Origin: a virus
Taxonomy: Duplodnaviria; Caudoviricetes
IMG/VR virus record: IMGVR_UViG_3300006105_001565
Location: 1-53,582 of that record
Length of the DNA stretch: 53,582 nucleotides
Strand: one strand, 5' to 3'
Shown here: positions 1 through 53,582 of the stretch, one piece after another
Layout of the letters: each line of letters starts with the position of its first letter
Position numbering within the stretch: position 1 is the stretch's first letter
Made by a program: the position numbers and the translations under genes
The notes under the pieces: model-generated
The model's database searches: none
The model's input: the letters and a program-made list of their open reading frames with translations, nothing else
What the model was told of the DNA's origin: nothing

Positions 1-42
1 AAGGGCTAATTAACTCTTTAATCATTATTTTAATTTAGATTA

Positions 43-74
43 CAAAGATAATTAACCCTTTTGAATATTCAAAA
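43..74 (-). promoter_or_regulatory. Bacteroidota-type sigma promoter with overlapping 16-bp palindrome
   Basis: Minus strand TATCTTTG (43-50) matches the TAnnTTTG -7 element; perfect palindrome TTTTGAATATTCAAAA at 59-74; ATG at 25 starts a gene running off the left edge. Confidence 0.5.
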
Positions 75-91
75 ATTATTTTTAGAATATT

Positions 92-1117
92 TTATCCCCT
101 TCTCAAAACGTTTTGATAGTTGTTTGTAATTCTTTCGATTGCAGAAGTTGTACGAGTATCTGGAGTCTCAGGTGACACATTAACCGGATATTCTCTTTCT
201 TCTATCATATCATTATAATCCTCAGAAACTGATGCTTCTTGAGTTGTTTGATCCATATCATCAGTATCCATAACCGCAATCGCTCTTCTTGAAGATTTAG
301 TTTCATAACCTAAATCCTTATCTTGTTTAGATTTTTCCTTTTCGTCTAATAAAGAGTGATTTGTTTTGGCTTTTTTATTCATTGATACTTCAGCTATCAA
401 CTCTCTAATTTGAGTGGTAATTTCAGCTTGTAATGAGTCAATACGATTATCTTTCTGATTCCACCAAGAAAACTCAGGGTCATTTTTATCCAATGAATTG
501 AAACTTGCAACTTTGTATCCGTTTTTCTTATTGATACAATAAACTAAAACACCTTTCTTAACATATTTGAAGAAATAATCAGGATTATTTTCCCCAGTTG
601 TACACCACTTAGTGTTGGCACCATATTTTTTAGATGCTTCGAATGTTAGAGGTCTCAATATTAACCACTCACTATCTTCAAATAGTTTGATAATTTGTTT
701 TTCCATTTCTTTTTCACTCACTTTGATTTCAGCTACTTGAAGTTGAGAAATGATTTCATCAAATGTTTTATATCTTGATACATCATTTTGTTCAATCAAA
801 CCTCTTTCATTGTATTCACAAAACTTTCTAAAGTTTTTGAAGTCATCCCAAGTAAACATTGACTCAATAAATTTGGAATAAAAAACGATTTCAAAATCAC
901 CAAATTCATCCAATTGTTCTTTTGTTAAAAATGGAAATTTATCCAATAGATTTGCTTTAACTTCTTTTACGTGATTTTTATAATCAGGTGTATTGTTCAT
1001 AAGTCTTAAGAACATATCAACATACTTTGTTTTCCCATCGGGAGAGAACATCTTAAACAAATCTATAATGTTAAGAGTGTAATTTGGGTCTTTGGTTAGT
1101 TTTTTAATCGTGGACAT
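92..1117 (-). CDS. Conserved large-phage hypothetical protein (YGxxTKWC motif, acidic tail)
   Basis: 341-aa ORF with EASKKYGANTKWCTT motif; AT-rich promoter-like leader. Confidence 0.65.
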   Translation of the reverse strand: MSTIKKLTKDPNYTLNIIDLFKMFSPDGKTKYVDMFLRLMNNTPDYKNHVKEVKANLLDKFPFLTKEQLDEFGDFEIVFYSKFIESMFTWDDFKNFRKFCEYNERGLIEQNDVSRYKTFDEIISQLQVAEIKVSEKEMEKQIIKLFEDSEWLILRPLTFEASKKYGANTKWCTTGENNPDYFFKYVKKGVLVYCINKKNGYKVASFNSLDKNDPEFSWWNQKDNRIDSLQAEITTQIRELIAEVSMNKKAKTNHSLLDEKEKSKQDKDLGYETKSSRRAIAVMDTDDMDQTTQEASVSEDYNDMIEEREYPVNVSPETPDTRTTSAIERITNNYQNVLRRG

Positions 1118-1172
1118 AATTTGTGTTTTTTTTTTAAATATAATAAATTAATTCGGCAATTCCAAATTTTTA

Positions 1173-1508
1173 TTACTTATTTTTTAATTCTTGAACGAAT
1201 GAGTAATCATCACTAGATAATTTATTCAAATCGAAGTTTGCCATTTCGTGTAAAATTGATTGTCTGATGGCTTCTTTTGATACTGAATCCTTTTCTCTGC
1301 GATACTCTTCGCGTTCTTTGTTTAAGAACTGACATTTACCTTCAACATAAAATTGTGTTTCTTTAAACACAGTTCTTTGTGCATTTTGTTGGGCTTTACC
1401 GACGGTCTTAGTATAACCTACGTTTACCCATCCAAAGAAGAAGTTTAAGCCGACTAAAATCATTAGTGCTCCTACGAAAATTCCGATTGCTGCGAATACT
1501 TGTTTCAT
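1173..1508 (-). CDS. Membrane-anchored hypothetical protein
   Basis: N-terminal hydrophobic helix followed by helical domain; adjacent to lipoprotein gene. Confidence 0.75.
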   Translation of the reverse strand: MKQVFAAIGIFVGALMILVGLNFFFGWVNVGYTKTVGKAQQNAQRTVFKETQFYVEGKCQFLNKEREEYRREKDSVSKEAIRQSILHEMANFDLNKLSSDDYSFVQELKNK

Positions 1509-1526
1509 AATTGTTATTTTTAAATT

Positions 1527-2033
1527 TTAATTTATTGTTAATGGGAATGGTGATACTATAACTTTCGGTTCAATATAAACCGGATGAGGCGTCCCTTCCT
1601 TATCAATCAACATCAACCACGTACCATCAGATGATGCTGGCATAAATAAACCATTCGGTTCTGCTTGTGGAAGTACAATATTTCCTTGTTCATGTGTTTC
1701 CCAAGTTTCCGCAGGTCTTTCAGGATTTGAATATTGAGTTGAATATGGAATCCCATAACCAATACATTTACCGATAAACACTAATTTACCTTGCATTTCA
1801 TTGTACAAGTAAGCATAGTTTACGATCTTCTCGTTATCTCTTAACTCATAGATTTGTTTCAATAACTTCTTCTCTTGGAAGTTATGAATGGCGGGTAACC
1901 CTGTTTCTCTTTGTGCTTCAGCTAAAATTTGTCTTTGTTGTATAGCATCTATTTTATCTGGTGTTTCTTCAACAGGAATATTACAACTTACTAATGACAA
2001 TGCGATTAGTGACGCAAATAATAATTGTTTCAT
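1527..2033 (-). CDS. Putative lipoprotein
   Basis: Signal peptide ending in lipobox LVSC; YGIPYSTQYSNP and QAEPNGLF motifs. Confidence 0.75.
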   Translation of the reverse strand: MKQLLFASLIALSLVSCNIPVEETPDKIDAIQQRQILAEAQRETGLPAIHNFQEKKLLKQIYELRDNEKIVNYAYLYNEMQGKLVFIGKCIGYGIPYSTQYSNPERPAETWETHEQGNIVLPQAEPNGLFMPASSDGTWLMLIDKEGTPHPVYIEPKVIVSPFPLTIN

Positions 2034-2062
2034 TTTAAATCTGTGTTTTTTTTAAAAAATTT

Positions 2063-2473
2063 TTATTGTTTTTCTTTTTTTACCATTTCAACAAGGAATG
2101 ATAGTTCATTGAAAACTTGCACCAATCCGGCTCTATCATCCAACAATGCCGAATAGAACGGTTTGCGAGATTCCCAACCTAAATCAATACCATCGATATT
2201 AACCCCATCACAAGGAATGTTATGAGTGTAAAGATAATGTTCAACAAACTTTAAATCTTTATTAGCAGTCCAACAAATTACTTTACAATTGATATCTTTC
2301 AATTCACGAAGTAATTCAATTACTTGATGATATGTTGAACCTTTTAAATGGTAATCATAAACTGTTCCATCAAAATCGTAACCAATAGATAACGATCCAT
2401 ATTTTTTATACTCATCTAATAAGCGGATGAGGGACGCATTCGGTTTTAAAAACTCGTCTTGTAAATAACTCAT
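2063..2473 (-). CDS. HAD-superfamily phosphatase-like protein
   Basis: DFDGT motif I, WT motif II, K...LLDDRA motifs III/IV. Confidence 0.75.
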   Translation of the reverse strand: MSYLQDEFLKPNASLIRLLDEYKKYGSLSIGYDFDGTVYDYHLKGSTYHQVIELLRELKDINCKVICWTANKDLKFVEHYLYTHNIPCDGVNIDGIDLGWESRKPFYSALLDDRAGLVQVFNELSFLVEMVKKEKQ

Positions 2474-2474
2474 A

Positions 2475-3344
2475 TTAAAATACGTTTAATTGTTTAACAT
2501 AACCTTCCTTAACTGTATAATCAGAATTGGGTTCAACATTAATATCACTTACTGAATTGGTACAGAAAATACCATCAATGTGTTTTGATAATTCGTATAA
2601 GCCGGCACTGAATATACCGTGAGTAACGATTAAATATATTGGTATATTTGTTTGTTCTTTTATCACTTTGGCAAGTTCAATAAACGTTCTTCCACCATCA
2701 CAAATGTCATCGATGATTATAATCTGTTCAATATCAGATAAGAACAATCCTGGTAGCTGTGTCTTAACAATATTACCACTAATAATATCTCTAACCTTTG
2801 ATGCGGTTGTGACATTCGTTATGTTGAATTCTTTTGCAACATCATAGATTTTTTTTAATGCACCAGCATCGGGTGATACTATTGCGGTTTGTGCTGAACG
2901 ACCATTTAAAGTTTCTAAAGCAAAATCAACAAGGGTAAAGTTAGAAATCTTTCTATAGTTATTTATACAAGCTTCTAAAACATCACTATGTGGATCCATA
3001 ACAGTTACATATTTAAAGTTCTGACTGTTAATGATAGGACAAATAACTTGTTTTAAATAATTTATACCACCATCTTGAAACTTTCTATCGCTTCTTGAAC
3101 CACTAAAATATGGAACATATAAATGAACATAATCCGTTCCCATATTTCTTAATGCTTGATTTGCACAAATAATAAGTTCAAGGTCTTTAAAGTTGTTCAA
3201 ACGCGATTTGATTGTAACAGTTTTCATTGATAAAGAATCAGTTAAAACACTGCTTTGAATATCAATTGTTTGTTGACCATCGGGAAAGTTTGAAATCTTA
3301 AATTGTATTTCCGATAGATTCGGATATGCTAAGTTTAATATCAT
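2475..3344 (-). CDS. prs: PRPP synthetase-like protein (possible ADPR-PP synthetase, Adps)
   Basis: FPDGQ, PYFSGSRSDR, DPHS, SPDAGA, DDICDGGRTF, VTHGIFS motifs. Confidence 0.88.
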   Translation of the reverse strand: MILNLAYPNLSEIQFKISNFPDGQQTIDIQSSVLTDSLSMKTVTIKSRLNNFKDLELIICANQALRNMGTDYVHLYVPYFSGSRSDRKFQDGGINYLKQVICPIINSQNFKYVTVMDPHSDVLEACINNYRKISNFTLVDFALETLNGRSAQTAIVSPDAGALKKIYDVAKEFNITNVTTASKVRDIISGNIVKTQLPGLFLSDIEQIIIIDDICDGGRTFIELAKVIKEQTNIPIYLIVTHGIFSAGLYELSKHIDGIFCTNSVSDINVEPNSDYTVKEGYVKQLNVF

Positions 3345-3353
3345 AATTTGTTT

Positions 3354-3827
3354 TTACCAAGATGAAGAATCTGAACTTCCTGAATCATACGAGCTACCTG
3401 AGTCATATGAACTTCCTGAATCATACGAGCTACCTGAGTCATATGAACTACTGCTATCATTTGATGATGAATTGTCAGATGACCAATCACCACTAGCACC
3501 GGCACCACCTGATTGTCCACCACCAAATCCATCAAAATTATTTGATGAATCAGGAGTTATTGAGCCACCCATATCATATGATATGCTGTTGTTGTTATCG
3601 CTTTCCAATGCTGACACAACTGCTGCGGTTGTTAATACTGATAAAAGAATACCATCATCGTTATCGGTAGATCTTCTTTCTCTTTGTTCCACATAATGGG
3701 TGGGTACAGAATCAGTTTTTTCATATTTCACTTTACGATGTTCAGGTAATTTATCATAACATTCTTGTTTGATAACGTGTCCATCTTCCTTATGTTTCCA
3801 AAACATAAGTTTATCTAAGAAATTCAT
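3354..3827 (-). CDS. Hypothetical protein with hydrophobic segment and Gly/Ser-rich tail
   Basis: FGGGQSGGAGASGDW motif followed by SYDSGS repeats. Confidence 0.7.
   Translation of the reverse strand: MNFLDKLMFWKHKEDGHVIKQECYDKLPEHRKVKYEKTDSVPTHYVEQRERRSTDNDDGILLSVLTTAAVVSALESDNNNSISYDMGGSITPDSSNNFDGFGGGQSGGAGASGDWSSDNSSSNDSSSSYDSGSSYDSGSSYDSGSSYDSGSSDSSSW
3372..3449. repeat. Coding tandem repeat, 36-bp unit x2.2 (18-bp subunits)
   Basis: TGAACTTCCTGAATCATACGAGCTACCTGAGTCATA at 3372 and 3408; encodes (SSYDSG)n. Confidence 0.9.
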
Positions 3828-3832
3828 AATGT

Positions 3833-5419
3833 TTAATTTAATTGTTGTCTAATATTTGTTAATGTTGTTTGGTTATAGAACCCACCATCCTCATAGATTA
3901 CTTGTAACAAGCCTGTGTTTTCTTCTTCATCAGTACATTGTATTTTCACATAGTAATCACCAGGTATTGTATTCTGTTCAAATCCACTCATAACAGTTTC
4001 ATCATCCGCTTTGAACACTGCAACTTTACCTTTTAATGATTTCTTAGTACCATCATCAGTAATAGGGTCTTTGTAGATATCATAACCAACTTTTTCAGTA
4101 TTTAAATTTTGGTCAGCAAATTCACCAAATACTGGTTGTTCAACTTCAAACCAAGCACCTTTTGCTGCAAATCCTAAAGTGTCTCTTGTGTTGAATTGAT
4201 ATGTGAATGAACCAACACCTAATACTATGTTTGTTGATGCAAACCCTTTAGCTGCTAATCTTTCGTAGATTTGAATTTGTCTATCTAATGTGATTGAATC
4301 ACCATAGATTGCTCCTATGTGTGGGTCTAATACTTTATAGCCTTGTTCGTTTACTGTACCACCGAAGATGTCCCAAAGTAATTCGATTACTCCTTTTTCA
4401 GAAAAGTTTGCTTTACTTAATGTTCCATCGGCTTTTTCTGCTTCGTATTCTTCTTTATTGTCAAAACGAATAGTTCCACAAATAATATCAACCGGATCTC
4501 CACTATCAGGACGAATAACTAACTTACCATTTCTTCCCATAATCTTATCTTTCAAAGCTGGTAAGAATTTAGTAATTAACTGCCACAAATCAAATGTATC
4601 TGATACAACAGATAAAATACCATCAGGAAATTCATCCATCCAATCTGATAACATTTGTTGTTCACCAACTGTAAAGATTTTAGTTGTTGATACACTATGC
4701 TCAGAAGCATTTACTGAATTAATACATACTTCGTTTTCAGGTTCACCATAGAAATAACGAGCACCAGGGATAACAATTAATGTATCAGAACCTCTGAATG
4801 ATGTTGCGTGACCTAAACCACTTGATAACATATCCCAAGGACTCAATCCACGAGCACTAAAATCGTGAGCTAAGAATGGAATTAACCAAGCATTAGTTGG
4901 ATCAGTTTTCATAACCCACTCAATCAAATTGCGTTTATATTGTAAAGCAATTGTTGCAGAGGTTGATGGTTTCCAAGCTAAACTCGAAACAATTGTTTCA
5001 AGATATAATGTTAACCAAGCGAATCCATCAACTGTGTTGATGAAAGTCATATGAGGTATGTTAGGTAGAGTTTCAATACCTTCTGGTAAAGCTTTAACTC
5101 TCATAGGCAAATAACCTAAATCATATAATGCTTCAAAATGAGACGCATCATAATCCATTCCAAGATATAATGACATATCTTTTCCGAATTGTGTAGCAAC
5201 TCCTTTTGGTTGACCGAAAAAGTTTTCTGTAAATTCATCGTGTATCCATTTCCAAACTAATTGTTGTCCGAATGAAACAATTTTTTTCGCACCTTTCGGT
5301 CCGTGTTTTAAACTTCTTGGAATCCAAGTTCCATACAATTTGTTAGTGTTTTTTGCCAACATTCTTTTGTGGCCAACTTTGTAACCATCTGTGTAGAATA
5401 GTGAATTTGGTTTGAACAT
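3833..5419 (-). CDS. nadV: Nicotinamide phosphoribosyltransferase-like protein (possible Namat)
   Basis: TDGYKVGH, HDFSARG, SFRGSDT, ASEHS, VSDTFD, IRPDSGDP, IYGDSIT, GVGSFTYQ, KDPITDDGTKKSLKG; start reassigned to ATG 5419 (MFKPN). Confidence 0.92.
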   Translation of the reverse strand: MFKPNSLFYTDGYKVGHKRMLAKNTNKLYGTWIPRSLKHGPKGAKKIVSFGQQLVWKWIHDEFTENFFGQPKGVATQFGKDMSLYLGMDYDASHFEALYDLGYLPMRVKALPEGIETLPNIPHMTFINTVDGFAWLTLYLETIVSSLAWKPSTSATIALQYKRNLIEWVMKTDPTNAWLIPFLAHDFSARGLSPWDMLSSGLGHATSFRGSDTLIVIPGARYFYGEPENEVCINSVNASEHSVSTTKIFTVGEQQMLSDWMDEFPDGILSVVSDTFDLWQLITKFLPALKDKIMGRNGKLVIRPDSGDPVDIICGTIRFDNKEEYEAEKADGTLSKANFSEKGVIELLWDIFGGTVNEQGYKVLDPHIGAIYGDSITLDRQIQIYERLAAKGFASTNIVLGVGSFTYQFNTRDTLGFAAKGAWFEVEQPVFGEFADQNLNTEKVGYDIYKDPITDDGTKKSLKGKVAVFKADDETVMSGFEQNTIPGDYYVKIQCTDEEENTGLLQVIYEDGGFYNQTTLTNIRQQLN

Positions 5420-5440
5420 ATTTTTATATTTAAGATGTAA

Positions 5441-5470
5441 AGTTAATATTATTTTTGGATATTCCAAAAA
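5441..5470 (-). promoter_or_regulatory. Promoter-like element with inverted repeat upstream of the NAMPT-like gene
   Basis: TTTTTGGA-TAT-TCCAAAAA at 5452-5470 followed on the minus strand by a TAACTTTA -7-like element. Confidence 0.4.
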
Positions 5471-5476
5471 ATATTT

Positions 5477-5791
5477 TTACTCATTTTTGTTATTTTGTTT
5501 TTCAATTTCTATTTGTTCCAATCTTTCATCAATCATTTTTTTAATATTCAACAAAATCTTTTCTTCTTCTTCAATTGGGAATTTTTTTTTCAATTCCTCC
5601 ATCTGTTCTTTTTGATTTTGAATTATTATATCAAGAAAAATATTAATCGACATCAATGTTAGTCCAATCCCAACATATATGTTATAGGGATAAGGAACCA
5701 TTTCACTACTAAAATAAAATCTTATAGCAGAAATGGAAAAAACTATTAAAAGTACCCATTTGAATAATTGTGAATTTTTTAATGTTTGCAT
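5477..5791 (-). CDS. Two-TM membrane protein with coiled-coil tail
   Basis: Two hydrophobic segments, charged C-terminus. Confidence 0.7.
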   Translation of the reverse strand: MQTLKNSQLFKWVLLIVFSISAIRFYFSSEMVPYPYNIYVGIGLTLMSINIFLDIIIQNQKEQMEELKKKFPIEEEEKILLNIKKMIDERLEQIEIEKQNNKNE

Positions 5792-5853
5792 ATATTAATT
5801 TTACGCACTTGCGTGTGAACCAGAAAAACCAAAACCACCATTTATACTGAATT

Positions 5854-6306
5854 TTAAAAAATATCCAAATAAAAAGTGGTCCAACTATCATACAACGGGA
5901 TGTTATAGTAGTTACATACAATATCCACATTTCCCTTTCTCCAAAAACCTTCGGGGCATATCACTTTTAATTTATTAGATCTAGCAAATAAACCTAATTC
6001 AAGTAATGAAATGGGTGATTTTGTATTTGGGTCAAAGTACATTACGATTAGGTCAGCGTGTTCCAATGCGTTTAATTCCCAATTCACTTGTTGATAGAAC
6101 TGAGGATTTTCGAAATCTTGAGTCCAACTTGAATCCCAATCATCTCGTCTTGGATTAAGAACGTCCCATCCTGATAGATTAAATGTTTTAGTGGCTTCTT
6201 CTTGCCAATTTTCAGCCTTACCCATTTCTATGGATCCAGCTAAAAATACTGATTTGCGTTCCCTATTACGTTTCGCAAAGTTTTGTGGTGCTTTATAATT
6301 TGACAT
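5854..6306 (-). CDS. Nucleoside 2-deoxyribosyltransferase-like protein
   Basis: VFLAGSI, NPRR, QVNWE..ALEHAD, SPISLLELG motifs. Confidence 0.85.
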   Translation of the reverse strand: MSNYKAPQNFAKRNRERKSVFLAGSIEMGKAENWQEEATKTFNLSGWDVLNPRRDDWDSSWTQDFENPQFYQQVNWELNALEHADLIVMYFDPNTKSPISLLELGLFARSNKLKVICPEGFWRKGNVDIVCNYYNIPLYDSWTTFYLDIF

Positions 6307-6346
6307 ATATATAATATAAATAAAAAAAAGGAAACTACAAAATTTT

Positions 6347-6559
6347 TTATGAATATTTTTTTAAAGAATTCAATTTAATATGTTGAAGTGGCGTTCTATC
6401 AATAGTTGCACAAAGACCCCAACTCTCAAAGAAACTATTATAACCAATAAAATATAACTCACCAACCCAAGTTTTACCTTGACCATCTTCAATAGAAACT
6501 TTTTTACCTATAAACTGTTCTCTGATATGTTCTAATATTTCATCAGATATCTTTTCCAT
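6347..6559 (-). CDS. Hypothetical protein
   Basis: 70-aa ORF overlapping the upstream stop in a co-directional array. Confidence 0.65.
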   Translation of the reverse strand: MEKISDEILEHIREQFIGKKVSIEDGQGKTWVGELYFIGYNSFFESWGLCATIDRTPLQHIKLNSLKKYS

Positions 6560-7166
6560 CGTCTAGTGAATTAGGATAATATAATAATGTTGGGTTCTTT
6601 TTTTGAATGTCTACTTCAGGATATTTTTCTTTGAATTTAATTACATCAAATTTTTTTGTGATAAAATGGAAACCATTCTTTGTGGGAATAATGGTTTCAA
6701 CTTTTTTACCTTCGGGCCAACATTCATCATCAATGAATTGATTAATTGCGTGTGCCGTTATCCATAATTTAGTATCAATATCTATAATCCATCTCTTCTC
6801 ATTTGTTTTTAATTGACCAACAACAGAATCAAATAAATTCTTCTGTTTATGTTGTCCATTTTTAATTTTTTGAGCAAGAGCCATCATCATTTCCAATGAA
6901 ACGTCTTTATGATTTTGTTTTTGAACGTGTATATAAGCACGAGCTTTGAACATCTCACACAATTGTTTAATTTCATCATACCTCTTATCAAGATATTCAA
7001 GATTATCAATACAATATGTTTTAATAGTTCTAACAGATTGATGATTATCTTTTTCATTCTCGGGTTGATCTTTCTTACGCTTCAAAACATATAGCATATA
7101 AAAATCACCTTCTTTTTCGAAGTTCAATAAAGGTTTTATAAGTTCAATATTGTCAATCATATTCAA
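6543..7166 (-). CDS. Conserved phage protein, possible AEP/PrimPol-like fold
   Basis: WIIDID and TKNGFH motifs; LKRKKD N-terminal motif. Confidence 0.55.
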   Translation of the reverse strand: MNMIDNIELIKPLLNFEKEGDFYMLYVLKRKKDQPENEKDNHQSVRTIKTYCIDNLEYLDKRYDEIKQLCEMFKARAYIHVQKQNHKDVSLEMMMALAQKIKNGQHKQKNLFDSVVGQLKTNEKRWIIDIDTKLWITAHAINQFIDDECWPEGKKVETIIPTKNGFHFITKKFDVIKFKEKYPEVDIQKKNPTLLYYPNSLDDGKDI

Positions 7167-7993
7167 ATAAATTTTTTATCTTTAGAATAAATTTCTTGAA
7201 TATTATGAGGATTATTATTTATTTCATCAATAATTTTATTAAGAAGATTTTCTTCTTTGGTATAATATTCAGTATTGCCGTATTCCAAAACAGTTTTCAT
7301 AATCAAAGCTAAATAAAAATTACCATATCTACTGTAATGGTAATCAGGTATAGTACCATAAGTTTCATCGCTTATTAATATTTTATCAAAATCGTTTATA
7401 TGGTTTTTAAATATTTCATTTTTAGGACAATAGAAAAACCATTTTTCGTCTTTGATTAAATTTTCCACGTCTTTGAATGGACACCACATTATTGGTTTAT
7501 ATTTTGAATGTAAATCTACAATATGTGATAAGAATGGTAATAAATTCCTATTCAAATAACCATTGTTCAAAAAGCTGATGTCTCTATTAACAAATTCTTT
7601 CATAAATAATTTTTTTATTGCAGGGACATTATCAACTTCATATGCGTGGGAATGAACAACAACTTTTTCTCCGTCATCTTTAATCCAATTATACCTTAAA
7701 TGAGAAGTCCAGTTGATTATTATTCTATCCCCTTCTTGAAAATTTTTATCAATTTTTGAAAACTGATAAATAATATCTTCCATTGAACAGCCCAACTCAG
7801 CTAAATTAATTATCTCATAACCCCATTGCTTAAGATAATCATCATAATAAAGAGGTTTGGGTAATTCATTTTTTAAAATAAATCTTAGATATTCAGTGAC
7901 GTGCCAAAAAATTTTACTATTATTTTTTATTCTATCGAGTTCAATTTGAAATAAATTTTCAGTGAATGAATCTCCAAGTAAGAATATTCTCAT
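7163..7993 (-). CDS. SGNH/GDSL hydrolase-like protein
   Basis: LGDSFT block I, INLAELG block II, DYH near C-terminus. Confidence 0.65.
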   Translation of the reverse strand: MRIFLLGDSFTENLFQIELDRIKNNSKIFWHVTEYLRFILKNELPKPLYYDDYLKQWGYEIINLAELGCSMEDIIYQFSKIDKNFQEGDRIIINWTSHLRYNWIKDDGEKVVVHSHAYEVDNVPAIKKLFMKEFVNRDISFLNNGYLNRNLLPFLSHIVDLHSKYKPIMWCPFKDVENLIKDEKWFFYCPKNEIFKNHINDFDKILISDETYGTIPDYHYSRYGNFYLALIMKTVLEYGNTEYYTKEENLLNKIIDEINNNPHNIQEIYSKDKKFI

Positions 7994-7995
7994 TA

Positions 7996-8448
7996 TTAAT
8001 AATGTGTATAATATCTAAATTTATATTCAATTTGTCCAAACATTCCTGCAAATCCTTTTCCATCAGTTTTGATATTAATTAGAATGTAAAATCTAATTTT
8101 AGAAACATCCTGAATCAAAAGTTCTTTTACGATATCTCTTGCTACTCTATGGAATTCGTAAGGTCCGTTCACATAACTTTCGCCTTGTAGAATTTTAACA
8201 ACTTCTTTTTGATGCGGTAATGAATATCTATCTGTTTTAACACGCGCATCAATACCAATACGTGAAAGAGTTTCAATTAAAGATTTCTCACATTTCTTTT
8301 CGAATTTTTCTAATTCTTTAATATAAGTCTCAGGTGTTCTTTCTTTCTTTTTTTTATGAACAATCTTCTCATCCTCAATATCAACATCTAAACCAAATAA
8401 AGGCATAAAAATCGCTTTATCAAGATTTTCGGGTATTATTTTTTCCAT
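7996..8448 (-). CDS. Hypothetical protein
   Basis: 150-aa ORF in a tight array. Confidence 0.7.
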   Translation of the reverse strand: MEKIIPENLDKAIFMPLFGLDVDIEDEKIVHKKKKERTPETYIKELEKFEKKCEKSLIETLSRIGIDARVKTDRYSLPHQKEVVKILQGESYVNGPYEFHRVARDIVKELLIQDVSKIRFYILINIKTDGKGFAGMFGQIEYKFRYYTHY

Positions 8449-8452
8449 AAAT

Positions 8453-8704
8453 TTAATTTATTAATTCATCTATTTTGAGTCCTCTTTCTTCAAGTACTTC
8501 AGATATTTTATCGAAAATCTTTTCGTGTAAATCATAGTGACTAGTTACCATTTTTTCATCTGCATCTATTTCACGTTCCACAGATTTTCTAATTTCATTT
8601 GTTATTTCCCATAATGCAACTGCCATATCTAAAGATTTAACACATCTCATATGGGCCATTATATCGTCAGGGTCATTCAAATCAAATTCAAGAATTGCTT
8701 TCAT
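8453..8704 (-). CDS. Conserved small phage protein (MKAILEFDL N-terminus)
   Basis: Translationally coupled (TAATG) to the upstream gene. Confidence 0.7.
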   Translation of the reverse strand: MKAILEFDLNDPDDIMAHMRCVKSLDMAVALWEITNEIRKSVEREIDADEKMVTSHYDLHEKIFDKISEVLEERGLKIDELIN

Positions 8705-9174
8705 TATAATCCCAATTTTTTAAGTTCTTCAATAGTTTTTTCTGTGGATGTATGATGGATACCTATACCACCTGCTTCTTTCCAACCCTCGATGTTATCT
8801 AAACGATCATCAATCAAAACTGAATCAGGTGTAGCCAAATCTTTCTTATGTTTTGCTGTTCTTAAAATTAGTGGAACACCAGGTAATTCTCTTTCAACCC
8901 ACTCGTGTTTACCAACTCTTGAATCATTTTGTCTAGATGGTGCTGATAATAATTTGGGTTTATATTTTTTTATATAATCCCATAATTGGTGACCATCAGA
9001 TTCCCATTCTAAATCTACCCAAAATTTTTTACCTGCTTTATTGATTGGGTCCCAAAAATGTGTGTCATTATAAAACTCACCTTTGATACTTTTACCTGTT
9101 AACTTTTTATAACCTTTATCAAAGTCAACAAGTACTCCATCCATATCACAGAATATGTGTAATTTTTTTTCCAT
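8704..9174 (-). CDS. HAD 5'(3')-deoxyribonucleotidase-like protein
   Basis: DMDGVLVDF, LSAP, GKHEW, LIDDR...W...GG.GI motifs. Confidence 0.85.
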   Translation of the reverse strand: MEKKLHIFCDMDGVLVDFDKGYKKLTGKSIKGEFYNDTHFWDPINKAGKKFWVDLEWESDGHQLWDYIKKYKPKLLSAPSRQNDSRVGKHEWVERELPGVPLILRTAKHKKDLATPDSVLIDDRLDNIEGWKEAGGIGIHHTSTEKTIEELKKLGL

Positions 9175-9222
9175 ATGGTAAAATTAAATATTTTTTTTGA
9201 TATTATAAAAAAAAATTAGAAA

Positions 9223-9375
9223 TTAATAAATTTTATCTTCGAATGTAACCTTTATAGCATCTTTTTCTAATTTAGTTAATCTCTGATTTAATTCATCAAT
9301 TTTTTTATATTGCTTTTTATTCTGATATAAAAGGAAATAAATAACTGCAACAAAGAATAATAATTCTATTAACAT
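9223..9375 (-). CDS. Small single-TM protein (50 aa, not in ORF track)
   Basis: Translated manually: MLIELLFFVAVIYFLLYQNKKQYKKIDELNQRLTKLEKDAIKVTFEDKIY; fills an intergenic gap. Confidence 0.6.
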   Translation of the reverse strand: MLIELLFFVAVIYFLLYQNKKQYKKIDELNQRLTKLEKDAIKVTFEDKIY

Positions 9376-9387
9376 ATATTTTTTATT

Positions 9388-10545
9388 TTAATTTGATAAG
9401 GGGGCTTTAATACTTGGATGGGAATTGTAATTCGCTATTTCAAAATCTACAGCTCTCCAATACTTAGTTTTCTCAATTATTGATGGTTTTTCACCATTTA
9501 TCACCAATTTTGGTAATTCATATGGTTCTCTTGTTATTTGTTCCTTAGCAGCATCGATATGATTCAAATACAAGTGTGTGTCTCCTAAATTACCTATCAA
9601 TTCATCAGGTACCATATTAACTTCTTTAGCTAATATTTCCAATAATAATCCATATGATGCTATGTTGAACGGCAAACCGAGGAATGTATCTACCGATCTT
9701 TGGTTCCACATCAATGAGATTGCTCGGGTTGGGATTTTCATTTCGTCACAAGTCTGCAATGCTTGTTCGATTAGAGCTGGATATTTTTCTTGGATTTTGC
9801 CTCCTGCCAATTCTATTCTCTCTTTAGCGCTCAACTCTCTCGTATAAACTTGAAATCCATAATGACAAGGTGGTAAAACCATTTCGTTTAATTCGCCCAC
9901 ATTCAAAGCACTAACCATCAATCTTCTACTATCAGGATTTGATTTTAATTGTTCTATTAGATTTGCAATCTGGTCAATACCTTTATTTTTCTTTCTTACT
10001 TTGGAATTACCATCTTCAATGCGTTCTTGACAATCACAAAAATATGGGTTTATTTCACCACCTTTATAGTCGGTTATCTGTTCAGGTTTACCATTCCAAT
10101 TCTTCCATTGCTTACCATATATAGGACCTAACTCACCCCACTTCTTAGCAAACTCATCATCTGTTTTGATTTTATTGATGAATTCTTCTTTTGATAAATT
10201 ATTATAATGTCCTGCAGGTGATATATGTGTCTCGGTCCCATCATCATTCTTAACAATCTTGGTTTGTTTATAATTCTTATAAGCATCACCATCCCAAATA
10301 TGACAACCATTATCAACAAGATATTTGATGTTGGTATCTCCACGAAGGAACCATAATAACTCAGTTACCATTGTCTTCCACGCCATCTTCTTAGTTGTTA
10401 GCAACGGGAATCCTTCACTCATTTTGTGACGAATTTGTCTACCGAATACTGATACAGTACCAGTACCAGTTCTATCTTTTCTAGTTACTCCGTTGTCAAG
10501 AATGTCTTGAAGTAAGGATTGATATGATTTATCTAAGTTATTCAT
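9388..10545 (-). CDS. thyA: Thymidylate synthase
   Basis: DRTGTGT, ELLWFLRG, LGPIYGKQW, PDSRR, LPPCH, QRSVDTFLGLPFNIASY, GDTHLYLNH; start reassigned to ATG 10545 (MNNLDK). Confidence 0.96.
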   Translation of the reverse strand: MNNLDKSYQSLLQDILDNGVTRKDRTGTGTVSVFGRQIRHKMSEGFPLLTTKKMAWKTMVTELLWFLRGDTNIKYLVDNGCHIWDGDAYKNYKQTKIVKNDDGTETHISPAGHYNNLSKEEFINKIKTDDEFAKKWGELGPIYGKQWKNWNGKPEQITDYKGGEINPYFCDCQERIEDGNSKVRKKNKGIDQIANLIEQLKSNPDSRRLMVSALNVGELNEMVLPPCHYGFQVYTRELSAKERIELAGGKIQEKYPALIEQALQTCDEMKIPTRAISLMWNQRSVDTFLGLPFNIASYGLLLEILAKEVNMVPDELIGNLGDTHLYLNHIDAAKEQITREPYELPKLVINGEKPSIIEKTKYWRAVDFEIANYNSHPSIKAPLSN

Positions 10546-11023
10546 TTGTTTTATTTTTACTTTTGTGTTTAGATAGGTGCAGATCAGCTTTCCAAGATAT
10601 TGCAAGTATTGCTAAACTACAAAGTGAATTACTCACTAACATAGGACCAGGCGTCGATTTCAAGATTGTACCACCAATAATAATTATGATTGATGCAAAT
10701 GTTATTTTATCTGTGGTAACATTTTGTCTACCATATAATCTTAATTGTTCATCAATCTTTTCAAATCTGATTGAATCTTTTTGTGTTTGATTCAATGTAT
10801 CAATATGGTTTTTTTTCCAATTGACATAGTCCGCAAATTGATTAGATAAAATTGTATCTTTCACTTGTGCTTTGATACCTGATATGAATGAAAGTAAGGT
10901 AACAATTAATAAAATTAAACCTCTAATCGTTTTAGTTCTAATATTTCTACCCTCCAAACATTTTTTACATTCACCATCAATCATTGTTACTTCCGGATGC
11001 TTCGGGCATTGATTCCATTCCAT
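10538..11023 (-). CDS. Hypothetical membrane protein with N-terminal Cys/His motif
   Basis: CPKH...CKKC then three hydrophobic segments. Confidence 0.6.
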   Translation of the reverse strand: MEWNQCPKHPEVTMIDGECKKCLEGRNIRTKTIRGLILLIVTLLSFISGIKAQVKDTILSNQFADYVNWKKNHIDTLNQTQKDSIRFEKIDEQLRLYGRQNVTTDKITFASIIIIIGGTILKSTPGPMLVSNSLCSLAILAISWKADLHLSKHKSKNKTNE

Positions 11024-11109
11024 TTTTCTTTCTTTTTTGTACTCCTATTATTATTTTACCAACACAGTATAAAACACCTATTGGAAATATCCATATAATT
11101 GTATCCATA

Positions 11110-11766
11110 TTAACCTATTACTCCTTTCATATCATCCAAGTGATGATCTAATGGTCCCATTTCAGAACCAATAGATATCTTTTTCATTGGGTTTATTATT
11201 TCTCGATGCAAATCATAAGGTCTAAACTCGGGATGACCATCCATACCAACGTCCATTCTACGACCATTACTAATCTTTTGATTGTGTGGTAGATGACAAT
11301 GTCCGTGAAGCATAATACGACCCTTTCTAAGTCCATTCCAAGAACTTATAGGATAATGCATACATTCCATCGTTTCACCCATATAATTCAATTGTAAGAA
11401 CCATTGAACACTTGAGAATAAACTTCTACAATTACCTCTATTATTATCAATATGATGATCGTGATTTCCCAAAATCAAATGAATTTCTTTACACCAGATT
11501 CTATTTCTGAATTCTTCAATGTTTTCAAATCCACCGAATGACCAATCACCAAAATGAATTAATATATCATCTTGTCCAACTACCTCATTAATGTTATTTA
11601 CAATTGCTGTATTCATCTTATCGATAGTCAAAAAATCTCTTGTTTGTGATTCAGGTATTGAACCATCAGGCATACGCCAATTGGTAACCCCACGACATAT
11701 GTTTGTGTGACCATAATGGCTATCTGAAGTCACCCACACTTTTCTATTATTATCTAATTTTAACAT
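11110..11766 (-). CDS. Calcineurin-like metallophosphoesterase
   Basis: SDSHYGH, HFGD, GNHD, HYP, HGHCH, DVGMD motifs. Confidence 0.9.
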   Translation of the reverse strand: MLKLDNNRKVWVTSDSHYGHTNICRGVTNWRMPDGSIPESQTRDFLTIDKMNTAIVNNINEVVGQDDILIHFGDWSFGGFENIEEFRNRIWCKEIHLILGNHDHHIDNNRGNCRSLFSSVQWFLQLNYMGETMECMHYPISSWNGLRKGRIMLHGHCHLPHNQKISNGRRMDVGMDGHPEFRPYDLHREIINPMKKISIGSEMGPLDHHLDDMKGVIG

Positions 11767-11776
11767 TTCTTCTTGT

Positions 11777-11896
11777 TTAACTTTTAACTTTTTTTAATTG
11801 TTCTTTTAACGCTTCCCATCCTGCAGGTGTTAAATTATAATTATTTGAACCTACAATGAATCCCTGTAACCATATAACAAATTCTTCCGGTGTCAT
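11777..11896 (-). CDS. Small phage protein (39 aa, not in ORF track)
   Basis: MTPEEFVIWLQGFIVGSNNYNLTPAGWEALKEQLKKVKS; directly downstream of a TATATTTG element. Confidence 0.7.
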   Translation of the reverse strand: MTPEEFVIWLQGFIVGSNNYNLTPAGWEALKEQLKKVKS

Positions 11897-11912
11897 TTTC
11901 TATAGTTTGTAT

Positions 11913-11920
11913 CAAATATA
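11913..11920 (-). promoter_or_regulatory. TAnnTTTG -7 promoter element
   Basis: TATATTTG 16 nt upstream of ATG 11896, just after a terminator. Confidence 0.55.
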
Positions 11921-11940
11921 CAGAATTTTTTTTAATATAC

Positions 11941-11971
11941 AAAAAAAATCCCCGAAAAAAATTCAGGGATT
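11941..11971 (-). terminator. Rho-independent terminator
   Basis: Minus strand AATCCCTGAA-loop-TTCGGGGATT followed by a T-tract, downstream of the 454-aa gene. Confidence 0.75.
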
Positions 11972-12020
11972 CTACCGAAACACGACGTGTGACAGCTATC
12001 AGACATTGTCTGAAGAAGGG

Positions 12021-13385
12021 TTATTTTTTAATATCATTCAAAATATCATTAACCATATTCACTATTCTTTCTTCAGAAAGATTAGGATTGGCAACTATTT
12101 TTTTACCACCTCTTTTTTTAGGGGCTTCCTTTTCTTTGTTTTGTTTTTCAAAATCTTGATAACCTGCAGGTGGAGCTGGATTGATGAAACTATTGATTAA
12201 TTTATCAATATCACCTAACAAATCTGCACCAATAATTTGGTCAGCAACTTGTTTCATTGCTTCTTTAAGTGCGCTTGCAACTTCAACATTTTCTGTAACG
12301 CTAGGACCATTACCAGCAGGTTCAGAACTTTTTGATACTGTACTCGCCTCAAAAGATTTAATTGGTGTAGTTCCTTTTGGAATATTATAAACATCAAAAT
12401 CTTCGTCTTGTGTTAAATCAACACCAATACCTAAGAAAAATTCTACTTTGATTGTCCATTTGAATGAATCACCAACTTTCTCACCTAAAATGTTGAATCT
12501 ATTTCCTGTACCTACTTTATTGTCGACAATTGCTTGTTTTTGTCTTTGTTTTTCAACATATTGTCTGTCTTTGTTTATAATTTTACCTTTTGTGAATTCA
12601 GAATTTTCTTTTGCTTTAGAAACAACTTCAATAAATCTATCGAAAGAATCCCAAGTAATATCATTCCAAGAAACCCATTCAATTTTTTCGTTGGTTACAC
12701 TTATTGTTTTTGTTGTTTGTTTTTGAGCTTTTTCTTGACCTTTACTTCTATTTAGATTATTTGAAATAATCTCAGGTAATAAAGATGTGTGTAATTTTTT
12801 AGTTACAGCTTGAGCAATAGGTTCTTTAGCGTTGTATGTTAAAAATTTGTTTGCATTACCCAAAATACTTCTATGAATATAATCACTCAATGGAAGAGCC
12901 TTAACATCTTGTGTGTCCAAAGGGAAATCGATATCTCTTCTTCTTGCTGCGTGAGTTGCACCAATTTTAGATTTAGTTGCGTTGATTGGATCATATTTCA
13001 TTGGTACCCAATCAATGTTGAAGAAAACTTTATAGCCTTTAGCTTCAAAATCTTGTAAATCTTTTAAGAAACCAGGGTTTTTAACTTTTAGATAATCGTA
13101 AAATTCTTGATTTGATTTGAAATCTGCACCTTCTAATGGACCAACTGCGATTCTTTTTACTCCCATCGCGTTATATGCTCTCCAATGTGCACCCTCAACT
13201 TCACCTGTAGGAGCATTTGGATCGTTTGTGAATGATGCTGATGCTGGTTCTTCTGATTTACCCTTTTTTACTGGTATACCTAAGTGTGGAGCAGGATTGA
13301 CCCAAGACATTTCATCAACGTCTCCAGTATGTGATGATTCTTTAAGAATTGCTAATAATTGTTTCTTTGAAACCTCTATATTCAT
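12021..13385 (-). CDS. Putative late/virion protein
   Basis: 454 aa; TATTTATA upstream; short amphipathic termini (KKQLLAILKES; LSEERIVNMVNDIL); own terminator. Confidence 0.55.
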   Translation of the reverse strand: MNIEVSKKQLLAILKESSHTGDVDEMSWVNPAPHLGIPVKKGKSEEPASASFTNDPNAPTGEVEGAHWRAYNAMGVKRIAVGPLEGADFKSNQEFYDYLKVKNPGFLKDLQDFEAKGYKVFFNIDWVPMKYDPINATKSKIGATHAARRRDIDFPLDTQDVKALPLSDYIHRSILGNANKFLTYNAKEPIAQAVTKKLHTSLLPEIISNNLNRSKGQEKAQKQTTKTISVTNEKIEWVSWNDITWDSFDRFIEVVSKAKENSEFTKGKIINKDRQYVEKQRQKQAIVDNKVGTGNRFNILGEKVGDSFKWTIKVEFFLGIGVDLTQDEDFDVYNIPKGTTPIKSFEASTVSKSSEPAGNGPSVTENVEVASALKEAMKQVADQIIGADLLGDIDKLINSFINPAPPAGYQDFEKQNKEKEAPKKRGGKKIVANPNLSEERIVNMVNDILNDIKK

Positions 13386-13403
13386 TTGTTTTTGATTTAT
13401 TTA

Positions 13404-13411
13404 TATAAATA
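13404..13411 (-). promoter_or_regulatory. Putative late promoter TATTTATA
   Basis: Recurrent motif upstream of five genes. Confidence 0.55.
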
Positions 13412-13419
13412 TCGAGATT

Positions 13420-13698
13420 TTATCTATTTTCAGTATCCCAATACTTTTGTCTAAGTTTAGCACCAAGTTCCATATCATTTGGTGTGTTAAGAATATCCTC
13501 GGCTGACATAGTAATCAATGTGGTTCTACGTTTCATAACAGTGGAAACATAATCTTCATCATAAGTTTTGCTTGTTTTCACATAACATTCGTGACAACAT
13601 TGTCCTGCACCTTCAACATAGTCATATCTAAAATCAACGTGTGTATTAATATCAACTGTGGTTTCCTTACCACAAATAATGCAAATTTCATTTGGCAT
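13420..13698 (-). CDS. Small zinc-finger-like protein
   Basis: CIICG ... YVEGAGQCCHEC. Confidence 0.7.
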   Translation of the reverse strand: MPNEICIICGKETTVDINTHVDFRYDYVEGAGQCCHECYVKTSKTYDEDYVSTVMKRRTTLITMSAEDILNTPNDMELGAKLRQKYWDTENR

Positions 13699-13751
13699 AA
13701 AATAAGTTTTAGAATATAAATCTAAGGAAAATATTTGATAAAAGGAATATA

Positions 13752-15257
13752 TTACGCCTGAGTATTAAGAATACTATTCATTTTGCTTCCTGATTGAGCA
13801 ATTAAAGAATTTTTACTACCAACTCTTACATTTTGAAGTCCTTTGTTAATTTCATTTGTATCAGTTACTCCATCTTGTACCTTTTGATTTACATAAGAAG
13901 CAAACTCTCTGAACCAACCTTCACCATTAAATGTTCCGTAAACAAATTGGAAAACTAATTTAGGATCTGTAGCCACTAATTTTTGAGCTTCAGGTGATAG
14001 GTATCTTTTGAAATAAGCAGTATATTCAGGTTGCATCATTTTAACAACCAATTCTCTTAATTTAGGTGCCAAATCTCCGCCCATATATTCAGGGCCCCAT
14101 TTGTCTTTAGCGTCAGCGGCATCAATTAATGACCAAAACTCTTGACCAGCTTGAGTTTTACTTTCAGGACCATTTTTTCTATCAATACCAAACATAGTTT
14201 CCCCTGAATTACCATATCTCATATCCTTAACTCTACCATCAGCAAGCATATTAGGATGATAATAACCACCCTCTAACTTATTGATAACCAAATTAATCAT
14301 CTTACTGAAATCATCAGGACTTACTCCTATTAAACTACCTACTTTAGCTGTGTTAACTACTTTGTCTAATTCATCAGAAGTGACATTTTTAGTTTTAAGT
14401 AATTCAATCATCTTCTTAATCATTTCAGGAGTTGCGCTCACAGTAGCTGCTGCTCCCTCTCCTGAAGCACTTGGTGTCCCATATTGTAAATGGAAATGAC
14501 CTGCAGTAGCTGCTCCAGATGGGTGAGTATATTCGTCAATATATGAAAACTTACTATCCTTGCTCTTGTATGTATCGAGTATAGATCTGAACTCTTTATC
14601 TGTTTCAGATGTATAAGGGTCTAATGTTAAATCAATAGCTTCTCCTTGGGTATGTTTACTAACATAACCCAATTTCTTATGGAACTGATCATTACCACCT
14701 GTAATAGTTACCTTTACTTTTGGGTAAGCTGCTTTGAAATCATTTAAAATATGAGTAACAAAGGTTGATAAATCATCAGCAATTTCGCCACCACCACTCA
14801 ATTGACCTGGTTTTATGTTATAACCGTCTTTACTAACTTCAGCACTTATATCGGCTGCAGCTTCATTGATTGGTGTATTTGTAGCTATTTTATTATCTGT
14901 ATCGAATTTTGTGATTGTAGCAGCAGTTTCGGGACCGAATTTTCCATCAATACCGTATTTTGGAAGCTCATATCCCAAAAGATATAATGCAATTTGAAGT
15001 GATTCAACCTCTTTTTTGTATGTAATTGAACCTACGGGTTCTTGTTTAAGTCCACCAGCGTCTGCAGCAGCTTCTAAATTCTTATACAATTCAGAAACAC
15101 TATCACTAACATCACTGGCTTTAGTTGGGTCATTCGTCTTATTTGGAGCAGCATTCAAATTTATATCACTTGAAGTGTCTTCTTTTAAAACAGTTTTTTT
15201 GCCATATGTTAACTGACGAATCCTTTCTAATTCTTCCTTAAGAGTTCTTTTCTTCAT
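13752..15257 (-). CDS. Multi-domain peptidoglycan hydrolase: PG-binding + M15-like peptidase + GH108-like lysozyme
   Basis: LQIAL..LGY...IDGKFGPET; SKHTQGEAIDL...HFHLQ; LEGGY...GETMFGID. Confidence 0.75.
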   Translation of the reverse strand: MKKRTLKEELERIRQLTYGKKTVLKEDTSSDINLNAAPNKTNDPTKASDVSDSVSELYKNLEAAADAGGLKQEPVGSITYKKEVESLQIALYLLGYELPKYGIDGKFGPETAATITKFDTDNKIATNTPINEAAADISAEVSKDGYNIKPGQLSGGGEIADDLSTFVTHILNDFKAAYPKVKVTITGGNDQFHKKLGYVSKHTQGEAIDLTLDPYTSETDKEFRSILDTYKSKDSKFSYIDEYTHPSGAATAGHFHLQYGTPSASGEGAAATVSATPEMIKKMIELLKTKNVTSDELDKVVNTAKVGSLIGVSPDDFSKMINLVINKLEGGYYHPNMLADGRVKDMRYGNSGETMFGIDRKNGPESKTQAGQEFWSLIDAADAKDKWGPEYMGGDLAPKLRELVVKMMQPEYTAYFKRYLSPEAQKLVATDPKLVFQFVYGTFNGEGWFREFASYVNQKVQDGVTDTNEINKGLQNVRVGSKNSLIAQSGSKMNSILNTQA

Positions 15258-15262
15258 ACCAA

Positions 15263-15270
15263 TATAAATA
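15263..15270 (-). promoter_or_regulatory. Putative late promoter TATTTATA
   Basis: 5 nt upstream of the hydrolase ATG. Confidence 0.55.
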
Positions 15271-15284
15271 TCAGGAATTTTGAT

Positions 15285-15383
15285 TTATCCCAAGTAATCC
15301 GTATCATCTTCATTAAGAACACGATACGCAAGAAATCCAAATATTATTAAGATAATAATTGGTATACTAATCAACCAAAACAT
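15285..15383 (-). CDS. Tiny single-TM protein (32 aa, not in ORF track)
   Basis: MFWLISIPIIILIIFGFLAYRVLNEDDTDYLG; starts immediately after the upstream stop. Confidence 0.5.
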   Translation of the reverse strand: MFWLISIPIIILIIFGFLAYRVLNEDDTDYLG

Positions 15384-15638
15384 TTATTTTCTTTTTGCTT
15401 TATTAATAGATTTTTCAAAGTCTCTTTTACCTTTAAAATATGGGTCTCTATAATCTAACTTCCAATCGTGGTAGTTATAATCATTAATCAATTCTTTTGG
15501 TTCCGATATCCTAACTTCATCAGGGTCCTCTTTAATCAATTTATTAACTTGTTGTTTAATTCTGTGACGAATTGTTCTCCAATATAAAGCAACATTGGCC
15601 TTATCCTTGAGTATTGGTTTCTTGTGACTCCTGCTCAT
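15384..15638 (-). CDS. Small basic phage protein (MSRSHKKP N-terminus)
   Basis: 84 aa, Lys/Arg-rich. Confidence 0.7.
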   Translation of the reverse strand: MSRSHKKPILKDKANVALYWRTIRHRIKQQVNKLIKEDPDEVRISEPKELINDYNYHDWKLDYRDPYFKGKRDFEKSINKAKRK

Positions 15639-16122
15639 TGTTTAACTTTTTAATGATTTTCTCCTTAAGTCCGGTTTGTTTTAGACCCTCACTACTTTTT
15701 GTTTGGAAAAAATTCTCACCTAAACTCGTTAATTTGAGATCGTCAATTGCAACCCAAGTATCAGGTTTGTTGTAATCAATCCATTCTTTAATTTGATAAG
15801 AACGGTCATCTTCCAATTCAGAGCTCATCTTTCTTTTGTATTGATGAGTCACAAACTCGGGTGACTTGATAACCCCATTACCTATAAATATCTTGTCAAG
15901 GTCCTCAAGATTCCAATGCATCCTCCAATCCGAACTTAGAACGATTGTTGCGTCAGTTGCTTCAATTATCTCATTAAGAATTTTAACACAATCTTTATTC
16001 CATCCATAAGGAACACGTAATTCTCTGGCCCAAGGGTTTTTTTGACTGAATTTATTACGATTCATCATAAACTCTTTGTCGGTAGCTACAACTCCATCTA
16101 TATCTAAAAAAATGACTTTCAT
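15601..16122 (-). CDS. HAD domain protein (HAD_SAK_2-like)
   Basis: FLDIDGV, IVLSSDWR, WVAIDD, EGL motifs. Confidence 0.85.
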   Translation of the reverse strand: MKVIFLDIDGVVATDKEFMMNRNKFSQKNPWARELRVPYGWNKDCVKILNEIIEATDATIVLSSDWRMHWNLEDLDKIFIGNGVIKSPEFVTHQYKRKMSSELEDDRSYQIKEWIDYNKPDTWVAIDDLKLTSLGENFFQTKSSEGLKQTGLKEKIIKKLNNEQESQETNTQG

Positions 16123-16125
16123 TTA

Positions 16126-16281
16126 TTATGCTTTTAATGCTTTTTTTCTTTTTTTTTCTTCAATTTCTTTCAAATGTTTTTTGTGTTTAACATTATTAGT
16201 TTTTCTATGTAAAATAATCATATAAACTAATGAGAAAAAACAAACAACATAAAATGGGTGATTATCTATAAATTCAAACAT
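16126..16281 (-). CDS. Small TM protein with basic tail (51 aa, not in ORF track)
   Basis: MFEFIDNHPFYVVCFFSLVYMIILHRK...KKALKA fills the gap exactly. Confidence 0.55.
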   Translation of the reverse strand: MFEFIDNHPFYVVCFFSLVYMIILHRKTNNVKHKKHLKEIEEKKRKKALKA

Positions 16282-16282
16282 A

Positions 16283-17032
16283 TTAAAAATTCCTTATTGT
16301 GATTGCAATTGATGTTGTATAGTCTATTGGTTTAACACTTGGATTAACATATGTCGCATAAGTGGATTCATTGAATATATTAATCAAAGATAATGAAAGC
16401 TTTTTATAAAGAGGTATTTCAAATTTTAAATTACCTTGCATATCAAAATTATTTGCACCACTTACACCGCTTTGTGACCATATGGATGGCTGTGCTAAAA
16501 CAACCATACTAACTTTGACACCACTATTCCAAACAAATTTGATTCTTGATGATGCTGAAACAGAAGTTAGGTTCATTAAAGTATTTGTTGATGAAACATA
16601 TCTTTCAGGCATTATGGCTTCAGAGAATGTTAGATTAATATTTTTTTTATTAATAACATTGAAACTCATACCAGCACCAAGTGAATATCTTATGTCTATT
16701 TTTTTAATATAAGATTGTTCAGCTTCTCCCATTGCTATAAATTTCATACCATCCCATTTATATGATAATGTTCCTGATACGTTTTTTTCATCCGCTTTTC
16801 GTATCCAATTATTTTTAGCATCACTACTTTCAATAAAACTATATGATGGATTAATATCCCAACGTAGTTTAGAACTATCATTAAAAAGATTCAATTGTGT
16901 AATGATTGAATATTGTTTATTGTTACCATCTTGGTATGAACCTCCGATAGTAAAAGTGTCTTTTGATTTAGACTGAGAAAACCCCGTTATACTTAGCAGG
17001 GTTAAGATTGTTAAAAATGATATTTTTTTCAT
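16283..17032 (-). CDS. Outer-membrane beta-barrel protein (DUF481-like)
   Basis: Sec signal ending GFSQ; amphipathic beta strands; IDIRYSLGAG; C-terminal Phe. Confidence 0.7.
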   Translation of the reverse strand: MKKISFLTILTLLSITGFSQSKSKDTFTIGGSYQDGNNKQYSIITQLNLFNDSSKLRWDINPSYSFIESSDAKNNWIRKADEKNVSGTLSYKWDGMKFIAMGEAEQSYIKKIDIRYSLGAGMSFNVINKKNINLTFSEAIMPERYVSSTNTLMNLTSVSASSRIKFVWNSGVKVSMVVLAQPSIWSQSGVSGANNFDMQGNLKFEIPLYKKLSLSLINIFNESTYATYVNPSVKPIDYTTSIAITIRNF

Positions 17033-17033
17033 A

Positions 17034-17573
17034 TTATCTTCCGTGGTGATGTCCAGGATGCACTAAAGCACCCTCCATTGATCTTAATAATCCATAACGG
17101 AGGAATATCCCGAAGTATTGATTACTTGTCGAATAATAATTACCAGTTGTATAATAATTACCTGCAACTAATCCAGCTCCCCAATTTTTACCTATTTGAG
17201 CAAATAACGTAGATGATACTTCAAACAAATATGGTGCTGATGAATTGAATACTTTACCGCCACCGATTGTGAATTCATTACTAAAAATACCATACTGACA
17301 GGCATCCATTGTAATTTTGGCTTCTAAGAAATCAGTAGTATCTGTCTTTTGACTTAATTTACCATAAGCTAACCCCAAATCGAACACACCAATAGATTTA
17401 CCTACTTCAATGTTTTGAATTGTTCTAGTGGATAATGGACCAGCTGTTGTTGATAAACCAAGTGGTAAGGCTCTTGCATACCAACTACTCTTAAGTGTCG
17501 AGTCTTTCGTTTGTGAAAAACCCGCAATTCCTATCAATAGGAATAAAAAAACCAATAATTTTTTACTTTTCAT
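17034..17573 (-). CDS. Secreted, probable small outer-membrane beta-barrel protein
   Basis: Sec signal ending AGFSQ; Gly/aromatic-rich strands, YFGIFLRY near the end. Confidence 0.6.
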   Translation of the reverse strand: MKSKKLLVFLFLLIGIAGFSQTKDSTLKSSWYARALPLGLSTTAGPLSTRTIQNIEVGKSIGVFDLGLAYGKLSQKTDTTDFLEAKITMDACQYGIFSNEFTIGGGKVFNSSAPYLFEVSSTLFAQIGKNWGAGLVAGNYYTTGNYYSTSNQYFGIFLRYGLLRSMEGALVHPGHHHGR

Positions 17574-17760
17574 TTTTTAATTCTTTTTGTAAATCTTCTA
17601 ATTTATTTTTCCATAACTCCTCTTGTTCTTTTTCGAAGTCGGTTTTCATAAATATCGATCTAATCAAAGTTATGCAACCAAAAACCAAGAATACCGCAAT
17701 ATAAAGGGTCACCAATATTACTAAGATTGTTGCCATATTTTTATTTGAATCTATTTCCAA
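17563..17760 (-). CDS. Small membrane protein
   Basis: TM helix then charged tail; true start probably the internal MATIL. Confidence 0.55.
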   Translation of the reverse strand: MEIDSNKNMATILVILVTLYIAVFLVFGCITLIRSIFMKTDFEKEQEELWKNKLEDLQKELKNEK

Positions 17761-18010
17761 TTTTTAATATTAATTGTTCTTCTTCTTGTGTTAGTACTGT
17801 CCACTTACCGTGAATGGCACTTAAACATTCTTCGAACATTTCTTCGGTTGCACATAATTTATTATATGGGCCATCAGTAGATTTAGCATTTTTTTTCAAA
17901 TACCCATCTTCAATTAACGCATCGATAATTTCGTCTTTTTCACTATCATCACATCTTTCTAAAAATTCGTCAACTGAGATGTCTACATCATCAACATAAA
18001 AACTTGGCAT
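17741..18010 (-). CDS. Acidic hypothetical protein
   Basis: 89-aa ORF in array. Confidence 0.7.
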   Translation of the reverse strand: MPSFYVDDVDISVDEFLERCDDSEKDEIIDALIEDGYLKKNAKSTDGPYNKLCATEEMFEECLSAIHGKWTVLTQEEEQLILKIGNRFK

Positions 18011-18030
18011 AATATTAAATTTTAAATTGT

Positions 18031-18360
18031 TTAAACTGCGAAAGATTCACCACAACCACAAGTTCTACTTGCATTGGGATTAACCCAATGAAATCCTTTA
18101 CCATTCAATCCACCAGAATATTGTAATTCTGTACCATACAAATAAAGAACCGATTTCTTATCCATTACAACCTTAAGTGGACCTAAATCAACTACATCAT
18201 CAGTAGATTCTATTTTATCATCAAAGTCCATAACATAAGATAAGCCACTACACCCACCACCTTTGACACCAACACGTAAATGATGTGTGTCAGGAGTAAT
18301 TCCTCCTTCCATCATTAATTGAATTATGTGTTCTAAAGCAATTTCTTCAATGGTTATCAT
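18031..18360 (-). CDS. iscA: A-type Fe-S cluster carrier (IscA/HesB family)
   Basis: LRVGVKGGGCSGLSY, NPNA..TCGCGESF. Confidence 0.95.
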   Translation of the reverse strand: MITIEEIALEHIIQLMMEGGITPDTHHLRVGVKGGGCSGLSYVMDFDDKIESTDDVVDLGPLKVVMDKKSVLYLYGTELQYSGGLNGKGFHWVNPNASRTCGCGESFAV

Positions 18361-18368
18361 ACATATAA

Positions 18369-18515
18369 TTATTTCCTTTTAAACAAATCTGATAATTTTT
18401 TACCAGGTTTGATTATATTACCAGTCTCTTCATCCATTTCGGGTGCGATGTACATATTGTACGCAATAATTCCGATACTAAAGAGCATAACTACACCGAA
18501 ATACCACCAGATCAT
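18369..18515 (-). CDS. Small single-TM protein
   Basis: Start at ATG 18515 (ATGA overlap with upstream stop); MIWWYFGVV... Confidence 0.55.
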   Translation of the reverse strand: MIWWYFGVVMLFSIGIIAYNMYIAPEMDEETGNIIKPGKKLSDLFKRK

Positions 18516-18820
18516 ATTATTTGAGGTTTGTTTTTCCAAAATTGCCACCATCTTTTCTTAGGTGCAGGTTGACATTGAGAGAATGGATTATCCCCAAATG
18601 AAACTCTACCTAAGTATTTTGCTGACATCATATTTAAAAAGACTTCTTGATATTTTTCGGGAATACTATTGAAATCTGCCTCTATTTTTACGCTTAAAAC
18701 TATTCCGCCATTTTCAGGTGTGATTAGATTAAGTGTATCGTAAACACTCACTAATTGTGAGGTTTTCATTTCAATATTATTACCTCCACCTAAATTAATT
18801 TCCGCATCCTTCTTACTCAT
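18512..18820 (-). CDS. Hypothetical protein with KKRWWQFWK tail
   Basis: Start reassigned to ATG 18820 (MSKKD). Confidence 0.65.
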   Translation of the reverse strand: MSKKDAEINLGGGNNIEMKTSQLVSVYDTLNLITPENGGIVLSVKIEADFNSIPEKYQEVFLNMMSAKYLGRVSFGDNPFSQCQPAPKKRWWQFWKNKPQII

Positions 18821-18821
18821 T

Positions 18822-19094
18822 TTATTCAGTTTCGTGGTTATAAAATTGTTCAAAATCTTTTGCTGCCTTAGGATTTGTTTCATTTAGATGATCAAGACTT
18901 AACTCATATCTACCTGCTTCTACTTTTTCATCAAAAAGTTCTTGATATAAACTATCATTTTGGTTTTTAACAGTTTCAATATCTTTTTTTAACTTTTTGT
19001 AATCTGAGTTTTGATTGGTGTAATTAACTGTTATCGCCAATAATGTAACTGTAACTAATGCTAAACTTGCTCGTAATAATGTGTTTTCAGTCAT
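18822..19094 (-). CDS. Membrane-anchored coiled-coil protein
   Basis: Start ATG 19094 (MTENT) downstream of TATTTTTG at 19113-19120. Confidence 0.65.
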   Translation of the reverse strand: MTENTLLRASLALVTVTLLAITVNYTNQNSDYKKLKKDIETVKNQNDSLYQELFDEKVEAGRYELSLDHLNETNPKAAKDFEQFYNHETE

Positions 19095-19151
19095 ATGTTT
19101 ATATATTTTACACAAAAATAAGAATATTCTTTTAAATAACAAAATATTTTA

Positions 19152-20561
19152 TTAATTTTTTTTAATGAGGTCGTATTTGATTCTTTTTGCTTGTAAATTG
19201 GGTTCCTTTTCAAATCTTGTGGATAAAATATCCACGGCAGGTAAATACATAGGGTCAACTGGTGTATTAGCCTTACCATACATTTGTGAAAGAACTCCTT
19301 TTCTATACTGTAAATTAATTCTTTTTTTATTATTACGTAAAGATACATAAAAATATAATAAACCTTGTGCAAATTGGGTGTTCATACAATTTTTCATTAT
19401 ATGACCCTCAACTCTAAAATCATCTTCGCTAAGTAAAAATTTAGGTTTGAATACTTGGCCATCGATAACGATTTCCTCCTCGATTAATTTTATAAATTCA
19501 TCAGGTAATGAATACATTTGTTTATAGCCCTTATTCATATGAGATTTCATACTTGACCAAATATCCACAGTATATTCAAAATCGGCTGCAGTTTTGGATT
19601 TATATTTCAAATTGAAACCTCTTTCTTCAAGAAAGTCACGAGTTGATAGTAATCTATTAATTGAAAATAAAGCTGTTTCTGATCTAATATAATTTTTTTC
19701 CCAATTATTCAATAAAGACACCATACATTTTTTTTCAGCTTCGTTTTTAAGTGTATGAGTTTTCTTATTGAATGGTAGTGTATAGCAATGTATAGGCCAT
19801 TTAATTTGTTTTATATAATCAAGATAATTGTCACCAAACAATTTACAAAAATAATTAATTGTTTTTATGTATATCGGTGTTTCTATTCTACCCAATTCGG
19901 CAATTAAATATTTCGATTTAATACCATATGAATCTAAGACTGCAGGTAGAAATTTATTATCGTTTCTTACTAACCATTTTCTTAAAGGATAATCAAATTG
20001 AATATCATTATAAATCTTGTCGTGAGCTTTTATCCCTTTAACATCTAAATGATAATCCACTAAAAAATCATATAATGGACTTTCAACATATTTCTCAAGA
20101 TGTGGTTTATTTTTATAAAAATCAGATTTAAAGTTTGGTCTTAAAATCTCTTCGATTATTAAATATATTTTATCAATTGCTTTTTGATACTTAACACCCC
20201 AAAAACCACTTTTCTTTTCACCATAAATCATTCCATCGTCAATTGTGTCTCTTAATAATTCAAAATTATTTTTTTTATCTTTTTTCAACGTTCTAAAAAC
20301 AAGCATCGGCTTCGTTTTATTGTCACTGGGTAGTAAAAAATAAACACAATGAATATCGCCAGTTTTTATATTAACAGAAAAAAAATAACTATGTGTTATA
20401 CTTCTTTTTTCACCATAACGAGTATATTCGAAATGAAATTTCCCATCATAATAAATTGAAGTTTCATCTCGATTTAATGTTAATGAACAATTAGATTTTA
20501 TATCATCTAATTTTTTGTTCACTTTTTCTTGTCCATATTCAAATAATAAATCCATATACAA
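19152..20561 (-). CDS. PcfJ-like domain protein
   Basis: C-terminal LLSEDDFRVEGHIMKNCM...Q..GKAN; paralog of the next gene. Confidence 0.7.
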   Translation of the reverse strand: MYMDLLFEYGQEKVNKKLDDIKSNCSLTLNRDETSIYYDGKFHFEYTRYGEKRSITHSYFFSVNIKTGDIHCVYFLLPSDNKTKPMLVFRTLKKDKKNNFELLRDTIDDGMIYGEKKSGFWGVKYQKAIDKIYLIIEEILRPNFKSDFYKNKPHLEKYVESPLYDFLVDYHLDVKGIKAHDKIYNDIQFDYPLRKWLVRNDNKFLPAVLDSYGIKSKYLIAELGRIETPIYIKTINYFCKLFGDNYLDYIKQIKWPIHCYTLPFNKKTHTLKNEAEKKCMVSLLNNWEKNYIRSETALFSINRLLSTRDFLEERGFNLKYKSKTAADFEYTVDIWSSMKSHMNKGYKQMYSLPDEFIKLIEEEIVIDGQVFKPKFLLSEDDFRVEGHIMKNCMNTQFAQGLLYFYVSLRNNKKRINLQYRKGVLSQMYGKANTPVDPMYLPAVDILSTRFEKEPNLQAKRIKYDLIKKN

Positions 20562-20591
20562 AATATATATGGATTTATTGGAATTGTGTAG

Positions 20592-22463
20592 TTAAAATGG
20601 TAATGGTTCGTCTAATAATAATGCGAATGGATTACCTCTCATATTATTATCATTGGGTCTTCTTGGTTCCCTATCATCCTTTTGGATTTCGATACCATTT
20701 ATTTTGATAGGAACTTTTTTCTTTTCAATGGAATGAAGTAATCCGAGTCTTGCTAATTTTTTTACTGTCGGAGAAACTTTATCAATCGCTGTTTTTATGT
20801 AATCAGGTGGAGAAGCATTACAGAAATGTCTCGCTTGTATTAATTCTCCCGATTGACAATCATATTCACAAGTAACTCTATCCGACTTATCTTCGGTTCT
20901 AAATGAAACGATGATTGATTTATCTTTATCTGCATAAGAAGCCACACAATGATGCATATAAGAACCCTCTTCTTGGTATTCCTCATCTCTTTTTAAAATA
21001 TGAGGATAGATAGTTTTGATATCATTCATATCGGTTCCTTTCAATCCACCGCCTATTTCAATTGATTTGAATATTTTGATTGGAGCCTCTATTTCATTAA
21101 TCATCTTTTCGTGGAATTGATATTCAATTACCCAGCCTTTTCTTATTGCAGTTATTAATCGAGTAAATTGTATGTGTTCTTCATCGAATTCTTTTCTATT
21201 CTTTGCTCTCATTTGACAAGATGGATCATAAACTTTTATTTTATTAATCATATTGAAATGGTCTTCTATAAAATCAATAGTCATTCTCGGAACCCAACCA
21301 TCATTAAAAACTTTAACCAAATTTTCTTTTTCGTTATCGTTAATTGAATATTGGCATATTGCATTTAAATTATTTTTATGAATATGATTATAATTTTCTT
21401 TATTATAATTTGAAAATAATTCAGGTCTTATAGAGCCCAAATATTTGGGGAAATCTTTACCGAAATATGAACACAATTTAGTTAAAAATTTTATGTCTAT
21501 ATTTCCGCAAGTATGGCATAATTTGATAGTTACTTTTGATTTAATCCCACACATATCTAAAATAGATGCAATCAATTTTCTATCATTTTTTTTCAGATAT
21601 TTTTCTGTTGGGTATAGTTTTATCAATAAATCCGAATAATTGTTTGGAACTTTTATTTGTTTAGTCTTAACAAATAATTCAAGAAAACTTTCAAGAAATT
21701 TATCTGGGTCTAAATTTATATTTTTATCTAACCCTAAAGCATTTTGCATTGCTTCGGAAAATTCATTATTATCAAATATATCATTAAATTCTTTAAATAA
21801 TCTACTTGTTTTCGACAAAAAATGTTCATTAATTTTAAAAACACCTATATGTGAATTAATAAAATTTTGTAGACTTATGAAACAATTTTTTCTGAATCTC
21901 TTAGATTTACTTTTTCCTGATGAATTAATATGGGTTACAGTGAAATTACCAGTTTTAGTATTGAAAGTTAATGAATCAACTGAAAACCCTTTTTTAAAAT
22001 ATATACAATTAACACCTCTTCTTTTGTAGTGTCTGTATACTTTCATGGTGATTTTGTCGTCGTGTCTTCTTACTGATCTTTCAATTACAGAAATTGATAT
22101 TTCTGAAAATGGATTACCAAAATGTCTTTTTATTTGATTATCTTTTGTTGTATCAAAACAGTTGGTGTGTAATCTATGATTTTTATAAGCATAATTAAAT
22201 TGTAAATTTTCACCTACCTCCTGGTTATTATAGAAAAATTTTGTTTTTTTCTTTTTATTGAAAGGTTCAGTAAATGAAATACTTCTCCCGATTGGAAGTT
22301 TTAATGCCCTTTCAAATAAATTATGCCACTTTTCTTCCCCATCAATAACTTCCAAATCGTCATTAAAAGTGTTTGAGGATGATTTTTTCTCACTTAATTT
22401 GCAATAGTTTTTGAATGGAACAATTGATGCGTAGTTAAATCTTTGTGTTAGTATATCTTCCAT
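20592..22463 (-). CDS. PcfJ-like domain protein
   Basis: EEYQEEGSYMHHCVASY...RVTCEY...QARHFCN. Confidence 0.78.
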   Translation of the reverse strand: MEDILTQRFNYASIVPFKNYCKLSEKKSSSNTFNDDLEVIDGEEKWHNLFERALKLPIGRSISFTEPFNKKKKTKFFYNNQEVGENLQFNYAYKNHRLHTNCFDTTKDNQIKRHFGNPFSEISISVIERSVRRHDDKITMKVYRHYKRRGVNCIYFKKGFSVDSLTFNTKTGNFTVTHINSSGKSKSKRFRKNCFISLQNFINSHIGVFKINEHFLSKTSRLFKEFNDIFDNNEFSEAMQNALGLDKNINLDPDKFLESFLELFVKTKQIKVPNNYSDLLIKLYPTEKYLKKNDRKLIASILDMCGIKSKVTIKLCHTCGNIDIKFLTKLCSYFGKDFPKYLGSIRPELFSNYNKENYNHIHKNNLNAICQYSINDNEKENLVKVFNDGWVPRMTIDFIEDHFNMINKIKVYDPSCQMRAKNRKEFDEEHIQFTRLITAIRKGWVIEYQFHEKMINEIEAPIKIFKSIEIGGGLKGTDMNDIKTIYPHILKRDEEYQEEGSYMHHCVASYADKDKSIIVSFRTEDKSDRVTCEYDCQSGELIQARHFCNASPPDYIKTAIDKVSPTVKKLARLGLLHSIEKKKVPIKINGIEIQKDDREPRRPNDNNMRGNPFALLLDEPLPF

Positions 22464-22479
22464 AAAGAGAATTGTTGGA

Positions 22480-22519
22480 CAAATATAATGAAAATTACCA
22501 AATTACCAGAATATTTATA
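22480..22519. promoter_or_regulatory. Divergent promoters: minus TATATTTG (22480-22487) and plus TATTTATA (22512-22519)
   Basis: Back-to-back motifs between divergent ATGs 22463 and 22532. Confidence 0.55.
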
Positions 22520-22531
22520 ATAAATATTTTT

Positions 22532-22669
22532 ATGGCGAAAGCAACAACAAAAGGTGGCGGGTCGAGTAACAAAGTTACTTTTGGTAAAAGAAAACAAGGA
22601 CAACCAGGTGGAAAAAAATCATATAACAAACATAGCCCAAGACCAAAAGCGTCTCGTGGTCAAGGATAA
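22532..22669 (+). CDS. Small basic Gly/Lys-rich protein ending RGQG (45 aa)
   Basis: MAKATTKGGG...PRPKASRGQG; start reassigned to ATG 22532 after TATTTATA. Confidence 0.7.
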   Translation: MAKATTKGGGSSNKVTFGKRKQGQPGGKKSYNKHSPRPKASRGQG

Positions 22670-22670
22670 T

Positions 22671-23471
22671 TTAACCTAAAAAGTCCAAATAATCCTTTAA
22701 CCCCAACTCTAAATTATACTTGGGTAACCAATTCTGCATCCACTTAAGTGGATTACTTTTTGTATAAAATTGGTAACCTTTAGGTATTTTATTGGCGTCG
22801 TGATATGTGAACCCTACACCAATTATACTTAAAACATCCTCGAAGGTTCTCGCTTCTCCACTTCCCACTTCATACCAGTTACCTTTTAAATTGTCATAGT
22901 TCTGAACGGCAAATAAATTAGCACTTATAATGTCTTTTACATAAACAAAATCCCTTTTGGGAAAAGATGGGAATAATTTGATTTCTTCGCCTTTCTTTTG
23001 TTTCTCTAGCATTTGATATGCAACTGATGCCATCTTCCCTTTTTGGTCCTCATATGGGCCGTAAACGTTGAAATAACGTAACCCTATTCCACCATTTGAA
23101 ACAACATAACCTTCAGCAACATATTTGCTCCATCCGTATAGATTTGACGGATATAAGTTATTTGTTCCGTAATTTGCTGCAGATGAAGAATAAATCATTT
23201 TAGCGTTATTGAATACACTATAATCCACTAAAATCTTGGTAAACTCATAGTTTCTTGTCATCATATAATTGACATTCTGTTCAAGAGTATCAGAACAAGC
23301 GCCAACGTGATAAATAATATCTGGTCCAAATGAATTCAATTGATTGTGTAAATCGATCACCCAATCTTCTGAATCGAAAATATCTTCATTAATTTCTAAT
23401 ATATCGCCATTCAATTCCTTTAACAGGTTTTTACCTATGAATCCTTTTGTTCCTGTAATTAATATTTTCAT
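22671..23471 (-). CDS. hldD: ADP-L-glycero-D-manno-heptose 6-epimerase-like extended SDR
   Basis: GTKGFIG, HVGACSDT, SSSAANYG, YGWSK, LRYFNVYGP.E.QKGKMASVA, RDFVYVKD, YQFYT. Confidence 0.85.
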   Translation of the reverse strand: MKILITGTKGFIGKNLLKELNGDILEINEDIFDSEDWVIDLHNQLNSFGPDIIYHVGACSDTLEQNVNYMMTRNYEFTKILVDYSVFNNAKMIYSSSAANYGTNNLYPSNLYGWSKYVAEGYVVSNGGIGLRYFNVYGPYEDQKGKMASVAYQMLEKQKKGEEIKLFPSFPKRDFVYVKDIISANLFAVQNYDNLKGNWYEVGSGEARTFEDVLSIIGVGFTYHDANKIPKGYQFYTKSNPLKWMQNWLPKYNLELGLKDYLDFLG

Positions 23472-23472
23472 A

Positions 23473-23670
23473 TTATTTTGCTATTTTTTGAAATTGGAAA
23501 CCAACCATATATTGTAACCATCTTAATGTTATACCCCAACAAGGTGCCATTTTACCATCATCGTAAATTTGGTACTTGTCATAATAAAAAATAATTGCGG
23601 GAAAAATAAACCAATAATTTTTTTTCTTATAAACAAAAAAATCTTTATAATAGTTTTTAAACATATTCAA
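23473..23670 (-). CDS. Small aromatic-rich hypothetical protein
   Basis: ORF in array; true start probably the second Met. Confidence 0.55.
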   Translation of the reverse strand: MNMFKNYYKDFFVYKKKNYWFIFPAIIFYYDKYQIYDDGKMAPCWGITLRWLQYMVGFQFQKIAK

Positions 23671-23705
23671 TTTTATTTAATATTGAATTCCACAACGAAT
23701 CCTTA

Positions 23706-23885
23706 TTATGATTTCTTTTTACCTTTAATATAACTCATAACCATATTGATAGAACCTAAACTCGCACTTCCCCAACCAAAATATTTTTCGAGTTGTGGAT
23801 TAGCACCAGGAATACCATATTTCTCAATTAGTAGACCCGTTATTATCATCATTATGTAAACTACTTCCTTGATCCTTATTTTCAT
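23706..23885 (-). CDS. Small two-TM protein (59 aa, not in ORF track)
   Basis: MKIRIKEVVYIMMIITGLLIEKYGIPG...YIKGKKKS. Confidence 0.55.
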   Translation of the reverse strand: MKIRIKEVVYIMMIITGLLIEKYGIPGANPQLEKYFGWGSASLGSINMVMSYIKGKKKS

Positions 23886-24075
23886 TTTGTTTTAATTTAG
23901 ATAAACATTTATAAATGCAGTGTGATTCAGTTAAAGAATACATCCCTTTTTGTTGGCCGAAGTCAATAACCAGTTCAAGTATCTTGAGAGCAGTTGTTTT
24001 ATCTAGCTTACTGACAAAGTCTTCCAATTCCTGAGATGTTTCAAATTCAAATAATCCGCCGAATATACTTTCCAT
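23824..24075 (-). CDS. Hypothetical protein
   Basis: TATATTTG at 24080-24087 directly upstream. Confidence 0.65.
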   Translation of the reverse strand: MESIFGGLFEFETSQELEDFVSKLDKTTALKILELVIDFGQQKGMYSLTESHCIYKCLSKLKQNENKDQGSSLHNDDNNGSTN

Positions 24076-24122
24076 AAATCAAATATATTAAATTATTTTG
24101 AAAAAAACAAATAATTATAGAT

Positions 24123-24488
24123 ATGGTACATATTAATGGTGAAACTTTCCCTGCTGAATATCTTCACGAACCCGAGGAACAACAAAAAGGTATGATGGGA
24201 CGCGATAAATTGAATGGTTGTATGGTTTTCCCTATGGGTCAAGGCCATCATTCATTTTGGATGCACGGCTGTAAAATACCTTTGGATATTATTTTTGTAA
24301 ACAAAAACATAATTAGTAGAATACACCATAATTGTCCTATTCCAAATAATGAACCAGAGTTACCAAAATACACCGGTATTGGTGATCACGTCATTGAATT
24401 TCCTGGTGGCACTGCTCTGAGTAAAAATTGGAAGGTAGGAAACAAAGTTAAAATGTACCTTGGGGCTCCTGAGAATCCTGTACGTTAA
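24123..24488 (+). CDS. DUF192 family protein
   Basis: KGMMGR, MVF, FWM....PLDIIF, VIEFPGG. Confidence 0.85.
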   Translation: MVHINGETFPAEYLHEPEEQQKGMMGRDKLNGCMVFPMGQGHHSFWMHGCKIPLDIIFVNKNIISRIHHNCPIPNNEPELPKYTGIGDHVIEFPGGTALSKNWKVGNKVKMYLGAPENPVR

Positions 24489-25134
24489 CCGAACTAATTC
24501 TTTTTCTTGCAATTTCACAATATTTCGGGTCTATTTCATAGGATATTGTATTGTAACCTAATTCATAAGCAACTTTACTTGTGGTACCACTTCCACCAAA
24601 AACATCGATTATTAAATCGTCTTTTTTTGCTGTTGTTAGTATAATTCGTTTGATAACTTCTTCAGGGATTTGACAAGGATGTTCTGTTTTTTCCTTACTT
24701 ACATTCTTAATTTGATTAATTTCCCACCAATCATATATTTTTGCACCTAATTTACCATCGGCGATTCTTTGCATTATACGCTTATCCTTAAGGTTCTTAT
24801 ATGGTTGAATGACTTTTCTGAAATCAGGTTTACATCCCCAAAAACTAATGGATCTACTTTGTTTACCCGTATTAGAATTATAAACCCAAGTAACAACTTG
24901 TTCACATTGACTTTTCATAGCCAAAGGTAACAAATTAATAGTTTCTTCAGGATAATGAATAATAACACAAGGTTGTGGAATTTTCGATAATAACTCAATA
25001 TATTCCTCAACTTTCAATTTATCTTTATATTGATTATAGGAATAGTCTTGATTGTATGGAGGATCGGTTATTGTTAAACCTTTTGGAATTTCACAATTTC
25101 TGAAATCATTATTAATTACTTCAAATGTATTCAT
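24448..25134 (-). CDS. DNA methyltransferase, N6/N4 beta class
   Basis: TDPPYN precedes HPCQIP and DVFGGSGTT, EIDPKY. Confidence 0.9.
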   Translation of the reverse strand: MNTFEVINNDFRNCEIPKGLTITDPPYNQDYSYNQYKDKLKVEEYIELLSKIPQPCVIIHYPEETINLLPLAMKSQCEQVVTWVYNSNTGKQSRSISFWGCKPDFRKVIQPYKNLKDKRIMQRIADGKLGAKIYDWWEINQIKNVSKEKTEHPCQIPEEVIKRIILTTAKKDDLIIDVFGGSGTTSKVAYELGYNTISYEIDPKYCEIARKRISSVNVQDSQEPQGTF

Positions 25135-25137
25135 ATC

Positions 25138-25815
25138 TTATTCTATTTCTTCAGTTTTTGGTTCTAAATTAAGGAAATTATATTTAACTCGTGGTTTTGT
25201 TTTTTCAAACACCCAAAAATAACTATGGTATTTCCGTGCGTGTTGCTGTCTTGTCCATTTAGTACCGAAACTATTAATTCTAACATTGCTCGTTAATATA
25301 AACAAATCTTTGGGGTAAAACCCTATTTCCATAGCCATATTCATAATCATTGTGTGGGTAAAATGATTTTTACCACTTGAAACCGTATCTTGACATTTGA
25401 AGACCACAATACCTTTATTTGCTGATACTCTATATAACTCCTTTAATGAATTGTAATAGTTTTTCATTAGGTCTTCATATGTCGCATAACCCTCAAATCT
25501 CTTAGCAATAATTGAACTACCTTCTTTATTATCTTTATAAGTCGCTCCGGCTATTACAAACGGAGGATCGTACATTATACTATTCATAGAACCATCATCA
25601 AATGGTAAATTTTCCGAGCTTGCTTCAACAACTGTTTCATTTACAGGAAAAATATCAGACTTATATTTTGGCCCCTTCAATCCTTTCCAAAAATTACCTT
25701 TAGAATACGTACAATCTAAATCAAATTGTTCGATATTATAAAGTTTCATAATATTATTAATCGCTTCGAAATTCGATTCACAAACGCTCTTAACCATTTT
25801 AAAGTCCTTATCCAT
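25138..25815 (-). CDS. Putative DNA amino-methyltransferase
   Basis: DCTYSKGNFW SAM-binding-like motif, YDPPF catalytic motif, VFKCQD, HSYFWVF. Confidence 0.75.
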   Translation of the reverse strand: MDKDFKMVKSVCESNFEAINNIMKLYNIEQFDLDCTYSKGNFWKGLKGPKYKSDIFPVNETVVEASSENLPFDDGSMNSIMYDPPFVIAGATYKDNKEGSSIIAKRFEGYATYEDLMKNYYNSLKELYRVSANKGIVVFKCQDTVSSGKNHFTHTMIMNMAMEIGFYPKDLFILTSNVRINSFGTKWTRQQHARKYHSYFWVFEKTKPRVKYNFLNLEPKTEEIE

Positions 25816-25880
25816 TGATTTTTTAAAAAGTTTTTTGTATCTTTTTTAAAATATAAGGAATTAATTCCAATAAACCAAAA

Positions 25881-25888
25881 TATTTATA
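25881..25888 (+). promoter_or_regulatory. Putative late promoter TATTTATA
   Basis: 14 nt upstream of ATG 25903. Confidence 0.55.
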
Positions 25889-25902
25889 AAAAAAGATTTA
25901 CT

Positions 25903-26073
25903 ATGGCTTGCGGATGTAAACAAAAAGGTAATAACGTTCAACCTCAAAATCAAACTAACAACGTTAAAGTAAAAATAACTGAAAATGCTGGTAATGTTCC
26001 TGTTACCACAAAACAAAACGAGCAAGTTGATGTTATTTTGAACAAAATTAAAGAGTTTCAAACAAAAAAATAA
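25903..26073 (+). CDS. Small protein with MACGCK N-terminus (56 aa, not in ORF track)
   Basis: Translated manually; flanked by the promoter motif and a terminator. Confidence 0.75.
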   Translation: MACGCKQKGNNVQPQNQTNNVKVKITENAGNVPVTTKQNEQVDVILNKIKEFQTKK

Positions 26074-26076
26074 AAT

Positions 26077-26114
26077 ATCAGGCAGATAGTTTGACTTTCT
26101 GCTTGATTTTTTTT
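26077..26114 (+). terminator. Rho-independent terminator
   Basis: ATCAGGCAGA...TCTGCTTGAT followed by a T-tract. Confidence 0.75.
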
Positions 26115-26149
26115 ATATTTTACATATATATTGAATATATATAAATTTT

Positions 26150-26347
26150 ATGAAGAAAGAAGTGAAATTAACTAGTGTAAATTTAGTTAAAGACGTATAT
26201 AATACTTTTAGGACAAATACAGCGGAAACTGATATGAATTTTCAAAAACTTGTTAATAGGTCATTGGACTTATATAACAAAGATGAGAATTTTAGAGATA
26301 AAATCAATTCACACGAAACATTAGGAGTTAAAAATTCAAAGTATTAA
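26150..26347 (+). CDS. Small possible ribbon-helix-helix DNA-binding protein
   Basis: KLTSVNL strand then two helices (FQKLVNRSLDLY); first gene of the glycosylation operon. Confidence 0.55.
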   Translation: MKKEVKLTSVNLVKDVYNTFRTNTAETDMNFQKLVNRSLDLYNKDENFRDKINSHETLGVKNSKY

Positions 26348-26350
26348 TTA

Positions 26351-27715
26351 ATGGCCAAGAAGAAAATATTACTAATGTCAGATGATTTAAGAATGACATC
26401 GGGTGTATCAACTATGTCCAAAGAACTTGTATTGGGCACCATTGACAAATACGATTGGGTTCAATTAGGTTCAGGTATAAATCATCCTGAAATAGGATTA
26501 ATGGTGGATATAGATGAGGATGTTAGAAAAAGAACTGGTATAACTGATGCGTCTCTTAAAATATATCCAAGTAATGGGTTTGGTAATTTTGATATTCTTA
26601 AAAATTTAATTAAAATTGAGAAACCGGATGTCATTCTTCATTTCACTGATCCGCATTATTGGCAGTGGGTGTATGAAAATGAACACGAAATAAGAAGACA
26701 GATACCTTTACTTTATTACCACGTATGGGATAACATTCCCGATCCGCTTTATAATAGAAATTATTATGAAAGTTGTGATTGGATAGGTTGTATTTCTAAA
26801 TTAACTTATGGAATGGTAAATCGTGTTGGTAAATTAAATGATAAATCAACATACAAACCATTAGAAGATTGGCAAATCAGTTATGTGCCACACGGTATTA
26901 ATCCTGAGGTTTATAAACCATTAGATTCGATAAATGATGATGTTTATAATTTTGTTAATGGTAATAAAAAATATGATTTCATATTATATTATAATAATAG
27001 AAACATAAGAAGAAAACAATCTAGTGATGTTATATTATCTTACAAACTATTTTGTGATAGATTATCCAAAGAAAAAGCAGAAAAATGTTTGTTATTAATG
27101 CATACACATCCAATCGACGAAAATGGAACAAACTTACCAGTAGTTGTTGATACCTTATGCTATGATTATGATGTTATGTTTGATAATCGTATACTTGAAC
27201 AAAATATAATTAATGAATTTTATAATCTTGCTGATTGTACAATCAATATAGCAAATAATGAAGGATTCGGTTTAGGAACAGCCGAAAGTATTATGGCAGG
27301 TACACCAATTATTGTTAATGTTACAGGTGGTTTACAAGATCAATGTGGATTCGAATATAGTCCTAATGATTATATAAAAATTGGTTCATTACACGATCGT
27401 AAAAATTTAAAAGATACTCCAAAACACGGCGAATGGGTTGTCCCCGTTTGGCCATCTGCAATAAATGTAAATGGTTCAATACCAACTCCATATATTTTTG
27501 AAGATAGAGTCAATAATCACGAAGTTGCAGATGCTATAATGAAAATTTATAATTGGACAAAAGAGGAAAGAAAAACAAAAGGAAAAGAAGGTAGAGAGTG
27601 GGCTAAGAAAAATCTTTCGAATAAAATTATGTGTGACTCTCTAACAGATGGTATAGAAAATACAATAAACAATTTTAAACCAAAAGAAAGATTCAATCTT
27701 TATAAAATAATATGA
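26351..27715 (+). CDS. GT4 (GT-B) glycosyltransferase
   Basis: VPHGI, NRNIRRK, NEGFGLGTAESIMAGTPII. Confidence 0.9.
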   Translation: MAKKKILLMSDDLRMTSGVSTMSKELVLGTIDKYDWVQLGSGINHPEIGLMVDIDEDVRKRTGITDASLKIYPSNGFGNFDILKNLIKIEKPDVILHFTDPHYWQWVYENEHEIRRQIPLLYYHVWDNIPDPLYNRNYYESCDWIGCISKLTYGMVNRVGKLNDKSTYKPLEDWQISYVPHGINPEVYKPLDSINDDVYNFVNGNKKYDFILYYNNRNIRRKQSSDVILSYKLFCDRLSKEKAEKCLLLMHTHPIDENGTNLPVVVDTLCYDYDVMFDNRILEQNIINEFYNLADCTINIANNEGFGLGTAESIMAGTPIIVNVTGGLQDQCGFEYSPNDYIKIGSLHDRKNLKDTPKHGEWVVPVWPSAINVNGSIPTPYIFEDRVNNHEVADAIMKIYNWTKEERKTKGKEGREWAKKNLSNKIMCDSLTDGIENTINNFKPKERFNLYKII

Positions 27716-28965
27716 GTAAACCAAGTTTATTATTTAGAGGACCCGTCAAGACAAGGTCAGGATATGGTGCACACGCAAGAGATATCCTAAAGTCTTTGTA
27801 TGATATGGATTTATTTAAAATAAGTATCGACGCTTGCCCTTGGGGTAACACACCGCAAACTGCATTAGAAGATGATAATTCATTTCATAATTGGATCAAG
27901 GATAACATTGTCACTAGAGTAACAACTATGCCTGATATATACATACAAGTTACTGTTCCAAATGAATTTCAAAAATTAGGGAAAGTTAGTATTGGTGTTA
28001 CTGCAGGTATTGAAACAACTGTTGCACCGAAAGATTGGATAGATGGATGTAATAGAATGGATCACATAATTACCACTTCCAATTTTTCAAAAGAAGTTTT
28101 GTTGTCAACAATCTATGATGAAAATGATTTAGTTACTAATCAATTAATTAAAAAATATAAAATAGAAAAACCAATTTCTATTTTATTTGAAGGTGTTGAT
28201 ACCAATTTATATAATAATGAATATAAAAATTTTGATTTAAATATAAAAGAAGATTTCGCTTTCTTATTTGTTGGTCATTGGTTGAAAGGTAATATTGGTC
28301 AAGATAGAAAAGATGTTGGTATGTTAATAAAAGTATTTGCTGAAACATTCAAAGACCAAGAAAACCAACCCGCATTAATTTTAAAAACATCTTCTGGTAA
28401 TTTTTCTGTTATAGAAAGAGAAAGATTAAGAACAAGTATTGAAACTGTAGTTGGTGCAGCAATAAACCCACCGTCAATCTATTTGATATTTGGTGAATTA
28501 ATGGATTCAGAAATGAACCAATTATATAACCATCCAAAAGTTAAAGCTATGATTAGCTTGACAAAAGGTGAAGGATTTGGTAGACCATTATTAGAATTCA
28601 CTATGACAGGTAAACCAGTTATAGCGTCTAATTGGTCAGGTCATAAAGATTTTTTACCAAATGATAAGGCGATTATGATAGGTGGAACTTTAACAGATGC
28701 ACATAGTAGTGCAATAGATAGTTTTATAATTAAAGATTCAAAATGGTTTACAGCAAATTATAATGAAGCTTCAAATGTTATGAGATTTGTAAAAGATAAT
28801 TATGATAAAATTTTAATCAAATCTGAACAATTAAGAATTGAAAATAAAGAAAAATTCTCATTTCAAAAAATGACAGAACAATTCAAAGAGATACTCAAAC
28901 CATATGTTACTAAACAACCCGTATACCATAATTTGATTTTACCAAAATTAAAAAAAATAGGATAA
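27712..28965 (+). CDS. GT4 (GT-B) glycosyltransferase
   Basis: SGYG..AR, EGVD, DRKD, GEGFGRPLLEF...GKPVIASNWSGH. Confidence 0.9.
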   Translation: MSKPSLLFRGPVKTRSGYGAHARDILKSLYDMDLFKISIDACPWGNTPQTALEDDNSFHNWIKDNIVTRVTTMPDIYIQVTVPNEFQKLGKVSIGVTAGIETTVAPKDWIDGCNRMDHIITTSNFSKEVLLSTIYDENDLVTNQLIKKYKIEKPISILFEGVDTNLYNNEYKNFDLNIKEDFAFLFVGHWLKGNIGQDRKDVGMLIKVFAETFKDQENQPALILKTSSGNFSVIERERLRTSIETVVGAAINPPSIYLIFGELMDSEMNQLYNHPKVKAMISLTKGEGFGRPLLEFTMTGKPVIASNWSGHKDFLPNDKAIMIGGTLTDAHSSAIDSFIIKDSKWFTANYNEASNVMRFVKDNYDKILIKSEQLRIENKEKFSFQKMTEQFKEILKPYVTKQPVYHNLILPKLKKIG

Positions 28966-29201
28966 TGAGAAAGTTTCAATTTTTTAGAGGATACACTAAT
29001 GAATGGGTTAGTACTCAAGTAGTGGGTGGTATAAGACCTCTTAGAGCAATATGGTCACAAGAATTGATTACGGAATTAGATACATATCACGGAATCAATG
29101 CTGAAAATGAATTAATAAGTTTAATATCTAGAGAAATTTCAAGAGAAATTGATAATGAAATACTCAATACATTTATGTCAAATGTAATGGGTCAAGCATA
29201 A
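28965..29201 (+). CDS. Mini-protein resembling an internal segment of T4-type major capsid protein gp23
   Basis: RPLRAIWSQEL..ELDTYHGINAENELISLISREISREIDNEIL parallels the gp23 block RxLKAxxSxELAQDLxAxHGxDAExELxxILSxEIxxEIxRE. Confidence 0.7.
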   Translation: MRKFQFFRGYTNEWVSTQVVGGIRPLRAIWSQELITELDTYHGINAENELISLISREISREIDNEILNTFMSNVMGQA

Positions 29202-29210
29202 ATTAAAATT

Positions 29211-29831
29211 ATGGAAATAAGTTTTGCAATTACAGTTTGTAATGAATTAAAAGAAATAAAAACATTATTACCATTTCTTTTGGATTATAAAAAAACGGAA
29301 GATGAAATAATTGTTTTATATGATGAAAATAATGGTGATAAAGCGGTGTTAGATTTTCTATTACCTTATGATAAAAAATTTAATGTTCAAATTTGGAGAA
29401 GTTTTGATTTTGATAAAAATTTTGCTGATTGGAAAAATTTATTAAACAGTTATTGTAAAGGTGATTTTATATTTCAATTAGATGCTGATGAAATGATAGA
29501 TAGGTATATGGTGGAAAATTTATCTACAATAATCGAAATGAATAAAGACATTGATTTAATTTTTGTTCCAAGAATCAATACTGTAAGTGGATTAACCGAA
29601 GAACATATTAAAATGTGGAATTGGAAAGTGAACGAGAAAGGATGGGTTAACTTCCCTGATTTTCAAGGGAGAATATATCGTTCAAATATGATTTGGCACG
29701 GTAAAGTTCACGAAAGAATAATTGGTGGAGAAAAGTTTTCTTCTTTACCTTTGGATGAAGAATATTGTATTCAACATCATAAAACAATCGATCGTCAAAT
29801 AAAACAAAATAATTTATATAAAAGCATATGA
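29211..29831 (+). CDS. GT2 glycosyltransferase
   Basis: ISFAITVCNE, QLDADE, PDFQGRI, W.GKVHE. Confidence 0.88.
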   Translation: MEISFAITVCNELKEIKTLLPFLLDYKKTEDEIIVLYDENNGDKAVLDFLLPYDKKFNVQIWRSFDFDKNFADWKNLLNSYCKGDFIFQLDADEMIDRYMVENLSTIIEMNKDIDLIFVPRINTVSGLTEEHIKMWNWKVNEKGWVNFPDFQGRIYRSNMIWHGKVHERIIGGEKFSSLPLDEEYCIQHHKTIDRQIKQNNLYKSI

Positions 29832-31234
29832 TAACAGTAGGATTTTCAACAAGACAAGATAATCAAGAGTTCATCTCTTATCTTAAAAAGACTTCAGGTG
29901 TAGACATCGAAGTGATTCAAAAAATAAACAATGGTGAGAAATCATTATCTCAAGTTTATAATGAGATTTTAAACGAATCATCAAACGATATAGTTGTACT
30001 ATGTCACGATGATATTTTAATCGAAACAAAGAATTGGGGTAAAGCTATAGTGAAGAATTTCATTACTCACAAATACGATATACTTGGTATGGCAGGTTCT
30101 GTTTATATGCCTGAAACAGGTAAATGGTGGGAAACACCGATTACAATGAGAGGTATTGTTAATCATCAAAAGGATGGTAAAAAATGGGAATCTAAATATT
30201 CCAGTACACCGCCTAACAGTATGTCTGATGTTTTGATGGTTGATGGTGTTTTCATTGCAATTCATAAAAGTGGATTAAAGAAACAATTCGATGAAGAAAT
30301 GCCAGGTTTCCATTTTTATGATTTATCTTTTTCTTTTTCGAATCATTTAGCAGGTGCTAAAGTAGGTGTTATGTATAATGTGAGAATTACGCATTTATCT
30401 TTGGGTGAAACTAACGACCAATGGGAAGAAAATAGAAAATTGTTTGTTGAAAAATATAAGGACAATTTAGGTGCTAAAATTCACGAGGATGGTGATATCA
30501 CAACGTTTGTTATGTGTCACGACCAAGAAATCATTAAAGCTAATATTACATCAGGTAAATTTGACCAATTAGGTTTAGTTAAATTTATGTATGTTGGTAA
30601 AGGCGAATTCACAGATATTGAACAATATCCACAAGTCACAGTTGTGAGAGAATTGAAACATAATATTGAGCAGTATCCTGCGTTCACTGCATTCACAGCT
30701 TGGTATGCAATTTGGAGACATAATTTATGTACAACCAAATACATCAATCTATTAGAATATGATGTCAATTTAAAAGAAGATTATGGGTTCTTCTTAAAGA
30801 ATATAATAAAGAAGGGACCGAAGATTATTGGTTACTTTCCATTCTCAATGAGAAATTATCATTTCGTTCAGAATCCTGATTGGGTTACATCAATCTTTAA
30901 AGGTATTAAATTGGTTTATAAAACCGATATGATGTTTCAAGTGGCACAAATTATACAAAATTATATGCAAGCCAAACAAGAGCCTTATTGGCCTACTACA
31001 AACAATGTTTGTATGGACCGTTTGACTTTTGAAAAATATATGAAGTGGGTTGCTCCATTGATTACCTATATGAAAGATGATCCATTCTCAGGTCATAATC
31101 AAGAAAGAGGGATTACATTTTTCTCAATATTGAATAAAGTACCAATTGCATATTTCCAAGGTTATATTGAACACGTACAAGCGGATTCACATAAAACACA
31201 AGGACACGAGGTAACGAAAGAAATAGAAATGTAA
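29828..31234 (+). CDS. Two-domain GT-A glycosyltransferase-like protein
   Basis: LCHDDI, VDGVFIA, FDE..GFHFYD in N-domain; LLEYD and HNQER in C-domain. Confidence 0.75.
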   Translation: MITVGFSTRQDNQEFISYLKKTSGVDIEVIQKINNGEKSLSQVYNEILNESSNDIVVLCHDDILIETKNWGKAIVKNFITHKYDILGMAGSVYMPETGKWWETPITMRGIVNHQKDGKKWESKYSSTPPNSMSDVLMVDGVFIAIHKSGLKKQFDEEMPGFHFYDLSFSFSNHLAGAKVGVMYNVRITHLSLGETNDQWEENRKLFVEKYKDNLGAKIHEDGDITTFVMCHDQEIIKANITSGKFDQLGLVKFMYVGKGEFTDIEQYPQVTVVRELKHNIEQYPAFTAFTAWYAIWRHNLCTTKYINLLEYDVNLKEDYGFFLKNIIKKGPKIIGYFPFSMRNYHFVQNPDWVTSIFKGIKLVYKTDMMFQVAQIIQNYMQAKQEPYWPTTNNVCMDRLTFEKYMKWVAPLITYMKDDPFSGHNQERGITFFSILNKVPIAYFQGYIEHVQADSHKTQGHEVTKEIEM

Positions 31235-31893
31235 TGAAATATATAAGTTATAGCTTATGGGGCGATAACCCCATTTATAATGTGGGTATTATTGAAAACG
31301 CCAAACAAGCCAAAGAAATTTATCCCGATTGGAAAATGGTTGTTTATTATGATAATACAACACCATTAGAAACGATTATAGATTTAATTGCTTTAGATGT
31401 TGAATGTGTTAATATCACATCATTAGGAATCTATGGAATGTTTTGGAGATTTTTGGCAGCAGATAAACCTGATTGTGAATATGCAGTTTTTAGAGATGCT
31501 GATTCAAGATTATCAGTAAGAGAGAAAGCTGCTGTAGATGAATGGATTAGTAGTGGTAAAACATTACACGTTATGCGTGACCATCCGGGTCACGGCATAC
31601 CATATGGTAACGATAGATTAGGTATTTTAGGTGGTATGTGGGGAATTAAAGGAAATGTAATTCCTCTCACACAATCGATACTTAATTTCAAAAAATCTAA
31701 AGAAATGAATTATGGTAATGACCAAACATTTTTGAAAATGGTTTACACAGTTTTTGAAAATGATAGATGTACTCACGATGAATTTTTTGAGAAGAAACCA
31801 TTTCCAATTAAGAGAGAAAATGGTAGATTTATTGGTGAAAGAATGACCATAGATAATAAACCCTTAAACAATGATTATTTAGCTATAAGATGA
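31234..31893 (+). CDS. GT-A-like transferase
   Basis: ISYSLWG, MFWRF, RDADSR, MRDHP.H, GGMWG, DQTFL. Confidence 0.7.
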   Translation: MKYISYSLWGDNPIYNVGIIENAKQAKEIYPDWKMVVYYDNTTPLETIIDLIALDVECVNITSLGIYGMFWRFLAADKPDCEYAVFRDADSRLSVREKAAVDEWISSGKTLHVMRDHPGHGIPYGNDRLGILGGMWGIKGNVIPLTQSILNFKKSKEMNYGNDQTFLKMVYTVFENDRCTHDEFFEKKPFPIKRENGRFIGERMTIDNKPLNNDYLAIR

Positions 31894-32615
31894 AAATAAA
31901 TAAAGCGATTATGTCATCGAATGATGACCCTATGTATCTTGATTTTTGGGAACCAGTATCTAAAGTTTGGAAAGAAAAATTCAACATCGAACCTGTTTTA
32001 GTTTTTATTGGTGATGATGAAACCCCTATAGATGAAACATATGGTACTGTAATCAGATTTAAACCTATTGATTCTATACCAGTGTATCTACAAACTCTGT
32101 GGGTTAGATATTGGATACCATCTCAATTTCCCGATGATATTTCAATTATATCTGATATTGATATGTTTCCATTATCAAAATATTATTTCATCGAACAACT
32201 TGAATCAATTGATGATGACAAATATGTACATATAAATCCTGTAGTTGCAAGTTATGGTACCTTACCATCTTGTTATCATATTGCAAAAGGTTCGGTGTAT
32301 AAAAATGTTTTAGAATTACACGATACTTGGGAAGAAAGTATAACATTCTTATATAATTTACAGATAGGAAAAGACCCTGGTGGACATTTAACGGGTAAAA
32401 ATAAATGGTTTGCCGATGAACAACATTCATCCAAATTAGTTTTACAAAAAAACCCTGTTTTAATCGAAAGAGACGGAAATAAAAGAATAGACAGATCTAA
32501 TTGGTTCTATAATCCTGAGGGAGTTAAATCTGGTGAATATTATGATTCACATTCAATCAGACCATATAAAGAAAATAAGGAAGATATAGATGATTTAATT
32601 AGATTAATATTATGA
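31890..32615 (+). CDS. GT-A-like transferase
   Basis: ISDIDMFP, CYHIA, WFADE, RIDR, DSHS.RP. Confidence 0.6.
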   Translation: MKINKAIMSSNDDPMYLDFWEPVSKVWKEKFNIEPVLVFIGDDETPIDETYGTVIRFKPIDSIPVYLQTLWVRYWIPSQFPDDISIISDIDMFPLSKYYFIEQLESIDDDKYVHINPVVASYGTLPSCYHIAKGSVYKNVLELHDTWEESITFLYNLQIGKDPGGHLTGKNKWFADEQHSSKLVLQKNPVLIERDGNKRIDRSNWFYNPEGVKSGEYYDSHSIRPYKENKEDIDDLIRLIL

Positions 32616-33121
32616 TAATTGGAAACGGAAGTGTCGCTAATTCAATAAGAGAATTGGATAGAGATGATATAATATATTTTGCTTCAGGTGTGAGCAACAG
32701 TTCGTGTAAAGACGATAAAGAATTTCAAAGAGAGGTGGATTTGTTAAATCAAATGGATGTAAATAAACATTTAGTTTATTTTTCCAATTTAGCAATTTAT
32801 TACAAAAATGATCCTTACACTAACCATAAAATAAAAATGGAAGAATTAATTAGAAATACTTTTAATTCGTATACAATTGTAAGAATCGAAGTTTGTGAGT
32901 GGGTTAATACTCCAACTACAATATTGAATGTTTTTAAAGAAAAAATAAAAAATAACGAACCTATTATAATTCAAGATACAACAAGATATGTATTGAGTTT
33001 GAAAGAATTTCATTATTGGTTAAAATTGATACCAATAGGTAGAAAAAATGAAATGAATGTTTTAGGTCGTAAAATGACAATCCAAGAGATTGTTGATAAT
33101 ATAAAATTAGGATTATTATGA
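32612..33121 (+). CDS. Short NAD-dependent epimerase/dehydratase-like protein
   Basis: IIGNG, FASGVSNS, YFS, YTNHK. Confidence 0.7.
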   Translation: MIIGNGSVANSIRELDRDDIIYFASGVSNSSCKDDKEFQREVDLLNQMDVNKHLVYFSNLAIYYKNDPYTNHKIKMEELIRNTFNSYTIVRIEVCEWVNTPTTILNVFKEKIKNNEPIIIQDTTRYVLSLKEFHYWLKLIPIGRKNEMNVLGRKMTIQEIVDNIKLGLL

Positions 33122-33684
33122 AAGTATTAATTATGGTCTTATCGTGTATGAAACATCCGTATGATAAGATGTATCAAGCACAATTAGAAACTTGGGATAG
33201 TGTTAAAGTTGATAATGTTGAAACTGTTTATTATTGGGGAGAAGAATATAAATTGATGCACGTTCCTTTTAAAAAATCGTTGAGTGAAGTATGGGATAAA
33301 GATTGGGATGTAATATTCAGAACTAATAGTAGTTCTTATGTTGACAAACAACTTTTATATGATTATATTAAGGACAAACCAAAGGAAAATCTTTGGATTG
33401 GAAATCAGGATGCTTATTGTTCAGGAGCAGGTTTTTTCATTAGTAGAGATTTAGCTGAAGTTTTAAAAAACGATTTACACGAAAGAAGATATTTTGCTGA
33501 AGATGTTTTAATATATGAAACATTGAAATCTCGTGGTTTTGAAATTAAACCTGGTCAGAGAAAAACATATGGTTTAGACAACGATTTAAATTCAACATAT
33601 CACATAAGATGTAAACACGATCACAATATGATATTAGCAGTTGATGCTTTCCATAATATATTCAAAGATAAAATTAAAAATTAA
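33118..33684 (+). CDS. GT31/galactosyltransferase-like protein
   Basis: RTNSSSYV, SGAGFFISRD, EDV, HIRCK. Confidence 0.65.
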   Translation: MKVLIMVLSCMKHPYDKMYQAQLETWDSVKVDNVETVYYWGEEYKLMHVPFKKSLSEVWDKDWDVIFRTNSSSYVDKQLLYDYIKDKPKENLWIGNQDAYCSGAGFFISRDLAEVLKNDLHERRYFAEDVLIYETLKSRGFEIKPGQRKTYGLDNDLNSTYHIRCKHDHNMILAVDAFHNIFKDKIKN

Positions 33685-34683
33685 ATGAAACAAATATTAA
33701 TATTAGGTGGAGGCGGTTTTATCGGTGGCCATTTAGCAAAAAGATTAAAGGAAGAGGGTAACTTTGTTCGTTGTGTGGATATTAAACAACACGAATATTT
33801 TAAACACGAAGATATTTGTGATGAATTCATTCAAGGGGACTTAAGAGATTATAATTTTGTATCAACTATAATGTTTTCACCATCGCAAACAAAATTTGGT
33901 TCAGAGGGTGATGGCTTTGATGAAGTGTATCAATTAGCAGCAGACATGGGTGGAGCGGGTTATATTTTCACTGGTGAAAATGATGCCAATGTGATGCATA
34001 ACTCTGCTCAGATTAATTTGAATGTTGCACATCACGCATCTGCTTTAGGGGTTAAAAAACTTTTCTATTCATCTTCAGCTTGTATGTACCCTGAACATAA
34101 TCAATTAGACCCTGATAACCCAAATTGTGCAGAATCAAGTGCGTATCCTGCAAATCCTGATTCAGAATATGGTTGGGAAAAATTGTTCAGCGAAAGATTA
34201 TTTTTAGCATATAATAGAAATTACAATTTAGATATTAGAATAGCTAGATTTCATAACATATTTGGTCCGTATGGAACATATGATGGTGGTAAAGAAAAGG
34301 CTCCTGCTGCAATATGTAGGAAAGTATCGATAGCAACCGATTCAATTGATGTATGGGGAGACGGATTACAAACCAGATCCTTCTTATATATTGATGAATG
34401 TGTTGAAGGTATTTTACGATTGATGAATTCTGAATTTAGTGGGCCAGTCAATATTGGTAGTGATGAAATGGTTACAATCAACGAATTAGTGAATAAAGTA
34501 ATAAAAATTAGTGGTAAAAATATTGCAATTAATCACATTGATGGTCCTACAGGAGTTAGAGGTAGAAACAGCGATAACACATTAATAAAAGAAAAATTAA
34601 GTTGGGCTCCAAGTCAATCATTGGAGTCAGGATTAATTAAAACATATGATTGGATTAAAAAACAAATGACGCCGTGGAAATAA
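33685..34683 (+). CDS. GDP-mannose 3,5-epimerase-like extended SDR
   Basis: GGGGFIG, QLAADMGGAGYI, SSSACMYP, YGWEKL, RFHNIFGP, EKAPAAICRK, GVRGRNSDN. Confidence 0.9.
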   Translation: MKQILILGGGGFIGGHLAKRLKEEGNFVRCVDIKQHEYFKHEDICDEFIQGDLRDYNFVSTIMFSPSQTKFGSEGDGFDEVYQLAADMGGAGYIFTGENDANVMHNSAQINLNVAHHASALGVKKLFYSSSACMYPEHNQLDPDNPNCAESSAYPANPDSEYGWEKLFSERLFLAYNRNYNLDIRIARFHNIFGPYGTYDGGKEKAPAAICRKVSIATDSIDVWGDGLQTRSFLYIDECVEGILRLMNSEFSGPVNIGSDEMVTINELVNKVIKISGKNIAINHIDGPTGVRGRNSDNTLIKEKLSWAPSQSLESGLIKTYDWIKKQMTPWK

Positions 34684-35774
34684 GTTTTGTATTAGCAGTT
34701 TATAATAAATTAGAATTAACGAAAGAATGTTATAAACATCTTCGTAATGTTTATCCCAATGAACATTTGATTATTAGTAGTGGTGGTTCTAATGATGGAA
34801 CAAAAGAATGGTTACAATCATTAGATGATGATAATTTAACTTACGTTCACGACGATGATCGCTTATCTTTTTCTGACACATATAACAATGGAATATCCCT
34901 TGTTGATACTGAAAAGTTAGTATTAATACATAACGATATGGTCATTGGTGAGGGTTTCTTAGAAGCTATTGAAAGATTATTAACTGAAAATATGATATTA
35001 TCTTACACAACAGTTGAACCACCAATTTTTGCGGGTCATAAAAGACCAGGTAAAGTTATCATTGATTTAGGTAGAAACTTTGAAGATTTCGATATGTTAA
35101 ATTTCAACAATTACGTTCAACAACATAAAGATTCTAATGAATTATATGATGGTGCTGTGTTTTTTATGAGTGGCTATAAAAAATCCTTTGTTGACATTGG
35201 TGGATTTGATGGTTTCAGTTTCAATCCTTGTTTCTCTGAAGATGATGATTTTTTGATACGTGCAAAATTAAAAGGTTATACTTTAAAAACCTGTGATTCT
35301 GCAATAACTTATCATTTTGTTTCTTTAACCTCAAGATTTAGTGACGATACAAAAAACACTAGAACACAAATCGAATTAGATTCTAATAAAAATTTTATAA
35401 GGAAATGGGGTTTAATGATTAAAACATTCTATGATATGAATTATCAAACCAATGATAATTTTGAATATGTGAAATTGAGAATCGGTTTAGAGACTGATGA
35501 TATTAATGTATTAGAGCACATAGAACCATTTTTTGATGAAATTGATTTTAAAGGCGATCCAAGCACTTTTATCGAAAAAGAACAATCTCATACAAACTAC
35601 GATTTAAGTCTTAAATTTACCCCTATTGGTTATGTTAACGCTATGGTTTATCAAGATGGTAAATTAACTAATGAAGACTTCGATACTATTTCCAAAATAA
35701 GATTAATTATTCCCACATTAGACGAGGGCAAATATGAATTAGGTAATTTAAAAATAATAATAAAGGGGAATTAA
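34674..35774 (+). CDS. GT2 glycosyltransferase
   Basis: IHNDMV, IGGFD, EDDDF..R, YHFVS; GTG start overlapping upstream gene. Confidence 0.82.
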   Translation: MEISFVLAVYNKLELTKECYKHLRNVYPNEHLIISSGGSNDGTKEWLQSLDDDNLTYVHDDDRLSFSDTYNNGISLVDTEKLVLIHNDMVIGEGFLEAIERLLTENMILSYTTVEPPIFAGHKRPGKVIIDLGRNFEDFDMLNFNNYVQQHKDSNELYDGAVFFMSGYKKSFVDIGGFDGFSFNPCFSEDDDFLIRAKLKGYTLKTCDSAITYHFVSLTSRFSDDTKNTRTQIELDSNKNFIRKWGLMIKTFYDMNYQTNDNFEYVKLRIGLETDDINVLEHIEPFFDEIDFKGDPSTFIEKEQSHTNYDLSLKFTPIGYVNAMVYQDGKLTNEDFDTISKIRLIIPTLDEGKYELGNLKIIIKGN

Positions 35775-35788
35775 ATCCCCTTTTTTTT
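35762..35788. terminator. Terminator between convergent operons
   Basis: AAAGGGGA-ATTAAA-TCCCCTTT followed by a T-tract. Confidence 0.75.
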
Positions 35789-38513
35789 ATTTCAACATTT
35801 TTTCTATCGCTTCGATTACTGTTTGAGATGTAATTTGTTTTGAACATTCAAATTGTCTATCTGTTCCTTTATGTACAGGACACCAATTCCAATCTCCTGG
35901 ATCGAATTCATAATTCGACCAACAACTATTACAAACATCTTTATTGATAACTCTTTCAACATTATCAGTCGGTTCCAAAAATTTATCGGTAAATCCTGAT
36001 ATAATAACAGTAGGAGTATTCACAGCCCAAGATAACCAACTTAAACCACTACTGATACCGATAAACAATTCAGACTCTTCTAAAGCTTTCATAACATCTT
36101 TCAATGGACCTGATGGATGTTTAACCACACCGGTTGGTATTTTATTACCCATATAACCATCTTCTTCTTTAGATAATAATCTTACCTCATATCCTTTTCC
36201 ATTCAAATAATCAACCACTTCTTGCCATCCTGTAGGATTGTTCCAATATTTTGCTTGTGCAGTTGAATGAAAGCCAATTGAAACTCGTTTTAGTTTCTTC
36301 TTACCATACTTCTTTAATTCAGGTCTTAACTCAACGTAATCCAAACCTAAAATATCAGATGCAATTTGTAATAAAGATATCTTCAATGGATCTGATGGAT
36401 GATAAGCCATATTGACTTCTCTCTTACCGTTTTCAGTTCTAAAGAATAAACCTAATCTATACATCGCATATAATCCAGTTACATTTGTTCCTGGTTGTAC
36501 GAATTCAATTTCAGGATATTGGTCTTTATATAAATCATTATTAAATGTAGAGCAAACCATTTTCACTTTTTTATCAATTCTAAATTTCTCAACATATGGC
36601 ATAAATGCTAATGTGTCTCCTAATGATTTACTTTCAAAACATACAAATACTTTATTACCTTCTGAATTGAAATCGTGTTCATAATTGAACTCATTGTCGA
36701 TACCTGTAATTTTTATTTTCCAATTGATATAATATCTTGGTGCTGCTTTAGACCAATGATTACTTTTCAGATTTGTTGAATATACAACTTGGTTTGTATC
36801 TCTATTAATAAATTCAACTTTGTATAAATTATTACCGTCTTCAAGTATTTCCGCAAACGGGCCATCAATGAAATGGATATTAACTCTTCTATTTTTACTT
36901 TCTTTCCAAGTTAACTTATTGATATTTCTGAAATCTTTAACGTCCTGTCCTAAAAATTCATTGAACACCTCACAACCTTGATAATAAACTTTTACTCTAT
37001 CACCCTTTCTATACTCTCCAATTTTTTCAGTATGGAACTTATCTTTTTGTAAATTAAAAAACTTCTTATATGAACCATAAACAATTTCTAAAAGATAATC
37101 TTTCTCTGCAGGTCTTTCGTGAAATCCTGACATTAAATGTAGATATAAATCCCCTTGATTATCTACCGCAGGATAAACTTGAAACACACCTCCATTTCTG
37201 AACATACCATCTCTATTCCAAACAGCTTGAGTATTCAATTCATTACTATTTGCTCTGTAAAGAGACATATGAATATTGTTAGTAACGTTTCTTAAACAAT
37301 TCAAAAACACTCTTTCTAATTGCCATCCCTTAGGTTTATTTGTAAAGTATTCGTGTTTCGATTTAATTTGTTCAATCGTTCTGATCGCTACATCTGTTTT
37401 GATTGAAAAAATAAATGTTGCGCAATATGCTGCGAAGTGAATATCTTTAGCCGAATTCTCGTGGTATTCATAAAGTACTGCATCGAATCCATCATTCATT
37501 CTTTCCAAGAATGCTTGTCTATATTGATATTCATCAGGTAAATTATCATACTCTAAAAAGTGTATTTTTTCTTTACCCAAATACTTACAAAAATTGAAAG
37601 CATTTCTCATAGTTTCCCATATCGCATAATCGTGATGGAATTCGTGTGCGTTATCGATTCTATGATTACCCATATCTGTCCATCTACCACTACTTACTTG
37701 ATGTGAATCAAATTCCTCAGATTTCAACAAAGGGTTATTTTTATCATATAGATAATAATCAACCATTTTTTGTATTTCTACTTTGATTGGATAATGGCCA
37801 GTCAAAAGAATTGGGATGTTAAATGCTTTTAATATTTTAATTAAACCAATTAAATCATTTTCTTTAGACTCAGTGTCCGGCCAACAATCGATAACAAATA
37901 TATCATTTGGAAATTTATCGGAAGGATACTTTGGTTGATATGAATCAATTAGAAATTTTTCACCTCCTTTAATTCCATAGAAATATAAATCATCAGGATC
38001 AGGTCTTGAACCTCTACTAAATTTACCATCTATGAAATTATCTTTGAACCCATTGATTACCTCAATATCTTCCTTTTCTAAATTCTTATAATAGTCAGCC
38101 CATTCATCTGATACTCCACTTAATAATGGAGCAGAATGTAAATCAGTTCTTCTTGTTCCGTGTTCAGGTCTTCCTGTTGCTGCACAAGTAAAAACAAATA
38201 AACCACCAGGTTTTAACATTCTCATTACATTCTGAATCGTTTGAGGATAAAACATATCGTGCTCAAATACTTCAGTTGATATAATAGTATCAAAATAATT
38301 ATCGGGGCCATCATAGGTGTTACCTGCTGCAATGATATCAACGTTCTTTCCTTCACCTAAGTCAATTCCTATGTAATTACAATTTTCAAATAAATCTCTA
38401 TTACATCCATTGACATCTAATGAACCAATATCTAATACTTTTTTATTTTTGAAATACTGTGGGTATTTCGCTTTAACGCTTTCGCAAAATCTTCTTTGTT
38501 GTGGATGTGCCAT
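35787..38513 (-). CDS. Fusion: class I methyltransferase + central domain + Aah/TibC-type protein O-heptosyltransferase
   Basis: N-term LDIGSLDVNG, STEVFEHD, LKPGG; C-term HFIDGP, SLGDT, STAQAKYWNNPTGW, FIGISSGLSWL, CNSCW, WCP.HKGT.RQFECSK. Confidence 0.85.
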   Translation of the reverse strand: MAHPQQRRFCESVKAKYPQYFKNKKVLDIGSLDVNGCNRDLFENCNYIGIDLGEGKNVDIIAAGNTYDGPDNYFDTIISTEVFEHDMFYPQTIQNVMRMLKPGGLFVFTCAATGRPEHGTRRTDLHSAPLLSGVSDEWADYYKNLEKEDIEVINGFKDNFIDGKFSRGSRPDPDDLYFYGIKGGEKFLIDSYQPKYPSDKFPNDIFVIDCWPDTESKENDLIGLIKILKAFNIPILLTGHYPIKVEIQKMVDYYLYDKNNPLLKSEEFDSHQVSSGRWTDMGNHRIDNAHEFHHDYAIWETMRNAFNFCKYLGKEKIHFLEYDNLPDEYQYRQAFLERMNDGFDAVLYEYHENSAKDIHFAAYCATFIFSIKTDVAIRTIEQIKSKHEYFTNKPKGWQLERVFLNCLRNVTNNIHMSLYRANSNELNTQAVWNRDGMFRNGGVFQVYPAVDNQGDLYLHLMSGFHERPAEKDYLLEIVYGSYKKFFNLQKDKFHTEKIGEYRKGDRVKVYYQGCEVFNEFLGQDVKDFRNINKLTWKESKNRRVNIHFIDGPFAEILEDGNNLYKVEFINRDTNQVVYSTNLKSNHWSKAAPRYYINWKIKITGIDNEFNYEHDFNSEGNKVFVCFESKSLGDTLAFMPYVEKFRIDKKVKMVCSTFNNDLYKDQYPEIEFVQPGTNVTGLYAMYRLGLFFRTENGKREVNMAYHPSDPLKISLLQIASDILGLDYVELRPELKKYGKKKLKRVSIGFHSTAQAKYWNNPTGWQEVVDYLNGKGYEVRLLSKEEDGYMGNKIPTGVVKHPSGPLKDVMKALEESELFIGISSGLSWLSWAVNTPTVIISGFTDKFLEPTDNVERVINKDVCNSCWSNYEFDPGDWNWCPVHKGTDRQFECSKQITSQTVIEAIEKMLK

Positions 38514-38515
38514 TT

Positions 38516-39184
38516 TTATCTTTTAGTTATTATGATTATACCGTTTAAAAAATTTAGGGATTCGATACCAGTTCCAATGTAATCGTAACCTTTTCTTATA
38601 AATTGAGGAATTAAACCATCCTCTCTTCTCCAATGAATTCCAAACTCTTCGTTCTCTTGATATTCACCGAAAAAATTTACTTCATCGGCAAGACCTTTGA
38701 AATATTCAATAGTTGAACCAGGTTTATATCTTCCACCACCGTAATTATCCCAATACGATGTTCCACAATCTTCAACGATGTAAGTGCCTTTCTCTTTAAG
38801 GGTTGGAAATAATTCTTTGAATGAAAAAATTACGTGTTCATTTATGTGTGAACCATCATCTATTATCAAATCAAATGGTCCGTGCTTCTCAACTACTCTT
38901 TTTAAAAATTCAGGATCGGTTTGGTCACCAATTTCAACATTAATACCATCTTGAGCATATTGAGCGCAATCGGGATTAATATCTATACCTGTTATTTGTG
39001 CTCTATAAAAATATTCTTTCCAAGTCTTTAATGAATCACCATCTAATACACCAATCTCTAAAAATTTGAATTCACTATATCTTTCGAATCCATTAATGTA
39101 CTTTGCATATTTGTCACAATAATTATGTACTTCAGAACTCTTATCAGTTCCATATTTTTTTGCTATTTCGTTTAAATTACTCAT
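38516..39184 (-). CDS. Class I SAM O-methyltransferase (MycE-like sugar methyltransferase)
   Basis: YGTDK..HNY, LEIGV, GDQ, IIDDGSH, YIVED. Confidence 0.82.
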   Translation of the reverse strand: MSNLNEIAKKYGTDKSSEVHNYCDKYAKYINGFERYSEFKFLEIGVLDGDSLKTWKEYFYRAQITGIDINPDCAQYAQDGINVEIGDQTDPEFLKRVVEKHGPFDLIIDDGSHINEHVIFSFKELFPTLKEKGTYIVEDCGTSYWDNYGGGRYKPGSTIEYFKGLADEVNFFGEYQENEEFGIHWRREDGLIPQFIRKGYDYIGTGIESLNFLNGIIIITKR

Positions 39185-41904
39185 CTTTTGAAATATAACA
39201 TTTGTAATTCGTTATCATTACCTAAGTATAATGTGTATGGTTGGAAACCTAATTTAACTAATCTTTCAACGAATGAATTTCTTAAATCGTCATTCTTATT
39301 GAAATGACCATTATGATATTCCATACCAATGTTTCTAACCTTCATTAAGTTTTTGTCACTTATACCTGTAAATGCTGCGTGTTCCGCTCCTTCGATATCA
39401 ACTTTTAAATAATCTATTTTAGTAATTAAACCTGTTTCAAATAGATAATTAAGAGTATAAGTTCTTACTGTGTAACTACCCCCACCAGTTCCCATAATAG
39501 TGGAACCGCCTAAGTGTGAGCTTTCATATAATTCAAGTTCACCTATTTCGTGTGCTGCAGCTGCATTAAATAATACTGAACGTGGATCGGCATTCAATGA
39601 TAATAGTTTAAAATATCTTCTATCAGGTTCAAAGGAAATAACTTTACTAGCGCCTTGACTATAGGCCCATCTATTAAAAATTCCAATATTACCACCCAAG
39701 TCAACAACAACATCACCTGGAAAGATTGCTCTTTCTCTATTTGGATGTTTATAATAATCTAATAGGTTATAAATTTCGTGATAGATTGCACGTGCCCATC
39801 CATATTGTCTAGCGATTTCAAGTGTTCCACCTTGTACACCTTTTATATCACCAAGGTTTTCTAATTTATAAACACTTGTATAAAATTGTTCTGATTGGTA
39901 GAATGATTTATCTCTTTTCATTTTAAGAAACTCCACCATTTTATCAGATATCTCAGCATTTTTGTTTCCGTGGAAATAAATAATTTTTGATTTGTCTTTA
40001 GGGATATATTGGTAGCCATAAACTCTATTAAAATTTTGTGGTCCTTCTTCATTCCAAAATCTATAAAATTCTTCTAATGTTCTATCCATAAATCCTTCGT
40101 CACCATCGAATGATGATGTGTCAAAATTTGATAATGGTAAATGTTTGTTATAACCATATTTCCATCTCATCGCATTATCAATACCTTCATCATTCCACCA
40201 ATATAATCTTTGATATTCTTCTTCACCTTTGTTTGTTATAACATCAACATAATGTTTGATGATTTCTTCAAACCACCATCCACATTTTTTATTATATGCA
40301 AAAAAACAAATGTGCATATATGGATTAACTTTATTGATATTCCATTCATTAGCTAATTCGGCATTGAAGAGTTGAGATACACCATAGTCATTAATTCCAA
40401 AAAATTCATCTTGAACGTGTATATCGGATAATGGATAATTTTCAATTGAATCGAAGTATTCTCTTACTTTATCTATGTTATGATTAACAACCACATCTCC
40501 GTCGATCCAAATCAAGTTATCGAAATCTTCATTAATTGATTCTAAACAAGCCATCTGTTTCCAATACCATTTATCATACTTAGAATACTTTACAGTATCT
40601 ATTCTTCTTTTTAAAACATTTGGATAATCAAACGGAACATCACAATCTATACCATAAACTAATATTTTTTGATTGGAAAATTCTAATAATGATTGTACTA
40701 ATTTTTCAATCACAGGCATATAACCAATATTACCAGTGGTAACAAACGCAAAAGGTTTGTTCTTTCTTTCTAATATTTCACAAGCGCCTCTTGCTATTTT
40801 ATCCCAATTGAAATTATCGTGAATTTCTTTTGCTTCGGCCATCGCTAAAACTTTATAAGCTAAATGATGATTGGAAACGTGTAACATTTTTTGACTTAAG
40901 TCATCCCAATCAGGCTCACAATAATGGCCAGTAAAATCTTTATGCTCTTTATTTGCAGGAATTAAACCTTGTATTTCAACAGGTATACCTTTACCTGCAG
41001 CAAATTCTAATTGACCACTCCAATTTGAATATATTGATGGTGTTCCACAAGACATCGCTTCAATTAATGGTAGATTCCATCCTTCACTACGAGCACAGGT
41101 AACAAACACATCTCCTTCTTGAAGATACTTTATGTAATCAGGACCACTTGTATATTTGATAAACTTTATGTTTGTATCATCGATACCGTGGAATTTTACT
41201 CTTTCTTCAGTTGTTTTCATTCCATCAAATGGATAAGGATTTTCAACTGACGCAATCAATTCAACATCATCTCTTCCTTTGAAAGTCTCGCCAAATGTTT
41301 TAAGAATTTCTGTGGTACCTTTTCTGTAATCCCATCTACCAAAATGTAAAAACCTAAATTTATTTTTCTTAGGTGTTTCCAAAATCGGTTTGAATCTTTC
41401 AACGTCAACACCTTCAGGAACTAAAAATATTTTTTCAGCAGGATATCCTTGTTTAATTAAATTATCAACCTGCCATTGAGATGGTAACCATACTTCATCA
41501 AAGTAATATAATCTCTTTAAAAAATCATCAGGATAAATGTCTGTTTCCCAAACGTTATATGCGATATTATAACCAACGTAATCGTCATAGAAATAAACAT
41601 TGTTCATCTCTGCAAGAACTATATTAACGTCAGGTTTGAAACTACCATCGTAACCATACATTGGGTGGTCAGTTCTACTACGATCGGCATTATATAATGT
41701 TTGAAGGATTAACATATCCTTCATTTCATCTGTAATGTAGGGTTCACCATCGTGTGGGGTATTATTCATACCTTTCCAACTATCACCAATGGTTAAATTC
41801 CTTACTTTAACTGTATGGTATTTATTAAGTGCGCAAAAGAAATCTTTGCAATGATTTGAATATCCTGTTTTACCAATAAACGGAACGTGTGCTAATATTT
41901 TCAT
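39181..41904 (-). CDS. Fusion: GT4 + GT-A-like domain + FkbM methyltransferase
   Basis: TGY, GRWDYRKG, EGWNLPLIEAM; WIDGD, NDE, FHGNK; DLGGNIG, FEP, KVDIEGAE. Confidence 0.85.
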   Translation of the reverse strand: MKILAHVPFIGKTGYSNHCKDFFCALNKYHTVKVRNLTIGDSWKGMNNTPHDGEPYITDEMKDMLILQTLYNADRSRTDHPMYGYDGSFKPDVNIVLAEMNNVYFYDDYVGYNIAYNVWETDIYPDDFLKRLYYFDEVWLPSQWQVDNLIKQGYPAEKIFLVPEGVDVERFKPILETPKKNKFRFLHFGRWDYRKGTTEILKTFGETFKGRDDVELIASVENPYPFDGMKTTEERVKFHGIDDTNIKFIKYTSGPDYIKYLQEGDVFVTCARSEGWNLPLIEAMSCGTPSIYSNWSGQLEFAAGKGIPVEIQGLIPANKEHKDFTGHYCEPDWDDLSQKMLHVSNHHLAYKVLAMAEAKEIHDNFNWDKIARGACEILERKNKPFAFVTTGNIGYMPVIEKLVQSLLEFSNQKILVYGIDCDVPFDYPNVLKRRIDTVKYSKYDKWYWKQMACLESINEDFDNLIWIDGDVVVNHNIDKVREYFDSIENYPLSDIHVQDEFFGINDYGVSQLFNAELANEWNINKVNPYMHICFFAYNKKCGWWFEEIIKHYVDVITNKGEEEYQRLYWWNDEGIDNAMRWKYGYNKHLPLSNFDTSSFDGDEGFMDRTLEEFYRFWNEEGPQNFNRVYGYQYIPKDKSKIIYFHGNKNAEISDKMVEFLKMKRDKSFYQSEQFYTSVYKLENLGDIKGVQGGTLEIARQYGWARAIYHEIYNLLDYYKHPNRERAIFPGDVVVDLGGNIGIFNRWAYSQGASKVISFEPDRRYFKLLSLNADPRSVLFNAAAAHEIGELELYESSHLGGSTIMGTGGGSYTVRTYTLNYLFETGLITKIDYLKVDIEGAEHAAFTGISDKNLMKVRNIGMEYHNGHFNKNDDLRNSFVERLVKLGFQPYTLYLGNDNELQMLYFKR

Positions 41905-41942
41905 TGTCTAAAATATAATGAAAATATATTAAAAAATCAAAC

Positions 41943-43007
41943 TTAAACTATGGTTTTTTTTACATTAATAAACTCGTGTAAATTATGAAATTGTTGAGGT
42001 TCTTTCCATATTTTATTGAGTTCTTTCAAAAATTCAGAATATTCTGGATGTGATTTATCCCATACTTTTAATAACATATATTCACCTTCGCTCAAGTGGC
42101 CCCAATTTAGTATTTTACCAAAATACACATATGCTTTTTTATTGAAAATACTCTTCATTAAATCAAGAAAAATCTTCATCTCTTTGTAATTGTGTGATTG
42201 AACAACAAATGAAGTTTTAATGTTTTTTAATCTTGGTATTGTATTAATGAATTTCAGGTTTTCAATTAGTGTTTCCCATTTACCTCCTACCCTTGTTAAA
42301 TTTTCATAAGTTTCTTTGGTACCGGCGTCTATACTTATCTCACAAGTCTTAACGTATCTATGTATATTAGGCATACTATCCCACATTTCTTTGGTCCATA
42401 GTGAAGCGTTAGTATGTAAATGTATTTGTTCTAATTTTGGATATTTCTTCGGGTCAAAGTTTCTAAGGAAATTTCTAAAACTTACTGACGCAAAAGGGTC
42501 TCCTGTTCCTGTTATGTATAAGATTTTGATATTATTAGCATAGAATTCTTCTATTTCTTCAATAGTAGATGTAATTTCTTTTATCTCTTTACTATCGGCC
42601 ACAATCAACCCAATTCTACAAGATGGACATTTATAATTGCAAGATCGGTCAAATGAAAAATTAACCCATTGAGGTGTTGTGCTCATTTCACCAGTATCAT
42701 AATCGTAATCCTTTAAAATTTCTTGAGCCAAAGGTTTAGGTGCTATCGGCCCTAAATCACCGTTTTCTCCGAAATTAACCAATTGTGATAAGTGTGGACA
42801 TTCACTTTTATCACAATATTTGTAATCGCCGTCAATAATACTCTTTCTTATGTCTTTAGCTTCATTTGAATTCCAAACATCTTTCAATGGTACATCATTA
42901 GGTAATGCTTTTAAAAGCCAGCTTGGACAACACATATAACTCTCATTCTTATGAAGTTGTATATTTGTAAAAGGTAAAGCACATATATAATTCTTCAAAT
43001 CTATCAT
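41943..43007 (-). CDS. Radical SAM enzyme with N-terminal Cys-rich (twitch/SPASM-like) region
   Basis: CNYKCPSC, GDPF, HTNA, ISIDA; N-term CALPF, CCPSW, CDKSEC. Confidence 0.9.
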   Translation of the reverse strand: MIDLKNYICALPFTNIQLHKNESYMCCPSWLLKALPNDVPLKDVWNSNEAKDIRKSIIDGDYKYCDKSECPHLSQLVNFGENGDLGPIAPKPLAQEILKDYDYDTGEMSTTPQWVNFSFDRSCNYKCPSCRIGLIVADSKEIKEITSTIEEIEEFYANNIKILYITGTGDPFASVSFRNFLRNFDPKKYPKLEQIHLHTNASLWTKEMWDSMPNIHRYVKTCEISIDAGTKETYENLTRVGGKWETLIENLKFINTIPRLKNIKTSFVVQSHNYKEMKIFLDLMKSIFNKKAYVYFGKILNWGHLSEGEYMLLKVWDKSHPEYSEFLKELNKIWKEPQQFHNLHEFINVKKTIV

Positions 43008-43477
43008 ATCAAATTTTGTATTTTTTTAAAATTGAAATCTTTCCTCAAAAAACAAACTAAAGTGAATCTTTCACCACTATTCACCTTTTTAACATAATGC
43101 CATTCATTACCTGTTGTGTATAATAATTGTTTTTTTTTAGGCTTCACAGTTATGTTCTCATATATTAATTCGCCTCCATCAAAATTTTCATTTAAGAAAA
43201 TAATAAAAGTATATGGTTCTTTATCTTGATGAAACTTTTCAAGGATATTAGTGTCTTTATTTACGTGTTGAACTCTTATTCGATCGATATCAATTTTTAA
43301 TAAACCAATTCTTTTTAAGAATTTGAAGTCATTAATATTATCCATCAAATTAACACCATCAAAATGATATACATTATCAGAATTGATATTTATTTTTTTA
43401 TCAATATTAGCATAATAAAAATCTATGAATTCCGAACATTCATCATCTCTCATAATATCGGATAATATTTGTATCAT
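43004..43477 (-). CDS. 2OG-Fe(II) oxygenase
   Basis: HQD...LNENFDGGEL...HYV..V.SGER. Confidence 0.85.
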   Translation of the reverse strand: MIQILSDIMRDDECSEFIDFYYANIDKKININSDNVYHFDGVNLMDNINDFKFLKRIGLLKIDIDRIRVQHVNKDTNILEKFHQDKEPYTFIIFLNENFDGGELIYENITVKPKKKQLLYTTGNEWHYVKKVNSGERFTLVCFLRKDFNFKKIQNLI

Positions 43478-43968
43478 ATCAAAATTTTTGTTTTCAAATC
43501 GTAATTACAAAATACCGCAATAGACCATCTCACACCATCAATAACAGGTTTAACTCTATGTTCAATATTATGTAACATTATAACAATTGAATTCTCTTCG
43601 ACTTCAAAATTTTTAACTTCGTTATTTATAACACATTCTAATTCACCACCTTCAAAACTTTTCAGAGGATATATAACAAAAGACATATTAGTAGAATCTC
43701 TATGGTAATCATCATTCTTATTACTGTTATTGTCTACCATATTTAACCATACAGTATCTATAATAACTTCTTTACTGATATGTTTTTTTATTATGGTTTT
43801 TATTCTATTTTCAATATTTGTATTCAATGTTATTTTTTGTTTGAAATAATCGTTTCTTTTAATAAACTTTAAAAATATAGGGGATTCATCAACAATAAAA
43901 TTATCTATAATGTTTTTGAAATAGGAAAGCTCATCATTTGTGAAGACGTTATTTTCTTGAATAATCAT
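43474..43968 (-). CDS. 2OG-Fe(II) oxygenase
   Basis: HRD...FEGGEL...HRVKPV..GVR. Confidence 0.85.
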   Translation of the reverse strand: MIIQENNVFTNDELSYFKNIIDNFIVDESPIFLKFIKRNDYFKQKITLNTNIENRIKTIIKKHISKEVIIDTVWLNMVDNNSNKNDDYHRDSTNMSFVIYPLKSFEGGELECVINNEVKNFEVEENSIVIMLHNIEHRVKPVIDGVRWSIAVFCNYDLKTKILI

Positions 43969-44492
43969 TACATTAAGGATTTTTTCTTCTCACCTCTATT
44001 AGTTTTACAAAATACGGCTATACAATATCTAACACCTTCTTTTACTTTTATAACTCTATGTGGTGAATTATCAACAATCAATGCACACATATTTCTTTTT
44101 GGTTTGAGTGAATTGATTTTATTATTATCTATCCACTCTAAATCACCGCCAATAAAATCTTCATTAGGATATATTAGTAAAATAGCATCGTGCCCAATAT
44201 CTGTGTGGAAGGGATCGCTTTCATTAGTTCCTACAGTTACTACATTAACTCTACAATAATCAATTTTGATACCTTTATTATTAGGTAGCATTTCATCAAT
44301 TACGTTTATGATGTGTTGTTTGAAATTATCATTTAATTCGACGAATTGGGCATTATATTCATTGAAATAACTTTTATTTTCATTGGTTATAACAACAACT
44401 CCTCTTTTTTCATTTACAGTAAAATTTTCTACTATATTATCCATTTCGAATAACCCATCTTCATTGAATGCGTTTTCTTTAATTATGACCAT
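43968..44492 (-). CDS. 2OG-Fe(II) oxygenase
   Basis: HTD...FIGGDL...HRV.KV..GVR. Confidence 0.85.
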   Translation of the reverse strand: MVIIKENAFNEDGLFEMDNIVENFTVNEKRGVVVITNENKSYFNEYNAQFVELNDNFKQHIINVIDEMLPNNKGIKIDYCRVNVVTVGTNESDPFHTDIGHDAILLIYPNEDFIGGDLEWIDNNKINSLKPKRNMCALIVDNSPHRVIKVKEGVRYCIAVFCKTNRGEKKKSLM

Positions 44493-44496
44493 ATTA

Positions 44497-45561
44497 TTAA
44501 AATATTTTTTTATTCATTTTTATGTACTCGTGTAAATTATGGAATACATATCTATCGAAACATATTTTATTAAATTCTTCGATAAAATTCAAGTGTTCAG
44601 GGTGAGAAATATCGTGGATTTTATTTAACATAAATTGAGCTGGCGAATAAGAATTCCAATCTTGTAATCTACAAAAAAACACTTTACCCTTGTCTTTGAA
44701 AATGTCTTTAACCAAATCAACGAATGAACTCATTTCTTTATAATTAGACGATTGCACAACAAATGAACATTTCACACTTTTTAGTGATTTTATTGTAGAA
44801 ATAAACTTCAAATTATTGATGAGATTATCCCAATTACCACCAATTCTCGTATGATTTTCATAAGTATCTTTGGTCGCAGCATCTATACTTATTTCACAGG
44901 TCTTAACATATTTGTGTATGTTAGGCATAGTATTCCACATCTTTTCATTCCATAAACTTGCATTCGTATGTAAATGAATGTACCTTAACTTAGGATATTT
45001 TTTTGGATTAAAATTTTGAAAGTATTCTCTAATTGGTTTAGAAAAAAATGGGTCACCAGTTGTTGAGGAATATAACATCTCAATTGAATCTGCAAAAATG
45101 TTTTCAACTTCAATTATTTTATCTCTGAATCTCGGTATTTCCTTTTTATCCGAAACAAATAATTCACTTCTACAAGATGGACATTTATAATTGCAGCTTG
45201 GATCGAAATTTAGTTGTACATTAGTTGGACCTTCTTGCATTTCACCTTCTTGAGAGTCGTAATATTTCTTTATGTTGGCCGGTAAATCTTTTTTATGGAT
45301 AATTGGTCCAATATAACCACCATTCAAATTAACTAATTCAGCTAAATAAGGGCAAGATTTTCTATCGCAATAACGATAAGAACCATCAATTACTGATTTT
45401 CTTATGTCTATAATTTCTTTGGAATTCCAAGTTTGATTTAATGTTTCTTTATTTGGGATTTCTTTAGTTAACCAATGCGGACAACAAACCCAATTTTCCT
45501 TTTCGTGTATTTGAAGATGTTGAAAAGGAACTAAACATATGTAATTTTTTAAATCGACCAT
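44497..45561 (-). CDS. Radical SAM enzyme, paralog of 41943-43007
   Basis: CNYKCPSC, GDPF, HTNA, VKTCEISIDA; same 354-aa length. Confidence 0.9.
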   Translation of the reverse strand: MVDLKNYICLVPFQHLQIHEKENWVCCPHWLTKEIPNKETLNQTWNSKEIIDIRKSVIDGSYRYCDRKSCPYLAELVNLNGGYIGPIIHKKDLPANIKKYYDSQEGEMQEGPTNVQLNFDPSCNYKCPSCRSELFVSDKKEIPRFRDKIIEVENIFADSIEMLYSSTTGDPFFSKPIREYFQNFNPKKYPKLRYIHLHTNASLWNEKMWNTMPNIHKYVKTCEISIDAATKDTYENHTRIGGNWDNLINNLKFISTIKSLKSVKCSFVVQSSNYKEMSSFVDLVKDIFKDKGKVFFCRLQDWNSYSPAQFMLNKIHDISHPEHLNFIEEFNKICFDRYVFHNLHEYIKMNKKIF

Positions 45562-46109
45562 TATATTAATGAGGGCTTAGATGTGATAATATCTGTGGAA
45601 TGTAAAAATATAATAAATGAATTTCTTTCTCCCCTTTCAATAACCTCAACTTTGTGGTCTGTTTCAGGAGAATAAATCATACAAGTCCCTTGTTTCCTAT
45701 TCATAATATATTCTTTATCGTCAATCCAATATTTGTAATCGCCACCGATATAGTCTTTAGAATCATTCAATTGCACTGCACAAGTAAATAATCTACTATC
45801 ATAATCATCTTTATGTTTGTAAATGAAACAACCTTCAGTGTATTTTATAATAGTACAATTGATTTTATCTTTTTTCAAAACATAACCTAACTTATTAAAT
45901 AGATTATTGAATTTATCGAATAAATGAGACCCTTTTTCTAAATGAAAATCAGATTGTATAGATTTTCTTTTTCTATTATCAACAACATTTTTTTGAGTAT
46001 AGGTGTCTCCAATTTTGATTGTGAACCCTGATTCATACCACTCTAAATTAGAATTTAAAATAAATTCACATTCTTCTTTATCTAATAAAACATCATTATA
46101 AAAAATCAT
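45561..46109 (-). CDS. 2OG-Fe(II) oxygenase (prolyl-4-hydroxylase-like)
   Basis: RKS..., KY..G..HKD, LND..DY.GG, HKV..I..GER. Confidence 0.85.
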   Translation of the reverse strand: MIFYNDVLLDKEECEFILNSNLEWYESGFTIKIGDTYTQKNVVDNRKRKSIQSDFHLEKGSHLFDKFNNLFNKLGYVLKKDKINCTIIKYTEGCFIYKHKDDYDSRLFTCAVQLNDSKDYIGGDYKYWIDDKEYIMNRKQGTCMIYSPETDHKVEVIERGERNSFIIFLHSTDIITSKPSLI

Positions 46110-46112
46110 ACA

Positions 46113-46262
46113 TTATGAATGTTTGTTTACCATATATTTGATAAAATTCGTAACGATTGTTTTTACTTGAGTTTTTTGTGGGTCGGTAAGTGGTGTTAGC
46201 GTTCTATTTTTAGAATCAGCTAATGATATTGTTTTATATACCGGTTTACTAGGTGCTGCCAT
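46113..46262 (-). CDS. Small 49-aa protein (not in ORF track)
   Basis: MAAPSKPVYKTISLADSKNRTLTPLTDPQKTQVKTIVTNFIKYMVNKHS; 8 nt after the upstream stop, 3 nt before the next ATG. Confidence 0.75.
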   Translation of the reverse strand: MAAPSKPVYKTISLADSKNRTLTPLTDPQKTQVKTIVTNFIKYMVNKHS

Positions 46263-46270
46263 TTTAAAAA

Positions 46271-48178
46271 TTATTTATTATGTACTAATATATTATTAGC
46301 AAAAAAGTTATGGTTATCTTGAACCGTTATGATATATGTTTGTGTATCTTCTGGTTTTAACACTCTAATTTCTTTAATTGCTGTTTGACCGCCAGTTGCT
46401 AATCTTACTAAATCACCTAATTGGATTTTCTTAACATCCTTGTCGATTTTGTATCTATTATTTGTCCATTCAGGTATAAATGATGCTAAACCTAAACCAT
46501 TCACATAGATAGGATGGTCGAAAGTACAAGTTAATTGTGTATCATTTGAGAATGTATACGTCACCAAATCATTATGTACAGGTGAATTCAATCCGATCAC
46601 TTTTTTTGGTTCTATCATTAATGTATTTTCATTGTAAGAAAGAACTTCATCACCTTCCTCAATTTCTTCTATATTTTTTGTTGAACCACCTTCCAATGTT
46701 ACTTTAGTTCCCGCAACAAAACAAGTTCCTAAGTTGTGAGTGATGAAAAATGACATAAAATTACCACTCTCCAAAATGAAGTTATCGTATGGGTCCATAC
46801 TTGGAATGTAATATGTTTGTTGGTCATCATAAATTAAAACATCAATTGATGTAATTTGATTTGAGAAACTACTTTCTCCTAATACTGAGTAACCTAATTC
46901 CAAATCTAATGCTCTCACAAATCTTGTTTCATCTGTGGTTGGGTTGTAAACTAACATTTGCGTTTCTCCACCAACTTCAATGTCGCTACCGTCAGCAAAT
47001 GTGATATAAGTTCCGTCATTTGCATATGATTGATTAGTATATAAAGCTACACAAGTTGAACCAGTTTGGAATGAACCGGATGGTAATGTGTTACCTGTGA
47101 AGAAGTATGTATCTAATAAATCGTAATTATCTGTTTCAGGAATACCTTCAATATGATAAGATTGGTATTCATCACCAATTACTAAGTTAGTAACAGAAAT
47201 TGAATTACCACTTATATCAAGTATGTATTCATTATCTAATATACCGTGTGCACTATTCTTAATGTGGTTTGTTGCAAATTCATAATAATGCTTGGAATCG
47301 ATTAAATTATTTATAACACTATCATCATAATTTATGGATGTTGGTAGTGTGAATAAAGAATCAATTTGATATTGAGAAACATAACAAAGTTGTAAACCAC
47401 TGTCATCAATAGAGGTTGCTGTTTCGCTACCACTATCTACACTATCAGCAGCTCCTGTTACGTTGTAAACAATTTGGAAGCTACGAATACTGTTAACTGT
47501 ATTGTTTGTTATCTGTGACTGATCGATATGGTATTGTTCAATCATTGTATCAGGCGTTGCAACTGTGTTTATAAATTCATTATATCTATCTAATGAGCCT
47601 GAAATTGAATTACCTATCTTATAAAATTGATGTGGCTGGTGTAATTCCAAAACCGTTTTAGTAACAACATCAGGTAAAACATCACCATTGAAAATGGTTG
47701 TGTCTAAAGTATTGTAATTACCATAAAGAGAGGATGAATGATAGAATGCTGTAACTGAATTACTATCTGAATTATCAGCAAATAACTTTAACGTATTCAA
47801 TGTTCCTTTTGCATATTCAGAATCTAAAATAGCTGTTTCATCATATGCCATTCTCAATATGAACTTATTCGGAGCATCATCTGGTGAAGTTGGAAAAATT
47901 GAACTCTCAGGAACTACTATAGGGTTAAATGTCGTAATGAAAGAAGCTGAATCAATTAAAGATTGGGATAAATGGTTGATTATAGGTTGTTGAAGTTCTA
48001 TTTTATATAGAACGTCCAATTCCGTAATATTTGAACCGCTGAGTACTCCTATGAAGTCGCTCCAGTCAAAGGATGACATTTGCGATTCTACAGCACCGGT
48101 ATCAGTATTTATCTCAATTAATCTTAAATTCTCATTTTTATCAATTACAAAATCCGCAGAAAAAAAAGTTCCTTTCAT
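46271..48178 (-). CDS. Circularly permuted ATP-grasp-like domain fused to two tandem Hint domains
   Basis: N-term SADFVID...LRLIEINTDTG; Hint2 CFVAGT...TFDHP...LVHN (aa 486-634); degenerate Hint1 aa 312-482 ending ITHN. Confidence 0.75.
   Translation of the reverse strand: MKGTFFSADFVIDKNENLRLIEINTDTGAVESQMSSFDWSDFIGVLSGSNITELDVLYKIELQQPIINHLSQSLIDSASFITTFNPIVVPESSIFPTSPDDAPNKFILRMAYDETAILDSEYAKGTLNTLKLFADNSDSNSVTAFYHSSSLYGNYNTLDTTIFNGDVLPDVVTKTVLELHQPHQFYKIGNSISGSLDRYNEFINTVATPDTMIEQYHIDQSQITNNTVNSIRSFQIVYNVTGAADSVDSGSETATSIDDSGLQLCYVSQYQIDSLFTLPTSINYDDSVINNLIDSKHYYEFATNHIKNSAHGILDNEYILDISGNSISVTNLVIGDEYQSYHIEGIPETDNYDLLDTYFFTGNTLPSGSFQTGSTCVALYTNQSYANDGTYITFADGSDIEVGGETQMLVYNPTTDETRFVRALDLELGYSVLGESSFSNQITSIDVLIYDDQQTYYIPSMDPYDNFILESGNFMSFFITHNLGTCFVAGTKVTLEGGSTKNIEEIEEGDEVLSYNENTLMIEPKKVIGLNSPVHNDLVTYTFSNDTQLTCTFDHPIYVNGLGLASFIPEWTNNRYKIDKDVKKIQLGDLVRLATGGQTAIKEIRVLKPEDTQTYIITVQDNHNFFANNILVHNK
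46277..46723 (-). other. Hint domain 2 (intact Cys1, TxxH, terminal HN, +1 Lys)
   Basis: CFVAGTKV...IEEGDEVLSY; LTCTFDHP; TYIITVQDNHNFFANNILVHN. Confidence 0.92.
46733..47245 (-). other. Hint domain 1 (Gly at position 1, no TxxH, terminal HN retained)
   Basis: GILDNEYILDISGNSISVTNLVIGDEYQSY aligns without gaps to the Hint2 start; YITFADGS; FVRALDLELG; ends FFITHN. Confidence 0.7.
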
Positions 48179-48197
48179 GATATTTAACCTGTTTTTA

Positions 48198-48205
48198 TAT
48201 AAATA
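48198..48205 (-). promoter_or_regulatory. Putative late promoter TATTTATA
   Basis: 19 nt upstream of the ATP-grasp/Hint gene ATG. Confidence 0.55.
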
Positions 48206-48208
48206 TAA

Positions 48209-49051
48209 CTAAAATAATTCTTTTTTGGAAGCGTTTTTCAAAATATAGTCGGTTGGGACAACTGGATTCTTATACTTCTGAGGACCACAATAATGATGAT
48301 AAAAATCACCCTTTTTACCTAATTCGTGACATAAATGGGAAGTTGTGAACCCATAGTGGTTCCCTATCAAAGTTAAAAGATATTGAGCGCCAACCATTGT
48401 AGCATAAAATGGGTCTATTTCCGCGATGTGTTCTTTTATGAAAGATTCATATTTCTTCCATTTTTCAACATACAAATCCTTAAATTTTTCGTTTTTTATA
48501 TATAAAAGGCCAATATTCATCACCGGTATTCTTTCACCCGACCATTCTGGTATCAAATCTTTTATCCTCATCTCAGTCAGATTTTTAACTGTTTTTTTAT
48601 ATTGTCCATTCCAAGTAACATATTCAAACGAATCAAAAACTATGTCAGGTGTGTTTATCTTAGTAATTGTGTCGATTGTAGGTTTATATTCCTTTGACCA
48701 GTTGAGATGTTCAAATGAGTCGAAAACAACGTCAGAATCTAATTGTGGTAATTTTTTGTGGATTATTAAATCGCCATCTATTAAACAAAAATCATCATTT
48801 CTTTCTGAGAGAACTTTAATTTTAAAATGATCCCATAAAGGTGAATTCAAATAACCTTCAGTTACGATTATCTCATCTGCGATGTTCTCAAAATATTTTA
48901 CAGAATTGATATCAACATAGATTATAGTATGATAACCAAATTTTTTTGCCTCAGTAATTGATAATATATAATAATTAATTAATATGGTTTGTTTCTCTTT
49001 ACTTGGGTTTTGTAAATTAACTTTGCTATCATATGTCCAAATTAGTTTCAT
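48209..49051 (-). CDS. GT-A-like protein (DGD family, paralog 1)
   Basis: MKLIWTY, LSI..AK.FG, WDHFK, LIDGD, NIG.L, AQYLL, HYCG..K. Confidence 0.7.
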   Translation of the reverse strand: MKLIWTYDSKVNLQNPSKEKQTILINYYILSITEAKKFGYHTIIYVDINSVKYFENIADEIIVTEGYLNSPLWDHFKIKVLSERNDDFCLIDGDLIIHKKLPQLDSDVVFDSFEHLNWSKEYKPTIDTITKINTPDIVFDSFEYVTWNGQYKKTVKNLTEMRIKDLIPEWSGERIPVMNIGLLYIKNEKFKDLYVEKWKKYESFIKEHIAEIDPFYATMVGAQYLLTLIGNHYGFTTSHLCHELGKKGDFYHHYCGPQKYKNPVVPTDYILKNASKKELF

Positions 49052-49819
49052 TTATATAATTGTTTTTTTTAACATATCATCTATATTATTAAATCGAGGT
49101 CTAAGGTGTTTCATTTCGGGGTCCTTATCACTATAAAATGTGTGTCCAATTAATCTCATCTGTAAGCTATCTCTATTGTTATTAAATCTCGTATTCATTA
49201 AAGCAATGCTCATTAATAAACCTTCAGCTCTTCCAGTTGGAACGTTTCCGTATTCCATATCATTTTCAATTGCAAGGTCTTTAAGTTTATCATAGAAATC
49301 GAAAAATTCATCCATATATTCCGATTTTCTAATCAGAAAAATAGATTCGTGTATTGGTGTAGCTTTATCAATTTCATAATTATTTTTTCTACAATAATCC
49401 TCTAATTTTTTGAAGTAATTATCTTTTGGCATATGTTCATAATACATCCAACCCATTCTCCACCAAAAAAAATAATGGAAACCTGGTTCAAATGAAAGAG
49501 TTTTATATAAATTAAAATCTATCAAACAATCAACATCCAAATAAAGTACTGTATCGTGTTTTTCCAATGCTATTTTACATATCTCTAATTTATCTGAATA
49601 AGATGGTATATCTTTTTCATATTTAAAAACATTGATATTGAAACTTTCAAATATCTCTGGATTATCTGTCAAAAGGTATATTTCAAAATCTGTTTCTTCT
49701 TTCAATTTTTTTATCAAATTGAGTGCGTGATTATAATATGAATCATCTCTTTTTTTATGTATAACTCCTCCCCCCATTTTATCAGTAGAAAAACAAAATA
49801 AAGAAATTACCTTTTCCAT
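49052..49819 (-). CDS. GT-A-like protein
   Basis: LLTD, SDK, YLDVD, EG motifs. Confidence 0.6.
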   Translation of the reverse strand: MEKVISLFCFSTDKMGGGVIHKKRDDSYYNHALNLIKKLKEETDFEIYLLTDNPEIFESFNINVFKYEKDIPSYSDKLEICKIALEKHDTVLYLDVDCLIDFNLYKTLSFEPGFHYFFWWRMGWMYYEHMPKDNYFKKLEDYCRKNNYEIDKATPIHESIFLIRKSEYMDEFFDFYDKLKDLAIENDMEYGNVPTGRAEGLLMSIALMNTRFNNNRDSLQMRLIGHTFYSDKDPEMKHLRPRFNNIDDMLKKTII

Positions 49820-50568
49820 TATATAAAAATTTTAGATTGAAATTGAATTATGTGAGTAGATGGAACTGGAGGCGATTGGTATTTAATATTCCCTACATAG
49901 TGTTTATAATAGTTATTTTTCTCTGAAAATTTTTCAGACATACAAGTTGGTGTGATATTATTTTTTTCACATAAAAGACCTAACAAATATTGAGCACCCA
50001 TACAAGCCCTATTTTTATTTGAAAGATGTTCTTTGTTTTTATATATAAAATCACCATATTTTTTAAATCTATCAAGATAAAGCATTCTGAAGTCACGATC
50101 CTTTATGTAAAGAAAACCTGTATTAATAATTGGTGTTTTTTTATTTTCCCATTCGGGAATTAAATCTTTTATTTTCAAATTAGTTAATTCCTCAACATTC
50201 AACGCATATTCCACTTCCCAAGAATTATATTCTATAGCATCAATGTACATTTCATTATTTAACTCAGGTAATTTGGTTTCTAATATAATGTCACCATCAA
50301 TTAACGCAAAATCGTTTTTTTCGTTCTCTAAAGCAGATATTTTAAAACCATCCCATAAAAGTGTTTTATTAGATGGGTTCAAAATGTACACTTCGTCTGC
50401 TAAATTATAAAAGTGTTTTGAAGATTCTAAATCGGTATATATAACCGTGTAATGCCCATATTTTTTTGCTCTTGATATTGAAAGGATATAAAAATTCAGC
50501 ATAAGAATTTTTTTACTCTCATCATTAATAGTGGGTGGGTTACTGTTATATGTCCAAACTAATCTCAT
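49819..50568 (-). CDS. GT-A-like protein (DGD family, paralog 2)
   Basis: MRLVWTY, IYTD, WDGFK, LIDGD, NTGF, AQYLL, HYVG..K. Confidence 0.7.
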   Translation of the reverse strand: MRLVWTYNSNPPTINDESKKILMLNFYILSISRAKKYGHYTVIYTDLESSKHFYNLADEVYILNPSNKTLLWDGFKISALENEKNDFALIDGDIILETKLPELNNEMYIDAIEYNSWEVEYALNVEELTNLKIKDLIPEWENKKTPIINTGFLYIKDRDFRMLYLDRFKKYGDFIYKNKEHLSNKNRACMGAQYLLGLLCEKNNITPTCMSEKFSEKNNYYKHYVGNIKYQSPPVPSTHIIQFQSKIFI

Positions 50569-51323
50569 ATCATCGATTTTTGATTATTCGATCCCAACAA
50601 ATAATTATCAGGTACTAATGGGGTAATAAATTTTGTGTGTCCAACATAATGTGTATAGTATTTTCCTTTTTTTGCAAATCCGTCGGACATACTAATAGGT
50701 TTTATGTTGAAAACTTCACATAATAAAGACAAAAGTAATTGACTAGTAAAACTAGCAGAATTTTTATCAGTTAGTTTATCTTTATTATCCGACACAAATT
50801 GACCATATTTTTTCCATCTATCTATATATGTTTCTAAAAAGTTTTTATTTTTTATATGTAAAAATCCGTTATTCATAATAGGTAACTTTTTATTACTCCA
50901 TTCGGGTAAAATATTTTTAATCCCTAAATTTGTTAATTCTATAACGGTGTTTTCATAATCATTTTTCCAAGAACCGAATTCAAATGCGTCAACATATAAT
51001 TCCTCAGTTAACAACGGCAATTTGCTGTGTAAAATTATATCACCATCAATAAGGGCATAATCATCCGTTTCCCTTTCCATCGCAACTATTTTGAAATCGT
51101 CCCATAATATTTCATAATCATAACCTTCAATTATGTGCATTTCATCAACAATATCTTTGAAATATTTTTCAGAAAACGAATCAGTATAAATTATGGTTTT
51201 ATAACCAAATTCTTTGGCTTTCAATATTGATAATATATAATAATTGATTCTGATAATGGTTTTATCCTTCTCAGTTTCTTTTATATGTAAAGGGTTGCTC
51301 TTATATGTCCAAACCAATCTCAT
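50565..51323 (-). CDS. GT-A-like protein (DGD family, paralog 3)
   Basis: MRLVWTY, IYTD, WDDFK, LIDGD, NNGF, HYVG..K. Confidence 0.7.
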   Translation of the reverse strand: MRLVWTYKSNPLHIKETEKDKTIIRINYYILSILKAKEFGYKTIIYTDSFSEKYFKDIVDEMHIIEGYDYEILWDDFKIVAMERETDDYALIDGDIILHSKLPLLTEELYVDAFEFGSWKNDYENTVIELTNLGIKNILPEWSNKKLPIMNNGFLHIKNKNFLETYIDRWKKYGQFVSDNKDKLTDKNSASFTSQLLLSLLCEVFNIKPISMSDGFAKKGKYYTHYVGHTKFITPLVPDNYLLGSNNQKSMI

Positions 51324-52147
51324 TATATTAATTTATTCTTTGTTATATTCATATAAGTACCATCTCTCAAAGGATATGAATTAAATCCAATATTGGTTAG
51401 AGTATCAAATATTTTATTCTTCAGATTTATTGTTCTATTGGGTAACATCGAACTACCTTGGAATGTGAAACCGTAGAAATCCTCCACATTATCTTGTTGA
51501 GCATTCAAACTATTCCCCCAATTAACATAAGAATAAAAAACCTTGATCGGCATAAAATATTCCAACTCCATATCTGATATTGTTAAATTGAATAAATAAT
51601 CTTCGGGCATAATACCTCTACCATATCTTTCAACCACTTTTTCATTATAATAGTCGTTGTTTAAAACTCTATGGAATAATTGCTTATAGAAATCTGTCTT
51701 TTCAAATCTCATAAAACCAGTATAACTTGAATACAATCTTTTTAAGTTATGTCTCTTCATCAACGTGTCAGGGTCTTCAAAGAACGGGTTTATAATTGAA
51801 TCAACCATTTTTTCACCATCATAATAACCATCAATACAAAATGGTTGTTTATCAAAGAAGACACTTATATCCTTAAAGATTATTGTGTCTGCATCAATGA
51901 ATATCGTATTGAAAAAAGGGGTATAATCAATCAAATGATGTCGGAAAGAATATGGGTCTTCAATTTTTTCTATATAAATTGGATGATTAACCATTTCGTT
52001 TAAATGATATTTGCTGAACCACTCTTTGTTATCATAGACTAAGGCCAATTCAATATTAGAGAACATTCGAATAGTTCTAAATAAAATTTCTACCCATTGG
52101 TAGTAAATTTCTTCGTTAACTGATATTGAAATCACTCCTTTACTCAT
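51323..52147 (-). CDS. GT8-like glycosyltransferase
   Basis: TPF..TIFIDADT...DIS..F; TG.M.F. Confidence 0.65.
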   Translation of the reverse strand: MSKGVISISVNEEIYYQWVEILFRTIRMFSNIELALVYDNKEWFSKYHLNEMVNHPIYIEKIEDPYSFRHHLIDYTPFFNTIFIDADTIIFKDISVFFDKQPFCIDGYYDGEKMVDSIINPFFEDPDTLMKRHNLKRLYSSYTGFMRFEKTDFYKQLFHRVLNNDYYNEKVVERYGRGIMPEDYLFNLTISDMELEYFMPIKVFYSYVNWGNSLNAQQDNVEDFYGFTFQGSSMLPNRTINLKNKIFDTLTNIGFNSYPLRDGTYMNITKNKLI

Positions 52148-52913
52148 GTATAAAATATAAATCTTTTTTTATGAATTTTGAGATGTATTGATTCAATCTT
52201 CCTTGGTTGAAATGATCCTCTCTTTTTGCATTGCAAACTAAGGGCTCAAATCTTTTTATATAACCCTCTAAATCCTTACATAATTTTTTACTATATTCAT
52301 TGAAAGTCATCTCATCACAAACAATACCTATTTTCAATTCATCATTTATCTTTATTAAATCATCCATTACCTTTGGATTTGTGCAATATATAAAGCTCGC
52401 ATTTGGAGTAACATATGAATCATCCCATTCATAGTGAAATTTTTCAAGATACTCTAACTGTCTGTCAATGTAATCCCAATTTATATCTTTTGGATTATAC
52501 ATTGTTTGCAATAATGATTTGTATTTTTTGGGGAAAGAATAAGCCGGCATTTGTATCTCGTTATCCTGTTCTCTTAGTTTCAAATAAAAATTATCGTCAA
52601 TGTCTTTTATTTGTCTACAATCCCAATCCAAAAAAACCACTTCACCATATTTTTTACAACCCTCTCTAACCGCAACTAATTTATGTAACAAAAATGTATC
52701 TGAGTTTATAAAATAATCTTCACCATATTCGGAAGACTTATCCGACATTTTAATGATATCAAAACCTAAAGATTTCAAATAATCACAATTTTCATTACCC
52801 CAAACAAACACAACTTCATTTAATTTTTTATTTTTAGATGCGCGTCTAATTTCTATCTTGTGTCTGCCACCAAAATTTTCTAAATTACCCCAATATGCTC
52901 TTATGAATTTCAT
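52140..52913 (-). CDS. GT-A-like protein (DWD family, paralog A)
   Basis: HKL, FLDWDC, PNASFIYC, DE, YF.H. Confidence 0.65.
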   Translation of the reverse strand: MKFIRAYWGNLENFGGRHKIEIRRASKNKKLNEVVFVWGNENCDYLKSLGFDIIKMSDKSSEYGEDYFINSDTFLLHKLVAVREGCKKYGEVVFLDWDCRQIKDIDDNFYLKLREQDNEIQMPAYSFPKKYKSLLQTMYNPKDINWDYIDRQLEYLEKFHYEWDDSYVTPNASFIYCTNPKVMDDLIKINDELKIGIVCDEMTFNEYSKKLCKDLEGYIKRFEPLVCNAKREDHFNQGRLNQYISKFIKKDLYFIHE

Positions 52914-53582
52914 TACTTATGTATAAAATATATTTCTTTATTTATTAAATTATCCTTGTACTGGTTAAACTTTTCTTCCTCTTCTTGCCACCATTTATGA
53001 TTTTGTTCTTTACCACCGATAATTAATGGCTCCAATAGTGATATGTATCGATCTAAGTTAATGTTGTTTTCTTTTGCGTACAGAAAAACAGCAAATTCAT
53101 CAGGAACTGTTTCTAATTTATATTCTTTCGCTATTTCAAAAAGTCTTTCTGTTATTTTACTATCCCTACAATATATAAAACCAGTGTTTGGTATAATAAA
53201 ATTTTCATTTAATTGATAAGAATATTCCATAACGAATTCTTTTAACTTACAAAAAAATGGGTTTGTGTTTTCGTTTTTACTACTTTCAATTAACCAATCT
53301 AACGCATATTTTGGATATGCGTATAAAGGAACTTTTAATTCAAATCCATTAGATAGTAGTTTATAAAAATTGTCATCTAATTCTTTTATTTTTCTACAAT
53401 CCCAATCTACAAATATTATTTCACCGAAATCTTTAATTGCTATGTCTATACACTTCAATTTATGTATCAGGCTACCATAACTGTATAAAGGATGATTATT
53501 AGCTATTGTATAATCATATGGTTCTTCTGATATCAATGTACAATCAAACCCAAACTTAGAAATTAGATTAAAATTATTCTTA
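52913..53582 (-). CDS. GT-A-like protein (DWD family, paralog B), 5' end outside window
   Basis: HKL, FVDWDC, PNTGFIYC, DE; the frame stays open past the TTG at 53536 to the window edge. Confidence 0.65.
   Translation of the reverse strand, partial: KNNFNLISKFGFDCTLISEEPYDYTIANNHPLYSYGSLIHKLKCIDIAIKDFGEIIFVDWDCRKIKELDDNFYKLLSNGFELKVPLYAYPKYALDWLIESSKNENTNPFFCKLKEFVMEYSYQLNENFIIPNTGFIYCRDSKITERLFEIAKEYKLETVPDEFAVFLYAKENNINLDRYISLLEPLIIGGKEQNHKWWQEEEEKFNQYKDNLINKEIYFIHK

What the first reader, a model, noticed from the sequence alone, without database searches (positions are those of the whole stretch)
28965..29201. Stand-alone 78-aa fragment of a gp23-type major capsid protein inside the glycosyltransferase operon
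Seen: an intact ORF with TAATG coupling to the upstream GT. Its core (RPLRAIWSQEL..ELDTYHGINAENELISLISREISREIDNEIL) mirrors the conserved gp23 segment that includes the long spine helix, behind an unrelated N-terminus (MRKFQFFRG). Known: capsid proteins trigger defences such as Lit and CapRel. Inference: it may be a decoy for capsid-sensing immunity, an inhibitor of competing phage assembly, or an adaptor that targets glycosylation enzymes to capsids.
Basis: partly seen in the sequence, partly recalled or inferred. Interest (0 to 1): 0.72.

Follow-up and report, generated by a model that had tools for sequence, protein, structure and literature searches.

The report
Tagged lysine-free capsid-piece mini-protein
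A large uncultured phage keeps a tiny gene, inside a sugar-transfer operon, that copies one strand-plus-helix piece of its T4-type head-shell protein, carries a short address-like start shared with dozens of other small proteins, and avoids lysine almost completely; what it binds is still unknown.

Summary
Window 28965-29201 (+) is an intact 78-aa ORF whose ATG overlaps the stop of the upstream GT4 gene (TAATG). Residues 14-72 are homologous to the strand and spine helix of Gp23-type major capsid proteins (Pfam E 3.5e-10; hhalign 99.8%, E 8.6e-28; T4 gp23 residues 250-313).

It is a maintained gene, not debris. All 22 relatives seen with context sit in the same cassette, GT4-GT4-(0-3 small ORFs)-mini-GT2. 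dN/dS is 0.19-0.34 in the closest pairs.

The "unrelated" N-terminus is a tag, M-x(1-3)-F-K-F-F. It heads 55 of 1661 candidate ORFs in related loci, against about 7 expected.

The body behind the tag is nearly lysine-free: 5 K in 1430 residues across 18 minis, against 8.5% background, with arginine in its place. The window protein has one lysine, K3, beside the tag's Phe core.

My best reading is a tagged molecular mimic or adaptor of the capsid protein's strand-helix piece that works with the soluble glycosyltransferase set. Decoy, packaged internal protein and capsid-unrelated GT accessory remain open. Three literature searches found no description of such genes.

The parts
28965..29201 (+). 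mini-gene, 78 aa plus stop
   Evidence: ORF listing and sequence; Pfam Gp23 E 3.5e-10; a 99%-identical and an 81%-identical 78-aa relative in the protein collection
28963..28967 (+). TAATG: stop of GT4b overlaps the start of the mini-gene; an AGGA lies two bases before the ATG
   Evidence: read directly from the sequence
28965..29003 (+). residues 1-13: N-terminal tag region (M-R-K-F-Q-F-F-R-G...), holding the protein's only lysine (K3)
   Evidence: Tag M-x(1-3)-F-x-F-[FL] heads 55 of 1661 ATG-start candidates in 19 related loci, about 7 expected. The DNA pattern gives 12 hits against 0 for the control. Lysine count. This region is not aligned to capsid proteins by hhalign.
29004..29180 (+). 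residues 14-72: capsid-protein-derived core (strand 14-31, short helix 32-42, long helix from 46)
   Evidence: hhalign 99.8%, 60 columns; T4 gp23 250-313; AlphaFold2 helices 32-42 and 46-75 at pLDDT 65-76, residues 1-31 unstructured
29181..29198 (+). residues 73-78: short tail (...N-V-M-G-Q-A), apparently a worn form of the '...T-R-R-I-N-G-G...R-A' tail of most relatives
   Evidence: alignments A2, A3, A4; the equivalence of the tails is my inference
26351..27715 (+). GT4a, 454 aa, first gene of the conserved cassette
   Evidence: Pfam Glycos_transf_1 1.8e-5; PHROG 2170 glycosyltransferase 1.2e-15; best solved relative is chlorovirus glycosyltransferase B736L, 3oy2, 1.2e-8; 67-71% identical orthologues in 11 loci
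27712..28965 (+). GT4b, 417 aa, directly upstream
   Evidence: Pfam Glycos_transf_1 3.5e-7; PHROG 2170 2.5e-24; 64-99% identical orthologues in 14 loci
29211..29831 (+). GT2, 206 aa, 9 nt downstream
   Evidence: Pfam Glycos_transf_2 5.6e-8. A 206-213-aa ORF directly follows the mini in 12 of the 16 loci. It was Pfam-checked as GT2 in the 2 loci tested.
26150..26347 (+). 65-aa ORF at the head of the operon, with a homologue at the same place in L003
   Evidence: no family at E <= 0.01; membership of the cassette is inferred from position only
35762..35783 (.). two-way terminator-like hairpin that closes the + strand sugar operon
   Evidence: consensus scan only

Best explanation
The ORF is a working small gene of an undescribed type. 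It has three parts: a short N-terminal tag (M-x-x-F-K-F-F-x-G type) that holds the only lysine, a lysine-free body copied long ago from the strand, short helix and spine helix of a T4-type major capsid protein, and a short tail. It is translated together with a set of soluble glycosyltransferases.

I think it most likely acts as a bait or adaptor by molecular mimicry. The capsid-like strand and helix would bind something that normally contacts that part of the head protein; my first guess is the phage's own head-building proteins or the enzymes of this operon acting on them. The tag would plug the protein into one common reader shared with dozens of other tagged small proteins.

Shown: homology, the tag, lysine avoidance, fixed gene neighbours, purifying selection.
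For: 1. Homology to the capsid strand and helix.
2. Retained constraints: 18 of 60 core columns keep the same conserved residue in minis and in capsid proteins, many of them polar (R, E, H, D, E, E, S, D). 11 are conserved only in capsid proteins and 0 only in minis. The piece therefore keeps capsid-type constraints rather than drifting into a generic helix.
3. Needs a partner: alone it is predicted as two helices with a disordered first 31 residues, mean pLDDT 61.
4. Fixed context: GT4a-GT4b-(small ORFs)-mini-GT2 in the window, L002 and L003, in 16 of 16 loci, and in 3 further loci.
5. Selection: dN/dS 0.34 (window/L002), 0.19 (L003/L014), 0.28 (L019/L020), and below 1 in 84 of 85 pairs.
6. 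Tag shared with unrelated bodies.
7. Lysine avoidance against the A+T mutation bias: mini bodies K 0.35% and R 9.65%, against K 8.5% and R 3.3% in 126 long ORFs of the same loci, P about 2e-47. The window protein has 0 K in 71 residues behind the F-x-F-F core; its one K sits just before it. The capsid core has K 3.8% against 0.24% in the mini core. The column that is K in 100% of capsid proteins is most often R in minis. Untagged small ORFs of the same arrays have K 8.9%.
8. Soluble acceptor suggested: none of the 12 operon proteins has a clear membrane segment, and no flippase, polymerase or lipid-carrier priming enzyme appears among its Pfam hits. The acceptor could be a protein.
Against: No binding partner was tested or predicted. 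The slot between GT4b and GT2 holds an unrelated 152-aa Cys-rich protein in Flavobacterium phage immuto and nothing in Microcystis phage Mel-JY01, so the enzymes do not need a capsid-like partner. All 22 loci belong to one phage clade (GT4b 64-99% identical), so the shared context is one evolutionary event, not 22. Several relatives have lost the strand (L016, L023/L024, L026) and L025 looks degenerate. Minis diverge much faster than the same segment in capsid proteins: mean core identity 0.47 against 0.72. dN/dS is 2-5 times that of the flanking enzymes. The window copy has Q where most tags have K, and a shortened tail.
Confidence: 0.35

Rival explanations
1. Decoy against capsid-sensing host immunity. 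The mini-protein shows a conserved capsid epitope early or in excess, and soaks up or misdirects a host sensor that would otherwise fire on the real head protein.
For: The copied piece is among the best conserved parts of Gp23-type proteins: MCP-MCP core identity averages 0.72. A short gp23 piece (Gol, 29 residues) is enough to trigger the Lit protease in E. coli (passage read in PMC3014915). Fast evolution and variable length fit conflict genes. Longer relatives elsewhere carry the N-terminal 'VQP' block of the capsid protein, which I equate with the Gol region from recall.
Against: The window protein matches gp23 250-313, not the first quarter where Gol lies. No sensor for this segment is known to me. 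Its steady place in a sugar operon is not explained. A bait that resembles the trigger could also set the sensor off.
Confidence: 0.15
2. Packaged internal protein. The FKFF tag works like the capsid-targeting sequence of T4 internal proteins and takes the mini and the other tagged proteins into the prohead for injection.
For: T4 internal proteins are described as highly diverse apart from a conserved capsid-targeting sequence that takes them into the scaffolding core (passage read in PMC3012670). Here too a short N-terminal peptide is the only shared part of many diverse small proteins of a Gp23-type phage. A body made of a capsid piece could sit against the shell or scaffold.
Against: The same F-K-[FL]-F motif also occurs at C-termini: in the s2 proteins, in a 68-aa ORF of L181/L182, and in several short proteins. 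2 of 25 tagged array proteins end in a membrane helix. Glutamate stands 7 residues after the first Phe in only 12 of 55 tags, so a regular protease site after the tag is not evident. No virion data exist.
Confidence: 0.15
3. Accessory subunit or regulator of the glycosyltransferases with no remaining link to capsids. The helix was simply reused as a convenient structural element.
For: Tight coupling to GT4b (TAATG) and a 9-nt gap to GT2. The order is conserved in 22 of 22 loci. Relatives that have lost the strand keep the tag, helix and tail. The neighbouring s2 protein carries the tag without any capsid similarity: hhalign probability 0.1.
Against: Related cassettes work with another protein or none in the slot. 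18 capsid-type conserved positions are retained and none is mini-specific. Other tagged proteins lie far from any glycosyltransferase cassette.
Confidence: 0.2
4. Leftover of a recombination accident: a decaying capsid-gene fragment that happens to stay open.
For: It is short, less constrained than its neighbours, and one relative (L025) looks degenerate.
Against: It is open in all 22 loci down to 36% identity. dN/dS is below 1 in 84 of 85 pairs. Lysine is replaced by arginine against the A+T mutation bias. The tag is conserved. Three large clusters of 69-89-aa Gp23-bearing proteins with 127-148 members each exist in the ESM Atlas.
Confidence: 0.05

Closest known systems
T4 gp23 major capsid protein and gp24 vertex protein (Pfam PF07068, HK97 fold; PDB 6uzc, 5vf3, 1yue)
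   Same: 18 of 60 conserved positions are shared with capsid proteins.
   Different: Only about 50 of 376 profile positions are present. The N-arm, the A-domain and the rest of the P-domain are missing. Lysine is purged and a foreign tag and tail are added. It cannot form a capsid shell.
Capsid-targeting sequence (CTS) on the T4 internal proteins
   Same: A short N-terminal peptide is the only shared part of many diverse, fast-evolving small proteins of a T4-type phage (PMC3012670 passage).
   Different: The tag also occurs at C-termini and on two membrane-anchored proteins. No regular cleavage site follows it. Encapsidation is untested. I did not compare the sequence with the T4 CTS, because I hold that sequence only from memory.
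Gol peptide of gp23 in the Gol/Lit/EF-Tu exclusion system
   Same: It is a short stretch of the capsid protein that is active on its own (PMC3014915 passage).
   Different: Gol lies in the first quarter of gp23, while this protein matches 250-313. Gol is part of the full protein and not a separate phage gene.
Virus-encoded glycosylation of capsid proteins (chloroviruses; mycobacteriophage virions)
   Same: A virus-borne set of soluble glycosyltransferases. The best solved relative of GT4a is a chlorovirus enzyme, B736L.
   Different: That these enzymes act on the capsid here is my inference. None of them is known to me to include a capsid-fragment gene.

Membership tests
Gp23-type major capsid protein (PF07068) | Significant sequence match to the family profile | tested here: met
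   E 3.5e-10, 40.3 bits, cut-off 24.4; hhalign 99.8%
Gp23-type major capsid protein (PF07068) | Complete fold-length protein able to build a shell (profile covered end to end; about 400-650 aa) | tested here: not met
   Only profile 147-195 of 376 is covered, in a 78-aa protein. Full capsid proteins in related records are 417-575 aa.
FKFF-tagged small proteins of this phage clade (undescribed; seen in this scan only) | Start of the type M-x(1-3)-F-x-F-[FL] | tested here: met
   The window protein starts M-R-K-F-Q-F-F. It is 1 of the 55 hits.
FKFF-tagged small proteins of this phage clade (undescribed; seen in this scan only) | Lysine-poor body behind the tag | tested here: met
   0 K in the 71 residues behind the F-x-F-F core, against 8.5% background, P 1.8e-3 for this protein alone
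T4-type CTS-bearing internal proteins | Shared N-terminal peptide on otherwise unrelated small proteins | tested here: met
T4-type CTS-bearing internal proteins | Prohead-protease cleavage site directly after the tag | tested here: inconclusive
   E at tag position +7 in 12 of 55. The window protein has T-N-E at 11-13. The protease's site preference in this clade is unknown.
T4-type CTS-bearing internal proteins | Presence inside virions | not testable with these tools
   No cultured member; none of my searches of the phage collection found a mini.
Gol-type trigger of Lit | Carries the Gol region (first quarter of gp23) | tested here: not met
   The match is to gp23 250-313. The position of Gol comes from the PMC3014915 passage.

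The most novel reading that the evidence does not exclude
The mini-gene is one member of an undescribed phage system. Dozens of small proteins per genome carry a terminal F-K-F-F label whose lysine is the single reactive or recognised site, while their bodies are kept lysine-free. Some bodies are baits copied from the phage's own head protein. A common reader, perhaps a lysine-directed conjugating or modifying enzyme, or the glycosyltransferase set itself, would act on the tag lysine and so deliver or anchor each bait: a viral address-and-bait toolkit.
Probability: 0.25. Interest if true: 0.9.

Novelty: categorically new. Interest (0 to 1): 0.72.

Why it matters
If the reading is right, large T4-type phages have turned pieces of their most conserved structural protein into small, tagged, chemically 'quiet' (lysine-free) proteins. 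That gene design has no published counterpart that I could find.

The single lysine in a conserved terminal motif gives a concrete handle for experiments: mass spectrometry for a modification, lysine-to-arginine swaps, and pull-downs with the tag peptide. The steady link to a soluble glycosyltransferase set makes it testable whether phage heads, or these small proteins, are glycosylated in aquatic phage-host systems.

Short Gp23-bearing proteins are also easily mis-annotated as broken or partial capsid genes in metagenomes, so recognising them as a class matters for annotation.

Tried and rejected
1. Complex prediction of GT4a + GT4b + mini (alignments A6, A7, A3). No binding test exists.
2. 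RNA evidence: no RNA holder was listed.
3. Own capsid protein: none in the record, so the mini could not be compared with its own capsid protein.
4. tblastn against the cultured-phage collection. The window protein gave no match. Two relatives (P0013, P0087) hit annotated capsid proteins or unannotated records wherever I looked. The one 'hypothetical protein' hit I opened (RsoM2USA_383, 411 aa) looks like that phage's unannotated capsid protein. Second matches in LR756508 and RM378 were not opened.
5. Word-based search for longer homologues: none found; weak evidence by the tool's own text.
6. Tree of the 60-column core: unresolved. The capsid label needs 3 changes, and one origin of the minis is neither shown nor excluded. 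A line labelled 'L019 mini vs own MCP' actually used another protein because of a script slip, and I discard it.
7. The small neighbours s1/s2 as further capsid pieces: rejected, hhalign probability 0.1. Their AlphaFold job had not finished, so no fold search was run.
8. GtfA/GtfB-like protein O-glycosyltransferase pair: not supported by the PDB sequence search.
9. Double-glycine leader or RiPP precursor reading of the '...I-N-G-G...R-A' tail: dropped. The peptide after G-G is often only 3 residues, the window copy lacks G-G, and no peptidase or transporter is nearby.
10. The tag as a DNA or promoter repeat: unlikely, because the genes abut or overlap without spacers and the residues vary conservatively. 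I ran no formal test.
12. Fold search with the mini model: not run, because mean pLDDT was 61.

Full report
**What is there.** Window 28965-29201 (+) is an intact 78-aa ORF.
- Its ATG shares one base with the TAA of the upstream 417-aa GT4-type glycosyltransferase gene (27712-28965).
- A 206-aa GT2-type gene starts 9 nt after its stop.
- The ORF lies in a + strand operon of glycosyltransferases, epimerases and unassigned genes. The operon runs from about 26150 to a terminator-like hairpin at 35762-35783.
- The window is the whole public record: 53,582 bases, rated 16% complete, which implies a genome of roughly 330 kb. GC is 0.300.

**Is it a capsid-protein piece?** Yes.
- Pfam Gp23 scores E 3.5e-10, above the curated cut-off, over residues 23-71 = profile 147-195/376. 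PHROG 138 'major head protein' gives 3.4e-10.
- A profile of 41 mini-proteins against a profile of 12 full-length capsid proteins gives hhalign probability 99.8%, E 8.6e-28. Window residues 14-72 align with residues 332-391 of a 575-aa capsid protein.
- Against solved structures the mini profile hits T4 gp23 residues 250-313 (E 4e-11) and gp24 (1.9e-4).
- BLASTP of the window protein against that 575-aa capsid protein gives 50% identity over 44 residues.
- AlphaFold2 with the 41-sequence alignment predicts helices at 32-42 and 46-75 and no structure for residues 1-31. Mean pLDDT is 61, so the protein probably needs a partner to fold fully.

**Is it a maintained gene?** A profile of three minis searched against 1.84 billion representative proteins found 1045 proteins at E <= 1e-3 and 117 at E <= 1e-10.
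- The best-scoring hits are almost all small proteins of 78-133 aa that align from residue 1 of both query and hit. Capsid-length hits (above 400 aa) match only query positions from about 10-16 onward.
- The 39 short hits I fetched show the same start motif and core.
- The ESM Atlas lists three nearest clusters with representatives of 88, 69 and 89 aa and 148, 147 and 127 members. Of their members, 76-93% carry Gp23 and 95-97% are viral.

In viral contigs, every tag-type mini I could see with context lies in the same cassette, making 22 of 22 with the window:
- L002 and L003, 16 of 16 loci from a subfamily scan, and three more (L181-L183).
- The cassette is a roughly 450-aa GT4, a roughly 416-aa GT4, 0-3 small ORFs, the mini (68-142 aa), then a GT2.
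- The roughly 416-aa ORF was called in 21 of 22 loci. In L182 no long ORF was called at that place, and I did not follow this up.
- A 206-213-aa ORF directly follows the mini in 12 of the 16 loci. L011 and L013 have a 324-aa ORF in between, L021 has a 247-aa ORF, and L012 ends there.
- These loci are one clade (GT4b 64-99% identical) and include near-duplicates. The shared context is strong, but it is a single evolutionary observation.

Selection on the mini is real but weaker than on its neighbours.

| Pair or set | dN/dS, mini | dN/dS, flanking enzymes |
|---|---|---|
| window / L002 | 0.34 (11 synonymous, 17 non-synonymous changes; P 0.014 against neutrality) | 0.08, 0.13, 0.013 |
| L003 / L014 | 0.19 | see last row |
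| L019 / L020 | 0.28 | see last row |
| all 85 usable pairs | 0.19-1.06 (below 1 in 84) | GT4b 0.03-0.30; GT2 0.03-0.28 |

**The N-terminus is a tag.** In fact the start M-x(1-3)-F-K-F-F-x-G recurs on many other small proteins of this phage clade.
- A 95%-complete 316-kb relative (record G004) has its full capsid gene about 180 kb from its mini. Elsewhere it has a tandem array of at least six small genes that all start this way.
- The DNA pattern for M-x-x-F-K-F-F occurs 12 times in five related records and 0 times for the reversed control.
- Two further arrays (L115, L116) hold about twelve and six such genes with unrelated bodies. Two are membrane-anchored, some are Thr/Gly/Asn-rich, and some carry other capsid-protein blocks.
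- Over 19 loci, 55 of 1661 ATG-start candidates of at least 50 aa begin with the strict motif, against about 7 expected. The 55 include four alternative starts of the same genes and three probably spurious hits.
- The same F-K-[FL]-F motif also occurs at C-termini: in the s2 protein next to the mini, in a 68-aa ORF of L181/L182, and in several short proteins.
- The window itself holds only this one tagged ORF.

| Set | Lys | Arg |
|---|---|---|
| 18 cassette minis, behind the tag | 0.35% (5 of 1430 residues) | 9.65% |
| 126 long ORFs of the same loci | 8.5% | 3.3% |
| mini core (60 columns) | 0.24% | 9.35% |
| capsid core (same columns) | 3.8% | 7.1% |
| tagged small ORFs in the arrays (tags included) | 4.3% | 6.3% |
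| untagged small ORFs in the same arrays | 8.9% | 5.0% |

- The depletion in the mini bodies has P about 2e-47.
- The window protein has one lysine, K3, just before the F-x-F-F core.
- The column that is K in all capsid proteins is most often R in minis.
- The s2 proteins have lysines only near the two end motifs: in the first 12 and the last 19 residues.
- In a 30% GC genome, replacing AAA/AAG lysine codons by arginine codons runs against mutation pressure. This is the clearest sign of selection, and it points to some lysine-directed process in which only the tag lysine should take part. What that process is I cannot say.

**What is kept from the capsid protein.** Of 60 core columns, 18 keep the same conserved residue in minis and capsid proteins, 11 are conserved only in capsid proteins, and none is conserved only in minis. 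Minis are nevertheless far more divergent: mean pairwise identity is 0.47 among cassette minis and 0.40 to capsid proteins, against 0.72 among capsid proteins. The window core is at most 44% identical to any of the 52 distinct capsid cores compared. So this is an old, separately evolving lineage and not a recent copy. A tree of this short core is unresolved.

**Wider family.** Other A+T-rich phage contigs hold 136-213-aa proteins with the same strand and helix, followed by the capsid protein's N-terminal 'VQP' block. Five of the seven such loci examined have, directly upstream, a 65-84-aa ORF carrying the capsid protein's C-terminal block. A 94%-complete 332-kb phage of higher GC has such a pair too. 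Earlier notes of this scan describe comparable tagged capsid-fragment mini-genes in other huge phages. These are unchecked leads, apart from what I re-tested here.

**Context and limits.**
- The operon's 12 proteins show no clear membrane segment, and its Pfam hits include no flippase, polymerase or priming transferase. That would fit a soluble acceptor.
- GT4a's best solved relative is a chlorovirus glycosyltransferase.
- The nearest cultured phages with the GT4-GT4-GT2 core are Flavobacterium phage immuto and Microcystis phage Mel-JY01 (GT4b 44% identical). Immuto has an unrelated 152-aa Cys-rich protein in the slot and Mel-JY01 has nothing. The mini is therefore an add-on of one clade, not a requirement of the enzymes.
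- The one tool that could have tested binding was unavailable. No RNA run was listed.

**Literature.**
- Three full-text searches and one on the capsid-targeting sequence turned up no description of capsid-fragment mini-genes or of this tag.
- I read passages only of PMC7824862 (jumbo-phage glycosyltransferase clusters), PMC3014915 (Gol/Lit) and PMC3012670 (capsid-targeting sequence). All other papers were seen as search listings only.
- Subscription journals are not covered, so 'not in print' means not found in these searches.

**Verdict.** How it works is open. I give 0.35 to a mimic/adaptor acting with the phage's head proteins or this operon's enzymes, 0.2 to a capsid-unrelated enzyme accessory, 0.15 each to decoy and packaged internal protein, and 0.05 to debris.

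Noticed in passing
L015:1738-2249, L018:4488-5005 and the same place in most related loci (absent from the window): Two paralogous small ORFs (s1, s2; 79-91 aa) sit between GT4b and the mini. s2 starts with the FKFF tag and ends in an F-K-L-F-A-R motif, with lysines only near the two ends. Neither resembles the capsid protein (hhalign probability 0.1).
   Followed up: partly
L114 (record G004, about 246 kb), L115 (G007), L116 (G006): Tandem arrays of 6 to about 12 small genes, all starting M-x-x-F-K-F-F, with unrelated bodies. One body carries the '...T-R-R-I-N-G-G' motif also found in mini tails, and two end in a membrane helix.
   Followed up: partly
L027-L033, L058; L009:1444-2156 (record G003): Pairs of adjacent small ORFs in other phages. 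A 65-85-aa ORF with the capsid protein's C-terminal block comes first. A 136-213-aa ORF follows, with the strand and helix and then the N-terminal block, so the capsid segments stand in reversed order.
   Followed up: partly
window 41943-46109 (- strand): Two 354-aa radical-SAM ORFs, each followed by 2OG-Fe(II) oxygenase-like ORFs (157, 164, 182 aa) and a 174-aa ORF. This looks like a duplicated modification module.
   Followed up: no
window 48209-53536 (- strand): A run of seven 207-280-aa ORFs, three of them with weak DUF6734 matches: a tandem paralogue array.
   Followed up: no
window 46271-48178 (- strand): A 635-aa ORF whose C-terminal 150 residues match Hint/intein-type splicing domains (Intein_splicing 3.4e-12, PT-HINT 3.5e-8).
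   Followed up: no
window 9388-10605 (- strand): A thymidylate synthase of 405 aa whose match to the 266-position profile spans residues 26-404, so it holds roughly 110 extra residues.
   Followed up: no
window 2475-5467 and 15601-16122 (- strand): A nicotinate/nicotinamide phosphoribosyltransferase-like gene next to a PRPP-synthetase-like gene (NAD salvage), and a HAD domain of the 'Swiss Army Knife' RNA-repair type (6e-26).
   Followed up: no
window 26150-26347 (+): A 65-aa lysine-rich ORF heads the sugar operon and has a homologue at the same place in L003 (2901-3128). It matches no family and may be a small regulator.
   Followed up: no
L182:2198-3282: In this one related locus no long ORF was called where the roughly 416-aa GT4b gene is expected; it may be disrupted.
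   Followed up: no

Follow-up and report, generated by a model that had tools for sequence, protein, structure and literature searches.

The sequence analysed here (the window) is the IMG/VR record IMGVR_UViG_3300006105_001565, positions 1-53,582, from a virus (Duplodnaviria; Caudoviricetes). An earlier note on this DNA described eight co-directional genes with short or overlapping junctions in a given order, and all of them were found as minus-strand open reading frames (ORFs). The genes, the domains of gene 1 and the flanking genes are as follows.

48209..53581, minus strand: seven tandem paralogues of about 250 aa each, DUF6734-like (PF20508), upstream in the array
46271-48178, minus strand: gene 1, ATP-grasp-like ligase with two Hint domains, 635 aa (ORF)
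47264..48178, minus strand: gene 1 residues 1-305, circularly permuted ATP-grasp-like carboxylate-amine ligase domain (AF2 model and fold matches)
46733..47254, minus strand: Hint A, gene 1 residues 309-482, ending in His481-Asn482 (fold matches)
46724..46732, minus strand: linker Leu-Gly-Thr between Hint A and Hint B (comparison with relatives)
46274..46723, minus strand: Hint B, gene 1 residues 486-635, then a single Lys and the stop codon (family models)
46113-46262, minus strand: gene 2, partner protein, 49 aa (ORF; no family in profile searches)
45561-46109, minus strand: 2OG-Fe(II) oxygenase 1, P4H-like, 182 aa (PF13640, 28.8 bits; cut-off 27)
44497-45561, minus strand: radical SAM enzyme 1 with an N-terminal Cys-rich (twitch-like) domain, 354 aa (C-x3-C-x2-C; NF033640)
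43968-44492, minus strand: 2OG-Fe(II) oxygenase 2, divergent, 174 aa (phrog_61, E 3.4e-5)
43474-43968, minus strand: 2OG-Fe(II) oxygenase 3, 164 aa (PF13640, 31.7 bits)
43004-43477, minus strand: 2OG-Fe(II) oxygenase 4, 157 aa (PF13640, 31.2 bits)
41943-43007, minus strand: radical SAM enzyme 2 with an N-terminal Cys-rich (twitch-like) domain, 354 aa (PF04055, 29.9 bits)
35787..41904, minus strand: GT4 with FkbM-methyltransferase (907 aa), methyltransferase (222 aa) and methyltransferase with GT9 (908 aa), downstream (Pfam)

Gaps of 8 nt and 3 nt separate gene 1 from gene 2 and gene 2 from oxygenase 1, and one of 4 nt lies between radical SAM enzyme 1 and oxygenase 2. Oxygenase 1 overlaps radical SAM enzyme 1 by 1 nt, as oxygenase 2 does oxygenase 3, and the overlaps of oxygenase 3 with oxygenase 4 and of oxygenase 4 with radical SAM enzyme 2 are 4 nt each. 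The genes had been taken for an operon with borders of its own, starting at a TATTTATA motif and followed by a promoter-like gap at about 41905-41942. The minus strand does carry the motif at 48198-48205; with 11 copies observed in the window versus 15.2 expected it is not commoner than chance, and hence does not count as evidence of a promoter. In 35000-53582, sites resembling promoters or terminators did not rise above shuffled sequences, and the sole strong hairpin of this region lies at 35762-35783. Since every gene from 53581 down to 35787 runs in the same direction with short junctions, the eight genes are a section of an array of at least 17.8 kb, within which a self-contained operon was not demonstrated. 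The PF20508 matches in three of the seven upstream paralogues were weak or just over the cut-off; the Atlas clusters of these proteins are DUF6734, 57-100% viral among the rows listed, and two hydrophobic residues form the C terminus of the five closest to the ligase gene. The flanks of the block comprise about 16 kb with GT1, GT2, GT4, GT9, FkbM and other methyltransferase domains and an epimerase. Homologues of the downstream glycosyltransferase/methyltransferase (GT/MT) proteins, 54-73% identical, come after the radical SAM gene in 27 and 22 of the 84 related loci with matches.

The N-terminal half of the gene 1 product appears to be an ATP-grasp-type carboxylate-amine ligase, as judged from fold matches at Z 9-10 and a motif. 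The best 13 VIA matches of the AF2 model of residues 1-305 (pLDDT 85.1, pTM 0.83) are all ATP-grasp amidoligases, with 5oeu at the top (Z 9.6, rmsd 4.8, 220 residues aligned) and YgiC (7uka) and GspS (2io7) at Z 9.2 each. Residues D9, E22, N24, R109, D113, K174 and R232 are invariant across 38 sequences. No Pfam family reached its cut-off for this domain, the PF14397 ('sugar-transfer associated ATP-grasp') match having an E value of 0.06 across 29 residues; the ATP-grasp label of the earlier note is thus supported by fold and not by sequence.

Two different Hint domains follow. Hint A has the Hint fold without Cys1, the N-terminal nucleophile, and without the TxxH block, and none of the Hint family models detects it; its VIA matches are BIL2 (6tmm; Z 18.8, rmsd 1.7, 141 residues aligned), 2lwy (Z 18.6) and hedgehog 1at0 (Z 16.2), and Foldseek concurs. 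The terminal His-Asn is found in 133 of 136 unique relatives, and because the remaining three read Tyr-Asn, Ala-Asn and Ser-Asn, the Asn counts as kept in all 136; the residue after it is variable. Such a domain would have lost the ability to cut in front of itself, while the His-Asn could still cut behind it through Asn cyclisation. Hint B is complete, with Cys1, TxxH and His-Asn all present, and residues 484-634 are matched by Intein_splicing (46.9 bits, cut-off 35.8) and PT-HINT (34.2), and intein_Nterm scores 32.7. It is an optional add-on to the ligase-Hint A protein: 80 of the 136 unique relatives lack it and carry instead a short tail of 10-49 residues after the Hint A His-Asn, and others have one to three copies. 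Among the 80 tails, 66 contain six Cys, 13 contain eight and one contains three, in a conserved framework with varying residues in between. By removing itself, Hint B should yield the same mature ligase as in phages that lack it. The linker between the two domains, one of the targets suggested earlier as an excised peptide, was compared among 53 Hint B-type relatives: it reads AP in 18 and SP in four, is missing in ten, is LGT here alone and takes many other forms, up to 12 unrelated residues long. As its sequence varies freely, we do not regard the linker as a product.

The 49-aa protein had been proposed as another target, and does not look like a RiPP precursor; it is a conserved partner of gene 1. 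Homologues of 46-51 residues lie immediately downstream of the ligase-Hint gene in 49/55 and 54/62 unique loci of two seeded sets, and family searches of profile libraries gave no match. The gene 1-gene 2 complex was modelled with an ipSAE of 0.87 (runs 0.73, 0.87 and 0.87) versus 0.00 for the best control; of solved complexes 58 of 80 attain this mark, and of mismatched pairs 2 of 110, counts that hold only approximately here because own alignments were used. At least 84% of contacts were shared between runs, and the pLDDT of the partner was at least 79. The small protein is thus predicted in silico to wrap around the ligase-Hint protein, clamping its ligase half and its Hint half together. 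One sub-clade lacks it and yet has the oxygenases and radical SAM enzymes, which also speaks against a role as their substrate.

Three of the four 2OG oxygenases announced by the earlier note exceed the PF13640 cut-off. Oxygenase 2 (43968-44492) has no Pfam match and is recognised by phrog_61, by falling in one cluster with the other oxygenases and by retaining the His, His and Arg that all 23 aligned oxygenases have in common; it also has the HxD, the Asp of which is kept in most of the 23. Oxygenase 1 has HxD, His and Arg, and ends in Ser-Leu-Ile. Judged by the 23-sequence profile, the phage oxygenases are closest to protein prolyl and lysyl hydroxylases: the best PDB matches are PKHD-type and collagen prolyl/lysyl hydroxylases (3dkq, 1.5e-11; Bacillus anthracis P4H, 3.6e-10; P3H1, PBCV-1 P4H and the mimivirus lysyl hydroxylase-glycosyltransferase). 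Going by entry names, the 29 matches include 15 protein prolyl/lysyl hydroxylases and seven PKHD-type ones; two Tet-like dioxygenases are among the weaker matches.

The two radical SAM enzymes are 55% identical and both have C-x3-C-x2-C. Enzyme 2 reaches the Radical_SAM cut-off (PF04055; 29.9 versus 29.5 bits) and enzyme 1 stays below it at 19.9; C9, C26, C27, C65, C70, C123, C127, C130 and C222 of enzyme 2 are invariant in 28 sequences. No related solved structure was found at E ≤ 0.01. Two bacterial contexts of such enzymes differ. In Jeongeupia chitinilytica, two homologues (34-35% identical) have as neighbours a C39-peptidase ABC exporter and a 46-aa ORF that carries a double-glycine leader. 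The other context is a marine gammaproteobacterial MAG contig, in which about a dozen tandem true N_Twi_rSAM (NF033640) genes lie beside an aminotransferase (Pfam), genes clustering with the APS kinase, carbamoyltransferase and epimerase families of the phage island described below, and SGNH- and sulfotransferase-like genes, the last two read from motifs alone; this context looks more like sugar tailoring.

Gene neighbourhoods across IMG/VR were analysed from two sets of ligase-seeded loci: set 1, seeded with an alignment led by the protein of the window (55 unique proteins, all Hint B-type; 29 full-flank loci, i.e. with at least 8 kb on both sides of the ligase gene), and set 2, with short-tail ligases (62 unique, 24 full-flank). 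The co-occurrence of oxygenases with the Hint protein, anticipated by the earlier note, is evident in 52/55 and 61/62 unique loci. Full-flank loci of set 1 contain the partner in 26/29, an oxygenase in 26/29 and a radical SAM enzyme in 18/29, and those of set 2 in 20/24, 24/24 and 7/24, respectively. What is fixed is a core of the ligase-Hint protein and the partner, with one or more prolyl-hydroxylase-like 2OG oxygenases. For the radical SAM enzymes the anticipated association goes one way: they are optional beside the ligase, but almost never occur without it (ligase-Hint gene in 62/64 assessable radical SAM-seeded loci, not de-duplicated). Copy numbers per locus range from 0 to 5 for radical SAM enzymes and from none detected to 6 for oxygenases.

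Hundreds of uncultured large tailed phages have in common a shuffled 'tailoring island', of which the eight genes make up one stretch. The enzymes of this island in relatives include sulfotransferases (one Stf0-like) with PAPS synthesis (APS kinase), SGNH-like hydrolases and a carbamoyltransferase. A C terminus of two hydrophobic residues, often with Lys before it, is found in 86-100% of the unique members of six unrelated enzyme families of the island; elsewhere in the loci this tail occurs in 0-23% of members of thirteen other named families, in 41-46% in two more and in 32% of unclassified ORFs. Because members of one family are kin, neither the co-occurrence nor the tail counts are independent events. 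A collagen-like fibre adjoins the island in relatives, with Gly-Ser/Thr-Ser triplets in the one representative read, which offer no Pro or Lys to hydroxylate; no collagen-like fibre was found in this window. The ligase-Hint-partner module was not found in the published literature searched.

Given the observed gene content, folds, conserved residues and co-occurrence, we tentatively favour, at somewhat below even chances, a system that would tailor a protein or peptide after translation. Its fixed core would be gene 1 (ligase-Hint A) with gene 2 as a 46-51-residue clamp of the ligase and Hint halves. Around it would act a variable set, most members of which end in two hydrophobic residues, often after Lys: at least one prolyl/lysyl-hydroxylase-like oxygenase in nearly all loci (four here), hydroxylating side chains, and further enzymes, here the two radical SAM enzymes with their N-terminal auxiliary-cluster domain, which would contribute another C-H functionalisation. 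The product may in turn be decorated by the glycosyl- and methyltransferases encoded nearby. The domain structure of gene 1 with its conserved Hint A junction, the predicted partner binding, the P4H-like oxygenase profile, the peptide-export neighbourhood in J. chitinilytica, the shared tail and the co-occurrence of the core argue for such tailoring of a protein or peptide, and the N_Twi_rSAM context of the MAG and the Pro/Lys-free fibre triplets argue against it. A physical island of accessory genes can also mimic a pathway, and the island in the window, dominated by glycosyltransferases, methyltransferases and an epimerase, fits glycan work too.

That sugars (nucleotide sugars or a growing surface or virion glycan) from the flanking glycosyltransferases are the substrates of the oxygenases and radical SAM enzymes, with the ligase coupling a sugar acid to an amine or amino acid, is on balance unlikely but deserves the most weight among the alternatives. 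Besides the flanks and the MAG contig, it draws on the carbamoyltransferase, SGNH-like, Stf0-like sulfotransferase and APS kinase genes of relatives, which are usual in polysaccharide decoration, and on PF14397 as the only Pfam hint for the ligase. However, the oxygenases are nearest to protein hydroxylases, one bacterial radical SAM pair lies in a peptide-export cluster, GT/MT genes accompany the ligase in just 10/29 (Hint B-type) and 4/24 (short-tail) full-flank loci, and the immediate neighbours of radical SAM genes are mostly sulfotransferase-like and oxygenase genes, with GT/MT downstream in 6/54 and upstream in 1/54. A classical RiPP pathway, acting on a ribosomal peptide such as the 49-aa ORF, the Hint linker or the Cys-rich tail behind Hint A in sister phages, seems less probable still. 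The Cys framework of those tails, the double-glycine-leader ORF and C39 exporter next to bacterial homologues, and the NCBIfam lists for both radical SAM enzymes, which weakly include peptide maturases, all point that way. The window, however, holds no Cys-rich ORF or precursor peptide that we could find, the linker is unconserved, the 49-aa protein is predicted to be mostly buried on the ligase-Hint protein and is missing in a sub-clade that keeps the enzymes, radical SAM enzymes are rarer with Cys-tail than with Hint B ligases, and the variable copy numbers of both enzymes are unusual for a single peptide.

We consider it improbable that the product of the ligase is a short non-ribosomal peptide-like metabolite, of the kind made by glutathione-type or L-amino-acid ligases, which the other enzymes tailor. 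The fold of the ligase is nearest to glutathione, glutathionylspermidine and trypanothione synthetases and YgiC, but we know of no parallel in small-molecule ligase pathways for a self-cutting Hint fusion with an obligate small protein partner. The oxygenases are of the protein-hydroxylase type, and the window showed neither transporter nor resistance genes, although secondary-metabolite roles have been proposed, in the relevant passages of Iyer 2010 (PMC2938197), for cyanophage dioxygenase arrays and for dioxygenases with ATP-grasp peptide synthetases. Decoration of phage DNA bases is very improbable: phage thymidine hypermodification clusters use radical SAM enzymes, according to the abstract of PMC8989533, and among the genes of the window is one for a thymidylate synthase with an insert, but it lies 31 kb from the block, the oxygenases are P4H-like, the two weaker Tet-like matches aside, and family searches showed no kinase or base-transferase hallmark near the block.

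Tailoring of a protein or peptide, the reading we prefer, has a published precedent in the systems of Iyer, Abhiman, de Souza and Aravind (2010, PMC2938197), the relevant passages of which predict, for operons that combine hydroxylases, sulfotransferases and PAPS synthetases, a role in modifying collagen-like or tail-collar proteins encoded alongside them, and note tandem dioxygenase arrays in cyanophages. The island shares with them the 2OG oxygenases with sulfotransferases/PAPS synthesis beside collagen-like or fibre proteins, and with the phage arrays the many tandem dioxygenases; those passages name no ATP-grasp-Hint protein, small partner, N-twitch radical SAM enzyme or shared C-terminal tail. 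The ligase half finds its best folds in glutathionylspermidine synthetase/YgiC-YjfC and eukaryotic glutathione synthetase (Z 9.2-9.6 over 204-230 residues). The latter is a circularly permuted ATP-grasp amidoligase. Gene 1 shares with these enzymes the Asp...Glu-x-Asn metal-binding motif, placed at the extreme N terminus; it differs from them in an identity of just 9-11%, an rmsd of 4.3-4.8 Å, the lack of a family-model match, and its Hint domains and small partner. Hint A is best matched by type A BIL domains (2lwy from C. thermocellum and BIL2 from the Tetrahymena BUBL locus), which cleave instead of splicing and likewise end in His-Asn. Unlike them, it has neither Cys1 nor TxxH, sits behind an ATP-grasp-like enzyme and is missed by Hint models, whereas Hint B is conventional, except that what comes after it is Lys and the stop codon, not a nucleophile. 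The radical SAM enzymes align over the full length with NF033640 (twitch domain-containing radical SAM, N_Twi_rSAM), where the Cys-rich auxiliary domain is also N-terminal; as they score 69.9 (enzyme 1) and 78.3 bits (enzyme 2), far under the cut-off of 170, we place them in a sister family, which is largely viral. The oxygenases have their best PDB sequence matches among PF13640 prolyl/lysyl and PKHD-type hydroxylases (B. anthracis and PBCV-1 P4H, Shewanella 3dkq, PiuC, mimivirus), but are far shorter (157-182 aa), occur as up to six paralogues per locus and bear the extra C-terminal tail motif. Because these hydroxylases are their nearest relatives, the idea of hydroxylation followed by glycosylation has a precedent in kind, and a viral one, in the mimivirus lysyl hydroxylase-glycosyltransferase, which carries out the two steps in that order.

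The eight ORFs of the block lie on the minus strand from 48178 down to 41943, with junctions between a 4-nt overlap and an 8-nt gap, and our ORF calls agree with the gene order proposed in the earlier note: the ligase-Hint gene, the 49-aa ORF, an oxygenase, a radical SAM gene, three oxygenases and a second radical SAM gene. The direction of genes is uniform from 53581 down to 35787, so the eight genes form part of a longer array (at least 17.8 kb) rather than a demonstrated unit with its own borders. TATTTATA, the motif at which the operon starts in the earlier note, is present at 48198-48205, but its 11 copies in the window, against 15.2 expected, are no more than chance would give. Likewise, a scan around the block revealed no excess of promoter-like and terminator-like sites over shuffles, and the sole strong hairpin was that at 35762-35783. 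Downstream of the block, the array encodes a GT4 and FkbM-methyltransferase protein, a methyltransferase, and a methyltransferase and GT9 protein; GT1 and GT2 enzymes and an epimerase are encoded on the opposite strand at 26351-35774. The upstream side is occupied by a largely viral family:

48209-53581, minus strand, seven tandem DUF6734-like paralogues directly upstream of the ligase-Hint gene

The window has a GC content of about 30%, and the completeness of the 53.6-kb IMG/VR virus record was estimated by CheckV at 16%, from which a complete genome of some 300 kb or larger is to be expected. Searches of 50,697 phage records with the block (blastn) and with the radical SAM enzyme (tblastn) revealed no cultured relatives. 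Locus searches with single sequences were empty, and the related loci were retrieved with alignment queries. Several other genes of the window were also recorded. The thymidylate synthase (9388-10605, minus strand) has 405 aa and spans the 266-position model end to end, and thus carries about 130 extra residues. The genes of ribose-phosphate pyrophosphokinase and nicotinamide phosphoribosyltransferase (2475-5467, minus strand) belong to NAD salvage, familiar from other large phages. A stand-alone ORF of 78 aa (28965-29201, plus strand) in the glycosyltransferase island matches the T4 major capsid protein family Gp23 with 40.3 bits (cut-off 24.4), aligning to positions 147-195 of the family, and a similar ORF is found in another virus record (L087). 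The search for the NCLDV capsid family gave no match anywhere, the controls included, and is therefore uninformative.

The 635-aa product of gene 1 consists of a ligase domain, Hint A, Leu-Gly-Thr, Hint B and Lys, in this order. The AF2 model of residues 1-305 alone had pLDDT 85.1 and pTM 0.83 (pLDDT 81.8 for residues 1-485), and its 13 best structure matches were all ATP-grasp amidoligases of the glutathione-synthetase, GspS and YgiC kinds (Z 7.3-9.6 over 186-230 residues, VIA); the modelled domain thus appears to have an ATP-grasp fold, with Z values that are modest. Family models did not recognise it: PF14397 scored 13 bits against a cut-off of 31.4, no significant match to an ATP-grasp family was found in 38 relatives either, and in these relatives the N-terminal half is not covered by any Pfam family. 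D9, E22, N24, R109, D113, K174 and R232 are invariant among the 38 relatives. By likeness of motif, D9, E22, N24, K174, R109 and R232 may be counterparts of metal- or ATP-binding residues. The position of Asp...Glu-x-Asn at the extreme N terminus agrees with a circularly permuted domain. At least 606 metagenome proteins belong to the family, the best name in any source being 'hypothetical protein', and a search of four bacterial genomes with radical SAM relatives gave a single ligase-Hint match of 37 residues (E 4.4e-5).

Residues 309-483 matched the Hint structures of BIL2 (6tmm, Z 18.8), the C. thermocellum BIL (2lwy, Z 18.6) and hedgehog (1at0, Z 16.2), and Foldseek concurred with the Hint fold. 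Hint A (309-482) combines this fold with a terminal His-Asn, kept in 133 of the 136 unique full-length relatives; the remaining three end in Tyr-, Ala- or Ser-Asn. At its N-terminal side, Hint A lacks Cys1; in the alignment of relatives, position 1 has no conserved residue and a TxxH block is missing. The residue following the Asn varies (Ser, Gly, Thr, Ala, Pro and others), which favours C-terminal cleavage by Asn cyclisation over splicing, and we infer from the sequences that Hint A probably cleaves behind itself in this way. Hint B (486-634) scores 46.9 bits with Intein_splicing (cut-off 35.8) and contains Cys486, Thr-Phe-Asp-His and His633-Asn634, with the family matches extending over residues 484-634. 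Its +1 residue is not Cys, Ser or Thr: only Lys635 and the stop codon follow, hence cleavage would be possible and splicing would not. The His-Asn-Lys terminus is shared by most Hint B-type relatives.

One to three copies of Hint B are present in 53 of the 136 unique relatives. The linker between Hint A and Hint B, which the earlier note had regarded as one possible target of modification, is not conserved across these 53 proteins (AP in 18, none in 10, LGT only in the window), and we do not consider it as such. Two or three complete Hint domains in tandem, with two-residue linkers, follow Hint A in a related locus (L044:956-3694) and in other loci. Instead of Hint B, a tail of 10-49 residues is found in 80 of the 136 relatives. 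Six Cys residues are present in 66 of these tails, eight in 13 and three in one; the first Cys is located two residues past the Asn in 69 of 80, and the Cys framework is kept while the residues in between vary. The Cys-rich tail may be a self-released peptide. Genes of this type were found in the following related loci, among others:

L016:6325-7809, ligase-Hint gene with a Cys-rich tail starting right behind the conserved His-Asn
L012:6465-7952, ligase-Hint gene of the same type
L074:702-2192, ligase-Hint gene of the same type
L066:6147-7637, ligase-Hint gene of the same type

A homologue of the 49-aa protein is encoded directly 3' of the ligase-Hint gene in 49 of 55 unique Hint B-type loci and in 54 of 62 unique short-tail loci, and is absent from one sub-clade of relatives. 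Prediction of its complex with the gene 1 protein, using both alignments, gave an ipSAE of 0.87 (0.73, 0.87 and 0.87 in individual runs; best control 0.00). Of 80 solved complexes, 58 attained this mark, as did 2 of 110 mismatched pairs; these counts are rough when custom alignments are used. The runs had at least 84% of contacts in common, and the pLDDT of the partner was at least 79. According to the model, the small protein contacts Hint A through its residues 8-14, which pair with strand 444-452, and its C-terminal helix lies on ligase residues 8-36 and 117-141. It touches residues 8, 10, 20 and 23 and leaves D9, E22 and N24 free, which suggests that the partner packs on the back of the sheet, outside the active site. 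The predicted complex supports the view that the 49-aa protein is a bound partner of the ligase-Hint protein, rather than the RiPP precursor it was previously suspected to be.

Three of the four oxygenases of the block exceed the PF13640 cut-off (27 bits). The divergent fourth has no Pfam match, but clusters with the other three; all four have His-x-Asp, each contains the two His and the Arg shared without exception by 23 aligned oxygenases, and we assign them to the 2OG-Fe(II) oxygenases. The best PDB matches of the profile of these 23 proteins are PKHD-type and collagen prolyl/lysyl hydroxylases, and up to six copies are found per locus. The two radical SAM proteins share 55% identity, and five N-terminal Cys, C-x3-C-x2-C and one later Cys are invariant among 28 relatives. 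PF04055 scored 29.9 bits in one copy (cut-off 29.5) and 19.9 in the other, placing the proteins in the superfamily. NF033640 (N_Twi_rSAM, N-terminal twitch domain) aligns end to end with both, at 69.9 and 78.3 bits against a curated cut-off of 170, which leaves them outside this family. With the radical SAM family profile, the PDB yielded no match at an E value of 0.01 or lower, and a single sequence gave only weak viperin-like matches to solved structures. Relatives, present in 257 IMG/VR stretches and among more than 1,200 metagenome proteins, bear only generic names, and their number per locus varies from 0 to 5. In the Atlas, the radical SAM and the DUF6734 proteins fall into clusters whose members are mostly viral (Uroviricota).

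To see which of these genes belong together, we compared loci retrieved with three seeds. The 257 stretches found with the radical SAM seed yielded 80 loci, or 81 viral loci with the window (not de-duplicated), and 62 of these contain a ligase-Hint gene. Of the other 19, 17 have less than 3 kb upstream and two are full-flank loci without it, which puts the gene in 62 of 64 assessable loci. The window-led ligase alignment retrieved 378 stretches; 80 loci were kept, of which 55 were unique, all of Hint B-type, and 29 had full flanks of at least 8 kb on both sides. These 29 contain the partner in 26, an oxygenase in 26, radical SAM in 18, SGNH in 21 and GT/MT in 10. The short-tail ligase seed retrieved 273 stretches (80 loci kept, 62 unique, 24 full-flank), and in these 24 we found an oxygenase, a second oxygenase-like family and two sulfotransferase-like families in 24 each, a 95-aa six-Cys protein in 23, the partner in 20, a collagen-like fibre in 11 and radical SAM in 7. 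These counts define a core of ligase, partner and oxygenase. The association of oxygenases with the Hint protein, anticipated in the earlier note, is thus borne out, but a constant presence of radical SAM is not. The radical SAM enzyme is optional and hardly ever found apart from the core, and it is not tied to the Cys-rich tail. We also considered radical SAM as a cross-linker of this tail, and dropped the idea since the enzyme is found at fewer of the Cys-tail ligases than of the Hint B ligases.

Many enzymes of these loci share a C-terminal feature. Among unique proteins of all fetched loci, two hydrophobic C-terminal residues, often after Lys, end 86-100% of proteins in six unrelated families (the oxygenases, the second oxygenase-like family, both sulfotransferase-like families, radical SAM and the 95-aa Cys protein) and 69% of SGNH-like proteins. 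The same ending occurs in 41-46% of two further families, 32% of unclassified ORFs, and 0-23% of thirteen other named families of the same loci (counting ligase-Hint, both partner families, GT/MT, GT2, methyltransferase, carbamoyltransferase, nucleotidyltransferase, DUF2061, APS kinase, fibre, HD, Hsp20 and epimerase). Kinship within families inflates these counts, and the meaningful point is the spread over unrelated families. The ending, seen both in the window and in related loci (L007-L249), often takes the form Lys-x-x-hydrophobic-hydrophobic. In the window, two hydrophobic residues end the two radical SAM enzymes, the four oxygenases and the five DUF6734-like proteins closest to the ligase gene:

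41943, 43004, 43474, 43968, 44497 and 45561, minus strand, C-termini of tailed genes within the block
48209, 49052, 49819, 50565 and 51323, minus strand, C-termini of tailed DUF6734-like genes

Overlap between genes does not explain the tail, which is also present in the last gene of the block, where no downstream start overlaps. The tail may be a docking or degradation signal.

Bacterial relatives of the radical SAM enzymes were found in two different contexts:

L005:4340-14589, Jeongeupia chitinilytica cluster with two radical SAM homologues
L089 and L090 (bacterial genome G006, contig 3, 12000-51999), marine gammaproteobacterial MAG contig with about a dozen tandem NF033640 genes above the cut-off

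In J. chitinilytica, a 46-aa ORF with a double-glycine leader is followed by a SelO-like protein, an HlyC-type acyltransferase and the two radical SAM homologues, and the cluster also encodes a GT2, a methyltransferase, HlyD and a C39-peptidase ABC exporter; the whole resembles a hitherto undescribed gene cluster for a peptide natural product. The neighbours on the MAG contig, which may be a phage-like or hypervariable island, are an aminotransferase (Pfam), genes clustering with the phage APS kinase, carbamoyltransferase and epimerase families, and SGNH- and sulfotransferase-like genes read from motifs alone. The former context points to peptides and the latter to sugars.

Taken together, we favour, at a little under even confidence, a protein- or peptide-directed tailoring system built on the core of ligase-Hint protein and partner. 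Tailoring of glycans, the direction in which the MAG contig points, is in our view rather unlikely. In relatives, a fibre with long collagen-like repeats of Gly-Ser/Thr-Ser triplets (Collagen, E 4e-46) and an endosialidase-chaperone domain borders the island; such a fibre is absent from the window. Examples are:

L052:15275-17947, fibre protein with long repeats in a related locus
L010:17235-20342, fibre protein of the same kind (others in further loci)

A classical RiPP pathway, of which the J. chitinilytica cluster with its leader-bearing ORF is reminiscent, is quite doubtful for the phage genes. Small ORFs that are Cys-rich or of leader type are missing from the window (a scan for Cys-rich ORFs returned two wrong-frame stretches and nothing else), the 49-aa ORF is a predicted bound partner, and the linker is unconserved. 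Nor is there the obligate linkage of enzyme and precursor, with radical SAM in 18/29 and 7/24 full-flank ligase loci. A small-molecule pathway seems improbable, and DNA hypermodification highly improbable.

A bolder reading is, as a whole, unlikely. The ligase-Hint protein and its small partner would form the centre of a phage-made multi-enzyme tailoring machine, to which unrelated enzymes (oxygenases, radical SAM, sulfotransferases and SGNH hydrolases) would dock by their shared C-terminal tail, Lys-x-x-hydrophobic-hydrophobic. Through Asn cyclisation, the half-disabled Hint of the sister clade would free a 6-8-Cys peptide; a ribosomal peptide product would in this way arise by self-cleavage and without a leader.

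The ligase-Hint protein is encoded in 378 IMG/VR stretches and the radical SAM enzyme in 257. Should the system act on proteins, viruses would possess in it a large and diversifying means of hydroxylation, radical chemistry, sulfation and glycosylation, with likely effects on the virion surface and host range. It may also offer parts for protein chemistry, namely a putative natural cleavage-only Hint domain and a candidate enzyme-recruitment tail. For genome mining it is a caution that a RiPP-like gene set need not encode a RiPP. No description of the ligase-Hint-partner module was found in the literature searched, phage RiPP papers included. The nearest published likeness to the island that we found is in Iyer et al. 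2010 (PMC2938197), where arrays of dioxygenases in cyanophages were remarked on, and hydroxylation followed by sulfation of collagen-like or tail-collar proteins was predicted.

What the first reader, a model, noticed from the sequence alone, without database searches (positions are those of the whole stretch)
46271..48178. ATP-grasp-like ligase fused to two complementary Hint domains bracketing a tripeptide (HN-LGT-CF)
Seen: the C-terminal Hint (aa 486-634) has Cys1, block-B TFDH and terminal HN. A second, hidden Hint (aa 312-482) lies just before it. Its first 30 residues align without gaps to Hint2 (G..GDE..SY), it has lost Cys1 and TxxH, and it keeps terminal HN. Only Leu-Gly-Thr separates the two. 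The N-terminus (SADFVID..LRLIEINTDTG, later VVTK and IEQY) resembles glutathionylspermidine-synthase-type circularly permuted ATP-grasp ligases. Known: HN drives C-terminal cleavage by Asn cyclisation; Cys1 plus TxxH forms an N-terminal thioester, as in Hedgehog and bacterial intein-like domains. Inference: Hint1 cuts only at its C-end and Hint2 activates its N-end. That would give a free-amine LGT thioester next to an amide ligase, i.e. a self-processing peptide-tagging or ribosomal micro-peptide synthetase. Alternatively Hint2 attaches the whole upstream protein to a virion or glycan nucleophile. I know no description of this architecture.
Basis: partly seen in the sequence, partly recalled or inferred. 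Interest (0 to 1): 0.92.

Follow-up and report, generated by a model that had tools for sequence, protein, structure and literature searches.

The report
Phage ligase with self-cutting Hint tail

Summary
ORF 46271-48178 (-) has an intact C-terminal Hint: Cys486, TFDH, HN, then Lys and stop. It also has a hidden degenerate Hint (aa ~308-482). Profile-profile comparison of the two Hints gives probability 98%, E 1e-13. The N-terminus carries the D..E-x-N-T-D-T motif of glutathionylspermidine-synthetase-type ATP-grasp ligases; this part is supported but not proven.

LGT is one of many linkers, 0-14 aa in most members: none in 22 of 219, AP 31, LGS 29, LGT once. It is a spacer, not a conserved product. 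Two Hints flanking a cargo is already described in ciliate BUBL proteins, whose BIL2 is the closest solved structure.

The constant core is ligase domain + degenerate Hint ending in His-Asn (213 of 219) + a tail with a Lys near its end. Intact Hints number 0-4 and were gained or lost often. Other members carry short or six-cysteine tails.

A ~47-aa gene (window 46113-46262) follows the enzyme gene in 159 of 161 related loci, plus two further Hint-less loci checked by eye.

Best reading: a self-processing ligase working with this small protein. All chemistry is inferred. The structure and complex predictors were unavailable.

The parts
46271..48178 (-). Whole ORF, 635 aa plus stop: ligase-like domain, degenerate Hint, linker, intact Hint, Lys
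   Evidence: The family has at least 747 proteins at E<=0.001 among 8000 scored candidates and 218 clusters at 50% identity for aa 1-310.
47258..48178 (-). N-domain, aa 1-307: probable GspS/YgiC-like ATP-grasp carboxylate-amine ligase. It starts directly at the D9..E22-x-N24-T-D-T strand.
   Evidence: hhalign against a 36-sequence GspS-family profile: probability 74.1, E 2.8e-5, aa 8-77 against YgiC 101-169. Shuffled controls reach at most probability 0.8. Neighbours of the Atlas model include GSP_synth, GSH_synth_ATP and CP_ATPgrasp_2 clusters at TM 0.52-0.57. Conservation among 111 non-redundant members: D9 100%, E22 99%, N24 98%, R109 99%, K174 94%, K187 88%, R232 98%.
46733..47257 (-). Degenerate Hint (dHint), aa 308-482. 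Gly replaces Cys1, there is no TxxH, and it ends in H481-N482.
   Evidence: hhalign against the Hint2 profile: probability 98.1, E 1.3e-13. PDB hits from a profile of Hint-less members. HN present in 213 of 219 members.
46724..46732 (-). Linker Leu-Gly-Thr, aa 483-485
   Evidence: Read. Variable across the family: none in 22 of 219; AP 31, LGS 29, LGT 1 of 191 parsed.
46277..46723 (-). Intact type-A BIL-like Hint, aa 486-634: Cys486, T552-x-x-H555, H633-N634
   Evidence: Pfam Intein_splicing and PT-HINT above their cut-offs. PDB: 6tmm/6y75 E 1.9e-21, 2lwy E 1.8e-13. Family statistics.
46274..46276 (-). Lys635, the +1 residue after the last His-Asn and the last residue of the protein
   Evidence: The +1 residue is Lys in 209 and Arg in 46 of 266 intact Hints. 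It is Lys in 173 of 177 terminal Hints. A Lys lies within the last 5 residues in 207 of 219 members, against about 0.23 expected from composition.
46113..46262 (-). Conserved small gene, 49 aa. It starts 8 nt after the enzyme's stop and ends 3 nt before the next start. It has an invariant Tyr-Lys near the N-terminus and ends in Lys-His-Ser.
   Evidence: An equivalent ORF is present in 80 of 81 loci, in 79 of 80 loci of the Cys-rich-tail subfamily, and after two Hint-less members. Alignment A6. 201 database clusters, none with a function name or a Pfam match.
45561..46109 (-). 2OG-Fe(II) oxygenase (PF13640), the next gene. It is a frequent but not universal neighbour.
   Evidence: Pfam E 2.4e-6. 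It is the next ORF of 70 aa or more in 54 of 81 loci. In the Cys-rich subfamily it was found within 1.5 kb in only 4 loci downstream and 14 upstream, out of 80.

Best explanation
The ORF encodes a self-processing enzyme of an uncultivated freshwater jumbo phage. It works together with the small protein encoded directly downstream.

Shown:
1. aa 1-~305 carry the Mg-binding D..E-x-N-T-D-T motif and the K, K, Q-x-Y/F, R order of glutathionylspermidine-synthetase-type ATP-grasp ligases.
2. aa ~308-482 are a Hint homologue that has lost Cys1 and TxxH but keeps the terminal His-Asn.
3. aa 486-634 are a complete type-A BIL-like Hint followed by one Lys.
4. The constant core of the family is parts 1 and 2, a tail with a Lys near its end, and a ~47-aa gene immediately downstream.
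5. Intact Hints are facultative: 0-4 copies, often gained or lost.

Inferred:
- The intact Hint removes itself. It forms a thioester at Thr485-Cys486, and Asn634 cyclises. An amine of Lys635 may capture the thioester, as proposed for type-A BILs and for BUBL BIL2. That would leave a tail ...HN-LGT-K, which resembles the short Lys-bearing tails of Hint-less members.
- The degenerate Hint then performs the chemistry common to the whole family: cyclisation of Asn482 sheds whatever lies downstream (a short tail, a six-cysteine peptide, or Hints).
- The ligase domain joins a carboxylate to an amine, using ATP. The most likely partners are the small protein and the Lys-bearing tail. Which supplies the carboxylate is unknown.

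LGT is a spacer, not a product.
For: Both Hints:
- In the HMM-based count, 197 of 219 members hold at least one intact Hint, 295 domains in all. Cys1 is present in 279 of 279, HN in 265 of 266, and the +1 residue is Lys or Arg in 255 of 266, with no Cys or Ser and 2 Thr among those listed.
- The dHint HN is present in 213 of 219 members. That includes the 13 members whose tail after it is 20 aa or shorter: 11 of them end 1-10 aa after the aligned HN, and in the other two the alignment slipped there (P0206, which has an HN two residues downstream, and P0207).

Ligase domain:
- hhalign gives probability 74.1 and E 2.8e-5, against at most 0.8 in 20 shuffles.
- Sub-threshold Pfam hits: GSP_synth in 2 of 45 and 1 of 29 members, ATPgrasp_ST in 1 of 45.
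- Atlas structural neighbours are GSP_synth, GSH_synth_ATP and CP_ATPgrasp_2 clusters at TM 0.52-0.57.
- Atlas feature hits for a 39%-identical member are ATP-grasp families at 0.86-0.88.
- Conserved D9, E22, N24, K174, K187, Y/F216 and R232 follow the order R-x-D, E-x-N, K, K, Q, R given for trypanothione synthetase (PMC2427367, passages).

Facultative Hints: on a FastTree of the core, the number of Hints changes at least 28 times and presence/absence at least 10 times among 107 labelled members.

Lys near the C-terminus: 207 of 219 and 77 of 80.

Small gene: 80 of 81 and 79 of 80 loci, plus two Hint-less loci. Tyr9 is invariant; Lys10 and His48 are conserved at 90% or more. 108 of 120 database members end in K-H-x.

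Mechanistic precedent: type-A BIL splicing by attack of an amine (PMC4031507, passages), and the Lys isopeptide formed by BUBL BIL2 (PMC8616854, passages).
Against: - No chemistry has been observed.
- The ATP-grasp assignment fails every curated Pfam and NCBIfam cut-off. hhalign covers only 67 columns, and a forced extension carries no confidence. HMMER against PDB finds no ATP-grasp chain at E<=10.
- The Arg two residues before the first Asp (Arg328 in trypanothione synthetase) is Ser, Gly, Ala or Thr here, never Arg.
- The Atlas model is poor (pTM 0.39, pLDDT 0.58), and all its named neighbours were flagged as under the bar.
- 42 of 89 internal Hints have Arg, not Lys, at +1. Capture by a Lys side chain therefore cannot be general.
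- 197 of 219 members keep at least one intact Hint with perfect motifs. That fits a selected function as well as it fits a tolerated insert.
- If Asn482 cleaves anyway, removal of the downstream Hints beforehand seems unnecessary.
- The role of the small protein rests on adjacency alone.
Confidence: 0.45

Rival explanations
1. Hint1 cuts at Asn482 and Hint2 forms a thioester at Cys486. The bracketed peptide is released as a free-amine thioester. It could then cyclise, become a diketopiperazine where the linker is an X-Pro dipeptide, or be ligated by the adjacent enzyme.
For: - Both sets of catalytic residues needed are conserved.
- The commonest linker is the dipeptide AP (31 of 191), with SP in 9.
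- One member (P0241) has a six-cysteine segment of about 28 aa between the HN and an intact Hint.
- The ligase family it resembles acts on a tripeptide carboxylate (PMC2427367).
- BUBL proteins show that flanking BILs can activate a cargo.
Against: - 22 of 219 members have no linker.
- Linker length and sequence are not conserved, and LGT occurs once.
- 17 of 107 labelled members have no intact Hint, and 71 of 80 loci of the second subfamily end in a Cys-rich tail with no Hint after it.
- The yield would be one small peptide per 635-aa protein.
Confidence: 0.12
2. Hedgehog/BUBL-like transfer. The thioester at Cys486 is resolved by an external nucleophile, such as a Lys of the small protein, of a virion protein or of a host protein, or a glycan or lipid. 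The ligase-dHint protein is thereby attached covalently to that target.
For: - The closest solved structure is BUBL BIL2, which forms Lys isopeptides with other proteins.
- The small protein has a Lys conserved at 90% or more, next to an invariant Tyr.
- The window is rich in glycosyltransferases.
Against: - Hint-less and Cys-rich-tail members keep the small gene, so the partnership does not need a thioester.
- Tandem arrays of 2-4 Hints (71 of 219) have no role in this model.
- The conserved +1 Lys/Arg and the dHint HN are left unexplained.
Confidence: 0.15
3. The intact Hints are merely tolerated selfish or neutral intein-like inserts with no role. The N-domain may not be an enzyme; it could be a structural or virion protein with self-removing C-terminal folding modules.
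For: - Hint number is labile.
- One member carries a Peptidase_S74 chaperone-like tail instead (E 0.0035, 1 of 29; tail printed). That module is known from phage tail fibres (recalled).
- No curated ATP-grasp model passes its cut-off.
Against: - The Hints have no room for a homing endonuclease (domains of about 149 aa).
- Near-invariant polar residues of the kind expected in an active site are found in the N-domain.
- The conserved dHint HN and the conserved small partner gene argue for chemistry rather than scaffolding.
- No PHROG structural family matches.
Confidence: 0.15

Closest known systems
Type-A bacterial intein-like (BIL) domains (Amitai 2003 and Dassa 2004, as cited in PMC4031507)
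   Same: Cys1, block-B TxxH, C-terminal His-Asn, no Cys/Ser/Thr at +1, no homing endonuclease. PDB 2lwy (a BIL domain) matches at E 1.8e-13.
   Different: Here the domain sits at the extreme C-terminus, followed by a single Lys. It often forms tandem arrays of 2-4 separated by 1-7 aa. It lies downstream of a degenerate Hint in a phage ligase-like protein. The +1 residue is Lys or Arg in 96% of domains.
Tetrahymena BUBL locus, BIL2 domain (PDB 6Y75/6TMM)
   Same: It is the best solved match to Hint2, E 1.9e-21. Intein-like domains flank a cargo and activate its C-terminus. A Lys amine resolves the thioester (PMC8616854).
   Different: The cargo there is a ubiquitin-like domain; here the gap is 0-6 aa in most members. 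The first Hint here is degenerate. Here an ATP-dependent ligase domain is present, whereas BUBL is described as ATP-independent.
Glutathionylspermidine/trypanothione synthetase family (E. coli Gss, YgiC, YjfC; Pfam GSP_synth)
   Same: D-x12-E-x-N-(A/T)-D-T motif with a preceding basic residue (K112 in YgiC, R/K19 here). The order is Mg triad first, then Lys, Lys, Gln-x-aromatic, Arg.
   Different: The ~100-aa region that precedes the motif in YgiC is missing. Ser replaces the Arg two residues before the Asp. The ATP-side subdomain is smaller. Every hit is below the curated cut-offs. It is fused to Hint domains.
Engineered twin-intein systems: a C-terminal-cleaving intein followed by a thioester-forming intein (recalled, not checked in a call)
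   Same: The arrangement is the same: a Cys1-less, Asn-cleaving Hint is followed by a thioester-forming Hint.
   Different: That design is man-made and brackets a chosen peptide. Here the bracketed stretch is variable and often absent.
Small-protein conjugation by carboxylate-amine ligases (Pup with PafA) and scaffold-peptide natural products (recalled analogies only)
   Same: A small, separately encoded protein with a conserved C-terminus lies next to an amide-forming ligase.
   Different: There is no sequence relationship. The ligase fold differs from PafA. The self-cleaving Hint has no counterpart in those systems.

Membership tests
Hint superfamily, type-A BIL (aa 486-634) | Match to curated Hint/intein profiles above their cut-offs | tested here: met
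   Intein_splicing 46.9 bits against 35.8; PT-HINT 34.2 against 27.7. PDB BIL chains at E 1.9e-21 and 1.8e-13.
Hint superfamily, type-A BIL (aa 486-634) | Cys/Ser at position 1, block-B TxxH, C-terminal His-Asn | tested here: met
   C486, T552/H555 and H633/N634 are invariant in A1. Across the family, Cys1 is present in 279 of 279 domains and HN in 265 of 266.
Hint superfamily, type-A BIL (aa 486-634) | No nucleophile at +1 (this separates BILs from true inteins) | tested here: met
   The +1 residue is K in 209, R in 46, F in 4, A in 3, Y in 2 and T in 2 of 266.
Hint superfamily, type-A BIL (aa 486-634) | Autocatalytic cleavage or splicing | not testable with these tools
   This needs expression and mass spectrometry.
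True (mobile) intein | Cys/Ser/Thr at +1, insertion in a conserved site of a host protein, often a homing endonuclease | tested here: not met
   The +1 residue is Lys. The domain is terminal, not inserted in a conserved motif. Domains of about 149 aa leave no room for an endonuclease.
Hint fold (degenerate domain, aa 308-482) | Homology to Hint domains over the whole domain | tested here: met
   hhalign probability 98.1, E 1.3e-13, 138 columns, with controls. A profile of Hint-less members hits 6y75 and 2jmz at E 0.002-0.003.
Hint fold (degenerate domain, aa 308-482) | N-terminal nucleophile and TxxH | tested here: not met
   Gly312 (91% Gly) stands at position 1. Nothing aligns with T-x-x-H.
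Hint fold (degenerate domain, aa 308-482) | C-terminal His-Asn for Asn cyclisation | tested here: met
   213 of 219 members. H481 95% and N482 97% among 111 non-redundant members.
ATP-grasp, GspS-like (Pfam GSP_synth / CP_ATPgrasp) | Match to a curated family model above its cut-off | tested here: not met
   The best results are GSP_synth at E 0.0021 in 2 of 45 members and ATPgrasp_ST at E 0.016-0.06. NCBIfam gives nothing.
ATP-grasp, GspS-like (Pfam GSP_synth / CP_ATPgrasp) | Mg-binding Asp ... Glu-x-Asn triad | tested here: met
   D9 100%, E22 99%, N24 98%. They align to YgiC D102/E115/N117. The role of the equivalent residues is described in PMC2427367.
ATP-grasp, GspS-like (Pfam GSP_synth / CP_ATPgrasp) | Arg two residues before the first Asp, and two phosphate-binding Lys | tested here: inconclusive
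   The Arg position is Ser, Gly, Ala or Thr (not met). K174 (94%) and K187 (88%) are candidates by order only. hhalign does not align this part.
ATP-grasp, GspS-like (Pfam GSP_synth / CP_ATPgrasp) | ATP-grasp three-dimensional fold | tested here: inconclusive
BUBL-like cargo bracketed by two BILs | A folded cargo domain between two processing Hints | tested here: not met
   The gap is 0-6 aa in most members and 3 aa here.

The most novel reading that the evidence does not exclude
The enzyme and the ~47-aa protein form a previously undescribed phage conjugation or peptide-maturation system that needs no other component. The GspS-like ligase joins the small protein to the Lys-bearing C-terminal tail of the enzyme itself. 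The degenerate Hint then acts as a built-in, single-use 'asparagine lyase' that releases the product. In the Cys-rich subfamily the product would be a six-cysteine peptide of about 30 aa, so a ribosomal peptide would have a whole enzyme plus a Hint as its 'leader'. Intact BIL domains would be optional thioester-supplying or self-removing add-ons.
Probability: 0.25. Interest if true: 0.9.

Novelty: new variant of a known kind. Interest (0 to 1): 0.72.

Why it matters
Hint domains are known as inteins, Hedgehog processing domains, BILs and pretoxin modules. A widespread Hint that has kept only the C-terminal Asn-cyclisation half, fused to a ligase-like domain, would be a natural counterpart of the engineered C-terminal-cleaving inteins used in biotechnology.

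The family is large. It has 218 clusters at 50% identity. It sits on viral contigs up to 334 kb from many metagenomes, and none of 50,697 deposited phage records holds the N-terminal part.

It always travels with an unannotated small protein. That makes the hypothesis directly testable: co-express two genes and look for ATP-dependent joining and self-cleavage.

If confirmed, it would add a new way for phages to make or attach peptides, and new self-cleaving parts for protein engineering.

Tried and rejected

Complex prediction (enzyme aa 1-485 with the small protein) could not be reached in six identical tries. There is no result of any kind.

The Atlas did not hold P0128. As its message suggested, I used a stored homologue, P0100, which had no model.

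HMMER of family profiles against PDB found no ATP-grasp chain at E<=10.

hhalign of A4 against YgiC alone gave probability 6. A 15-sequence GspS profile gave 31. Only the 36-sequence profile reached 74. Forcing the alignment over the whole domain gave no confident columns.

I considered that the ORF is the 3' part of a split ATP-grasp gene. I rejected this because the family's N-terminus (M-K-G-T...) is conserved from residue 1, and the upstream gene is a DUF6734 paralogue.

I considered that dHint is a class-2-like intein that uses a +1 Cys. Only 22 of 219 members have Cys directly after the HN, and TxxH is absent. Rejected.

tblastn of the protein against deposited phages found only the intact Hint: 14 records, all covering aa 486-634 only. 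The rSAM neighbour found none.

The search for related loci with A3 failed because no stretch was conserved enough; I used A1 instead. With P0253 and with P0230 it found nothing; alignment A7 worked.

A search for longer or fused forms of the small protein found none, which is weak evidence. A local HMM search for the small protein inside the enzymes found none.

No RNA holder was listed for the region. 24 freshwater DNA runs hold it.

Literature. Five searches were answered. They looked for BIL/Hint + phage + ATP-grasp, BUBL, amidoligase, circularly permuted ATP-grasp, and tandem Hint with C-terminal cleavage. None returned a paper that describes this architecture. I read passages of PMC4031507, PMC8616854, PMC7824862 and PMC2427367. 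PMC3268129 (Iyer 2009), the paper most likely to bear on permuted ATP-grasp ligases, is not held, so priority there is unchecked. Supplementary files were not consulted.
Full report
What is there. The window is an IMG/VR virus record of 53,582 bases, about 30% G+C, estimated 16% complete. Related contigs reach 323-334 kb, so this is a jumbo phage. Its DNA occurs in 24 freshwater metagenome runs. ORF 46271..48178 on the minus strand encodes 635 aa.

The intact Hint. Pfam places only the C-terminal part in known families: Intein_splicing, PT-HINT and AXH, all above their cut-offs, over aa ~486-634. Cys486, T552-F-D-H555, H633-N634 and a final Lys635 can be read in the translation. A family profile matches solved Hint structures. 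[quoted passage not shown] The identity of 6Y75/6TMM comes from passages of PMC8616854.

The hidden Hint. aa 312-482 and aa 486-635 give two weak collinear BLASTP matches. I cut family alignments for the two regions out of 219 homologues and compared them. hhalign gives probability 98.1, E 1.3e-13, over 138 columns from the first strand to the terminal His-Asn, with one ~23-aa insertion in Hint1. The N-domain profile against Hint2 gives probability 0.1. Twenty column-shuffled Hint1 profiles give at most 0.4. A profile made only from members that lack an intact Hint hits 6y75 (E 0.002) and the Methanococcus KlbA intein 2jmz (E 0.0028) in this region, among nanobody noise at higher E-values. Position 1 is Gly and TxxH is absent.

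The N-domain. No curated model passes its cut-off. Several independent weak signals point to an ATP-grasp ligase of the glutathionylspermidine-synthetase type:
- ATPgrasp_ST aligns aa 6-34 to the end of its profile (E 0.016-0.06).
- GSP_synth is hit by 2 of 45 and 1 of 29 members.
- I built a 36-sequence GspS-family profile from E. coli YgiC, YjfC and Gss and from loci of other genomes. hhalign aligns aa 8-77 to YgiC 101-169 at probability 74.1, E 2.8e-5, against at most 0.8 in 20 shuffles.
- The structural neighbours of the Atlas's own low-confidence model include GSP_synth, eukaryotic glutathione synthetase and circularly permuted ATP-grasp clusters at TM 0.52-0.57 over ~230 residues.
- Language-model features of a 39%-identical member point to ATP-grasp families at 0.86-0.88.
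- Among 111 members below 60% identity, D9, E22, N24, T25, R109, D119 and R232 are 98-100% conserved, K174 94% and K187 88%.
- The order is Asp, Glu-x-Asn, Lys, Lys, Gln-x-aromatic, Arg. This matches the residues listed for trypanothione synthetase: Asp330, Glu344, Asn346, Lys513, Lys548, Gln583, Arg613 (PMC2427367).

Against this: the Arg two residues before the Asp is never Arg here, the alignment does not extend past ~70 columns, and I could not fold the protein. I put the ATP-grasp reading at about 0.75.

The protein is not a fragment. The family N-terminus is conserved from Met1.

The family changes the picture.
- aa 1-310 match 218 clusters at 50% identity. The whole protein matches at least 747 database proteins. 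None lies in a deposited phage genome.
- The His-Asn that ends the degenerate Hint is present in 213 of 219 members. What follows it varies.
- By an HMM-based count, 197 of 219 members have 1-4 intact Hints, 295 in all. Each has Cys1 (279 of 279) and His-Asn (265 of 266). Each is followed by Lys (209) or Arg (46) and never by Cys or Ser.
- Others stop 1-10 aa after the His-Asn, carry a six-cysteine tail of about 30 aa, or, in one case, a Peptidase_S74-like module.
- A second scan found a large subfamily in which 71 of 80 loci have the six-cysteine tail directly after the His-Asn.
- The spacer between the His-Asn and the first Cys1 is absent in 22 of 219. Among 191 parsed members it is AP in 31, LGS in 29 and LGT only once.
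- On a FastTree of the constant part, the number of intact Hints changes at least 28 times and presence/absence at least 10 times among 107 labelled members; shuffled labels give 11-17 for presence/absence. This is a quick tree and an unrooted parsimony count, so the numbers are rough.
- One feature survives all this variation. A Lys lies within the last five residues in 207 of 219 members, against about 0.23 expected, and in 77 of 80. In Hint-bearing members this is the +1 Lys.

A partner gene. The 161-nt 'gap' after the ORF holds a 49-aa ORF at 46113..46262. It starts 8 nt after the stop and ends 3 nt before the next start. An equivalent ORF of 43-53 aa follows the enzyme gene in 80 of 81 loci. 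It also follows in 79 of 80 loci of the second subfamily; the one miss is a locus that ends 136 nt after the gene. It follows two Hint-less members as well. In the window's subfamily Tyr9 is invariant, Lys10 and His48 are conserved at 90% or more, and the protein ends in K-H-S/L/M/T. 108 of 120 database members end in K-H-x. The family has 201 database clusters, with no function name and no Pfam match. No fused form was found, which is weak evidence. The next gene after it is a PF13640 2OG-Fe(II) oxygenase in 54 of 81 loci, and twitch-type radical SAM genes are common nearby. This link does not hold in the second subfamily.

How it most likely works. The homologies, the conserved residues and the synteny are shown. 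Everything below is inferred.
- The intact Hint is a type-A BIL. Such domains form an N-terminal thioester and cleave their C-terminus by Asn cyclisation. The freed amine of the C-flank can attack the thioester and join the flanks, although cleavage dominates (PMC4031507). BUBL BIL2, the closest structure, resolves its thioester with a Lys side chain (PMC8616854).
- With an almost invariant Lys at +1, the simplest reading is that the Hint removes itself and leaves ...His-Asn-LGT-Lys. That tail resembles the short Lys-bearing tails of Hint-less members.
- The degenerate Hint, the only Hint common to all members, would then cut after Asn482 and release the tail.
- The ligase domain would use ATP to join a carboxylate and an amine. 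The always-adjacent small protein and the always-present tail Lys are the obvious candidates.

Weak points: half of the internal Hints have Arg at +1. Removal of the Hint before a cut at Asn482 looks redundant. The retention of intact Hints in 90% of members suggests that they do something useful.

Verdict. The specific idea of a tripeptide LGT thioester is not supported, and the claim that the principle is undescribed overlooks BUBL. The architecture is a GspS-like ligase domain, a Hint that only cleaves its C-terminus, optional BIL arrays and an obligatory small partner. I found it in no paper: five full-text searches were answered, and one key paper was not held. I file it as a new variant of known kinds. 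There is a real chance, about 0.25, that it is a new conjugation or peptide-release system.

Noticed in passing
L199-L276 (for example L212 1501-2988) and proteins P0238, P0245, P0253, P0258, P0265: A large subfamily ends, directly after the degenerate Hint's His-Asn, in an aromatic-rich tail of about 30 aa with six Cys (C-x-C-x5-C-x3-C-x4-C-x2-C) and a final Lys plus 0-3 residues. This holds in 71 of 80 loci. It looks like a releasable cysteine-rich peptide.
   Followed up: partly
protein P0230; loci L202, L203 and L205 (581-aa members): One member carries a Peptidase_S74 (endosialidase chaperone)-like module after the His-Asn instead of a Hint (E 0.0035). The 581-aa members have yet another, unexamined C-terminal domain.
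   Followed up: no
several family proteins listed: Four enzyme family members end in ...K-H-L, the same ending as the small partner protein. They also carry a different C-terminal Hint-like domain with an S-G-L-G-D-N motif. A local HMM search found no similarity to the small protein. Unexplained.
   Followed up: partly
window 41943-46109 (-): An alternating array of four small 2OG-Fe(II) oxygenase genes and two 354-aa twitch-type radical SAM genes lies directly downstream of the small ORF.
   Followed up: partly
window 48209-51323 (-): Three paralogous DUF6734-like genes with a D-x-D-like motif stand in a row upstream of the ORF, interleaved with unannotated ~255-aa genes.
   Followed up: no
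window 9388-10605 (-): A thymidylate-synthase-family ORF of 405 aa matches the 266-position Pfam profile over aa 26-404. It therefore carries more than 100 extra residues: an insertion, or possibly a hydroxymethylase-type variant.
   Followed up: no
window 2475-5467 (-): A NAPRTase-family gene (544 aa) lies near a PRPP-synthetase/phosphoribosyltransferase-like gene (289 aa). This suggests a phage NAD salvage pair.
   Followed up: no
window 26351-35774 (+) and 35787-41904 (-): A block on the opposite strand holds glycosyltransferases and an NAD-dependent epimerase. It is followed by two ~907-aa proteins that combine methyltransferase and glycosyltransferase domains. Sugar or glycan modification capacity is unusually large.
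   Followed up: no
window 24448-25815 (-): Two adjacent DNA methyltransferase genes (PHROG hits at E 3e-31 and 6e-61).
   Followed up: no
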